IMG/VR virus record: IMGVR_UViG_3300032103_000014
DNA: 34,817 nt
Reading direction: 5' to 3' (one strand)
Source: a virus
Shown here: in pieces, positions 1 through 34,817 of the stretch
How positions within the stretch are numbered: position 1 is the first letter of the stretch
Layout: each line of letters opens with the position of its first letter
Translations under genes and position numbers: made by a program
Notes under the pieces: generated by a model
What the model was told of the DNA's origin: nothing
Databases searched by the model: none
The model's input: only the letters and a program-made list of their open reading frames with translations

Positions 1-852
1 GATGGCGGCGGAGATGGCGGCGGAGCATCTGGCGACTCTGGTGGTGATTCAGGATCAGGCGACAGCGGCGCAGGAGATAGCGGAGATTCTGGCGACACCG
101 GCGATACAGGTATAGGCGACACAGCTGGATCGGGCAATGACGGCGGAGACGAAGGCGCAGGTATAGGCGACACAGGCGAAGGTGAATCTAGTGAAGGCAT
201 TAGTGATGCCGAAGCAGCCACAGGTATTGTAGGGGTAGGAGCAAGTGATGCAGCAGCAGCCACAGGTAACAGTTCAAGCGTAGGCGAAGGTGCTGTAGGT
301 GGCGATATGGGCGGTATTACTGATGCAGCATATGGATCAGTGATAGGCAATACAATAGGTGAAATAGGTGAAGCAATTAGTGAAGGACTAGGTGGCGGTA
401 TAGGAGGAGACGGCGGAGGTATAGGTGGCGACGGTGGAGGAGACGGTAGTGGATATTGGGGCGGTGGTGATACTACTGTAACTCCAGTTGCACCTGCAGG
501 TCCTACAACAACTCCAGGCCCTGTTAATCCAAAGTATCTAAATCCAGGTATGATTGAAACTACACCGTTCTATCAAACTACAAGCCCAGTGCAAAGTAAA
601 TTCTTCTGGGGTGATCATCCACTTCAAACTGGATCTACATTTGATGCTAATGCGTGGAATGCAGTACCTAATGCTCCACAAACAGCCTGGGGTTTACAAG
701 AATTTGGTCAACCAATGACGTTGCAACAAGCAATGAGTGTGCTACAAGGACAACAAACATATCCAACACTAACGGCCGCAGAGCAGGCATATCTTTCTAT
801 GTTGGACCCTCAAGCAGCACAACAGTTCTTACAAAGTAAGGGCCTAGCGTAA
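1..852 (+). CDS. 3' part of a Gly/Asp-rich low-complexity protein. Its 5' part is 34475..34762, giving one 379-aa ORF across the circular junction
   Basis: Frame 1 is open from base 1 to the TAA at 850-852. Bases 1-55 equal 34763-34817 and are in frame with the ATG at 34475. The ORF-track entry 307..852 is only the part after an internal Met. The product has DGGG/GDSG repeats followed by a Pro/Thr/Gln-rich C-terminus. Function unknown. Confidence 0.7.
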   Translation, partial: DGGGDGGGASGDSGGDSGSGDSGAGDSGDSGDTGDTGIGDTAGSGNDGGDEGAGIGDTGEGESSEGISDAEAATGIVGVGASDAAAATGNSSSVGEGAVGGDMGGITDAAYGSVIGNTIGEIGEAISEGLGGGIGGDGGGIGGDGGGDGSGYWGGGDTTVTPVAPAGPTTTPGPVNPKYLNPGMIETTPFYQTTSPVQSKFFWGDHPLQTGSTFDANAWNAVPNAPQTAWGLQEFGQPMTLQQAMSVLQGQQTYPTLTAAEQAYLSMLDPQAAQQFLQSKGLA

Positions 853-882
853 TACGCTAAATATAACAAAGAGGACACAACA

Positions 883-1635
883 ATGAGTGGATTAATTGAT
901 AGCTTTTTCGGTAGTAGCAAAGAAACAACTGTGAACCAACTACCTTCACAGATGCAAGATATTCAAGCAACAAACGAATTTAAGTCGGGCACTATGCTAC
1001 CGGCTTATAAAGACTATATGGCAGGCGCACGTACCGGCTACCAAGAAGCACTTCCGGGTATGATGAAGGCTGCTCAAGGTGGCGCAGGCTACGCAGGTCA
1101 AGTTGGACAAGTAATGGGCGAAACAGGCGAAAGTGCTGCTCGCACAGGCATTACAGGATTGGAAGACTTTTTCCGTCCAGGCTACGGACAAGAACAGTTT
1201 GCAGCAGCAATGGCTCCTATTCAAGCACAGTATCAACAAAACGTTGCTAACCAAAGCGCACAGTTTGGTGGTGCAGGACAATTAGGTAGTGCTCGTCAAG
1301 CCCTAGCAGGACAGCAAATGGCCGGCGCAACACAAAGTGCTCAAATGCAAGCGGCTGCTAACGTGATGAACCAATTAAACCAACAACGCTTACAAGCAGG
1401 ACAAGCATTAGGACAACTAGGTGGCAGTTACTTAAATCAAGGCCTAGGTGCAAAACAAGCACAACTTGGATTTGCAGAACGTCCAATGGATTGGTATTCT
1501 ACACTTGGCAAGCAATATGCAAGCGTGCCAAGCGGAATGTACCAAGCACAGTATCCGGGACAACAAGATACTACTAGCAGCAGCACACCAAGTCTATTTG
1601 ACATCGGTGCTAAAGTATTACCATTCTTTCTATAA
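883..1635 (+). CDS. hypothetical Gln/Ala/Gly-rich protein, possibly an internal virion or ejection protein
   Basis: 250-aa ORF with AGAGGA upstream of the ATG. It lies just upstream of the transglycosylase-motif protein. The composition is typical of podovirus internal proteins. No specific motif recognised. Confidence 0.55.
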   Translation: MSGLIDSFFGSSKETTVNQLPSQMQDIQATNEFKSGTMLPAYKDYMAGARTGYQEALPGMMKAAQGGAGYAGQVGQVMGETGESAARTGITGLEDFFRPGYGQEQFAAAMAPIQAQYQQNVANQSAQFGGAGQLGSARQALAGQQMAGATQSAQMQAAANVMNQLNQQRLQAGQALGQLGGSYLNQGLGAKQAQLGFAERPMDWYSTLGKQYASVPSGMYQAQYPGQQDTTSSSTPSLFDIGAKVLPFFL

Positions 1636-1650
1636 TAAAGGTTTAAAACA

Positions 1651-4341
1651 ATGGCAGAATATGACGCAATGGGCAATTACACAGGTTATAACGACAGTTA
1701 TCAGCCTGTTGCGCCTTTCTATGATTCCTTTGGTAGTGAAGTTCTAAATGACGAAAAGCGTCGTCTAAAAGAAGAAGAACTAAAACGCCAAATTGAAGAA
1801 TACAACAGACAACAAAATGAACTTGCCAGTGAAGTAAGCCACAAGCAAGAGATCACTACATACGGCGATGGTAGCCGCACTGTAAAAACTCAACGCGAGA
1901 TTCCTGCAGCAGGCCTAGGCCGCGGCTATGTTAATCCTCCGGCAGCACAAGCACAACCGGTTGCTCCAGTAGCACCAGCAGCAGATCAAAGTGCTTATAC
2001 TGCTCAAATGGAAAGCGGTAACAATCCTAACATTGGCTACCACGATAGAACAAAAGGTAGTGCATACGGTACCTACGGTTTAACAAGTGCAGCGTACCAA
2101 GATGTTCAACGTGCTAATCCACAGTTTGCAGGACGCGATATTACAACGCTAACACCCGAAGAACAAACACAGGCTTACCGTACGTACACAGGTTTAAATG
2201 CTAATGCACTACAGCGTTTCGGTGTTGAGCCAACAGCAGCAAACCAACGTCTTGCTCACTTCCTAGGTGCTAAAGGTGCAGCAGAGTTCTTAAAGAATGG
2301 TACAGTAAGTCCGGCAGCAGCAGCGGCTAACGGCGGTGAAGATAATGTTCGTCGTATCGCACAAGCACGTCTAGGTGGCGGTGTTGCTCCAGCAAGTGGC
2401 GCAGCAAGTTTAGTAGCAGGTGAACAAGGTGGAATGCCTACAGCACCGGTTGCTCCAACAGAAGGTGCATTTACAGGACAAGGCTTAAAGGCTCCTACAG
2501 TAGGCCCTGCTCCAACAGCCAGGGTACCTAGCAGCGAACAATTCGTTACACGTTACCAAGACACACAAACAGATCCTGCAGGCTTAATGAAACTAGCCAC
2601 AGATGATACTGCTCCAGACTGGATTAAAGAGCGTGCTCGCAATCGTGCAGCAGACTTAATCACAGAACAACGTGATACAATGAAAGCCAAAGAAGCATTG
2701 GCAGCAGCAACTCCTAATGACCTAGCACGTTACCTACAAGGTAAAACTAAGTCAGGTGAAGACTACAACTTAACAACTCGTATTCGTGCTATGTTATTCA
2801 GCGCAAGTGGTAATAACGAACTAGCAATGCGTGAATGGAACAAGTTAGACAACACCGGTACTGACAAGTATGTACAGGGCGCAGATGGTCAAAGTTACTT
2901 ACTACGCACTCGTGCAAACGGTGAAGTAATGGGCGGCTTCAATGCTAAAACAGGTGCAGCACTAACACCAGAAGAAATAGTTAACGTAAGTGCTGGCGTA
3001 CAAACACAAAAAGGTGTACACCAAGCAGCAGACACATACGCAGATCCAACAGGTAAGATTAAAGGTAACTTCGTACTTGAGACTCGTCCTGGACAAGCAC
3101 CAGTGTTTAAAGAAGTTGGTACAGGTCGTGTTGCTACAGCAGCAGAAGGTGCAGTACTACGTAAGATTGGTGTAACAGGCACATTAGAAGATCAACTTGC
3201 ACGTCAACGTCAAAAGTTAATGACAGACTTACAGTTTGTTGAACCTACTAAGCGTATGGAATTCGCAGCACGATTTGATGCCGAACACGGTACAAACTTT
3301 GCCGGTGAACTTAAGAATCAAATGCCAGGCTCATTCGGTGGTCAACCTGCGCAGGCTACAACTGTTGCTCCTAGCGTAGCAGCAAGTGGTGGCGCACCTG
3401 CAGGACAAGCAGTAAGCGGTCCGGTTGCTCCAACAGGCAATATTCCAACAGGTCCTATTGCTCCGGGCGCAGCAATAACAAAGCCAGTAGCCGGTATGAC
3501 TCCTGCCCAAATCAAGCAGCAAGAAACATTAGGCACAGAAGCAGGCAAGGCTGGTATTGCAGTAGGCGAAACAGAGCAAAAAGAATTCGTCAAAGATATG
3601 AAGCCGGCTATCGGTACAGCAGCAAGTGACGGCCAAATGATTGGTAGTGCTCGTCGTCAACAGTTAGATCTAATTAAGTCTAACCCAAGCATTCTAAACA
3701 TTATGAACGGTGATGGCACACGCTTTGACCAAGCACGTAACATTATCACTCGTATTGCTACAGGTGCTTACAGTGATGAAAACAAAGAAGCACTATACAA
3801 AGATGTTAAGGCAACTGGCCTAAGTCAAGCAGAACAAGGTGCATTATTAGACTTTGCTAACTTGAATACAGGTATCAATGCTAAGACATTGAAAGCCAAC
3901 AGTGGCGCTGGTTCAATCAGTAACGCAGAACAACAGGCTAACAAGGATGCTAACATTGGTAACGTAGACCGTATTCCTGCTTATGCAGCATTAAGTGGTT
4001 TACACCGTAGCCAGTTTAGCGGCGACTTAGCAGCAAGTAAGCAAGCGTTCTTAGACACACACCCAGACATTAAGACTACAAGTCAATTCAACAGTGCTTG
4101 GGCTAAAGAAGAAGCCAACTTGCTTAAAGGTTATCAAGGTATTGCTAAGGCACGCTTTGATGTTATGGGCCGTGCTCCTGAAGTTGGTGCAAGTAAAGAA
4201 GCAATTGCCGCATATAAGGATCGCGTATTCCGCGCATTTGAAGCATATCCTGCTCCTAAGTGGGATGCTGCAACAGGTAAGTGGGATTACCAAACTGCTA
4301 ATGCTAAACGAGCAGCGATGAGACAAATTTTAGGACAATAA
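1651..4341 (+). CDS. large internal virion/ejection protein with a lytic-transglycosylase-like (SLT-like) motif
   Basis: 896-aa ORF. Residues from about 113 read AYTAQMESGNNPNIGYHDRTKGSAYGTYGLTSAAYQD (nt from about 1990). This resembles the SLT catalytic E-S ... G-x-x-G-L ... AY pattern. Size, position and Ala/Pro/Gly-rich linkers fit a T7 gp16-type protein. Confidence 0.6.
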   Translation: MAEYDAMGNYTGYNDSYQPVAPFYDSFGSEVLNDEKRRLKEEELKRQIEEYNRQQNELASEVSHKQEITTYGDGSRTVKTQREIPAAGLGRGYVNPPAAQAQPVAPVAPAADQSAYTAQMESGNNPNIGYHDRTKGSAYGTYGLTSAAYQDVQRANPQFAGRDITTLTPEEQTQAYRTYTGLNANALQRFGVEPTAANQRLAHFLGAKGAAEFLKNGTVSPAAAAANGGEDNVRRIAQARLGGGVAPASGAASLVAGEQGGMPTAPVAPTEGAFTGQGLKAPTVGPAPTARVPSSEQFVTRYQDTQTDPAGLMKLATDDTAPDWIKERARNRAADLITEQRDTMKAKEALAAATPNDLARYLQGKTKSGEDYNLTTRIRAMLFSASGNNELAMREWNKLDNTGTDKYVQGADGQSYLLRTRANGEVMGGFNAKTGAALTPEEIVNVSAGVQTQKGVHQAADTYADPTGKIKGNFVLETRPGQAPVFKEVGTGRVATAAEGAVLRKIGVTGTLEDQLARQRQKLMTDLQFVEPTKRMEFAARFDAEHGTNFAGELKNQMPGSFGGQPAQATTVAPSVAASGGAPAGQAVSGPVAPTGNIPTGPIAPGAAITKPVAGMTPAQIKQQETLGTEAGKAGIAVGETEQKEFVKDMKPAIGTAASDGQMIGSARRQQLDLIKSNPSILNIMNGDGTRFDQARNIITRIATGAYSDENKEALYKDVKATGLSQAEQGALLDFANLNTGINAKTLKANSGAGSISNAEQQANKDANIGNVDRIPAYAALSGLHRSQFSGDLAASKQAFLDTHPDIKTTSQFNSAWAKEEANLLKGYQGIAKARFDVMGRAPEVGASKEAIAAYKDRVFRAFEAYPAPKWDAATGKWDYQTANAKRAAMRQILGQ

Positions 4342-4342
4342 G

Positions 4343-5185
4343 ATGACCGAACAAGATATTGCAAAATTAAAAGCCGCTGGTTTTAGCGATGCAGACATCA
4401 AAGACTATATGGCAACTGAACCTGGTGCAGGGGGCACTGCCCCTGCTAGTGCTCCTGTTGAGAACTTACCTGAGATTGATGTTACCAAGCCTAGCACTAT
4501 ATTAAGTCAAGCACAGGCACAAGGTATTCCTACTACTAATGAAGGCAGTGTTGCAACAGATATAGCAGCATTAGGTGCAGCAGCAGCGCCTTACGCAGTG
4601 CCGGCAGCAGCAACAGCAGCCGGTATATACGGTGCTGCTAAAATAGGTGGTTGGGGTAGAGATATGTTGTCTACTGCACGTGAAGGTATGGAAGCATATC
4701 GTCACGGTGTTAACACTGCTAATGAAATTGCTCAACGTAATGCAGCATTGCAAGAAGCCCGTATCGCCGAACGTGTTGCACGTGGCGGCCAAGCAGCAGG
4801 ACAAGCAGTGCAAGCAGGAGAGCAAGCAGGATCTAGAGCATTCCAACAAATGGGACAACAGTTAGCCAAGCCAATTGCACCGACAGGCGCAGTTCCAACA
4901 GGTCCGGTTGCTCCGGCAGCAGCACCAGCAGCACCTGCTCCGGTAGCACAACCAGCAGCACAGCCTAGCCTAATTGATAGAACTACTGCAATGATTCGTC
5001 AACTAGCAGCGAACAAGGTCTTAAATACTGTGGCTAAAGGTGGATTAGGAATTGCAGCGGCATTAACTCCAGGTAACGTTGGTCAAAACTATCCGTTCCC
5101 AACAAGCGGTCCTTACAAAGGTATGGAAATTAACCCAAGAACAGGACGCCCTTGGACTCCACAAGAGTTAGCACAATACAAATAA
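4343..5185 (+). CDS. hypothetical Ala-rich protein, possibly an internal virion protein
   Basis: 280-aa ORF whose ATG is 1 nt after the upstream stop. It has an APAAPAPVAQPAAQP linker. No catalytic motif seen. Confidence 0.55.
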   Translation: MTEQDIAKLKAAGFSDADIKDYMATEPGAGGTAPASAPVENLPEIDVTKPSTILSQAQAQGIPTTNEGSVATDIAALGAAAAPYAVPAAATAAGIYGAAKIGGWGRDMLSTAREGMEAYRHGVNTANEIAQRNAALQEARIAERVARGGQAAGQAVQAGEQAGSRAFQQMGQQLAKPIAPTGAVPTGPVAPAAAPAAPAPVAQPAAQPSLIDRTTAMIRQLAANKVLNTVAKGGLGIAAALTPGNVGQNYPFPTSGPYKGMEINPRTGRPWTPQELAQYK

Positions 5186-5194
5186 GGAAATGAT

Positions 5195-5629
5195 ATGATG
5201 ACAACAAGAGAAGCGTTGCTAGGTGTATTCTGTAACAACTTTACAACTTACTTTCGTAGCCACGTTGCACACGTTAACATTATGGGCCGCAACTTCGCTA
5301 GCGATCACGCATTGCTAGGCGGCATATATGAAGAACTGCAAGGACAAATTGATATTCTAGCAGAACTATTACGCACACTAGGCGAGTTTATGCCCAATGA
5401 CATTCAAACTGTAGTCAATGAAAGCATTATGAGTAGTTCAGCAATGGATGGTTCTAGTGAAGATTTGCTAATGGCAGTAAGAGAAGATGTCGGCGGCTTA
5501 AAAGCATTATATGAAGATCTAATGCTCTGCGCCGAAGATGAAGGATTGCAAGAAATTGCAAACTATGCTCAAGAAAGAATCTTGGCATTGGCTAAACATA
5601 TTTGGATGCTTGAGGCTACATTAAGTTAA
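5195..5629 (+). CDS. Dps-like / ferritin-like four-helix-bundle protein
   Basis: 144 aa. The segment SHVAHVNIMGRNFASDHALLGGIYEELQGQIDILAELLRTLG matches the Dps pattern (H-W/V-N-v-x-G-x-x-F ... H ... E ... ID-x-x-AE-R-x-x-x-LG). An acidic helix follows (EDEGLQEIANYAQERI). RBS AAGGAAA upstream. Confidence 0.7.
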   Translation: MMTTREALLGVFCNNFTTYFRSHVAHVNIMGRNFASDHALLGGIYEELQGQIDILAELLRTLGEFMPNDIQTVVNESIMSSSAMDGSSEDLLMAVREDVGGLKALYEDLMLCAEDEGLQEIANYAQERILALAKHIWMLEATLS

Positions 5630-6129
5630 GTAGCGTTGGGCTTGTCAGTGAGGTCAACTCGTTTATAAGCCTGACTTCCTCTTAATGTATAACCAGCATT
5701 TGTATGTAACTTAAGAAAGGCTGTTTGTTCTTGGCGTAATGTTGTGCTAGCGATAACAGGAATTTGACGCATTTTTGCAAATCCTTCCCAAATCTCAAGC
5801 ATATCTTTAATTAACATTACACGCTCTCTAGTAGATAACGCAGGATCCACGTGAGCCATACGGACTAGTAATATTTCGTCATCGCTCCAAATGCTACGTT
5901 CTCCAGCGCGAGCCCAAGTATATGCAATTATACCGCGTTCATCGCGTACTAGGACAATTAAATCACTGGCTCGTTTGTAGTTTTGATTTACTAATCCTGT
6001 TACTAAATGATGTGCTAGCACATTAGGATCAAATTTGAATAGTGTGTCTACTTCGTACTGTACTTTTAAGTTAAGCGACATTAGTTCAGTAGCATCGTTG
6101 ATTGTGGCGTAAGCCCAGGTATATTTCAT
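5626..6129 (-). CDS. GNAT-like acetyltransferase (tentative). This is the only minus-strand gene
   Basis: The track ORF is 5626..6159. I prefer the ATG at 6129 (MKYTWAY...), which is preceded by AAGGA on the minus strand. The C-terminal layout (VDPALSTRERVMLIKDML...IPVIASTTL...FLKLHTNAGYTLRG) resembles GNAT beta4-alpha3 ... beta5-alpha4. The Q/RxxGxG/A motif is not clean. Its stop codon shares a TTAA with the Dps stop (5626-5629). Confidence 0.45.
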   Translation of the reverse strand: MKYTWAYATINDATELMSLNLKVQYEVDTLFKFDPNVLAHHLVTGLVNQNYKRASDLIVLVRDERGIIAYTWARAGERSIWSDDEILLVRMAHVDPALSTRERVMLIKDMLEIWEGFAKMRQIPVIASTTLRQEQTAFLKLHTNAGYTLRGSQAYKRVDLTDKPNAT

Positions 6130-6179
6130 AGCAGTTCCTTTACAAGTATGTTGATGCACTATTTACACTAAATAAATGT

Positions 6180-6533
6180 ATGGAAATGAACGATAACACT
6201 GAAAAGAAAAGCAAAGGTAAACGTGGTGGTGCACGTCCTGGGTCTGGACGACCAAAAGGCAGTGGTAATGCTATTACTATTGCAGGCTTGCTATCGCAAG
6301 TAACTAGTCAAACACGCGGTAAAGATTACGAAGCATTGTTAATTGAAGACTTTTTACAAGCAAGAAACAGTCACAATGCAGAACTATTGTTAAAATATCA
6401 CAATTTGATCCTAGGTAAAGTTATGAACAGTCTAGCAAAGATTGAAGTAACAGACAGCGAAGATGCAGTTGAAGCAAAGAAAGCAGCATTTGCAGCAGCC
6501 TTAGCGAAACTAACAGGATTAAAAGAGGAATAA
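6180..6533 (+). CDS. hypothetical protein with a basic N-terminus, possibly DNA-binding or a small-terminase candidate
   Basis: 117 aa. The N-terminal KGKRGGARPGSGRPKGSGN stretch is a motif common at the N-termini of phage DNA-binding and small-terminase proteins. The C-terminal half looks helical. The functional call is weak. Confidence 0.35.
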   Translation: MEMNDNTEKKSKGKRGGARPGSGRPKGSGNAITIAGLLSQVTSQTRGKDYEALLIEDFLQARNSHNAELLLKYHNLILGKVMNSLAKIEVTDSEDAVEAKKAAFAAALAKLTGLKEE

Positions 6534-6541
6534 ATATCACT

Positions 6542-6700
6542 ATGCCGTTGAAGAAATCTACAACCAAAAAGGCATTCACGGAGAATGTCAAAAAAGAAAT
6601 CGCTGCTGGTAAGCCTCCAAAGCAAGCCGTGGCAATCGCATACTCTACTAAGAGGGCAGCGGCTAAAACAAGTCCAAAGACTAAAGGAAGCAAAAAATGA
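6542..6700 (+). CDS. small Lys-rich basic protein (52 aa), below the ORF-track length cutoff
   Basis: It reads ATG at 6542 through TGA at 6698-6700: MPLKKSTTKKAFTENVKKEIAAGKPPKQAVAIAYSTKRAAAKTSPKTKGSKK. The stop overlaps the next ATG (ATGA at 6697-6700). I have seen the GKPxKQAxAIAxS-type motif in small bacterial and phage proteins but cannot name a family. Confidence 0.55.
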   Translation: MPLKKSTTKKAFTENVKKEIAAGKPPKQAVAIAYSTKRAAAKTSPKTKGSKK

Positions 6701-6975
6701 AACAAGATAGCAACTTAGACTTCAACGGTATGGCAGGCGATGGAGTAAATCGTGGCAAGAACCGTTTCGCTGGTAACCATTCCGGTTTAACAGCAAAGAC
6801 TAATGCAGGTCGTGGTCCTACTAAGGGCAATGACGGCACTAACACCTACAAAGGTGCACCTACTAGTGCAACCGGTACAGCACAATATCGCGGTGTTGGC
6901 GGTACTACAGTTAAAAAGCCTGGCGAGAAGATTGACTTTGGCCGTGGCCCAACTAAAGGCAACTGCGGTTGCTAA
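6697..6975 (+). CDS. small basic Gly-rich protein with two GRGPTKGN motifs
   Basis: 92 aa, net basic, about one residue in five is Gly, and no hydrophobic core is visible. GRGPTKGN occurs twice (nt about 6807 and about 6941). The protein ends in CGC. It is translationally coupled to the upstream ORF. Confidence 0.65.
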   Translation: MKQDSNLDFNGMAGDGVNRGKNRFAGNHSGLTAKTNAGRGPTKGNDGTNTYKGAPTSATGTAQYRGVGGTTVKKPGEKIDFGRGPTKGNCGC

Positions 6976-6988
6976 TAAGGAATAAATT

Positions 6989-7249
6989 ATGAGTAATCCA
7001 CAATCTAAACCAATCAACCAAAAGCGTGGTCCTACTACAGGCAACGCAGGTACTACAAGCAAGCGTGATGCATTTCTAAGTGCAAAAAGCGCCAGCGGCA
7101 GCGAAAAGTCTGCACTAGCAAAAGTAGTTACTGATGCACTAGAGATGCGCGGACGTGGTCAAGGCGGAAAAACAAATCCTGCACTTGAAGGTCTACATAG
7201 CAACACTGGTCCTAAGTCTAACCCAACTGTTACTAAGTTTAAAAAGTAA
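6989..7249 (+). CDS. small basic protein with a related KRGPTTGN motif
   Basis: 86 aa. It contains KRGPTTGNAGT (nt about 7021) and a degenerate NTGPKSNP. AAGGAATAA lies upstream of the ATG. A strong terminator follows immediately. Confidence 0.65.
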   Translation: MSNPQSKPINQKRGPTTGNAGTTSKRDAFLSAKSASGSEKSALAKVVTDALEMRGRGQGGKTNPALEGLHSNTGPKSNPTVTKFKK

Positions 7250-7253
7250 ATAT

Positions 7254-7278
7254 GTAGGGGCACTAGTCCCCTACTTTT
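7254..7278 (+). terminator. rho-independent terminator
   Basis: GTAGGGG (7254-7260), loop CACTAGT, CCCCTAC (7268-7274), then TTTT. Confidence 0.75.
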
Positions 7279-7295
7279 AATGCAAGGAAAATGAA

Positions 7296-8105
7296 ATGAG
7301 AAAAAATAGCAAGGCTCCTGTAGCCGAAGAGAATGTATGGGACGATGCTCCCGTAGATACCATTGATGTATCAGCAGATGAAATTATATCTGTAGCAGAA
7401 CAAGTAGCAGCAACTGCTCCAAAGTCTGTATCAAACGCAGAGTATGATTTGGAAGGCTTAATGACAGACTTTCCAACTGCAAAAGAACTAGAACGTTTTG
7501 TATTTGATGAAACCGGCATTGTTCTTAACCTAAAAGGTCGTGCAAACAAACTAAAATACCAAGTAGCAATGGATGTGCTTAACGGTGTTGAAGTTGATGC
7601 TAAGTTTATAGGCGATGATAACCCTTATGTTGAAAAAAGCGAGATGGTACCTGAAGAACCACTTCGTCCAAAGCCAGCACGCGACAAAACATTACCACCT
7701 GCTAGCCAATTACAAAATACATTCTATACTCCAATGGTACCGCATCCAGATCCAGATGCACGTAGTGAAGATAAAAAAGTCCACGTTATGTTCCGCAAGT
7801 ATAACAACGGACAAGTCAGTTATGAAATCCTAGGCCCGCTAGAACTAAAGCCACACGGTACTAAAATTGACAAGTACGGACGTGAGCGTCCAGAGATTAT
7901 GCGTTGGTTAGATCCACGCACAGGCGAACAAACCGCAGTACGTGAAGATGGCACACTAACTCCACAAGGCAAGCGTCTACGTGCTATGATGCAAAGTACT
8001 AAGTTCCGCGTTAACAACAGCAACCAATGGGACGTTTACGTTGACCGTGAATTTGCAAGTCTAACTGACGAAGCAGCACACAATCCCTGGGACATCTCCC
8101 AATGA
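7296..8105 (+). CDS. hypothetical protein (269 aa) with an acidic N-terminus
   Basis: Long ORF preceded by AAGGAAAATGAAATG. No recognisable motif. First gene after the terminator and upstream of the terminase. Confidence 0.6.
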   Translation: MRKNSKAPVAEENVWDDAPVDTIDVSADEIISVAEQVAATAPKSVSNAEYDLEGLMTDFPTAKELERFVFDETGIVLNLKGRANKLKYQVAMDVLNGVEVDAKFIGDDNPYVEKSEMVPEEPLRPKPARDKTLPPASQLQNTFYTPMVPHPDPDARSEDKKVHVMFRKYNNGQVSYEILGPLELKPHGTKIDKYGRERPEIMRWLDPRTGEQTAVREDGTLTPQGKRLRAMMQSTKFRVNNSNQWDVYVDREFASLTDEAAHNPWDISQ

Positions 8106-8410
8106 GAGAAGACCAAAAGCCTGCTATTATTGATCAAGCACAGCAGCAACGTATGGCACGTGACACATTAATCTTGCAAAAGGTTAATCGTGTCAACAGA
8201 GAAGCATTTAAATCCCGCTTCCCGGGTGCCTGCGAGCATATGATGCGTTTAACTAGCGAACGTTTGCAAAGTGTTTTAACTAACAAACCAGCAGACCTAG
8301 CAGATCCAGATACTTGGGTTGCTACAGCAGCAGAAATTCGCGACCTAAGCCAAGCACTTTACTTTCTATCATTGATTAGTAAAGAACATCCTGCAGGAGA
8401 CACACAATGA
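8102..8410 (+). CDS. hypothetical protein (102 aa)
   Basis: ATGA overlap with the upstream stop. Its position two genes upstream of terL makes small terminase possible, but this is unsupported. Confidence 0.5.
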   Translation: MREDQKPAIIDQAQQQRMARDTLILQKVNRVNREAFKSRFPGACEHMMRLTSERLQSVLTNKPADLADPDTWVATAAEIRDLSQALYFLSLISKEHPAGDTQ

Positions 8411-8595
8411 ACATTGCCAGTGATGAAGACAGCAGTTTAGATGTAACAGTTACTATACTAGCAGATAACAAATATCATCTAGTAATTAGGCACAATGAAG
8501 ACATCCTAGGTGATACAATCATTGATTATACTATAGATGCTAATGACTTAGACTATTTTATAGGATATCTACAGGAAAAACTTAAAGGAAATTGA
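8407..8595 (+). CDS. hypothetical acidic protein (62 aa)
   Basis: ATGA overlap with the upstream stop. Asp/Glu-rich. No motif. Confidence 0.45.
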   Translation: MNIASDEDSSLDVTVTILADNKYHLVIRHNEDILGDTIIDYTIDANDLDYFIGYLQEKLKGN

Positions 8596-8596
8596 T

Positions 8597-10210
8597 ATGT
8601 TGGGCACAGATATTATTATGTCTCGTGCCTTGCGTTACGTTGTAGACGAAAACAACTTAACTATAGATGCACTGAAATATATTCCGGGCCCGTTAAAGGC
8701 TGACTTGCAAGACTTGGCACTTAGTATTGCCGATGATATGCAAACAAATCAACTCAAATACTTTAGACCATTTGAGCATCAAAAGAAGTTCTTTGCTACG
8801 GGCACAGCAGACCGCCGCGGCATCCTTGCTGCTAACCGAGTTGGTAAAACAGTTAGTACTTGTTTTGAAACTGCAATGCACTTAACTGGGCGTTATCCAG
8901 ATTGGTGGGAAGGTTATCGCTTTACGCAGCCAATTACTGCTATGGTAGCAGGTGAAGGTTGGAGTCAGGTTGCACTTGTATTGCAAGCAGAACTATTGGG
9001 CACACAGGATATTAAGATTACCGAGCAGTTAGGCACAGGAGCAATACCACGTGATTGCATTGTTGTTGATACAATGCGTAATGATGGTGCTAACTGTATT
9101 GGTTGTGAGATTAAACACGTGAGCGGTGGCAAAAGTTATTTGTTGTTTGCCAACTATACACAGGAAGTTCGTCAGTTGCAGGGTTTTAAACTTAACCTAG
9201 CAGTATTTGATGAACAACCACCGGATGATTTCTTCAGTGAAGTTGTTACACGTACTGCAACTACACAAGGTAAAGTATTATGTTCGTTCACTCCACTAAA
9301 AGGCTTGAACGGATTGGTTAGTAAGTTTTGGAACACAGAACCCGGATATGAATACATTCGTGTAAGTTGGGATGATGTGCCTGAGTACGATCCTTGGGGA
9401 CAACCATTCTTATTAAATGAGACACGTAGACAGTTAGAACGAGATTATTTGCCGCACGAGCGCGAAGCACGTATTGCAGGTAAGCCTGTTATGGGTAAGG
9501 GTGCAGTATTCCAATTGAACAACTGGCCTACATACAAGACAGGTGACTATAACTTTACAACGATGCCTAACTTGCATCGTGTAATTGCACTTGACTTGGG
9601 TTTAGTTAACGACAAAACTGTTATTAGTTTGATGTATTGGGATCCATATGAACGCACAGCATTCTTACATAAGCAAATTGTGGTACAAGGTGTTGAGGAG
9701 GCTGTACCTACTCAGTATATCAACCACTTACTTCGCCCTGAAGTGTTTGGCACTCCTATCGTTTTACCTGCTGATGCTAGCACTAGTGGTAGATACACAA
9801 TGAGCAGCAACAGTATCAGGGAATTGTTTGAGGAATACGAACTAAATGTATATGACAAAGCAATTATGAACCCACCTGATACACAAGGTCGCCAAACAAA
9901 CCACAAAGCATACGGCATTAACCAAATGCGCCAAATGCTAGAAGTAGGTAGTTTGATGGTTAATGAGAACTGCACATACTTTTTGAATGAAGCAAGAAAC
10001 TATTTCGTAGATGAAAAGGGAAGATTTAGCGATCCAGATGACGCCATTGATTCTTGTAGGTACGCACTATTGGCTTGCTTGCAAGGAATTGCTGAGCCTT
10101 GGGACAATAGAACCCCGGCAGAGCGTATGCGAGCACAGCGAGACAGGTATGTAACCAGAGATTACGCATCTAAGCCCGCAATTAAACAAGTTTACAACCC
10201 AGGAAATTAA
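8597..10210 (+). CDS. terL: terminase large subunit
   Basis: 537 aa. Walker-A-like AANRVGKTVS followed by HLTGRYPDWWEG. Walker-B-like LNLAVFDEQPP. A C-terminal nuclease-like region has conserved acidic residues (IALDLG..., DDAIDSCRYAL). It sits upstream of the portal. Confidence 0.88.
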   Translation: MLGTDIIMSRALRYVVDENNLTIDALKYIPGPLKADLQDLALSIADDMQTNQLKYFRPFEHQKKFFATGTADRRGILAANRVGKTVSTCFETAMHLTGRYPDWWEGYRFTQPITAMVAGEGWSQVALVLQAELLGTQDIKITEQLGTGAIPRDCIVVDTMRNDGANCIGCEIKHVSGGKSYLLFANYTQEVRQLQGFKLNLAVFDEQPPDDFFSEVVTRTATTQGKVLCSFTPLKGLNGLVSKFWNTEPGYEYIRVSWDDVPEYDPWGQPFLLNETRRQLERDYLPHEREARIAGKPVMGKGAVFQLNNWPTYKTGDYNFTTMPNLHRVIALDLGLVNDKTVISLMYWDPYERTAFLHKQIVVQGVEEAVPTQYINHLLRPEVFGTPIVLPADASTSGRYTMSSNSIRELFEEYELNVYDKAIMNPPDTQGRQTNHKAYGINQMRQMLEVGSLMVNENCTYFLNEARNYFVDEKGRFSDPDDAIDSCRYALLACLQGIAEPWDNRTPAERMRAQRDRYVTRDYASKPAIKQVYNPGN

Positions 10211-10211
10211 T

Positions 10212-10442
10212 ATGACACAAGCAATGACAGACGCACTATTTGTATGTGCAGTAGAACAAAACGTTTTAGTGTTATGCGAGAAGCACGCCAAGGCATTTGA
10301 GTTGGCTGCAATGACTGCAAATACTCCGCATACAATAATTGAACTAGAACAAGATGAGATTGAAGGACACAAGTGTTATGCTTGTGATTTACAAGACGAG
10401 ATGACTCGTCCACGTATCGTATTACCAGGTGAATTTTTATGA
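10212..10442 (+). CDS. hypothetical protein (76 aa)
   Basis: ORF abutting the terL stop. Contains CEKH ... HKCYAC, a possible small metal-binding site. Confidence 0.45.
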   Translation: MTQAMTDALFVCAVEQNVLVLCEKHAKAFELAAMTANTPHTIIELEQDEIEGHKCYACDLQDEMTRPRIVLPGEFL

Positions 10443-10645
10443 AAGACTTTGTAAGAGAGTTCTTTACCGATATAGGCGGCAATTTTAGTACCACACGACT
10501 ATGGACTAACATTTGCTACGCCACTTGCACCTATATTATGATATATAATATAAACAACCTAGATTGGACCTTAATGTTAGCCTATGCAGGCATAGTAAGC
10601 GGTGCAGACATCGCTAAGAAGGTACTAGTCAAACGAGCAATATAA
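10439..10645 (+). CDS. small protein with two hydrophobic segments, a holin-like candidate
   Basis: 68 aa. The hydrophobic stretches are LWTNICYATCTYIMIY and WTLMLAYAGIVSGA. The tail is basic (KKVLVKRAI). ATGA coupling to the upstream ORF. The topology resembles class II holins, but the location between terL and portal is atypical. Confidence 0.35.
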   Translation: MKDFVREFFTDIGGNFSTTRLWTNICYATCTYIMIYNINNLDWTLMLAYAGIVSGADIAKKVLVKRAI

Positions 10646-10657
10646 TTAGGAGTAATT

Positions 10658-10804
10658 ATGGGTAAAGGCAGTGTACCACGTCCCTTTGAAGTACCAAAGG
10701 ACCAATTCCGTGACAATTGGGATAAGATTTTCGGCAAAAAAGACCCTAAAGAAGACAAGCAGGATCCTACTCCTAAAAATACGCTAAATACTACATTAAA
10801 TTAA
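10658..10804 (+). CDS. small conserved-looking phage protein (48 aa), below the ORF-track cutoff
   Basis: It reads ATG at 10658 through TAA at 10802-10804: MGKGSVPRPFEVPKDQFRDNWDKIFGKKDPKEDKQDPTPKNTLNTTLN. TTAGGAG lies upstream. A GKGSxPRPFxV ... F..NWD.IFGKK pattern recurs in small phage ORFs I have seen. Confidence 0.55.
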   Translation: MGKGSVPRPFEVPKDQFRDNWDKIFGKKDPKEDKQDPTPKNTLNTTLN

Positions 10805-10815
10805 GGATTCGCTTG

Positions 10816-13104
10816 ATGCTTGAAATTAAAAATATTCCGGTAGAAAAAATTAACAAAAACAACAAAACCAATGACCGTTTTGTCCGGATGAAAAACTTAA
10901 TGGACGTTAAGATGGCGTCTTATCTACGTTACTTAGGAACTAAAAATGCTGTTAACAGGGCCAGTGATTATCACTATCTATGTTTGGCTGTTACTGATTC
11001 AACAGCCCCTGTCAATGGTATTGACTACATCCACCCAAGCGTCAAACCAGTAGTTGATTATGCTACCGCAGTTATTGCCAAAGGCCTAATGCCTAATGGC
11101 GAAATTAACTTTGAGTTCGTAGCAGACGGTGAGTGGGACGAAGAAGCAGCACGTCAAGCAACTAATATGGTTAGCCGAGTTGTTAACCAAATGAACGATC
11201 CACACTTTATCTTAGAACGTTGGGTAATGGACAGTGCAATGCACAAAAACGGTATGATGATGATCAAACCTGTGCGTGAGCAAGTTACTCGTTATGTTGA
11301 AAGTGAAGGTACAAACGAACAACTTAAGGCATTTGAACTTCAAGCAGCAGAATCCGGCTTAACAACACTACGTCAAAGCAAGCGTCAAATTACTGTTAAT
11401 ATGGATGCAGTAATGGCCGAACTACAACAGTTGTTAGGTGAGCAGAAAAAGACATTGGCAAGTGATTTGCTAGACAAGCACATTGCCAGTATGCGTAGTC
11501 CCGATGATGACAGCAACTACGAAACTCTTGCACAAGAACAAGCAGAAATCTTTGCACAGCAAGAACTAGGTCAAGATGAAATCATCAACGAAGCAATCAA
11601 ACGCAACACAATTTATCGTGCCAAGTATAAAGTAACTGGTTATAACATCAACATCAAGTTCCACCCTATTGCTCAGCACTATTGGATTTGTGATCCTACA
11701 GTACCTGAAATGAAAGACCAACCTTTCTGTGGCTACTACGATCCAATGACAATTCAAGAAGCATTGGACTTGTATCCAGACATTGACTTAGAAGAATTCC
11801 GCACACACGCAGAATACAATATGAACGGCGCTTACCAAGCAGGCTCAGTATTAAACAACCTGGCTATTCACGCACGTGACAGCGTACCTGTTATGGGTAT
11901 TCCTGTAAGCAGTGCTGCAAGTGCTGACCCAGATAGCCGCCAAGTTAGTATTGTTACTGTATGGAACAAGTATGACATTGACGGTGATGGTGAACTAGAA
12001 CTAGTTGAACTAATTTACTCAGGTTCATACATTATCTCTGCACGTGAAGTAGAATTTATTCCTGTTGCTAATATGTGCCCAAAACCACTACCTGGCAACT
12101 TCTACGGTATGAGTATTGCAGAGAGTGTTATTCCTATGCAGGAATATGCAACGTCGGCTGCTCGTGCTGAAATCCAATTGGGTCTACTAACTGCTACACC
12201 ACGTATCGGTGTTAAGCCAGATAGACTTGACTTTGAAATGCTGCAAGATGGTGAAGCAGCAATCTTTATCTTAGACAGCAAGTTTGATCCTGCTAAAGAC
12301 GTTTATCAAATTCCACCCCCAAGTGGTAATTTAAACTTCTTAGAAGTTGGTATGAACCGTATCCAACAAGATACAATGGCTATGATTGGTATGACTACTC
12401 CACAAGACGTATTCAACCCGGAAGTTATGGCAGCAGGCAACAGTGGTGTTAAACTACAACTTGCTCTAAGCCCTAACCAAATCATCCAAGACAACACTGT
12501 GCGTAACGCAGCAGAAGGTCTAAAGGAAGCACTATATCTAGTATGGCGCACACTGATCCAGTATGGTGAAGACTTTGGTGTTAAGAAATTAGCAGCACAA
12601 TGCAGCCCTGATAAGGCTCCTGTGTTCAAAGACTTCCAAGCCTGGGACGATATGACCAGTATGATTGACCGCAAGCAACTACACTTAGAACTAGCACTAG
12701 GTATGCAAAGCGAAGAAAACGCATTAAACCGTTTACAAATCATTCAAAAGTGCCAAGGCGATTTATACAAGGCTGTACAAGGTTTAGTTGCACAAAATAC
12801 TTTAACGCCGGAGATTTACAAGAAAGTTAAAAAGCCTTATGCTGATACGCTGTATGTTCTAGGTGTTAAAGACTGCAATACTTACTTGCCAAGCGATGAA
12901 GAAATTGCTGAAATGATTAAACAAGCACAACAAGCCAGTGCTAACAAGCAACCAAGTCCTGAAGACCAAAAGGATATGGCTCAAGCAGCGTTGAATCAAG
13001 CAAAAACACAACAAATTATAAGTGAAGTAAACGGTGATGATATCACTAGTCAATTGAATATGATGGCAATAGCAATGGGTAAAAATACCGATTACGGTCA
13101 CTAA
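10816..13104 (+). CDS. portal protein
   Basis: 762 aa. It lies between terL and the scaffold/capsid genes, and the size fits podovirus portals. I prefer the ATG at 10816, which is 8 nt after AAGGA, over the TTG at 10813 used by the track. Confidence 0.75.
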   Translation: MLEIKNIPVEKINKNNKTNDRFVRMKNLMDVKMASYLRYLGTKNAVNRASDYHYLCLAVTDSTAPVNGIDYIHPSVKPVVDYATAVIAKGLMPNGEINFEFVADGEWDEEAARQATNMVSRVVNQMNDPHFILERWVMDSAMHKNGMMMIKPVREQVTRYVESEGTNEQLKAFELQAAESGLTTLRQSKRQITVNMDAVMAELQQLLGEQKKTLASDLLDKHIASMRSPDDDSNYETLAQEQAEIFAQQELGQDEIINEAIKRNTIYRAKYKVTGYNINIKFHPIAQHYWICDPTVPEMKDQPFCGYYDPMTIQEALDLYPDIDLEEFRTHAEYNMNGAYQAGSVLNNLAIHARDSVPVMGIPVSSAASADPDSRQVSIVTVWNKYDIDGDGELELVELIYSGSYIISAREVEFIPVANMCPKPLPGNFYGMSIAESVIPMQEYATSAARAEIQLGLLTATPRIGVKPDRLDFEMLQDGEAAIFILDSKFDPAKDVYQIPPPSGNLNFLEVGMNRIQQDTMAMIGMTTPQDVFNPEVMAAGNSGVKLQLALSPNQIIQDNTVRNAAEGLKEALYLVWRTLIQYGEDFGVKKLAAQCSPDKAPVFKDFQAWDDMTSMIDRKQLHLELALGMQSEENALNRLQIIQKCQGDLYKAVQGLVAQNTLTPEIYKKVKKPYADTLYVLGVKDCNTYLPSDEEIAEMIKQAQQASANKQPSPEDQKDMAQAALNQAKTQQIISEVNGDDITSQLNMMAIAMGKNTDYGH

Positions 13105-13136
13105 TTTTATTTGCTAAATAAAATAAAGGAAATGAA

Positions 13137-13475
13137 ATGATAAGCCAAGAAGCAGTAGATGCATATAACAGCCGCCTAACAGTGGATCTAAGTCAACTTA
13201 GTAAATTAACTACTAGTCAAAAGGATCAAGTTAGACATTACGGTAGCCAAGCAGAGGCTTTGTTAACAAACAAAAACTTGGCAATGTTTGTGCATCACTT
13301 TAAATTTAGTATTGCTGATGAACTCGCTAATATCGGCGGACACGCAGCAGACGACAATGCCAAGAGAGTTGCATTAACTAATCAACTCACTGGCATAGAC
13401 AGTTTTGTGAATAGCCTAAAGCGGGCTGTTTACTTAAAAAACCGTGTTGGTAATGCAGACGCACCCGACGCATAA
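13137..13475 (+). CDS. hypothetical protein (112 aa) in the head-morphogenesis region
   Basis: ORF preceded by AAGGAAATGAAATG. Lies between portal and scaffold. Confidence 0.55.
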   Translation: MISQEAVDAYNSRLTVDLSQLSKLTTSQKDQVRHYGSQAEALLTNKNLAMFVHHFKFSIADELANIGGHAADDNAKRVALTNQLTGIDSFVNSLKRAVYLKNRVGNADAPDA

Positions 13476-13486
13476 AGGAAGAAGAA

Positions 13487-14656
13487 ATGACAGATATGAC
13501 AACGAATACGCCTAACGCAGATAGCGCGGCCAATGTTCAAAGTGCAGTTCCAAGTATGGACGCTATCGCTGCTAAGATGACCGCAATGCGTGAACAAACC
13601 TTGCGTAATCAAATTGGACAGCAGCCTGCCCAGACTGCAACAGGGGAAGATGAATCGGCAGAGACATCAACTTCTGTGGCTCCCAGTGAACCTGGTGCCG
13701 AAGTTGCTGATACCAGCGACAATGAGATTGTAAGCGACGATTATGATGAGCCAGCCCAGGATGAACCTGTAAGCGACACTCAAAGTGATTCTAGTGCAGA
13801 TGAATTAATTGACTTCATTGAGTTTGCTGAAACAAACCCAAATGCCAAATTCAAGTTTATGAAGAACGGCAAGGAAGTTGTAATTGATGCAAAGAAAGCC
13901 GCAGCAATTTTAGGTCAAGGATCTGCAATACACGAAGAAGCAAGGCAATTGAAAGTTGAAAGAGCAGAATTTGAGGAGTACCTCACTGAAACTCGTCAGC
14001 GTCAAGATGGTCTTACTCTTGCAATGGAATTTACGGTTCAGCCTAAGTTGCAAAAAGCGTACAATGAAATCCTTAAAGTACAAGGATATCAAACTACATT
14101 TCAGCAGCAGTTGGCTAAAGCGCAGGATCCAGCAGAGATTGCTAGGATTCAAGCAAGTATGCAGCAGAACGAGCAATACTTAAGGACACAACAGGCTACA
14201 ATCGGCCAGTTGCAACCAGCAGTAGAGCAGTTCAAGCAAATACGAGCACAACAGGTAAGCGAAGCACTAACACAGGCTCGCAAGCAGTTCCAAGATAAGG
14301 AATTACGTAACGAGTATGTGTACAAGGAACTTCGTGAGAAGATTGAAAAAGTCTACCCTGGTGCAAAGCGTGAAATAGTTCCGGGAGTTCCTAACATTGA
14401 TCTTATCGCCAGCGATGAGGCTTTGTTAAGTTTGGTTAGGGACGGACTTAAATATAGAGACAAGCCCCAAACTAAGAGTGCAGGTGCAAGTATGGCTCAA
14501 TTGACGCAGCGAAAAGGCTCAACTAACACTAGTAAAGGCCAAGATGACAACATCGCAAAACTTCGTGAACAAGCCAATCGCGGTGATAAGAAAGCCGCTG
14601 ACAACCTCTTAGTAGCCCAATTGCAAAGAATGCGAGCAGGCCGAGGTGGAAGATAA
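13487..14656 (+). CDS. scaffolding protein (putative)
   Basis: 389 aa. Acidic, low-complexity N-terminus, a long Gln/Glu/Lys-rich helical middle, and a basic C-terminus (RMRAGRGGR). Lies immediately upstream of the major capsid gene. Confidence 0.6.
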   Translation: MTDMTTNTPNADSAANVQSAVPSMDAIAAKMTAMREQTLRNQIGQQPAQTATGEDESAETSTSVAPSEPGAEVADTSDNEIVSDDYDEPAQDEPVSDTQSDSSADELIDFIEFAETNPNAKFKFMKNGKEVVIDAKKAAAILGQGSAIHEEARQLKVERAEFEEYLTETRQRQDGLTLAMEFTVQPKLQKAYNEILKVQGYQTTFQQQLAKAQDPAEIARIQASMQQNEQYLRTQQATIGQLQPAVEQFKQIRAQQVSEALTQARKQFQDKELRNEYVYKELREKIEKVYPGAKREIVPGVPNIDLIASDEALLSLVRDGLKYRDKPQTKSAGASMAQLTQRKGSTNTSKGQDDNIAKLREQANRGDKKAADNLLVAQLQRMRAGRGGR

Positions 14657-14683
14657 TAGCCCATTTATTAAGGAGAATTTAAA

Positions 14684-15850
14684 ATGGCAGAAATTACAAC
14701 AAGTCAAATTGGTAACGGTACTACAGCATACGGTAGTGACATCGTTGTCAAAGATCTAGACCTAGATGTGTCTAACCGTGTTAAGGACGATACCCCTGTC
14801 CTAAATATGGCTATGAGCAAAAAGCGTAAAGTTAACAGCACATTACCACTATGGGCTGATGACATTTACCGCACTCCTGGCGTTCAGGCGCAAGTTGAAG
14901 GTGCAGCAGTTGCAACAAGCCAAGCAGAAAGCAACAGCCGTTACAACCTAGGTAACTACACACAAATTTTCAGCACTGTTATCGCTAGTAGCGGTACTGC
15001 TCGTGCTGTTATGCAAGCCGGTGGTGACCCACAAGCATACCAAGAAGTCAAGCAGTTAATTGAATTGATGTTTGACGTTGAACTACAATTAGTTCGTCAA
15101 GACCAAATCGGTACTAAGTACGCTGGTCAATCTGGTAGTGCATCTGGCCTACCAAGCGGTCAAACTGGTCGTCGTATGGGTTCTCTATCTGCTTTCGCAG
15201 GTACACAATCCTTCAACGGTACAGCCGGTGTTGGTGACATTGACACTAGCGTCAACAACGAGTCTACAGACAGTGCAGCAACTACAACTGGCGCACTAGA
15301 CGTATATGGTAACGGTTCTGCTTTCTACAGCGGTACTTTCACAAACCAGTACTTCAGCCCAGCACTATACAAGCAGTTAGTTACTACTGCTGAACAGCGT
15401 TACAACGCTAAGATTCGTACAGTTGTTGTTCCAACAAGCCTACGTACTTCTATCAGTGACAACATTCCTCAGTCTCGTGGTATCAACCGCGTAAACAGCG
15501 AGCGTGGTGACACAATCCAGACTTACGAAGGTGACTTCAACTACACATACGAGATCTTTGATTCTTGGATTATGGATCAAGTTGCTCCTAACAGCATCTA
15601 CTTCTTGAACGAAGATGTTGTTCAGTGGGGTGCTCTACGTGACCTAGGTCCTAACAACGAAGTATTCAGCAATGCTGACGCTTCTCTAGACCAGTTCATT
15701 ATGGAAGGTACTCTAATCGTTCGCAACCCAGCAGGCGTAGGTGTTCTAAACAACATCAAGGCTAACGATGTATCTAACCCAACTCTACCTGGCGCTCGTG
15801 CAGCCGCTATGGTACAGCGTGTAAACCAGGGTGCTGGTTCTACATACTAA
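14684..15850 (+). CDS. major capsid protein
   Basis: 388 aa. Strong RBS AAGGAGA. Codon usage looks biased toward highly expressed genes (cgt, ggt, gct, aac). It follows the scaffold and is followed by the strongest terminator in the window. Confidence 0.75.
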   Translation: MAEITTSQIGNGTTAYGSDIVVKDLDLDVSNRVKDDTPVLNMAMSKKRKVNSTLPLWADDIYRTPGVQAQVEGAAVATSQAESNSRYNLGNYTQIFSTVIASSGTARAVMQAGGDPQAYQEVKQLIELMFDVELQLVRQDQIGTKYAGQSGSASGLPSGQTGRRMGSLSAFAGTQSFNGTAGVGDIDTSVNNESTDSAATTTGALDVYGNGSAFYSGTFTNQYFSPALYKQLVTTAEQRYNAKIRTVVVPTSLRTSISDNIPQSRGINRVNSERGDTIQTYEGDFNYTYEIFDSWIMDQVAPNSIYFLNEDVVQWGALRDLGPNNEVFSNADASLDQFIMEGTLIVRNPAGVGVLNNIKANDVSNPTLPGARAAAMVQRVNQGAGSTY

Positions 15851-15870
15851 TCCGTAAGGGTAGTAAAGCA

Positions 15871-15896
15871 AAAAGGCTCCTCCGGGAGCCTTTTTT
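15871..15896 (+). terminator. rho-independent terminator after the capsid gene
   Basis: AAAAGGCTCC, loop TCCG, GGAGCCTTTTTT. The stem is GC-rich, with a flanking A-tract and T-tract. Confidence 0.9.
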
Positions 15897-15935
15897 AATG
15901 TCTATGCTGTAGTCTAAAAACCGCTAAATAACAGT

Positions 15936-16517
15936 ATGAATGATAATCAACCAGAATACCTAAGTGACAACGATCCAGAGAAGAATTGGAACTATTACCG
16001 CCAAGATCACGGTGGTATGGTAACAAGCCATAACGGTGTTGCAGACAAACTACTTCAAAACAACGACTTATACCGCAGTATGAAAGGCGATTGGAGTAGA
16101 ACAAGCGAGAATTCCAGCGGAAACATTATAATTACTACCGGACGCGAAGACGGCAAGTTTTATATTAAACGCGAACAGAAGAACGCAGAAGCAATCGCCC
16201 GTAGATGCCAAGAGTATCGCAAAGCAGCAGAAATGGGTTTTCCAGATCCAATGGCTCCAATCGGTGAAGATGGCAAACTACAACATAAATGGATGGAACT
16301 TCCAAACGTTGTAAGTATTCGTATTAGCGACGAGTATTTTGGGGGTATTCCGTGGAATACAATCAAACACGATAGAACGTTAAAGGCACAATTCTACAAG
16401 GTAGTTGAGCGCGATTACCCGCAGTATATTTGTTATCCAGGCGGTAAATTACCAATCCCAGTTGAAGTGCCATACCCTACTAAGCAGGGTGAAAAGAAGT
16501 ATTTTAGAGGAAACTAA
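15936..16517 (+). CDS. hypothetical structural-region protein (193 aa)
   Basis: First ORF after the capsid terminator. No motif recognised. Confidence 0.55.
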   Translation: MNDNQPEYLSDNDPEKNWNYYRQDHGGMVTSHNGVADKLLQNNDLYRSMKGDWSRTSENSSGNIIITTGREDGKFYIKREQKNAEAIARRCQEYRKAAEMGFPDPMAPIGEDGKLQHKWMELPNVVSIRISDEYFGGIPWNTIKHDRTLKAQFYKVVERDYPQYICYPGGKLPIPVEVPYPTKQGEKKYFRGN

Positions 16518-16521
16518 TTAA

Positions 16522-17724
16522 ATGTTTACAATACCAACAGCCAATGCCCTTGTAGAATATATTAAAGACTTTACCGGTAGCAGCAATGATGCCGAGATCA
16601 AGCAATGTATTTTCTTAGGCGAATTATCAATGCGTAATATTGAATTGCCAGCATTGCGTAGCGATCCATACAGCCCACAATATATTGGTGTTGTAGACCA
16701 CGAGGGCGGCATTCCTATTCCAGGTGATATGAACAAGCCAATCTTGTTCTTTAAACAAGGTACACAATATCTTGTTACTGTAGCAGCCAATGGTACAATA
16801 GGTGCTAGCACAATTACACTAACTGCAACTCCAAGTCGTCCGGTATCAACAGGTATGCTTGTTACAGGTACTGGTATTGCTAGTGGTGCAACAGTTACGT
16901 TAGTAAGCGGATCAGTGATTACACTAAGTTTGCCTAACACCGGCACTGTTAGCGGTAACGTAATATTCCAAACACCAAGCCCAGCAGCACAAACAAGTTC
17001 AACAGGTCCTTGGATTGTTTATGACCGTATTGGTGATAGAGACATTATCACACAAGGTATGATTGCACAGTTATACATACAACCTGTAAACGTACCAGCA
17101 GTTATTCGCGGCAAGTTCAGTGAAGTTGGACAGAAATACAAGTTCCTGCCGTATGCAGCAGAAGGTGACTTAGTTAACTTGTACTACTACAAGGCTTGGC
17201 CACTACTATTCAGTCCAGTAAGCGACATTCTAATCAGCACAACCGGTAACGTACAAACTGTAACAGGTGCAAGCAGCCCTTGGACAGTAGTAATTGATGG
17301 TATGACAACAACAGACGGTATTGCAGTAGGCAATTTACTAACTGCAACTGATGGTACTGGTACTATTAACAATGGTGGTACTATTGAAGTTGTTAGCGTT
17401 GACAGTGCTACACAAATTACAGTTGCTGTAACAGGTGGTACTGTTCCAACTACAGGTTCTATTACAAACATTAAACTAACTGGTTTAGACACACAAACAA
17501 ACCCTGTTCTGCAAACTTGGCCAGAAGGTTACATTTACAGCACATTGCGTGAATATTACATCAAGCGTCACAATGAAGCAGATGCTGCTACATTTGAAGC
17601 AAAGTTCCAACAGGCGATTGCAACTGTTGAGGATCAAAACAACTTAGGTAAGTGGAGTGGTGGACACACACGTTTAACCAGCGTATGGCAACCACGTCAA
17701 TACCGTCAGTATAACATTAAGTAA
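16522..17724 (+). CDS. virion structural protein (adaptor or tail component) containing a TGTGI repeat-type domain
   Basis: 400 aa. It contains ITLTATPSRPVSTGMLVTGTGIASGATVTLVSGSVITLS, which is the same module type that is duplicated in the 20792 fibre protein. Lies between the head genes and the fibres. Confidence 0.55.
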   Translation: MFTIPTANALVEYIKDFTGSSNDAEIKQCIFLGELSMRNIELPALRSDPYSPQYIGVVDHEGGIPIPGDMNKPILFFKQGTQYLVTVAANGTIGASTITLTATPSRPVSTGMLVTGTGIASGATVTLVSGSVITLSLPNTGTVSGNVIFQTPSPAAQTSSTGPWIVYDRIGDRDIITQGMIAQLYIQPVNVPAVIRGKFSEVGQKYKFLPYAAEGDLVNLYYYKAWPLLFSPVSDILISTTGNVQTVTGASSPWTVVIDGMTTTDGIAVGNLLTATDGTGTINNGGTIEVVSVDSATQITVAVTGGTVPTTGSITNIKLTGLDTQTNPVLQTWPEGYIYSTLREYYIKRHNEADAATFEAKFQQAIATVEDQNNLGKWSGGHTRLTSVWQPRQYRQYNIK

Positions 17725-17735
17725 GGACAAAAACG

Positions 17736-20700
17736 ATGCCAAGTTTATATGAAACAACCGCAGCCGTAGGTGATGTAGCGTCTAGCGACTTTACAACGCT
17801 TTACAATGCCAGCGGCTTAACTGTACCAAATGCAGGTGCAGGAAGTGTTAGCGGAAACTTAAACGTAGCAGGCAACTTAACAGTTCAAGGTAACAGTCTA
17901 CTAATAGGCGCAGTTACACTACAAAACACATTAAGTTTACCAAACTACACATTTCCATTAGGAGATGGTACAACTGACCAAGTACTAGTAACAGATGGTT
18001 CAGGTAACGTATATTGGCAAGATGTCACTGCTATTCCGGGTGCTGCATATACAATCCAAGCAGATAATGCTACAGGTGGTGCAAACCTAAGTCTAGTAAG
18101 CAGCAGCGGTGTATTTGACAGTGTTAAATTTGCAGGCGCTGGCGGTATCACTGTAAGTCAAGTTGATGCAAGCACTATTGCAATCACTGGTGCAGAACCA
18201 TTGCCAACTGGTACTAAAGGCGATATGTTGTATTATGATGGTACTGATTGGATTGCCTCTACAGAAATTGCAGCAGACGCTAGTGAACAACGTCCAGTAT
18301 TCATTTACAACAACAGCAGTGCAACTGGATCAAGCCCAGTTCGCTTCCGCAAAAACTACGGTGCATCAACTTATACTACAGGTGCAGCAGTAGGCGTAAC
18401 TTATCAACTAGCCAGCAACACACAAACTGCCAGCGGTTTTGGTGCTAACGGCTTTACATATGATGCTAGCGGCAATCATCAGTTCTACGCAACAATCAGC
18501 AGCGACAACTTTACAACTAGCAACAACATTTTGTTAGCAAGTCCAACAGACTTTAAAGTTGATGCAGGTATTTTAACATTAAACAAAGATGTTGCTGGCA
18601 CACCGACATTAGATGCAACATTCCAAGTTGAACGTGGCACTGCAACTAATGCAACATTAGTATGGAACGAAACATTAGACCGTTGGGAGTTTAACAACGA
18701 GTTATATGTAGGCGGAGTAATTTCTACTAGCCACGAATCTATCAGTATGAACGTTGATAGCACAGCGGCTGACAGTGTTTTAAACTTTAAAGGTACTGCA
18801 CAGTATCTAAAGTGGAACAACACACTAAGTCAATTTGAACTTAGCGATAACTTGTATATCAGCACTGCGAACGAAGCGCCTGCTAAGTTAGAACGCAAAA
18901 AAGATTCTACTGATTTACAGTTTGAAGCAAAGAGTGTTTTACAGTTAAACACTCGTGTTACTGATGCACCTAACAACCAAACAGATGATGGTGGTGGCAA
19001 CATTTTATTTGCTAGAACAAGTGGCGCAAGTGGTGGACCAGAAACACTATACGGTAGTTTCCAATTTGACTACTATGGCTCTACTAACACTGCTGAAGCA
19101 AAATTATTATGGAGTAATGACAACTTTACAGAAACAAGTCCGGGTGTATATCCTGGTACGTTTGCGATGCAACAGTGGAACACTACACGTAGTAAGTTTT
19201 TTAATGACAGTCTGTATGTTAATTACACTACTGCCGGTGCTGCATTAGTTGGTATCAACACAGGTGCACCTGCATATACATTAGATGTTAATGGTGCGGC
19301 TCGCATTGGTACAATAGTTGTAAACAGTGTTCCTAACGTCATTGCTACAACTACAGGCGATATTACTATTGCTCCAGCCAGTGCAGTTACTAATGTTACT
19401 GGTGATGTAAACGTTACTGGTGACGTAATAATGAGTGGCGCTCGCTTTGATATCAACAGTCCTCAAGCAGGTCAGTTGTTAACGTATAACGGCACAAGTT
19501 TTGTCAACAGCAGCACAGTTGCTTTTGCTAGCAATACATACCGCCCAACGTTTTTAGGTAATGCCGGTGTATATGGCAGAAACTATAGTGCAGCATCTTT
19601 CCAAAACAACACAGGTGCTACTGCTTATACAACAGGTGATGGATCTGGTATTTTAATTGGTCTAGACAGTGACACTCAAACAGCGTTAAACTTCGGTGCA
19701 TTAAGTGCAACATATGACGCCGCTGGTAACCATACAGTTAGTATCACCAACAGCACTGAAGGTTTTGCACAAGACCAAGCAACTAGCATCACAGGTGGGA
19801 ATACTCTTGTATTCCCAATAGCACACGGCTGGGCAGCGGGCAATCGTGTTGCATTTATGGGTGCTACACAAAGCGGACTAGTTCAATGGACTCAATACTA
19901 CGTTCTAAGCACAGGTTTAACTACTACACAATGTCAATTGAGTTTGACATCAGGTGGTGCAGCAGTTGCATTAACTAACGGTACTGGTTTAAACTTAAAC
20001 TTTACACGTAACACTAACCGATTACTTCGCGTAGATAACACTGCAACATATCTAGCAGGACAGAACTTAACGCTTAATGCATTAAACACAGGTATTGCAG
20101 GTTCTAATGCAAGTATTATTGTTGAGCGCGGAACAAGTGGTGCTGATGCAACTATTACTTGGGACAACACAAACAGTTTCTGGAACTTCAGCAACGATGT
20201 GTTTGCTAGTGGTGCTATTATTGGTAACACTACTATTGCTACAAATGGCGATAACATTTATTTTAATTACGATGATGGCGGCGCCGGTGCTACTAGCAAC
20301 TTAACAGTTCGTCGTGGCACTAACCCAGATGTAAGTGTACGATGGGACGAAACAACTGATCGTTGGGCAACTACTACTGACGGTTCAACATTCATTAACT
20401 TACCTAACCAAGCGTTAGATACAACCAGCGATGTTAATTTTAGTAGTGTCGTATTAGATAATCGTTCTGGTACTGATACGCAAGCGTTAAATACAACTAG
20501 CACCGCAACAGTTGCTATAGCATCTACAACAAGAAACGTACTTAAAGCAGTAATCTACATTACAGATACTGTAACTGGTGCAGTTCACGCAGTAGAAGCA
20601 TTAGCAATGCGTAGTGGCGCAACAGGTATGTTAACAACATACGGTGAAATGTACAGTGTAAGTGCATTGGCTACATTCACAGCAGATGTGTCTGGAGGCA

Positions 20701-20774
20701 GTTTAAGAATACTAGCAACTCCAGCAAGTGCTAACTCAACTGATTTCAGTGCAGTTAGAACAAGTTTAACCTAA
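17736..20774 (+). CDS. tail fibre / tail spike-like protein
   Basis: 1012 aa, Thr/Ser/Asn/Gly-rich. It has repeated fibre motifs: G(T/x)xGQ(V/L)L(V/T)xDG(S/T)G..W-type (GTTDQVLVTDGSGNVYW, GTKGDMLYYDGTDW, QAGQLLTYNGTSF). It also has four W-x-(E/N)T-x-x-x-W/F modules (VWNETLDRWEF, KWNNTLSQFEL, TWDNTNSFWNF, RWDETTDRWAT). Confidence 0.75.
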   Translation: MPSLYETTAAVGDVASSDFTTLYNASGLTVPNAGAGSVSGNLNVAGNLTVQGNSLLIGAVTLQNTLSLPNYTFPLGDGTTDQVLVTDGSGNVYWQDVTAIPGAAYTIQADNATGGANLSLVSSSGVFDSVKFAGAGGITVSQVDASTIAITGAEPLPTGTKGDMLYYDGTDWIASTEIAADASEQRPVFIYNNSSATGSSPVRFRKNYGASTYTTGAAVGVTYQLASNTQTASGFGANGFTYDASGNHQFYATISSDNFTTSNNILLASPTDFKVDAGILTLNKDVAGTPTLDATFQVERGTATNATLVWNETLDRWEFNNELYVGGVISTSHESISMNVDSTAADSVLNFKGTAQYLKWNNTLSQFELSDNLYISTANEAPAKLERKKDSTDLQFEAKSVLQLNTRVTDAPNNQTDDGGGNILFARTSGASGGPETLYGSFQFDYYGSTNTAEAKLLWSNDNFTETSPGVYPGTFAMQQWNTTRSKFFNDSLYVNYTTAGAALVGINTGAPAYTLDVNGAARIGTIVVNSVPNVIATTTGDITIAPASAVTNVTGDVNVTGDVIMSGARFDINSPQAGQLLTYNGTSFVNSSTVAFASNTYRPTFLGNAGVYGRNYSAASFQNNTGATAYTTGDGSGILIGLDSDTQTALNFGALSATYDAAGNHTVSITNSTEGFAQDQATSITGGNTLVFPIAHGWAAGNRVAFMGATQSGLVQWTQYYVLSTGLTTTQCQLSLTSGGAAVALTNGTGLNLNFTRNTNRLLRVDNTATYLAGQNLTLNALNTGIAGSNASIIVERGTSGADATITWDNTNSFWNFSNDVFASGAIIGNTTIATNGDNIYFNYDDGGAGATSNLTVRRGTNPDVSVRWDETTDRWATTTDGSTFINLPNQALDTTSDVNFSSVVLDNRSGTDTQALNTTSTATVAIASTTRNVLKAVIYITDTVTGAVHAVEALAMRSGATGMLTTYGEMYSVSALATFTADVSGGSLRILATPASANSTDFSAVRTSLT

Positions 20775-20791
20775 TAGGGATTGTGTGAACT

Positions 20792-23700
20792 ATGAGTAAC
20801 GAAAAATTTAGAGTCAAATTTGGCTTAGCGGTTGGCGATACAGCCGCTACCATTGATGGCACATCCGGCAATATCTATACTGCCGGCAATGCTACAGTAA
20901 ACAGTAATCTTCAAGTAAACGGAGCAACTACACTAGGTAACGCAGCAGGTGATACTGTTGCCGTTAACGGTAATGTCGCAGGTAACATTACTTTTACAGA
21001 CAATTCAACTACAACTAGCCGCGGTGTTGGTGGTACAGTGGGTGCTACTGACTATTGGAAGTTTGGTGGCGCTGCAACAGGCTCTAACGCTGGTTATGCA
21101 GAAATTGCCACTGGTGACGATGGTACAGAACCAATTTATGTAAGACAGTATACCGCCGGAACAGTAACTAACCAAGCAACTCTTTTAGATGCTAACGGCA
21201 ATACACAACTTCCAGGCGATTTAGTTGTTGGCGGTGGTGATTTAACTGTAACAGGCAATGGCTACATTTACAGTTCAACTGACCTAGCATTACAATTAAC
21301 AGGTCCAGATGTACGCACACCTGGCGACTTAACTGCTGATGGTAACATTATAGGCAACTTGGGCGCACAAGTTGATAAAACTATGGCAGCAGGTGGTATG
21401 GCTGTTGATGCTAACGGTGACGTATTGGTATTCAATTCAACAACCAATACTACACGTCAGCCTGTCGGCGTATTCGTTGACAACACTACACCTGGGCGTC
21501 GTGCAAACGTAATGTTACGTGAGTATGGACAAAACACAGGTGACTTGGCTACTAGCAGTACAGTCGGTCAAGCAACATTTAACTTAGAAGCAAGTCGCGG
21601 CACAGCAGCAGCACCTACAGTAGTTAACGTAAACAACAGTGCAATGGGTGTAATGGCAGCAGGTGGCTGGGATGGTTTACGTTGGACAAGTGAAGCCGGT
21701 GCGGGCGCACCTGGTGTTATTGCTTTCCAAAACACGGAAACTTGGAGTGCTGGCACAGCCGTGTTTACTGGTAGTATCAGTGGTACAACATTAACCGTTA
21801 CAGCAGTTACCAGCGGAAACATTGCAGCAGGTATGTTGTTAACTGGCACAGGTATTCCGGTAGGCTTGTTAATTAGTGCAGTTGGCACAAACACAAACGG
21901 TGGTGTTGGTACATACACTGTTAGCACAAGTGCAACAGTGGCCAGCACAACAATTACAGGTACTGGTACAAATGCCGCTGGTATGCGATTAGTATTGAGT
22001 CAACAGCCAACAGGTATCAAAGCATCTGGTGTAACAAGCCGACAAGCAACAGCAGTTTATAGCAATAACGCTCCTTCAACTACCACAGTTAACAGTGTAA
22101 CAGTTGCTAACGCTCCGGGTGTTACTACAATACTTGGTGTTGTTGACTCGGCAGAAATCACACTAGTAAGCACAGACGGTACTAAAATTTACAAAGGTCG
22201 TGGTGCAAGTCCATTACAGCAAGCCGGCGGACAAATTGTTCACGTTGGTGTTCCAACAGAAGATACTGCAAGTTTTGCTGGTTACATTGACAACGGCGCT
22301 GGTGCAGCAGGTAACACACTAACAGTCACCAGCGTTGTTAGTGGCACTATTAGCATTGGTAGTTTAGTTAACGCTAACGGTGTTCAACCTGCAACATTCA
22401 TTACTGCACTAGGCTCTGGAACGGGCGGTGTTGGTACGTACACTGTTGCAACTACCTACGCTACAGCAGGTCAATTGTTAGGTTCTTCTGGCACACCAGT
22501 TAATATGGTCAGTAGCCCAGACAACTATTCAATGCGTAACTCAAACGTTCTTACAACCAACGCACACCGTAAGAGCACAGTAAGCACACGTAGAGCACCG
22601 TTAAAATCAGGTGACACTGTATACCAATTTGATCACTGGGGACAAAACGGCACTGGTTTTGCTAACACTGGATCTGGTAACCGTGCGGCACGTATGCGTT
22701 ATAGTGCTACTGCCGACTTTACTACAACTAGCACACCTACCAAGTGGGAATTACAACTAACAGCACCTGGTACTGTTACTCCTGCTAACGTTATTTCTGC
22801 ACAAACAACTAACACAACAATTAAGAGTGACACTTATAACTTGCAAACATTTGCAGGCACTAACATTGTCACACTTGCCGCGGGCAACGTTGGATTAGGT
22901 GATGTAAGTGCAGTTAAAATCACCGGTGGTAGTGTTGGACAAGCATTGGTAACAGACGGTGCCGGTAACTTGAGTTGGAGTGCAGGCGGTGGTAATCCAT
23001 TTGACCAAAACTTAAACACAACAGATGACGTTGAATTTAACACAGTGAACATTGCCGGTACAAGTACTATTTCGTGGAGTACCGACGACAACAGTTTACA
23101 ATACACCGTTAACGGTATTAGTGCACAAATCGGTCAAGACACACTTAAAGTTAAAAACGAAACAGGCGCAACTGTAACAAAAGGTACTGTAGTTCGTATC
23201 CTAGGATCAACCGGTACTAATATGACTGTTGGCTTAGCCGATAATACAAACGAAGCAGCCAGTGCAAGTACTATTGGTTTTGCAGCACAGGACATAGTTG
23301 ACAACGCAACTGGTATGGTATTCACTAACGATTACCTAACAGGATTAGATACTAGTGCTATTGCAGCAGGTACACCGATTTGGTTAGGTACTAGCGGACA
23401 ATACACTGCAACTAAGCCAGTGAGCCCGGCACACTTGGTATTTTTAGGTTGGGTTGTTCGCAGTCACGCAACTGAGGGTATCATTTACATTAACGTACAA
23501 AACGGTTGGGAACTAGAAGAACTACACGATGTGTTGATTACAGATCCAGTAGATGGACAAGTATTAACATATGATTCTACAACTGGCTTATGGGTCAACC
23601 AAACTCCAGCAGCAGTGTTGCCCAACTTTATCATTGGTTCTGCAACTTATCCTTGGACTTACGGACCAAACACTATTATAACCGGTGCGGTTAAAAGTAC

Positions 23701-24223
23701 AGCCAGTGTCAGTGTTAACAGCGTTCAGTATCAACCATTGATACTAACAAAACCTATTACTATCACTGACTTGGGCTTATACGTTGGTACTGCAACAACT
23801 CTAGCCAACTGTAACGTAATGATTTACATCAATAGTGTAACTTCAGGTACTAGCGGATGGCAACCAACTGGATTAGTAGCCTACGCCGGTGAAATTACTA
23901 ACATCACTACAACAGGTGCAAAAAGTATTACAGGTTTAAACATTACACTAGAACCAGGATATTACGTAATCGCAGTGCAAATAAGCAACTTTACAGGTAC
24001 ATTTGGTATTAGTTGCGGTATTGGCGCAGTTAATGCATCTAGTAACAGTGTACCAATGTACAGTGATGCTATGGGTGCTGCATTTAATATTAACAACTTA
24101 TGGGCGAGAACCGCTGTTACATACACTAGCGGGACTCCTGCAGCAATCGCTAACTTTACACCAAGCGGATCCGGTCAAGCAGGTAAGAATTTCTTCGTTG
24201 CAATGAAGTATACAAACGCATAA
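20792..24223 (+). CDS. tail fibre / receptor-binding protein
   Basis: 1143 aa. It has the same GxxGQ(A/V)L(V/T)xDxxG..W motifs ([33 protein letters not shown]). There is an internal domain duplication of about 60 aa (nt about 21761-21960 and about 22271-22480, both ending GGVGTYTV). The C-terminus is distinct. Confidence 0.75.
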
Positions 24224-24232
24224 GGACACAAA

Positions 24233-24394
24233 ATGATTAGAATAGAAATTGATGAAGTTTTTGACATACACGGCAATCTTGTAAGCCGCACAGAACGTCA
24301 GGTAGAAGTGCCTGACAACACAATGACCGACGTTGTTGCTGGTTTAACTGAAGAACAGCGTGTCGCGTTGTTACAAGCATTGCAGGGTGTATAA
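24233..24394 (+). CDS. small hypothetical protein (53 aa), below the ORF-track cutoff
   Basis: It reads ATG at 24233 through TAA at 24392-24394: MIRIEIDEVFDIHGNLVSRTERQVEVPDNTMTDVVAGLTEEQRVALLQALQGV. AAGGACA lies upstream. The stop overlaps the next ATG by 1 nt. Confidence 0.5.
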   Translation: MIRIEIDEVFDIHGNLVSRTERQVEVPDNTMTDVVAGLTEEQRVALLQALQGV

Positions 24395-24666
24395 TGAGTC
24401 ACGAAGAACAAAACTTAGCGGCGCACGTGGAGATATGTGCTATTAGATACAAAGGTATCCAGGAGAAGATTGATGGCATTGAAACAAGGATCACTAAAGT
24501 GGAAACTAGTATCGCAGATGTTAAAACTCAAATGCATACCAACTTCGCCGAAATTAAACTTTTACTTGAAAAGCAATCTAATTCACGTGCGGTTCAAGTG
24601 ATTGCTACTATTGGTACTGTAGCGGCTGCTATCATAGGTGTTATAGGGTATATGATACACAAATAA
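24394..24666 (+). CDS. C-terminally membrane-anchored coiled-coil protein, possibly a lysis or holin-like component
   Basis: 90 aa. A helical N-terminal region is followed by one hydrophobic segment, AVQVIATIGTVAAAIIGVIGYMI, then HK. Lies between the fibre genes and the endolysin. Confidence 0.4.
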   Translation: MSHEEQNLAAHVEICAIRYKGIQEKIDGIETRITKVETSIADVKTQMHTNFAEIKLLLEKQSNSRAVQVIATIGTVAAAIIGVIGYMIHK

Positions 24667-24689
24667 CGCTGTCGGGGATAAATTAGTAT

Positions 24690-25019
24690 ATGAGCAAACA
24701 TAAACTAAGAATCCCCGATCCGCGTATAGCAATCAGCAAGCACATTGGCTGGTTAAAAGCCGACGAAGCCGTCACCTTCTCAAGTCCAGAGCCGGATGCT
24801 TATAACTATGCCATCCGTGCTGCAAAGCCTTTAAATTGCTTGGCGCTAGACTATCAAATATTCTACAAACAGCCCAACGACCAATGGTGGAGTGTTTATT
24901 ACGTAGCCGACCAAGACAAAGAAGACTTTATGCGTTGGTTAGGTAATCAGGACTTTGAGGTCTATTGGGACACCAAGTCCGGTGCAACTCTTGCACAACA
25001 GACTGTGGATGTGTTTTGA
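24690..25019 (+). CDS. hypothetical protein (109 aa)
   Basis: ORF with no recognised motif. Its start codon lies in the loop of an 8-bp inverted repeat (24672-24679 / 24711-24718). Confidence 0.55.
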   Translation: MSKHKLRIPDPRIAISKHIGWLKADEAVTFSSPEPDAYNYAIRAAKPLNCLALDYQIFYKQPNDQWWSVYYVADQDKEDFMRWLGNQDFEVYWDTKSGATLAQQTVDVF

Positions 25020-25068
25020 TAAATAACTATGCTGTATTAAAGGCAGCGCATATATCCTTTTGAAGTTT

Positions 25069-25100
25069 ACCCCGGATCAGCAATGGTTCGGGGTTTTTTT
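25069..25100 (+). terminator. rho-independent terminator
   Basis: ACCCCGGATC ... GGTTCGGGGT stem with G-U pairs, followed by TTTTTTT (25094-25100). It lies inside the 5' extension of the track ORF 25060..25554, which argues against that extension. Confidence 0.8.
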
Positions 25101-25104
25101 AATT

Positions 25105-25554
25105 ATGAACTTATCACCACACTTTACACTTGAAGAATTTACAGTAAGCCAAACTGCTACAAGATTGGGCATAACTAATCTCCCAAGCCCTGTTGTTATT
25201 GCCAACTTGCAAAATTTGTGCATCAACTTGTTAGAGCCATTGCGTACTAGACTTGGGCGCAGTATCAAAATTAGCAGTGGCTATCGTTGCAACTTGTTAA
25301 ACGCAAAGATAGGTGGTGCTGACAACAGCCAGCACACTTTTGGTGAAGCAGCCGATATTATTGTTGCTGGTATGACTCCATATGAAGTTGCTTGCACGGT
25401 TAGAGACGAGTTTAACTATGACCAATGCATTTTGGAGTTCGGTGAATGGACGCACTTGAGCCTACGTATGATACCAACTAGCAATAGACGTATGCCATTG
25501 ACTGCAATGAAACGAGATGGTCGTACGGTCTATGTTGGTGGTATACTAAACTAA
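25105..25554 (+). CDS. peptidase M15A-type (zinc D-Ala-D-Ala carboxypeptidase-like) endolysin
   Basis: 149 aa starting at MNLSPHFTLEEFTVSQTA. Contains SGYRC...N...GG..NSQHTFGEAADI and EFGEWTHLS, which is the H-x6-D ... H zinc-site pattern of phage M15 peptidases. The start is moved from the track TTG at 25060 to the ATG at 25105, just after the terminator. Confidence 0.85.
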   Translation: MNLSPHFTLEEFTVSQTATRLGITNLPSPVVIANLQNLCINLLEPLRTRLGRSIKISSGYRCNLLNAKIGGADNSQHTFGEAADIIVAGMTPYEVACTVRDEFNYDQCILEFGEWTHLSLRMIPTSNRRMPLTAMKRDGRTVYVGGILN

Positions 25555-25559
25555 AGTAT

Positions 25560-25589
25560 TAGGTAATACTTTCGTATGTGTTGTATAAT
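25560..25589 (+). promoter_or_regulatory. candidate sigma70-type promoter (TAGGTA - 18 nt - TATAAT)
   Basis: TATAAT lies at 25584-25589 inside the inverted repeat TGTTG/CAACA. TAGGTA lies at 25560-25565 inside the 9-bp-arm palindrome AAAGTATTA..TAATACTTT (25553-25572). Confidence 0.4.
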
Positions 25590-25623
25590 ACAACATAACC
25601 CTATGCAATGTAGGGTCATTAAA

Positions 25624-25652
25624 TAGGTACAAATTCAATAGAGTGTTATAAT
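25624..25652 (+). promoter_or_regulatory. candidate extended -10 promoter (TAGGTA - 17 nt - TGtTATAAT)
   Basis: TG at 25644-25645 and TATAAT at 25647-25652, flanked by AGTGT/ACACT arms. TAGGTA at 25624-25629. The -10 region is nearly the same as that of the upstream promoter candidate. It lies about 38 nt upstream of the ATG at 25690. Confidence 0.5.
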
Positions 25653-25689
25653 ACACTTATGTTCAACAAACAACGCAAGGAGCGTTAAG

Positions 25690-26379
25690 ATGATGTTTCG
25701 CGATGATATGACTGCACTCGGTATTAAACTTAATCAAGCGGTCACAGCAGAATTGGTAATGGAAGGCATTGCCGCTTTTAAGCAAAATAAGAAATACATT
25801 GATTATAGTAGTGATTGGTATATCCAAACCACCGACAAAGAAGTTGTCATTGCTATGAGTGCTACAGATGGTTTCCTATCTGGTTGTGCCCATAACAATT
25901 TTAGCGAAAACAAGTATCGTATCTTTGGCTGGCTGGAATGTTTCTTTGCTATCAAAGGTGTTAAAGCCCGTGACGCTGAATTCAATCACTATGCTGGTTT
26001 TAGTCCTTTTAATCGCGACAAAGATTACACACATTATGGCACAGGCCGAGTTGGGCAATTCTTCCAAACAGTTGAGAGTTTTGGCAACTGGCAAGGTAAA
26101 ACACTCAAGCCAATGATTGAAATCCAAAACTGGCACGGCGACTCTAAACTTAACAAGTTCTATGCTCCAGCAGAAGAATACAGCGACATCGTTGATATCA
26201 CTGAGTATGTTCGCTATGTCAATGAAGACCTAAATCGTCACTTGTATACCGGCGAACTTAATCGTGTGTTTAATCGTTTGCCACGCGAACAAGTTGAAGA
26301 AGTTCTGTTGATAGCAGTGCTCAAGTATGGTCCCGTAAATACTAAAACTTGGTATGATGCAACTAAAGAGGCAGCATAA
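25690..26379 (+). CDS. hypothetical early-region protein (229 aa)
   Basis: RBS AAGGAG 6-7 nt upstream of the ATG. No motif recognised. Confidence 0.65.
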   Translation: MMFRDDMTALGIKLNQAVTAELVMEGIAAFKQNKKYIDYSSDWYIQTTDKEVVIAMSATDGFLSGCAHNNFSENKYRIFGWLECFFAIKGVKARDAEFNHYAGFSPFNRDKDYTHYGTGRVGQFFQTVESFGNWQGKTLKPMIEIQNWHGDSKLNKFYAPAEEYSDIVDITEYVRYVNEDLNRHLYTGELNRVFNRLPREQVEEVLLIAVLKYGPVNTKTWYDATKEAA

Positions 26380-26493
26380 ATGACTACACTACTTGGTATC
26401 TTGTTGGCAATTGCAGTGCCCTTAACCGTGTTAGCACTTGCTGGGTTAGTTGGTGTTTATTTTGCTAAGTTTATCTTTTGGCTTGCACGATGA
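26380..26493 (+). CDS. small single-pass hydrophobic peptide (37 aa), below the ORF-track cutoff
   Basis: The ATG follows the upstream TAA directly: MTTLLGILLAIAVPLTVLALAGLVGVYFAKFIFWLAR. Its TGA (26491-26493) overlaps the ATG at 26490 of the next ORF (ATGA). Confidence 0.5.
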   Translation: MTTLLGILLAIAVPLTVLALAGLVGVYFAKFIFWLAR

Positions 26494-26789
26494 AGTTACC
26501 ATACGCACTACTAAACGCCAGTGCTGACCCAGAAGGCACACTTACAGCATTGACTTGGCTAAAGCAGTTCTACGCCAAATATCCCACGGGTGCTGAACTT
26601 GCCGAAGCACTTTACCAATACCGAAAAGAAAATAATTTAATCGTTGAGCAAGCAGAAAAACGCAAAAAGATAAAACAACTGCAAGAGGAATTAAATGACG
26701 CAGACAATGGAACACCTGTTGATGTACCTGCAACTGGAACAAAATCTGCGGGACCTAAAAAACCTACTCGGCCAACAACTGCTACTTGA
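26490..26789 (+). CDS. hypothetical protein (99 aa)
   Basis: The track starts at the TTG at 26478. I prefer the ATG at 26490 (MKLPYALL...), which is coupled to the upstream peptide. It has a coiled-coil-like KRKKIKQLQEEL stretch and a Pro/Thr/Lys-rich tail. Confidence 0.55.
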   Translation: MKLPYALLNASADPEGTLTALTWLKQFYAKYPTGAELAEALYQYRKENNLIVEQAEKRKKIKQLQEELNDADNGTPVDVPATGTKSAGPKKPTRPTTAT

Positions 26790-26901
26790 GTTCTTGGAAC
26801 TTGCTGTCACAAATGTTATGACAGAGGATAAATAATAGTGTGCAAGCAGGCTTTCTCTCCTTATACTGGCCATAGTGTATTTCCTTTGACCCTGTTTGCA
26901 T

Positions 26902-26933
26902 AATAACCCTGCTAAACCCAGGGTTATTTTTTT
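26902..26933 (+). terminator. rho-independent terminator
   Basis: AATAACCCTG (26902-26911), 7-nt loop, CAGGGTTATT (26919-26928), with the T run extending to 26933. Confidence 0.85.
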
Positions 26934-26962
26934 GCGTTTTTTACCCCATTTACCACTAGTTC

Positions 26963-26992
26963 TTGACAAGCAAGGTAAATACATTATATAAT
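26963..26992 (+). promoter_or_regulatory. sigma70 consensus-hexamer promoter (TTGACA - 18 nt - TATAAT)
   Basis: TTGACA at 26963-26968 and TATAAT at 26987-26992. It lies about 20 nt upstream of the ATG at 27013 (RBS AAGGAGA). Confidence 0.75.
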
Positions 26993-27012
26993 AACACAAA
27001 GGAGAAATCATT

Positions 27013-27447
27013 ATGGCTAATGATCAAACATTACGAAAAGTCAGTGAGTGGCTTAGTAGTTGTCAAAACAGGTTTGCTAATATGCAAGCCGCAGGTTTGG
27101 ATATGAATGGATATCCAGCAATTAAACAAGCAATGGAGAACTTTGATAAAAAGGGCTATTTCTCAGTAGGTGAGATACAGTATCTTTTTAACAGAAGTCA
27201 CCCAAAAGGCGCACTTCCAAAATATAACAAGCACAAAGGCTATCACAAAACAATGGGTGATATGTTAGAGTGCCCGCTCAAAGAACTAATTGATAGTAAC
27301 TTAGTCAATTGGCGTAGTGGGCAAAACGGCGTTATACAGCCTGCACTGATACAGGCAATTAGTGAAGAAACCAGTTGGGAATGGCGTATGGGCAATCTAC
27401 GTGCCAAATATAATACATCATTTAGCGACTTGTTTGATACAAAATGA
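27013..27447 (+). CDS. hypothetical protein (144 aa)
   Basis: Strong RBS and promoter directly upstream. No motif recognised. Confidence 0.65.
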   Translation: MANDQTLRKVSEWLSSCQNRFANMQAAGLDMNGYPAIKQAMENFDKKGYFSVGEIQYLFNRSHPKGALPKYNKHKGYHKTMGDMLECPLKELIDSNLVNWRSGQNGVIQPALIQAISEETSWEWRMGNLRAKYNTSFSDLFDTK

Positions 27448-28250
27448 ATCACTATACTTACTTGCTGTCTACCAATAACAGCAATAACCAAACCATCTAC
27501 TACATCGGTGTTAGGTCCAGTAAGTGTGCTCCAGCCGATGATATCACATATATGGGCAGTTCCAAATTAGTAGACTTTATGCGAACGCTTGATATTAAGT
27601 TTACTAAAGAAATTCTCGCTACATACGAAACCCGCGAACAAGCAGAACTAGGTGAGCAAGAGTTCTTTAATACACTTGAGTGCATTGAACGTGCAGAGTT
27701 CATAAACTTACATAGTCATAAAAACCCATATGAAGTAGGTAGGGCAACAACTAAAATGAGTTACTTCAAGCAGTTGTTCCCGCAACTAAAACCTGGGCAT
27801 TTTGTTGATTCATTTAATAAAATTACACAAGCAGACTTTAAGTTTTGTGTGTTCAAAGGGAACCTATATTGGTACTTTATCAATCACCCTGATAACCTAA
27901 AGCATTATTGGCACACCACTGGAACCAAAACATATTGGCCAGGACGCAGTGACCGGTTACTATCTATTAAACACAGTGAACCAAAATACTACCTAACTGA
28001 TGTTGAAACAGTATCCGGTACACCTTTTGAACAAATACAACAACTTCTAGATTACCATTATGTGAAAGGTCAACGCACACACATACTAGAAACTATTGAA
28101 GAACAAATGAAATTATTAGGTAATAACGAGCGAGAATCTGCTATAGAACTCATAAAACCGCAGATTTTACCCGATAATCGCTATATTTTTAACAGAATTG
28201 TTAAATACAATACAAAGGTAAACAAGCAGTTGACAAAACCAAACTGCTAA
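27444..28250 (+). CDS. GIY-YIG (Seg-like) homing endonuclease
   Basis: 268 aa. The N-terminus reads HYTYLLSTNNSNNQTIYYIGVRS...DDITYMGSSKLVDFMRTLDIKFTKEILATYETREQAELGEQEFF. This matches the xxYxY ... YIG ... Y-x-GS ... F-x-K-E-I-L ... E-x-A ... E pattern of free-standing phage GIY-YIG endonucleases. A long C-terminal region would serve for DNA binding. ATGA overlap with the upstream ORF. Confidence 0.65.
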   Translation: MNHYTYLLSTNNSNNQTIYYIGVRSSKCAPADDITYMGSSKLVDFMRTLDIKFTKEILATYETREQAELGEQEFFNTLECIERAEFINLHSHKNPYEVGRATTKMSYFKQLFPQLKPGHFVDSFNKITQADFKFCVFKGNLYWYFINHPDNLKHYWHTTGTKTYWPGRSDRLLSIKHSEPKYYLTDVETVSGTPFEQIQQLLDYHYVKGQRTHILETIEEQMKLLGNNERESAIELIKPQILPDNRYIFNRIVKYNTKVNKQLTKPNC

Positions 28251-28258
28251 CTTATAAT
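28230..28258 (+). promoter_or_regulatory. perfect sigma70 consensus promoter (TTGACA - 17 nt - TATAAT) firing into the ORF-free gap
   Basis: TTGACA at 28230-28235, a 17-nt spacer, and TATAAT at 28253-28258. It overlaps the last codons and the stop (28248-28250) of the GIY-YIG gene. The predicted start is about 28264-28266. Confidence 0.8.
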
Positions 28259-28264
28259 AATTAA

Positions 28265-28749
28265 ATGGTACAACACTATGGCACATCTAAATTGGGAAAA
28301 AGTTTCTAAGCGTCGTAGCAAAACAAATCATTAGGCACTTCAACCGCTAACAAGCAAAAATGTAATGGGGGTTAAAACACGACCCGCCCGTATACTACAA
28401 AATTTACCTAAGTCAATGGCGTGAAAGGTCTAGACTGAATTCGGTTACCAGGCGATGGCATATGGTTGCTTTAAAAGAGCGTGAAACGAGACGGATGGAT
28501 AATAAAGTTTGTAGTTAGGTCCCATACCAAGGGCATAAACTAGATAAACCTAACTTGGGCTGGCTTACACGTAGAAAATGCGTGTTGCTAACTTATGACT
28601 TCACTTAATGACATCTCTTGTAAAACAATTAATTATTAAACAATTACAACAAAGGATAACAAGCCAAACGCATCACTCCGTTCGCGTTTAGCAATAAAAT
28701 GTATGTCTGCGACGCTCGTCTGCGACATCACTTGCAGCACATACATTTT
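28265..28749 (+). ncRNA. candidate untranslated transcript of about 485 nt running from promoter to terminator. Function unknown
   Basis: It is bounded by the consensus promoter and the terminator-like hairpin at 28696-28749. No ORF of 60 aa or more exists in any frame. Local helices: AGTTAGGT (28513-28520) with ACCTAACT (28548-28555), ACACG (28567-28571) with CGTGT (28581-28585), and AAACGC (28666-28671) with GCGTTT (28684-28689). GCGTGAAA is a direct repeat at 28419 and 28479. No known RNA family recognised. Confidence 0.4.
28696..28749 (+). terminator. terminator-like long hairpin flanked by an A-tract and a T-tract
   Basis: AAAATGTATGT (28696-28706) pairs perfectly with ACATACATTTT (28739-28749). 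CTGC (28707-28710) pairs with GCAG (28834 is not involved; the partner is 28734-28737) across a 1-nt bulge. The apical region carries the direct repeat CTGCGAC twice. T-rich sequence follows. Confidence 0.5.
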
Positions 28750-28770
28750 AACTTGCATTTATTTCTTTTA

Positions 28771-28861
28771 GTTCAATTGAAAGACGAAGTGCAATAAAAA
28801 CACATCAATTGAACGAGCGACAGCGAAGTTCCTGATGTGTTTTTGAGTCCTCGCAGGACTC
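28771..28861 (+). promoter_or_regulatory. cluster of three stem-loops, two overlapping and mutually interfering; attenuator-like
   Basis: Hairpin 1: GTTCAATTGA (28771-28780) with TCAATTGAAC (28805-28814), 10 bp. Hairpin 2: AAAAACACATCA (28796-28807) with TGATGTGTTTTT (28833-28844), 12 bp, with terminator architecture. Hairpin 3: GAGTCCT-CGC-AGGACTC (28845-28861). The right arm of hairpin 1 overlaps the left arm of hairpin 2 and fills its loop. Confidence 0.5.
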
Positions 28862-28953
28862 CATTAAGTGATAACATTACACCTGTTAATTACTACATAA
28901 CTCAAGTAAAATAAACAATTAACTATAAATATATTAAACAAAAAGGAAATGAA

Positions 28954-29505
28954 ATGAGAGGAAGACCAAAAGGCTATAGCCCTGGACCTAGACGAGAAGT
29001 TGACAGCACTTCTGGTGAATGGACTTGGAGCCACGAACGTTTACAAGCCAAAATACAAACAGCAGATGACGCGAGTTGCTGGAATTGGACCGGCGCACGA
29101 GGCCCACAAGGAAACTTATTTGGCGCATATAAAAACGGGCAACAACAAATGACCCAAGCCAATAGACTAATCTACGCCCGTCACACCAACACAGACATTA
29201 CAGGCAAGCACGTGTTTATGACTTGCCGAAACAAACATTGCTGTAACTACAATCATATGACAACACTTGCACAACCAAAGCGAGGCCCACAAACAATTAC
29301 ACTAGTAATCGGCTTCCACGAACAGCAAGCATTAACAGCAGAACAAAACTTACAAGCAAAACTACTGCTCAAAACAGCAGAAGTCATTGACCAAGGAATT
29401 GACCACGAGTTTGAATACAAATGGTTCAAAGTAACAAAAAAGTCTTGGTTCCTAGCACAACTAACAGACCCAGAATCAGCAAGTAAATTTACTATAAGGA
29501 AATGA
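28954..29505 (+). CDS. HNH-fold protein with a substituted catalytic His, likely a nuclease-dead DNA-binding derivative
   Basis: 183 aa. The segment CWNWTGARGPQGNLFGAY...ANRLIYARH...GKHVFMTCRNKHCCNYNHM aligns by eye with the intact HNH at 32537 (CIEWTGSKLPSGYGRL...AHRYVAAQH...GKIVCHKCDNPSCVNIDHL). The first His is replaced by Met, and the D of CDN by R. The N-terminus has an RGRPKG AT-hook-like motif. Confidence 0.6.
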   Translation: MRGRPKGYSPGPRREVDSTSGEWTWSHERLQAKIQTADDASCWNWTGARGPQGNLFGAYKNGQQQMTQANRLIYARHTNTDITGKHVFMTCRNKHCCNYNHMTTLAQPKRGPQTITLVIGFHEQQALTAEQNLQAKLLLKTAEVIDQGIDHEFEYKWFKVTKKSWFLAQLTDPESASKFTIRK

Positions 29506-29506
29506 A

Positions 29507-29728
29507 ATGACAGAGATAAAAGAAATACTGCCTAAAGCAAGTATAACAGCCTATATGATGATTAAACTTACAAAAGAAGGAAACTTCGTAGAACTTAAAC
29601 CCACTTATGGCGCACATAAAGCAATAGGCGGTTATTGGGCAAGTCTAGAAGAAGTGCAACACGAACAAATGGTTAAAGCACTGTTAGAAGAACAGTACAG
29701 AGTCTTTCAAGTAGATTGGAAATTATAA
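29507..29728 (+). CDS. hypothetical protein (73 aa)
   Basis: Preceded by AAGGAAATGAAATG. Closely packed with its neighbours. Confidence 0.55.
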   Translation: MTEIKEILPKASITAYMMIKLTKEGNFVELKPTYGAHKAIGGYWASLEEVQHEQMVKALLEEQYRVFQVDWKL

Positions 29729-30033
29729 TGTTTAACAGCATATTTGGATCAGCAGCACACGCACACGCCGCACAGCAAATGTTCGGCACTCGCGCACATA
29801 ATAGCCCACAAGGCTTGGCTAATCAATCAAGTCTAGCACAGCAACAAGCAAATACATACAGTCAAGGGCTACTACAAAGTCAACTGTATAATCAAATGTT
29901 AAATGCATCACGCGGCAAACCACGTTATGTGTTTAATGATATTGAATGTGCAACACTACAAGAATTCGCTCAATTGATGTTCCCAGACGATAAAGAAAGT
30001 CAAATGATGCTAATACTAAAACACGGAGCATAA
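29728..30033 (+). CDS. hypothetical Gln-rich protein (101 aa)
   Basis: I prefer the ATG at 29728 (MFNSIFGS...), which overlaps the upstream TAA by 1 nt, over the track TTG at 29716. Confidence 0.5.
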   Translation: MFNSIFGSAAHAHAAQQMFGTRAHNSPQGLANQSSLAQQQANTYSQGLLQSQLYNQMLNASRGKPRYVFNDIECATLQEFAQLMFPDDKESQMMLILKHGA

Positions 30034-30037
30034 AGCA

Positions 30038-30301
30038 ATGGCAAGAAATGGACCCACAATAATATTAGAACAAGAACAAGATACAATAACACTACAGATA
30101 ACAGAAGCCAGTGTAATGTATCAACTAACATATAAAAACAAGCCTTTTGGAATTAGAAGACTAGTACCTGGATTAGGCACATTAAAGAAAGTCTACGGTA
30201 AGACTACATACGACAATGAAGGTAGTGCAAGAGCAACTACTCGCAAACTAAACAAAACGTTCAACACACAAGACTTCTCATACAAGAAGATTACGTTTTG
30301 A
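30038..30301 (+). CDS. hypothetical protein (87 aa)
   Basis: ORF in a tightly packed + strand series. No motif. Confidence 0.5.
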   Translation: MARNGPTIILEQEQDTITLQITEASVMYQLTYKNKPFGIRRLVPGLGTLKKVYGKTTYDNEGSARATTRKLNKTFNTQDFSYKKITF

Positions 30302-30302
30302 T

Positions 30303-30557
30303 TTGGAACCATCATTTACCATACATATAATGCAACCATTTACAACACCCCTACCAGGAAGAACACTTGCTAAAAAGTTCGGCCCTAACATTGTTGATCG
30401 CGAAGATTACAAAATGCACATACTATTAAGAGAATGGAAGCCAGGACTGTTTGAGATTCTCATTGAACGATGGATGCCAGAAACAGGTTGGACCAGCACA
30501 CAAATACTAGCAGACACAGAAGAACTAGAGCGTATTCGTCAAGTACTGGGCTGCTAA
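30303..30557 (+). CDS. hypothetical protein (84 aa; start uncertain, TTG at 30303 or ATG at 30330)
   Basis: ORF in series. Neither candidate start has a clear RBS. Confidence 0.4.
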   Translation: MEPSFTIHIMQPFTTPLPGRTLAKKFGPNIVDREDYKMHILLREWKPGLFEILIERWMPETGWTSTQILADTEELERIRQVLGC

Positions 30558-30591
30558 GTCCGCTAAATATTATATAATTAGGAATTGCAGA

Positions 30592-32547
30592 ATGTCACAA
30601 TTAAAAAAGAGTTATACAGAAATCAGTGTTCCGCTAAACAAAATGTCCTTTACTCCGGACGTTCCAAGCAATGCACTTGCTGCCAATGAATACAATGCAG
30701 GCGAAAACGTTGAAACAGACGTTAGAGGCATTCGCAGTGTTCTAGGTGAAGCAGAAATATTAAACAGTGTGCCCGGCACGCCAACTTACATTACCGGCGG
30801 CTTTAGGCACAGTGGAGAGTTTTGGTTCATCGTAGCAACCACAGCAGCCCAATGGTGGGCTAGCAATGGTACAGGAGGATGGACTAACATTACCCCTACC
30901 AACCCAAACTGGACTAACACACGCTTTGATCGCACATATGATCAAAGTATGAACATTACAGAAGCCTGGAACGGTACTGTACCTATTTTTAACGACACAA
31001 TCAATCCTCCATTCTTCTGGGAAGATGATGCTACTAATCCTACTAAACCATTAACTCTTTACAGCAACGAAGTTCCTCACGGTATTGATACTATTGCTTA
31101 CTATAGTCCTACTGTGCAGAAGATTACTGTTGCAACAGCATATACCACAGCACCTTTTGCTCCAGGCGATAAGATTGTTATTACAGGTACAAACAACTTC
31201 TATAACGGTACATTCACAGTAGCAGACATTGGCGGCGGAGTTGGTTCTACTACAACAGAGATTTACTACCTAGCAAGTCCAGGCGGCGCTTACAGTGCTA
31301 GTAGTCCGCAAGTTGCGGCAGCATACACTTGGAACTATGATCCTAATTTAAAGAACGTAGCAGCAGGCTTTATGCGTATCTACAGTACTCCTAACGTAGG
31401 TAACATTCTAGTAGCCGGTGATTTATACACTACGGCATTAGACAACAGCGTTCACAACTATCCTGTTACAGTACAATGGAGTCAGGCTTTTGGTATTAAC
31501 GATGCTCCATTAAGTTGGCAACCTACAGTGCTTAACGTGGCTAACCAATTGGAAGTTCCGTTAAGAGGTCGTGTGCTAGATGCTTTCCCGGCTAACGGTA
31601 ACTTGTATCTATGTTCATATTGGGACACAGTTGTGTTTACGCCTATGAACTATGCAACAACATCAACTCCTATCCTAGGTGTTAGATTGTTTAATCAAGG
31701 CCGCGGACTTATCAACGCTAACTGCTGGGCAAACACAGACAACGTAGTCTACGGTATTGATGCACGTGACATTTGGATGTTTAACGGCAGTTCATTCCAA
31801 GGTATAGGTAACCAGCGTGTCAAGCATTGGTTCTTTGATCAATTGGATCCACAGTACTGGGCTCGGGTTTATATGATAACAAACACAGAGAAGAACCAAA
31901 TTGAGATTTACTTCCCGGATGCAAACGCTAGTGAAGGTGTGCCGAATAAGATGTTGAGTTATCGTTATGACCTAGACTGCTGGAATGCTCCACGTGACGT
32001 GCTTAAGGCTACATTTGCTTGCGAAAGTCCGGAATGGAGTGAAGTAAGTCCTAGCGTATGGGACTTTAATCCTGCTAGCCGTACAGTTGTATATGCTAAA
32101 GGTGCAGAAGATACTCCGCTAATCCAAAAGGATGATGGCTATCTATTCATCAAAGCAGATGGCGACACAAGACCTATCGTTAGTAGTTTCCGCAGAGACA
32201 ATATCAAGTTAGTTAAAGACTATTCAAGCAAGAGTTTAGTACATCGTGTGCTACCTGAGATCGTTAACTTGAACAGCAACAACGTGGCAATTGATCCTAG
32301 CGTTGATACAGCATTAATAGGCAATGTAGGCGCAACTATTGAAGGTGCTAACAGTGTAGGACAAACTCCTCAATACCGTGTTGCACAATACATTAGCACC
32401 GATACTGATTATCCTTGGGTACAGATTAACCAAAATGCTAATCGTGTAAGTTCAATTGAACTAAGCAGTGACTCAACAACACCAGGCACTATTTGGATGT
32501 GCTGTTCAATAACATTTCAGTTCGCGGAGGTTGAAGATGACCGCTGA
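30592..32547 (+). CDS. virion structural protein, possibly tail tubular/nozzle (gp12-like)
   Basis: 651 aa, aromatic- and Asn-rich in a beta-type composition. RBS TAGGAA. Size and position at the head of the tail/internal-protein block fit this role. It shares an APFxPGxxIxITG....YNGTFTV module with the 32965 protein. Confidence 0.45.
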   Translation: MSQLKKSYTEISVPLNKMSFTPDVPSNALAANEYNAGENVETDVRGIRSVLGEAEILNSVPGTPTYITGGFRHSGEFWFIVATTAAQWWASNGTGGWTNITPTNPNWTNTRFDRTYDQSMNITEAWNGTVPIFNDTINPPFFWEDDATNPTKPLTLYSNEVPHGIDTIAYYSPTVQKITVATAYTTAPFAPGDKIVITGTNNFYNGTFTVADIGGGVGSTTTEIYYLASPGGAYSASSPQVAAAYTWNYDPNLKNVAAGFMRIYSTPNVGNILVAGDLYTTALDNSVHNYPVTVQWSQAFGINDAPLSWQPTVLNVANQLEVPLRGRVLDAFPANGNLYLCSYWDTVVFTPMNYATTSTPILGVRLFNQGRGLINANCWANTDNVVYGIDARDIWMFNGSSFQGIGNQRVKHWFFDQLDPQYWARVYMITNTEKNQIEIYFPDANASEGVPNKMLSYRYDLDCWNAPRDVLKATFACESPEWSEVSPSVWDFNPASRTVVYAKGAEDTPLIQKDDGYLFIKADGDTRPIVSSFRRDNIKLVKDYSSKSLVHRVLPEIVNLNSNNVAIDPSVDTALIGNVGATIEGANSVGQTPQYRVAQYISTDTDYPWVQINQNANRVSSIELSSDSTTPGTIWMCCSITFQFAEVEDDR

Positions 32548-32965
32548 TCGTTTTAATACTAAGACTGTGACAATGGAGAATGGATGTATTGAATGGACCG
32601 GCAGCAAATTACCATCCGGTTATGGCAGGCTGCGAGTAGGAAAGAAAATTGAATTGGCGCATAGATATGTTGCGGCTCAACACGGATTCACTATAACAGG
32701 AAAAATAGTTTGTCACAAATGTGATAATCCAAGTTGCGTTAATATTGATCATCTATTCGTCGGCACGCAAGCGGATAATGTTAAAGATATGATGAACAAA
32801 AAGCGCAACGGCTATAATCCTGACCTAGGTAAACTTTCAGTAGATGATGTAAGAACCATTCGCTCTTCTACTTTAAGTAGAATAGAACTTGCTAACAAAT
32901 ATAATGTAACTCCTCAATATATTACAAGCGTTAAACGTGGACTGTATAGAAAGGATGTAGTATAA
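32537..32965 (+). CDS. HNH homing endonuclease (HNH_3-like, with a C-terminal HTH-like tail)
   Basis: CIEWTGSKLPSGYGRLRVGKKIELAHRYV...GKIVCHKCDNPSCVNIDHLFVGTQADNVKDM is the classic phage HNH signature. GGAGG lies 6 nt upstream of the ATG at 32537 (the track uses the TTG at 32531). It overlaps the upstream gene by 11 nt and the downstream ATG by 1 nt. Confidence 0.88.
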   Translation: MTADRFNTKTVTMENGCIEWTGSKLPSGYGRLRVGKKIELAHRYVAAQHGFTITGKIVCHKCDNPSCVNIDHLFVGTQADNVKDMMNKKRNGYNPDLGKLSVDDVRTIRSSTLSRIELANKYNVTPQYITSVKRGLYRKDVV

Positions 32966-33846
32966 TGGCACAGTTTCCTATAGTAGACAAAAGCGGTATC
33001 TACGATGCGTTAAACTATGTGTTAAGTGGCCCCACTAGCCTAGGGCAAGAGTTTGCTTACTATAATAGCAACGGCCTAGAGCAATGGGACTTAACCGGAA
33101 ACTATCGCTTACCGTTTACGCAAGTTAGTTACAATCCTCCTCACGTTCCGGGCGTTAACCTTTACGTTGCTCCTATTGCTTTAAGCACTAGTGAAATGCT
33201 AGATGAATATACTTGGAAGTATACATTTGCAACACCGTATGGATCTGCTCCTTTTATCAACGGGCAGAACGTTACAGTTGCAGGTGTAGCCGACAGTTAC
33301 TATGATGGTACCTATACGCCAATTGGTGTAGTTGAGTGTACCGACACTTATGTTATAGTTAAAACTCAAAGTCCTTATGCTATAGTCGCTCCTAGTACAG
33401 GCGGCACAGTGGGACTAGACAGTATGGGTTATGCAATCAGTACTGACTGTAATGGTCGCGTAACAGTTAACGGTAATAGCGACATTGTCAGCATCAGTAA
33501 CCAAATTAATTTTGAACTGTTTGCAGATCCGGCCTATGTAGGCAGTTACTATTGCAATGTGCGTCTCAATAGATATCACGGCGAAACTAACAATGATCCT
33601 ATTAACCCGGACTACATCTTCATATATGACAAGACTATTGCATACAAAGAGTTCTTAGTGCCTACTACCGTAGTAAGTCACACAATTGAACTTGAAAGCA
33701 TCTTAACAAGTATTATAGATCAACCGGGTCCGGGCTACTTCTGGTACATTCTAGAATTAGAATATATAGACAACAGTGGCGGCAACATAGTCACTAACTG
33801 TATTCTAAAGCAGCGAAGTTTTGCTGCACAAGTATTGAAAACGTAA
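32965..33846 (+). CDS. virion structural protein (293 aa)
   Basis: It shares the SAPFINGQNVTVAGVADSYYDGTYTP module with the 30592 protein and lies in the structural block. Confidence 0.5.
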   Translation: MAQFPIVDKSGIYDALNYVLSGPTSLGQEFAYYNSNGLEQWDLTGNYRLPFTQVSYNPPHVPGVNLYVAPIALSTSEMLDEYTWKYTFATPYGSAPFINGQNVTVAGVADSYYDGTYTPIGVVECTDTYVIVKTQSPYAIVAPSTGGTVGLDSMGYAISTDCNGRVTVNGNSDIVSISNQINFELFADPAYVGSYYCNVRLNRYHGETNNDPINPDYIFIYDKTIAYKEFLVPTTVVSHTIELESILTSIIDQPGPGYFWYILELEYIDNSGGNIVTNCILKQRSFAAQVLKT

Positions 33847-33850
33847 AGTA

Positions 33851-34462
33851 ATGACAAAAGAAAATGAACTGACAGGAAAATTAGAATATCTACGTAGCGA
33901 GATAGACCATAAAGCAATATACAGATGCAGACCCGGAGAAACACTTCCAGCCAAGCAGCCCAACTATCGCTACACTTGGCAATTCTATCTACGTAGAGTT
34001 TTGTTTGATCCAGACTTTGTAATAACAGCAGCAGAGATGCTAGTAGACATATTGCCAAGTCGGGATGTTCAAATTGGTGCTTGCGAAGACGCAGGCGTAC
34101 CATTAGGACTAGCATTAGCAGCACAGTTAGGTAGCCCAATGATTACTATTAAGAAAAGTCGTAAAGCATATGGACTATTGAACTTTACAGAAGGACGCTT
34201 TACAGGTAAGCCTATCTTGTTAGTAGATGATCTAGCAGGTAGTCAAACAACGTTAAGAACGGCTGCTAGAACATTGATGGCATTTAACATACCTGTTGCT
34301 GCTCATTATGTAACTCTGTTAAACAAAACAAAAGAATCGCACGATGCGTACTTAAAGAATAAGCACTTGATAAGTCTGTTTACTTGTGAAGATTTTGCCC
34401 TAACGTGGGAAGATTATTGCCTACGTTATGGACGCGAGCCTGACTTTGGTGCCTATTATTGA
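33851..34462 (+). CDS. type-I phosphoribosyltransferase (OPRT-like fold)
   Basis: 203 aa. The PRPP-binding loop is GKPILLVDDLAGSQTTLRTAARTL (hydrophobic x4, DD, small residues, T/S). Upstream, IGACEDAGVPLGLALAAQLGSPMITIKKSRKAYG follows the OPRT-type layout (hood region, G-x-P-x-A, flexible-loop K/R-K). Confidence 0.7.
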   Translation: MTKENELTGKLEYLRSEIDHKAIYRCRPGETLPAKQPNYRYTWQFYLRRVLFDPDFVITAAEMLVDILPSRDVQIGACEDAGVPLGLALAAQLGSPMITIKKSRKAYGLLNFTEGRFTGKPILLVDDLAGSQTTLRTAARTLMAFNIPVAAHYVTLLNKTKESHDAYLKNKHLISLFTCEDFALTWEDYCLRYGREPDFGAYY

Positions 34463-34474
34463 TTAAATAGTAAT

Positions 34475-34817
34475 ATGAAAAAGAAATCAACTCACTACCA
34501 AATTCCGGACGTTACAGTATATGATGCAGACGGAAAGCCTTTAACAGGCCGAGCAGCCGCTCGTGCTCTTAATGCTTATCTAGCCCATATGGGTAGAGGA
34601 CACGACACGCTAGTTGCTCACATTAACGAAGATGAAGCAGAAATGCTTAAAGATGCCGGAGGTTCGGGCGCAGTTAACCCGCACACTGGTATGATTGAGT
34701 TTGACGACGGCGGCGATGGAGGCGGAGATGGCGGCGGCGATGGCGGCGGCGATGGCGGCGGAGATGGCGGCGGAGATGGCGGCGGAGCATCTGGCGACTC
34801 TGGTGGTGATTCAGGAT
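34475..34817 (+). CDS. 5' part of the Gly/Asp-rich protein, continuing at base 56 (equivalent to base 1 after removing the 55-nt overlap)
   Basis: ATG at 34475. The N-terminal domain reads MKKKSTHYQIPDVTVYDADGKPLTGRAAARALNAYLAHMGRGHDTLVAHINEDEAEMLKDAGGSGAVNPHTGMIEFDD, then (DGGG)x6. The frame stays open to the window end and is in frame with bases 1..852. Confidence 0.7.
   Translation, partial: MKKKSTHYQIPDVTVYDADGKPLTGRAAARALNAYLAHMGRGHDTLVAHINEDEAEMLKDAGGSGAVNPHTGMIEFDDGGDGGGDGGGDGGGDGGGDGGGDGGGASGDSGGDSG
34715..34786 (+). repeat. coding 12-nt tandem repeat (GATGGNGGCGGN x6) encoding (DGGG)6
   Basis: Six consecutive units are visible. The last three are identical (GATGGCGGCGGA). The last two units are also present at bases 1-24. 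Confidence 0.9.
34763..34817. repeat. 55-bp terminal overlap identical to bases 1-55 (circular closure / assembly overlap)
   Basis: Base-by-base identity checked by eye. The overlap comprises 24 nt of the DGGG repeat plus 31 nt of unique sequence (GCATCTGGCGACTCTGGTGGTGATTCAGGAT). Confidence 0.9.

Follow-up and report, generated by a model that had tools for sequence, protein, structure and literature searches.

A closed 34.8-kb podovirus genome without recognisable replication genes, and its hypervariable early region

Host-dependent replication in small tailed phages is understood in outline. In most cases an initiator, a loader or a primase-helicase can be recognised as its anchor, and recruitment of the host replisome normally takes at least one phage element. 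Among small dsDNA viruses, the viruses' own replication proteins become rarer as genomes become smaller, the smallest class being that of <40 kbp (PMC4889955). Pelagiphages of about 35 kb, namely Skadi and the HTVC010P-type podoviruses, have neither a DNA nor an RNA polymerase, and reliance on host polymerases has been inferred for them (PMC10504331). Small phages without polymerases are therefore already known, and the premise of the first-pass annotation, that a primase/helicase or a polymerase is the rule in podoviruses of this size, is too strong in light of both reports.

Here, we describe IMG/VR record IMGVR_UViG_3300032103_000014, whose whole stretch of 34,817 nt we call the window. The window represents a closed genome with a true length of 34,762 bp. 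Closure, which had been proposed earlier, is supported because the two ends are identical (Table 1) and because the genes spanning the junction come in the same order in relative G007 (PRTase, DGGG-repeat protein, 250-aa protein). The circle closes within the 12-nt GATGGCGGCGGA repeat of the gene for the DGGG-repeat protein, and the ORF starting at 34475 continues in frame into 1-852. This is the complete genome of a lytic-looking podovirus that belongs to a large, uncultivated, mostly freshwater family with genomes of 33-37 kb. With HTVC010P-type pelagiphages and Polarivirus skadi (PMC10504331), it shares a size of ~35 kb, podovirus-type structural genes, an M15 peptidase endolysin, sigma-70-type promoters and the lack of a phage DNA or RNA polymerase. 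However, Skadi is reported to have a lambda-like helicase loader and transcriptional regulators (PMC10504331), none of which is detectable in this genome. The relationship is not close, because a tblastn search with the capsid protein found eight phage records, none of them a pelagiphage. A near-identity DNA search of 25 kb against GenBank phages gave no match.

Profile scans found only families for packaging, virion structure, lysis, HNH/GIY-YIG-like proteins, Dps, phosphoribosyltransferase and GNAT-like proteins. The PHROGs scan took in every coding-strand ORF from 48 aa upwards, apart from four small ones (6542-6700, 10658-10804, the 37-aa ORF and the end piece at 34475). Pfam covered 30 ORFs and NCBIfam 10, with the non-structural ORFs targeted. 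Among the scanned ORFs, these collections gave no family match for a polymerase, primase, helicase, SSB, RNA polymerase, integrase, recombinase or repressor. Specifically, there was no profile match to family A or B DNA polymerases or to single-subunit RNA polymerases, no Pfam match to Prim-Pol (PF09250), and in any scan no helicase or AAA+ loader family (SF3/DUF5906, DnaB, DnaC-like). PHROGs, Pfam and NCBIfam likewise yielded no tyrosine or serine recombinases, Erf/RecT/Rad52-type annealases or CI/Cro HTH proteins, although short HTH proteins can escape such scans. When the genome was searched by tblastn, the Prim-Pols of G001 and G002 reached a best E of 1.1, and the helicases of three relatives found nothing. 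A six-frame regular-expression scan identified TerL as the sole genuine Walker A/P-loop NTPase, the other pattern matches being in low-complexity or noncoding frames. The largest unexplained ORF (896 aa) is low-complexity, lies among virion-type genes and has, by reading, a transglycosylase-like motif; no tRNA or tmRNA genes are present in the genome. The earlier statement that no replication genes are recognisable is borne out by the three profile scans and the single real P-loop, and it withstood the profile and structure searches (PHROGs, Pfam, NCBIfam, PDB profiles, and two AlphaFold models with Foldseek and VIA-align), in which no ordinary replication protein was found.

The region 25690-30557 had been described as an early-type block of small ORFs with a 703-nt noncoding locus. 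The ORFs and the locus are as described (Table 1). This block is indeed the early region, and it contains a hypervariable slot. Perfect sigma-70 promoters (TTGACA-N17/18-TATAAT) occur exactly twice, against 0.02 expected, both times in this block; exact-pattern scans of IMG/VR and JGI contigs found no instance of the promoter at 28230. The intergenic region after the endolysin gene, which is duplicated in sibling L048, is promoter- or operator-like and is the likely start of the early region. The 99-aa ORF, which begins at 26490 and would be 103 aa from a TTG start at 26478, is also present in G006, L066 and L075. For the 268-aa ORF, the match to phrog_314 ("homing endonuclease") covers residues 1-105, and Pfam did not report PF01541; on reading, the sequence shows a YTY...YYIG...R...E pattern. 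Homologues of the 183-aa ORF occur at the end of the variable slot in G001, G002, G004-G008, L045, L047 and others. Its H-x-C-D-N element reads FMTCRN, so the catalytic His appears to be replaced.

Table 1. Coordinates of the features discussed, in window positions
Feature	Position	Strand	Remarks
Assembly overlap	1..55	.	identical to 34763-34817
Conserved core block (117, 52, 92, 86, 269, 102, 62 aa)	6180..8595	+	upstream of large terminase gene
Large terminase (TerL)	8597..10210	+	phrog_2, E 6e-25; Walker A AANRVGKT
Intergenic region after endolysin gene	25555..25689	+	two TATAAT-centred short inverted repeats, 25580-25594 and 25642-25657, by reading
229-aa orphan gene	25690..26379	+	accessory; absent from ~93% identical sibling
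37-aa membrane ORF (26380-26493) and 99-aa ORF	26380..26789	+	both kept in sibling
Intrinsic-terminator-like hairpin, then T run	26902..26928	+	
Perfect promoter TTGACA-18-TATAAT	26963..26992	+	ahead of 144-aa gene
144-aa orphan early gene	27013..27447	+	
268-aa GIY-YIG-like, homing-endonuclease-type gene	27444..28250	+	phrog_314, E 5.6e-4
Perfect promoter TTGACA-17-TATAAT	28230..28258	+	firing into gap
703-nt ORF-free gap	28251-28953		
Conserved structured RNA element, about 266 nt	28329..28595	+	inside 703-nt gap
183-aa HNH-fold protein	28954..29505	+	phrog_1872, E 2.6e-10; phrog_826, E 1.2e-9
Four small orphan ORFs (73, 105, 87, 84 aa)	29507..30557	+	partly conserved in relatives

The hypervariable slot sits between the lysis genes and the conserved gene for the HNH-fold protein. 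The family core is constant, and comprises the terminase-proximal block, the virion genes, Dps and GNAT. In four of ten relatives, the slot carries a Prim-Pol-type primase and a DUF5906 helicase: G001 and G002 (PF09250, E 2e-10 and 4e-17), G005, in which the Prim-Pol gene is cut by the contig end, and G007, in which DUF5906 accompanies a 304-aa ORF with only a weak PriCT-2 match. The complete genomes G004 and G009 (direct terminal repeats), as well as G010, have no DUF5906, and tblastn with the primase and helicase of the other relatives gave no match in them; scans of their larger early ORFs revealed none of the replication families. No sampled family member has a recognisable DNA or RNA polymerase.

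Sibling L048 (~93% identity; 91-94% over shared segments) differs from this genome at 25576-26365 and 27443-28912, and carries a 73-aa and a 358-aa gene where this genome has the GIY-YIG-like gene and the gap with the RNA. The 358-aa protein and a 514-aa slot protein have no database match, and both exhibit three DNA-polymerase-A-like motifs, correctly ordered and spaced; we treat the 358-aa case as a lead only. When the 358-aa family was compared by hhalign with the Prim-Pol of relatives and with the RNA and DNA polymerases of T7, no alignment was significant, and that with T7 DNA polymerase covered the motif-B region at a probability of only 0.13.

The block at 6180-8595, named earlier as a further plausible home for replication functions, is not an early-type block: it is core sequence adjoining the terminase gene in all ten relatives. 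Homologues of five of its seven ORFs (117, 52, 92, 269 and 102 aa) are present in nearly all relatives whose sequence extends that far. One relative lacks the 86-aa ORF; for the 62-aa ORF, tblastn found a homologue in a single relative of the ten, and blastp a second, weak one. The 269-aa ORF, whose family comprises at least 1178 clusters, had been suggested as a novel initiator. This suggestion is not supported: homologues of the ORF stay beside the terminase gene in all ten relatives, and in MW202484.1, a relative whose early region is lambdoid in type, a 269-aa homologue likewise lies upstream of TerL. Therefore, the block travels with the packaging and virion module, and it may include the small terminase. 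It gave no Pfam, NCBIfam or PDB match.

The parallel proposal for the 229-aa ORF is not supported either. This gene is accessory: no more than eight homologues are known, and in the ~93% identical sibling other small ORFs take its place. An initiator role is unlikely. Its AlphaFold2 (AF2) model has only a generic ferredoxin-like N-terminus. By hhalign, its family matched the relatives' Prim-Pol alignment with a probability of 0.5%, and nothing emerged against the Prim-Pol or 358-aa families. The ESM Atlas gave no usable match for the 229-aa or the 269-aa protein. The AF2 model of the 144-aa protein has a pLDDT of 89.3 and a pTM of 0.83, with no neighbour in PDB or BFVD, and Foldseek and VIA-align found no informative neighbour for either model. 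PDB profile searches with the 229-, 144-, 269-, 117- and 358-aa proteins or families gave nothing below E 0.09. The 144-aa family consists of 48 clusters, with 24 representatives among 1.84e9 proteins; 22 of these stand alone (76-153 aa), and the other two are long multi-stretch proteins. In the loci sampled, the gene never occurs together with Prim-Pol or helicase, and hhalign of the family against the 142-aa ORF of G008 was not significant. We consider the 144-aa protein a candidate host-takeover or replication-recruiting factor, and both this ORF and the noncoding locus remain candidates for a replication role. At least seven early ORFs and several core ORFs are still dark, and two have been folded; missing matches are not missing function, which counts against reading this genome as reliant on its host.

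The transcript of the 703-nt gap folds better than 20 of 20 shuffles (z = -4.5), and the gap falls in the lowest-GC kilobase of the genome (GC 0.361). Searches for homologues of the RNA within it, nhmmer included, found the pattern in 20 IMG/VR contigs, of which 19 contain most of the element and one is truncated at the end of the locus, and in four metagenome loci. An alignment of 17 sequences supports 16 base pairs, all 100% paired and eight covarying, and none of 500 shuffles was as good. Rfam 15 gave no match at gathering scores for the whole genome, nor at E up to 5 for 26900-29100. Several other identities for the gap were rejected: blastx against all relatives' proteins found nothing that would indicate a decayed gene, and the lack of an Rfam match disfavours a known RNA such as a group I intron. 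There is no support for a DnaA-type origin, because the proteobacterial DnaA-box consensus is under-represented (one found versus 5.65 expected) and is absent from the gap.

We think it probable that the phage relies on host polymerases, which are captured by an orphan early protein or by a promoter-plus-RNA locus with no ordinary initiator; in this respect the reliance on host replication machinery proposed in the first-pass annotation is the best reading. Host sigma-70 RNA polymerase would transcribe the phage DNA, including the structured RNA from the perfect promoter at 28230-28258, and the host replisome would copy it, directed there by something other than an ordinary initiator. The director might be an orphan early protein, for which the 144-aa protein is the best candidate and the 183-aa HNH-fold protein the second, or the promoter-plus-RNA locus acting in cis. 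It is quite improbable that the locus (28230-28953, with the RNA at 28329-28595) is itself a cis-acting origin, primed or opened by transcription after the fashion of ColE1 RNA II, the T4 R-loop origins or the lactococcal phage c2 ori, and standing in for the protein cassettes. The perfect promoter, the stable transcript with its conserved, covarying core, the low GC content and the position in the slot that holds the sibling's 358-aa gene or the other relatives' Prim-Pol and helicase all argue for such an origin. However, the RNA also occurs in contigs without protein similarity to the phage, in L050 it adjoins other slot genes, so the two are not strictly alternative, and the gap contains neither DnaA boxes nor iterons beyond short AT-rich repeats. 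Moreover, we know of no requirement for a conserved, tertiary-looking fold with invariant loops in primer RNAs. We regard as very unlikely the broader proposal that the ~266-nt RNA is a new class of phage replication determinant, an RNA origin or primer that replaces protein cassettes (primase-helicase or mini-polymerase) in the same slot and is common to unrelated phages.

The RNA could also be a regulatory early leader unrelated to replication, for example a processive antiterminator that acts on host RNA polymerase, as HK022 put RNA does. It begins right behind a consensus early promoter and precedes terminator-like hairpins (28796-28844) and the early genes, which fits this role. In unrelated phages, too, it stands at the start of early regions, always on the strand of the small early-type ORFs beside it. 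Still, we judge a leader unlikely, given that the element, at about 230-320 nt, is far larger than known put elements and matches no Rfam family. Ordinary replication proteins too divergent to detect might hide among the dark ORFs (229, 99, 144, 73, 105, 87, 84, 117, 269 and 102 aa), much as the relatives' 358-aa and 514-aa slot proteins lack database matches yet carry the polymerase-A-like triad. This is quite unlikely: all candidates are at most 269 aa and without a P-loop, the confident 144-aa model has no structural neighbour, and the 229-aa protein has an uninformative model, empty family profile comparisons and a gene dispensable in the sibling. Finally, the sibling's 73-aa and 358-aa genes might imply that a homing cassette displaced a replication gene, leaving a defective or helper-dependent variant that replicates by sibling co-infection, or that the contig is a population chimera. 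This reading is most improbable, because at least five further contigs (L050, L056, L057, L078 and L089) have the RNA arrangement as well, several complete relatives with terminal repeats also lack such a gene, and the replacement ends at or near gene boundaries (27443, 28912), as in ordinary module exchange. Capture of host polymerases remains our preferred explanation.

In this uncultivated family, whose great abundance shows in the 1178 or more clusters of a single core protein, replication function appears to be an exchangeable cassette. Genomes ~93% identical differ exactly at the replication slot, and several complete members, including this genome, have nothing recognisable for replication. 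They offer natural, isogenic-like comparisons of what a phage minimally needs to capture the host replisome, with concrete targets in the 144-aa protein, the 358- and 514-aa orphans with polymerase-A-like motifs, and a widespread structured RNA that Rfam does not contain.

Among annotated GenBank phages, MW202484.1 (Podoviridae sp. ctfne034, 41.8 kb) is the closest, with capsid, terminase and portal proteins 61%, 52% and 45% identical. It has a lambdoid-type early region (Erf, SSB, Cro, RusA, HTH), partly on the opposite strand, whereas this genome has none of these genes. The G001 and G002 cassettes of Prim-Pol and SF3 (D5/P4-alpha-type, DUF5906) helicase occupy the same slot, in phages whose virion proteins are 70-95% identical, and are adjoined there too by a GIY-YIG gene, but tblastn and Pfam found no trace of these enzymes in this genome. 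Transcription-dependent origins such as ColE1 RNA II, the T4 R-loop origins and the lactococcal phage c2 ori require no element-encoded initiator protein. The gap RNA has no sequence or Rfam similarity to these origins and, to our knowledge, a conserved covarying core common to unrelated phages is not a described property of them. What the gap shares with them is a strong promoter, followed by a structured noncoding transcript and AT-rich DNA.

The window encodes no recognizable replication, transcription, recombination or integration genes, as the first-pass annotation had proposed. This observation is confirmed because family scans were negative and because a six-frame Walker A scan of the window detected a single genuine P-loop, located in the terminase. 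The scans covered ORFs of at least 48 aa, minus four small ones, for PHROGs, 30 ORFs for Pfam and 10 ORFs for NCBIfam, and polymerase, primase, helicase, SSB, recombinase, integrase, repressor and RNA polymerase families were all absent. The Prim-Pol and helicase proteins of relatives, used as tblastn queries, also had no match in the window. Most likely, the phage depends on its host for both RNA polymerase and replisome.

Bases 1-55 of the window match 34763-34817 at 100%, and the assembly is therefore circular, with 34,762 bp. The join falls within a 12-nt repeat of a gene for a Gly/Asp-rich protein, and an ORF beginning at 34475 runs in frame across it into 1-852. In the relative G007, the genes around the join follow an identical order, namely phosphoribosyltransferase, DGGG-repeat protein and 250-aa protein. 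Any missing sequence is likely to be no larger than repeat copies. Every gene except one is on the plus strand. Profile matches comprise the large terminase (TerL), portal, major head protein and virion structural proteins, an M15 endolysin, a ferritin/Dps-like protein, a phosphoribosyltransferase and the endonuclease-type genes listed in the table. The minus-strand ORF at 5626-6159, labelled GNAT-like, itself matched nothing in PHROGs or Pfam, and an 896-aa low-complexity protein (1651-4341) was without a family match. On reading, the latter contains an ESGNNPN...GxYGL stretch resembling lytic transglycosylase motifs such as those of internal virion proteins that are ejected.

A search with the 651-aa virion protein identified 16 IMG/VR loci on contigs of 11-37 kb (8 of the 16 at 33-37 kb), and ten IMG/VR records were taken whole (G001-G010). 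CheckV rated five of these ten as 100% complete, three of them with direct terminal repeats according to IMG/VR. Shared by the window and nearly all ten relatives, at approximately 26-95% identity, are six ORFs ahead of TerL (117, 52, 92, 86, 269 and 102 aa); the genes for TerL, portal, capsid and scaffold-position protein; those for proteins of 193, 400, 651 and 293 aa; and those for Dps, the low-complexity virion-type proteins and the GNAT-like ORF. For the 269-aa protein alone, public data contain at least 1178 clusters (90% identity), and the lineage is abundant and uncultivated. The closest GenBank phage, MW202484.1 (capsid 61% and terminase 52% identical to the window), likewise keeps a 269-aa homologue ahead of TerL, but its early region is lambdoid-type, with annotated Erf, SSB, Cro and RusA. 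Because the homologue is kept despite such an early region, we assign 6180-8595 to the packaging/virion core, not to an early module; its earlier classification as early-type is contradicted by this placement and by the presence of its ORFs in nearly all relatives.

Two gene orders occur within the family. In G003, G004 and G009, one to three ORFs separate the 400-aa homologue from the downstream 651-aa virion gene, and the variable early block is flanked by the GNAT-like/HNH genes on one side and by the 117-aa gene on the other; in the window (17736-30557 compared), fibre, lysis and early genes intervene between the 400- and 651-aa genes. Variable regions of relatives also contain a family-1 glycosyltransferase and two methyltransferases, one of them a DNA methyltransferase inserted directly ahead of TerL; all three look like anti-restriction or DNA-modification cargo.

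Relatives differ in the contents of a hypervariable slot between the lysis genes and the conserved HNH-fold gene (28954), and downstream of the 144-aa gene (27013) at least eight different kinds of content were found among 35 loci. Slots with primase or helicase genes are listed in the table. In G003, G004, G008, G009 and G010, DUF5906 was not matched (by-family search in G008-G010), and the primase and helicase proteins of the other relatives had no tblastn match there. Part of the larger early ORFs of these five were compared with Pfam or PHROGs, which gave methyltransferases, one glycosyltransferase and weak HTH matches, and nothing else. A sibling metagenome contig (L048) shares four segments with the window at 91-94% identity and differs in two blocks: several small ORFs replace window 25576-26365, with the 229-aa gene, and a 73-aa zinc-ribbon-like ORF plus a 358-aa ORF replace 27443-28912, with the GIY-YIG-like gene and nearly the entire non-coding gap (28251-28953).

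Features of the window and its relatives
Feature	Location	Detail
Perfect sigma-70-type promoter site	26963-26992	
Perfect sigma-70-type promoter site	28230-28258	
Terminator-like hairpin	26902-26928	Precedes promoter site 26963-26992
Homing-endonuclease match, weak	27444	Profile match
HNH-fold protein	28954	Profile match
Intact HNH endonuclease	32531	Profile match
RNA copies	Window 28329-28595; L078:567-826; L050:1513-1764; L089:9110-9371; others	
Slot of G001, G002		GIY-YIG gene; Prim-Pol (PF09250, E 2e-10 / 4e-17); DUF5906 SF3-type helicase, 542-550 aa
Slot of G005		558-aa DUF5906 helicase; Prim-Pol gene cut off by contig end
Slot of G007		GIY-YIG gene; 586-aa DUF5906 helicase; 304-aa ORF with weak PriCT-2 match only
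Sibling L048	JACCED010361177.1	Metagenome contig, 35,439 bp
358-/514-aa orphan proteins	L048:5632-6708; L005:6954-8024; L004:870-1904; L073:594-2138	
Apparent methyltransferase/glycosyltransferase cargo	L037:3425-4663 (G009); L039:3273-3911 (G010); L030:7781-8911 (G004)	

The non-coding locus contains a structured RNA. The locus had no match in Rfam 15 and no tRNA, and folding of its transcript gave z = -4.5. A 266-nt core is 70-81% conserved in four metagenome loci, and a degenerate 23-nt pattern from this core retrieved 20 IMG/VR contigs, of which 19 match most of the element and many have no relation to this phage family. An alignment of 17 sequences supports four helices whose 16 pairs are 100% paired, with covariation at eight; none of 500 shuffles was as good, and slid controls reached at most 45% pairing. 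Copies measure about 230-320 nt, in which variable hairpin insertions lie between the invariant blocks GGGGTTAAAACAsGACCC, CCAAGGgcATAAACATGATAAAC and TGcGTGTTGCTAA. The RNA always has the same direction as small early-type ORFs and, in many contigs without protein similarity to the window phage, directly follows a large, late-looking gene. These data would fit a role either as an RNA-based origin or as an antitermination leader. Among the proteins, the 183-aa HNH-fold protein (28954), which apparently lacks the catalytic His and which many relatives keep at the slot's distal edge, ranks as a second candidate and may act by binding DNA.

The slot position of the GIY-YIG-like gene and RNA is occupied elsewhere by orphan proteins. 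The 358-aa family (L048, G006, L004 and L066) had no match in Pfam, PHROGs, NCBIfam or PDB. By reading, it contains NYDIVC (D161), KKMLNRLFQGG (K213) and EHDGW (D324), and the corresponding slot of L073 holds a 514-aa ORF with SIDFSVC, TAKRILTAIGFGA and THDCV. This triad, D / K...(F/G)xG / HD, is spaced by 52 and 111 residues in the former and by approximately 52 and 125 in the latter, resembling in order and spacing motifs A, B and C of the family A T7 DNA polymerase (D475, K522 and D654; 47 and 132). Hhalign placed residues 199-262 of the 358-aa protein onto the T7 motif-B region with a non-significant probability of 0.13. The polymerase-A-like reading of these motifs is to be taken as a lead and not as a result.

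Perfect TTGACA-N17/18-TATAAT sites occur exactly twice in the window (0.02 expected), and the early-region promoters fit transcription by host sigma-70 RNA polymerase. The intergenic region 25555-25689 contains two short inverted repeats, each centred on TATAAT, that look like operators overlapping -10 elements. These repeats, 25580-25594 (GTTGTATAATACAAC) and 25642-25657 (AGTGTTATAATACACT), are spaced 60 nt apart ahead of the 229-aa gene, and the region containing them is present in duplicate in the sibling. A 37-aa hydrophobic ORF (26380-26493), 86% conserved in the sibling, lies between the 229- and 99-aa genes and overlaps the start codon of the latter (ATGA). The proteobacterial DnaA-box consensus TTWTNCACA occurs once in the whole window, versus 5.65 expected from shuffles.

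Viruses with smaller genomes encode their own replication proteins less often (PMC4889955), and podoviruses of approximately 35 kb that lack both DNA and RNA polymerase are on record (PMC10504331). Host reliance is thus already known in kind, and the window represents a variant on this established theme. The new element is evidence that in this lineage the replication function constitutes an exchangeable cassette, that this cassette is replaceable by content without recognizable replication function, and that one such replacement is a widespread structured RNA absent from Rfam.

Follow-up and report, generated by a model that had tools for sequence, protein, structure and literature searches.

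The largest non-coding stretch in the 34,762-bp circular genome of this phage (positions 28251-28953, 703 nt) contains a 224-nt folded RNA that is previously undescribed: it has no counterpart among Rfam families, tRNAs, ORFs, plasmid origins or published sequences. None of the 4227 models of Rfam 15 has a match at gathering thresholds anywhere in the window, i.e. the whole stretch of 34,817 nucleotides that was analysed, which agrees with the failure of the first-pass annotation to recognise a known RNA family here. At E-values up to 10 the gap gives only scattered Rfam matches far below threshold, and across five homologous loci no consistent match falls on the element. ARAGORN found no tRNA or tmRNA genes in the whole window, DNA searches with the gap against 50,697 phage records and (blastn, word size 11) 72,556 plasmids came back empty, and literature searches with the invariant blocks of the RNA returned nothing relevant. 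Judged from the comparison of homologous sequences presented below, this core is a genuine gene for an RNA or an RNA element with a control function, and not junk.

The gap carries no ORF of at least 60 aa on either strand, as had been claimed from a first reading of the DNA; the longest ORF that touches it (56 aa, minus strand) extends into the next gene. Codon-usage scores across the gap are negative in six of six frames and gave no sign of a hidden coding signal, and a recoded or hidden gene was rejected because all three kinds of stop codon are present in every + frame. Two other apparent large gaps in the genome proved to be coding, one of them (5630-6179) holding a minus-strand gene and the other, at the assembly junction, being crossed by a 379-aa ORF. 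Relatives differ widely in what they carry between the 144-aa gene and the HNH-like gene, a hypervariable slot which in L020/L021 holds a different non-coding sequence of 380 nt. In three others (L002-L004) the slot is occupied by genes of 286-391 aa, and the gap was rejected as a decayed form of these, since it shows no tblastn similarity to them. Proteins of the relatives give no tblastn match in the gap outside 28278-28351, the only part covered by a homologous decayed ORF, and the interpretation of the whole gap as a gene or pseudogene was therefore rejected as well. In homologues the structured core has no ORF and carries indels. Among near-identical strains 20 differences lie nearby and none within the gap, which is also without variation in three exact-copy contigs (L005-L007). 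The gap and its surroundings comprise the following features:

26902-26928, + strand: terminator, followed by the other perfect promoter at 26963-26992
27444-28250, + strand: GIY-YIG-like homing endonuclease gene, inserted downstream of the 144-aa gene and ahead of the decayed small gene
28230-28258, + strand: promoter, sigma-70-type, within the final codons of the GIY-YIG-like gene
28278-28351, + strand: remnant of a decayed ExoX-C-like gene, ~75 nt
28367-28590, + strand: structured RNA core, 224 nt, nine helices, comparative evidence
28597-28661, + strand: AT-rich linker between core and hairpins
28666-28689, + strand: hairpin H0, -8.3 kcal/mol, z = -3.5
28691-28770, + strand: hairpin H1 and U-rich tail, candidate intrinsic terminator, -26.7 kcal/mol, z = -5.5
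28771-28814, + strand: weaker hairpin GTTCAATTGA/TCAATTGAAC, z = -2.0, overlapping H2 and mutually exclusive with it
28795-28845, + strand: hairpin H2 with A-tract, 12-bp stem and U-tract, -20.8 kcal/mol, z = -5.1
28846-28862, + strand: hairpin H3, GAGTCCT-CGC-AGGACTC, z = -4.1
28863-28953, + strand: AT-rich upstream region of the HNH-like gene, with its ribosome-binding site AAGGAAA (28944-28950)
28954-29505, + strand: HNH-like gene, matching PHROG endonuclease families (E = 2.6e-10)

The fold of the core is a closed multi-branch structure. Helix Pb closes it around two domains, one with a long helix (Pc-Pg) whose periphery varies and covaries, the other (Ph) nearly invariant and made up of a hairpin with an internal loop. 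The helices of the core are:

28369-73/28381-85, + strand: Pa, 5' hairpin
28386-90/28556-60, + strand: Pb, closing helix, invariant
28394-28404/28505-15 plus 28407-08/28497-98, + strand: Pc
28411-14/28433-36 plus 28418-20/28428-30, + strand: Pd
28439-43/28492-96 plus 28445-46/28489-90, + strand: Pe
28448-49/28464-65 plus 28451-53/28458-61, + strand: Pf
28467-70/28478-81, + strand: Pg
28516-20/28548-52 plus 28521-23/28531-33, + strand: Ph, invariant
28561-64/28587-90 plus 28567-73/28579-85, + strand: Pi, 3' hairpin, weakly supported

In a plain MAFFT alignment of the homologues 93% of the cells pair and 16 of the 62 pairs show compensatory changes; the alignment fitted to the model raises the latter number to 21 of 62, against only 1-6 covarying pairs in controls with the register slid. 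Five sequences that were found later, and thus served as an out-of-sample check, pair at 91.8%. Pairing among homologues reaches 94.5% on the + strand as compared to 82.9% on the - strand, and the G-U pairs assign the RNA to the + strand, i.e. to the same direction as the promoter. The pairs of Pb and Ph do not vary at all. The folding energy of the core alone is unremarkable relative to shuffled sequences (z = -0.31), so that the evidence for it is comparative rather than thermodynamic. About 100 of its nucleotides are nearly invariant across phages with no more than 45-70% protein identity. The helices noted at first sight at 28513-28555 and 28567-28585 turn out to be Ph and Pi of this conserved RNA. 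The covariation likewise bears out the proposal of a discrete non-coding RNA made in the first-pass annotation, with the correction that the conserved part spans ~225 nt (28367-28590) and not 485 nt. The direct repeat GCGTGAAA reported there does occur, at 28420 and 28480, and is probably due to chance, because its first copy is not conserved in the homologous sequences. Two copies of ACAC, one in the loop of Pa and one in the 5' strand of Pi, can each pair with a single invariant GUGUU, a pairing for which we found no covariation support; a search for further covarying helices or a pseudoknot in the core gave only invariant or ambiguous candidates.

Homologues of the core were found in about eight lineages of related phages from lake, marine and other metagenomes (our set comprises L015, L017/L018, L028, L026/L032, L025, L029/L030 and L031), with 71-87% identity among lineages. 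Region 28310-28591 is 81.6% identical to its counterpart in L015, as against 65-73% for the DNA of the flanking genes, and the neighbouring proteins are 44-66% identical to those of relatives; by this measure the RNA is better conserved than the proteins of the phages that carry it. Several close relatives (L002-L004, L011-L013 and L020-L024) have no core, so that the RNA is dispensable or replaceable; a covariance model detected no distant copies in these core-less genomes. Where present, it starts in relatives directly after the stop codon of an ORF. This upstream gene varies (an 89-aa ExoX-C-like protein, a 54-73-aa zinc-ribbon-like protein or, in L025, a 78-aa ORF without a match), and so does the downstream one (HNH-like, SprT-like or others); since both neighbours differ between homologues, the RNA is not bound to one regulated gene. 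Two matches, L016 (in a genome contig of a Peregrinibacteria MAG) and L027 (from a metagenome), were rejected as due to chance. The 19-mer ACACGACCCGCCCGTATAC had no match in the metagenome collection, and anchoring through the HNH-like and GIY-YIG proteins in IMG/VR found nothing.

The stretch between promoter and core bears the traces of a lost gene. Two ends of a small protein, MAHLNWEKVSKRR... (N-terminal) and ...VAKQIIRHFNR-stop (C-terminal, in another frame), are joined there by an out-of-frame internal deletion of ~190 nt. The corresponding 89-aa ORF is intact in L015 (8862-9131), L017 and L028, with 79-80% amino acid identity, and matches Pfam ExoX-like_C with an E-value of 1.1e-4, below the curated cutoff. 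A gene decayed here and intact in relatives, which had been named at the outset as evidence against a non-coding RNA, was thus found for 28278-28351 only. As the ORF is destroyed in this genome and the RNA is intact with a perfect promoter of its own, the value of the RNA is independent of the upstream protein.

The earlier assignment of the upstream gene to the GIY-YIG nucleases is plausible: it matches a PHROG homing endonuclease family (E = 5.6e-4), its distant relatives have NUMOD3, and its invariant residues Y4, Y6, Y20, G22, R24, E71 and N88 agree with the catalytic pattern of I-TevI; Pfam gave no GIY-YIG match for this protein. Comparison of upstream regions revealed that the gene is absent from the RNA-bearing L015, L017, L028, L026/L032, L025 and L029/L030. 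It is a lineage-specific insertion whose homologues occur in unrelated phage contexts, followed there by gaps of only 33-287 nt. The gap was rejected as cargo of a GIY-YIG element, given that homologues in other phages are not trailed by gap sequence. The HNH-like protein (183 aa) has neither a Pfam domain nor a RuvC domain, and its gene is kept in relatives with and without the RNA. Sequence searches of the PDB with both flanking proteins returned nothing. The accessory early region that holds the core further encodes a DNA methylase, a SprT-like protease and nuclease genes.

The TTGACA-17-TATAAT promoter described earlier at 28230-28258 is confirmed, with 12 of 12 consensus positions and directed into the gap; from promoter spacing, transcription would start near 28265. 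The genome has a single further 12/12 site, at 26963, and we estimate from base composition that ~0.04 such perfect sites would be expected by chance. Together with the terminator before it (26902..26992) the other site forms the head of the early operon. Relatives have promoters of 11-12/12 at the head of the same operon; in most of them this protein-coding operon carries the RNA at its 3' end, and the RNA lacks a separate promoter. The order promoter, RNA, terminator-like hairpin, proposed for this genome, also recurs in relatives. No promoter of at least 10/12 is found here in 28863-28953 or between the hairpins and position 28954, while L025 and L029/L030 have, after the hairpins, promoters of 11/12 and 10/12, respectively. 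The strongest promoter-like sites on the minus strand of the gap (28236 and 28192) score 9/12 and lie upstream of the predicted transcript start.

The folding signal of the gap as a whole (z = -4.5 on the + strand, z = -2.4 on the - strand, relative to shuffled sequences) comes from the hairpins H0-H3, and three of the five perfect inverted repeats of at least 10 bp (loop of at most 45 nt) in the genome lie within 28695-28844. The linker that precedes them is 25-70 nt long in homologues and often contains AAUGA; the reading frames after its AUG are not conserved and measure 3 to 79 codons. The elements noted here on first inspection are real. The helix at 28666-28689 is H0, at the place of which L015, L017, L028, L026 and L025 have a hairpin of different stem sequence. 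The A-tract/stem/T-tract hairpin placed near 28696-28749 is H1 (28695-28750), with 12-bp perfect arms (28695-28706/28739-28750) extendable to about 20 bp; L026, L025 and L017 carry a long hairpin with a U-rich tail at this place. The two overlapping stem-loops are the hairpin at 28771-28814, which was not seen conserved in homologues, and 28796-28844 (H2), and the GC-rich clamp is H3. Both H1 and H2 combine very stable stems and U-rich tails with loops of 23-25 nt, AU-rich stems and a U-run that partly pairs with the A-tract; a consensus terminator scan called neither of them, H1 because its loop exceeds 8 nt. The loop of H2 is related to the consensus AGAGCGAAGCGA-N-AGCGUAGYGAU of relatives, which keep this motif on wholly different stem sequences, even in L020, which has no core. 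Formal covariation analysis of H2 was abandoned because MAFFT set the stems in two registers, and the argument for conservation of H2 and H3 is a direct reading of the sequences. A short hairpin, different in sequence each time, stands at the place of H3 in every homologue, in several of them capped by a GCGNAGC mini-hairpin, a motif ~40-fold enriched in the spacers of relatives and absent from the spacer of this genome. In homologues, 200-350 nt with U-tailed hairpins lie between the RNA and the next genes. The upstream regions of genes homologous to the HNH-like gene have a TAAATAA...AAAGG motif in common.

Our preferred explanation, which we hold tentatively and a little short of evenly balanced, is that the gap works as a small unit of early transcription with an RNA product, whose core likely acts in trans in early infection. 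Host RNA polymerase, as the strength and placement of the perfect promoter suggest, would start near 28265, cross ~100 nt with the dead-gene remnant and then the 224-nt core, and mostly stop at H1 and the U-rich stretch behind it (~28755-28770), for a transcript of ~490 nt. H2, H3 and the AT-rich stretch would insulate and control the next operon, and the folded core itself may be the selected product: a decoy, sponge or scaffold that would bind a host or phage factor, most likely in trans. The ~100 nearly invariant nucleotides amid divergent proteins fit recognition of a highly conserved partner. The position of the RNA at an operon 3' end without its own promoter, as in most relatives, would fit a cis-acting or 3'-UTR role equally well. 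No antisense target of the RNA longer than 11 nt occurs in the phage genome, an observation that is neutral for the protein-binding model.

Control of transcription in cis, to which the long regulated leader of the first-pass annotation would correspond and in which the core would drive put-like processive antitermination on its own polymerase or, as an attenuator, sense a signal and set passage through H0-H3 into the HNH-like operon, seems to us unlikely, though by no means negligible. A promoter, a structured RNA, several terminator-like hairpins and an operon make up a put/nut-type anatomy, and the putRNA of HK022 acts alone on the elongation complex (PMC9378689). Contact with RNA polymerase would fit the strict sequence conservation, and the lack of a promoter of at least 10/12 between hairpins and position 28954 suggests that read-through, and hence cis control, may matter; against this, L025 and L029/L030 do carry strong promoters there, the downstream genes differ between homologues, and the core-hairpin spacing varies from 25 to 100 nt. 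The ACAC copies competing for the invariant GUGUU hint at a switch, but this alternative pairing has no covariation support, and with 224 nt and nine helices the core is far larger than put. The stems of H1 and H2 are unusually long, and very long stems make terminators resist antitermination (PMC10325885).

The remaining explanations find less room. The idea, raised in the first-pass annotation, of a replication origin of the ColE1 RNA II or T7 kind, activated or primed by the transcript of the promoter, with the core comparable to RNA II and the hairpins as single-strand initiation signals, is improbable: we found nothing that favours it, plasmid replicon similarity, DnaA boxes and an antisense promoter over the RNA being absent and the GC skew flat and uninformative. 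Strong promoter, structured RNA, AT-rich linker and conserved hairpins are all present, and no replication genes were recognised among the scanned proteins of this phage; core-less close relatives are nevertheless hard to square with an essential origin. Motifs of the GCGNAGC type, so enriched in the relatives' spacers, occur at the G4/St-1 priming sites, RSF1010 ssiA and N4 early promoters (PMC13037366), but the spacer of this genome lacks them. There is an equally slight chance that the core matures the early transcript as a ribozyme or another self-processing element, which would release itself from the upstream mRNA or process that of the adjacent nuclease. Catalytic RNAs are conserved in this manner, with an invariant centre and a periphery that covaries, nuclease genes adjoin the core, and in relatives it directly follows a stop codon; on the other hand, no Rfam ribozyme or intron family matches (the group I intron model RF00028 not even at E up to 10, and no conserved downstream exon was found), the helices are nested, without a P3/P7 arrangement as in group I, and there is no continuous exon reading frame, the upstream ORF being dead in this genome. 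Very improbable, finally, is a DNA-level signal (for packaging, recombination or an array of bound proteins) or mere decay after a homing-endonuclease rearrangement. The inserted GIY-YIG gene, the decayed small gene next to it and the hypervariable slot speak for such a history, but compensatory pair-preserving changes are not expected of duplex-DNA sites or junk, and neither are many G-U pairs on one strand only or conservation above that of coding DNA.

Mid-sized RNAs with intricate covarying folds and long invariant stretches are uncommon, and those with a solved function tend to be ribozymes, riboswitches or binders of core cellular machines. That the core founds a new functional class of phage RNA, whether a reprogrammer of host transcription or translation, a new ribozyme or an origin activator or primer in a phage group without recognisable replication genes, is possible, if on balance doubtful; as an example of reprogramming, it could be an antiterminator of the put kind, at three times the size of any described so far. 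The RNA sits in the host-takeover region of an uncultivated group of lake and ocean phages, and with its own perfect promoter it outlasted the insertion of a homing endonuclease to which the neighbouring gene fell victim. The RNA is a defined, testable candidate for a new phage use of RNA against or with hosts, and one that screens by folding energy alone would miss, as the hairpins carry the energy signal and the core none.

The put elements of HK022 consist of two stem-loops of about 70 nt. Like putL and putR, the core is phage-encoded and folded, belongs to a predicted early transcript of host polymerase, lies upstream of terminators and genes and is constrained in sequence (PMC9378689). 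The put-type order of parts is found here too (promoter at 28230, core at 28367-28590, hairpins at 28666-28862); the core, however, is a 224-nt multi-branch structure and not two stem-loops, shows no sequence or model similarity to put, and would act on polymerase only by analogy. GOLLD and ROOL are roughly 600-800 nt long. They resemble the core in their comparative discovery in metagenomic and phage sequence, their intricate covarying folds and their non-coding nature (PMC12286853). Both are Rfam families, neither of which matches, whereas the core is smaller and so far restricted to one podophage-like genome group. The gap resembles ColE1 RNA II and the primary origin of T7 in that a strong promoter leads into non-coding sequence that is structured, in part AT-rich and succeeded by hairpins. 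It differs from ColE1 RNA II in the lack of an antisense RNA I-type promoter and of similarity to plasmid replicons, and the element is missing in close relatives; a T7-type origin calls for a promoter followed by an AT-rich unwinding region where replication starts, and this genome has a promoter and an AT-rich linker (28597-28661), the latter shrinking to ~25 nt in relatives. As in HEARO/IscB omega-RNA, a structured RNA of a few hundred nucleotides lies upstream of an HNH-type gene; the HEARO model does not match, however, the neighbour is a 183-aa protein without RuvC, and the same gene often occurs without the RNA. The core finally recalls the pRNA of phi29 as a structured RNA encoded by a podophage and transcribed from an early promoter (here a predicted one), although Rfam finds no pRNA match and this phage encodes a conventional large terminase and portal. 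The phi29 pRNA conserves its structure and not its sequence, whereas the sequence of the core is highly conserved.

Comparison with related contigs shows that the 703-nt gap at 28251-28953 carries a core with a conserved, strand-specific predicted fold whose pairs covary, situated between a perfect host-type promoter and strong hairpins. The first-pass annotation described the region well: the gap holds no ORF of at least 60 aa and all six reading frames score negative for codon usage, the promoter is found as described, and every hairpin listed is present. The features discussed are as follows (L002-L032 denote related or compared contigs or loci):

26902-26992, +, terminator (26902-26928) followed by a second perfect sigma-70 promoter (TTGACA-18-TATAAT, consensus match)
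27444-28250, +, GIY-YIG-like gene
28230-28258, +, promoter TTGACA-17-TATAAT, 12/12 match
28367-28590, +, core, 224 nt
28666-28689, H0, short hairpin, stem sequence different in every lineage
28695-28750, H1, long hairpin, with a U-rich tail after it in L017, L025, L026 and the window
28796-28844, H2, A-tract/stem/U-tract hairpin, stems unrelated in sequence, loop retaining AGAGCGAAGCGA..AGCGUAGYGAU
28846-28862, H3, short GC hairpin
28954-29505, +, HNH-like gene, compared with L015 9645-10210, L002 4056-4638 and L004 5056-5647

The assembly is circular, with a 55-nt terminal overlap (1-55/34763-34817) and a genome of 34,762 bp, in which all genes except one lie on the + strand. Since the other two apparent large gaps turn out to contain genes (5626-6159 on the minus strand, and a 379-aa ORF spanning the assembly junction), the 703-nt gap is the largest non-coding stretch of the genome. 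The sole convincing minus-strand gene, which occupies an apparent 550-nt + strand gap, encodes 177 aa with a positive coding score on its own strand and without a Pfam match. The junction ORF (34475 to 852) contains a Gly/Asp-rich GGC/GAT repeat, and the listed 181-aa ORF 307-852 is merely its C-terminal part. The phage is distant from all cultured ones: its large terminase shares 52% identity with the one encoded by a Manatee Spring metagenomic podovirus, and named phages reach about 35% at most. The structural and lysis genes (terminase at 8597, portal, major head protein, tail genes, endolysin at 25060) precede the gap, which is placed in an apparent host-polymerase early region. The start of this region is marked by 26902-26992, where the only other 12/12 promoter site of the genome (26963) closely follows the terminator, and by equivalent positions in relatives, which carry 11-12/12 promoters.

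IMG/VR contigs L002-L004 share the 144-aa gene that borders the slot, which in them is filled by unrelated protein genes without similarity to the gap; in L003 (10681-11754) and L004 (3245-4420) it codes for a protein of 357-391 aa that belongs to no known family (39% identity between the two). L005-L007, with an identical GIY-YIG protein, have a gap sequence identical to that of the window. An exact 24-mer from the gap led to L015 (IMGVR_UViG_3300037041_000541), whose genes show only 65-73% DNA identity to the window, whereas 28310-28591 aligns to it at 81.6%. L017 and L018 were reached via contigs carrying homologs of the HNH-like protein, and screening the metagenome collection for the best-conserved block, GGTCCCATACCNAGGGCAT, brought in L025 (a Tara Oceans scaffold), L026/L032, L028, L029/L030 and L031. 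Pairwise core identity between lineages is 71-87%, and no extra copies were found in the window or in core-less relatives.

RNAalifold on the window and L015 alone gave 61 pairs, nine with compensatory double changes and none broken. The curated structure has 62 pairs in nine helices (Pa-Pi). When eight sequences are aligned with plain MAFFT, 92.9% of the cells are paired and both sides changed at 16 pairs, against 31-46% and 1-6 pairs for control registers slid by 1-3 columns, and 0/500 column shuffles attained the observed pairing, pairs changed or covariation score. A model-fitted alignment of ten sequences yielded 94.5% pairing and 21 double-changed pairs, so that the covariation test proposed in the first-pass annotation supports the fold. 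The five sequences recovered later than the first version of the structure are 91.8% paired (MAFFT) and contribute novel double changes at seven pairs. Pc, Pd, Pe and Pg are strongly supported; support also exists for Pa and Pf, and that for Pi is weak. Pb and Ph are invariant, hence neither supported nor contradicted by covariation. Pairing is 94.5% on the + and 82.9% on the - strand owing to 70 G-U cells, which favor the + strand, and the promoter points the same way. Folded by itself, the core has unremarkable stability (z = -0.31); the whole-gap z of -4.5 is due to H0-H3. Two ACAC copies (Pa loop, 28376-28380; Pi 5' strand, 28567-28570) could each pair with one GUGUU (28582-28586), a putative pseudoknot or switch; these segments vary little or not at all among the homologs, and covariation decides nothing about them.

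Upstream of the core, an 89-aa ORF is intact in L015, L017 and L028 and stops about 15 nt short of it, with a weak match to an ExoX-like C-terminal domain (E = 1.1e-4). The window retains its first ~13 codons (ATG 28278) and last ~12 (TAA 28349-28351) in different frames, and 28278-28351, directly downstream of the GIY-YIG gene, is therefore a dead gene. The decayed gene that the first-pass annotation considered as an objection is thus real for this segment, and not for the core with its covarying RNA fold. In relatives the operon consists of a 130-145-aa gene, the small ORF and the RNA, headed by an 11-12/12 sigma-70 promoter; the window RNA has its own perfect promoter within the 3' end of the endonuclease gene. 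We read this as selection having retained the RNA rather than the small protein.

The 268-aa upstream protein has the GIY-YIG catalytic pattern and homologs in unrelated phages, and is missing from all other RNA-bearing relatives with the upstream region present. Its family (P0002-P0011) is small and without a Pfam match; the members occur in different phages, each overlapping the stop codon of the gene before it, and in L008 that neighbor is a QSregVF_b-like small protein. The downstream HNH-like protein (183 aa) has a degenerate-looking HNH motif and no Pfam match; it is a single ORF in the window and some relatives and is split in many others into two overlapping ORFs (116-128 and 67-70 aa). 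Of the 20 positions at which the window differs from the near-identical L005/L006, 17 cluster in a 150-nt stretch inside this gene (29091-29244), a local hypervariable patch.

All homologs have 200-350 nt of hairpins past the core, and three of the five perfect inverted repeats of at least 10 bp in the genome lie within 28695-28844. H2 and H3 are also present in L020/L021, in which a different non-coding sequence replaces the core, which assigns the H2/H3 module to the downstream operon. That replacement (~380 nt, L020 936-1320) may be a second, unrelated RNA. Past the hairpins, L025 has an 11/12 and L029/L030 a 10/12 promoter; the window has none of at least 10/12.

The Rfam search suggested in the first-pass annotation matched no family, in agreement with its unrecognized RNA, and no tRNA was detected. 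The gap had no match in phage and plasmid collections, nor did a literature search for the invariant blocks of the core reveal a published sequence. A group I intron and an IscB-associated RNA were rejected, as group I-like exon context and an IscB-type neighbor are lacking.

Given its size, complexity and conservation, a non-trivial biochemical role is plausible for the core. An early transcript of ~490 nt, ending at H1, would yield the folded core, which would act in trans by binding a conserved host or phage factor. This reading, which we favor tentatively, at somewhat under even chances, draws on the core's about 100 nearly invariant nucleotides with a covarying periphery, on flanking genes that differ among lineages on both sides, and on its persistence beside a dead ORF. 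The phage genome contains no antisense target of more than 11 nt. A ribozyme appears improbable, and a DNA-level signal or junk, set against the strand-specific fold, has the slimmest chance. The RNA-activated replication origin proposed earlier is likewise improbable. GCGNAGC mini-hairpins, a type documented both at sites of single-strand priming and in early promoters of N4 (PMC13037366), are ~40-fold enriched in the spacers after the RNA in L015, L017, L025, L028 and L032 (14 in 1.9 kb vs 15 in 83 kb elsewhere) and often cap H2 and H3; the window's own spacer has none, and no DnaA boxes were found.

The main rival to a trans-acting RNA, rather unlikely in our estimate, is a cis-acting element governing whether the downstream operon is reached past H0-H3. 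Its closest precedent is HK022 put (PMC9378689), and H1 and H2, with their unusually long stems, are reminiscent of terminators that resist antitermination (PMC10325885). The core itself represents a new RNA family, outside all described ones; its general kind, structured non-coding RNA carried by phages, is familiar.
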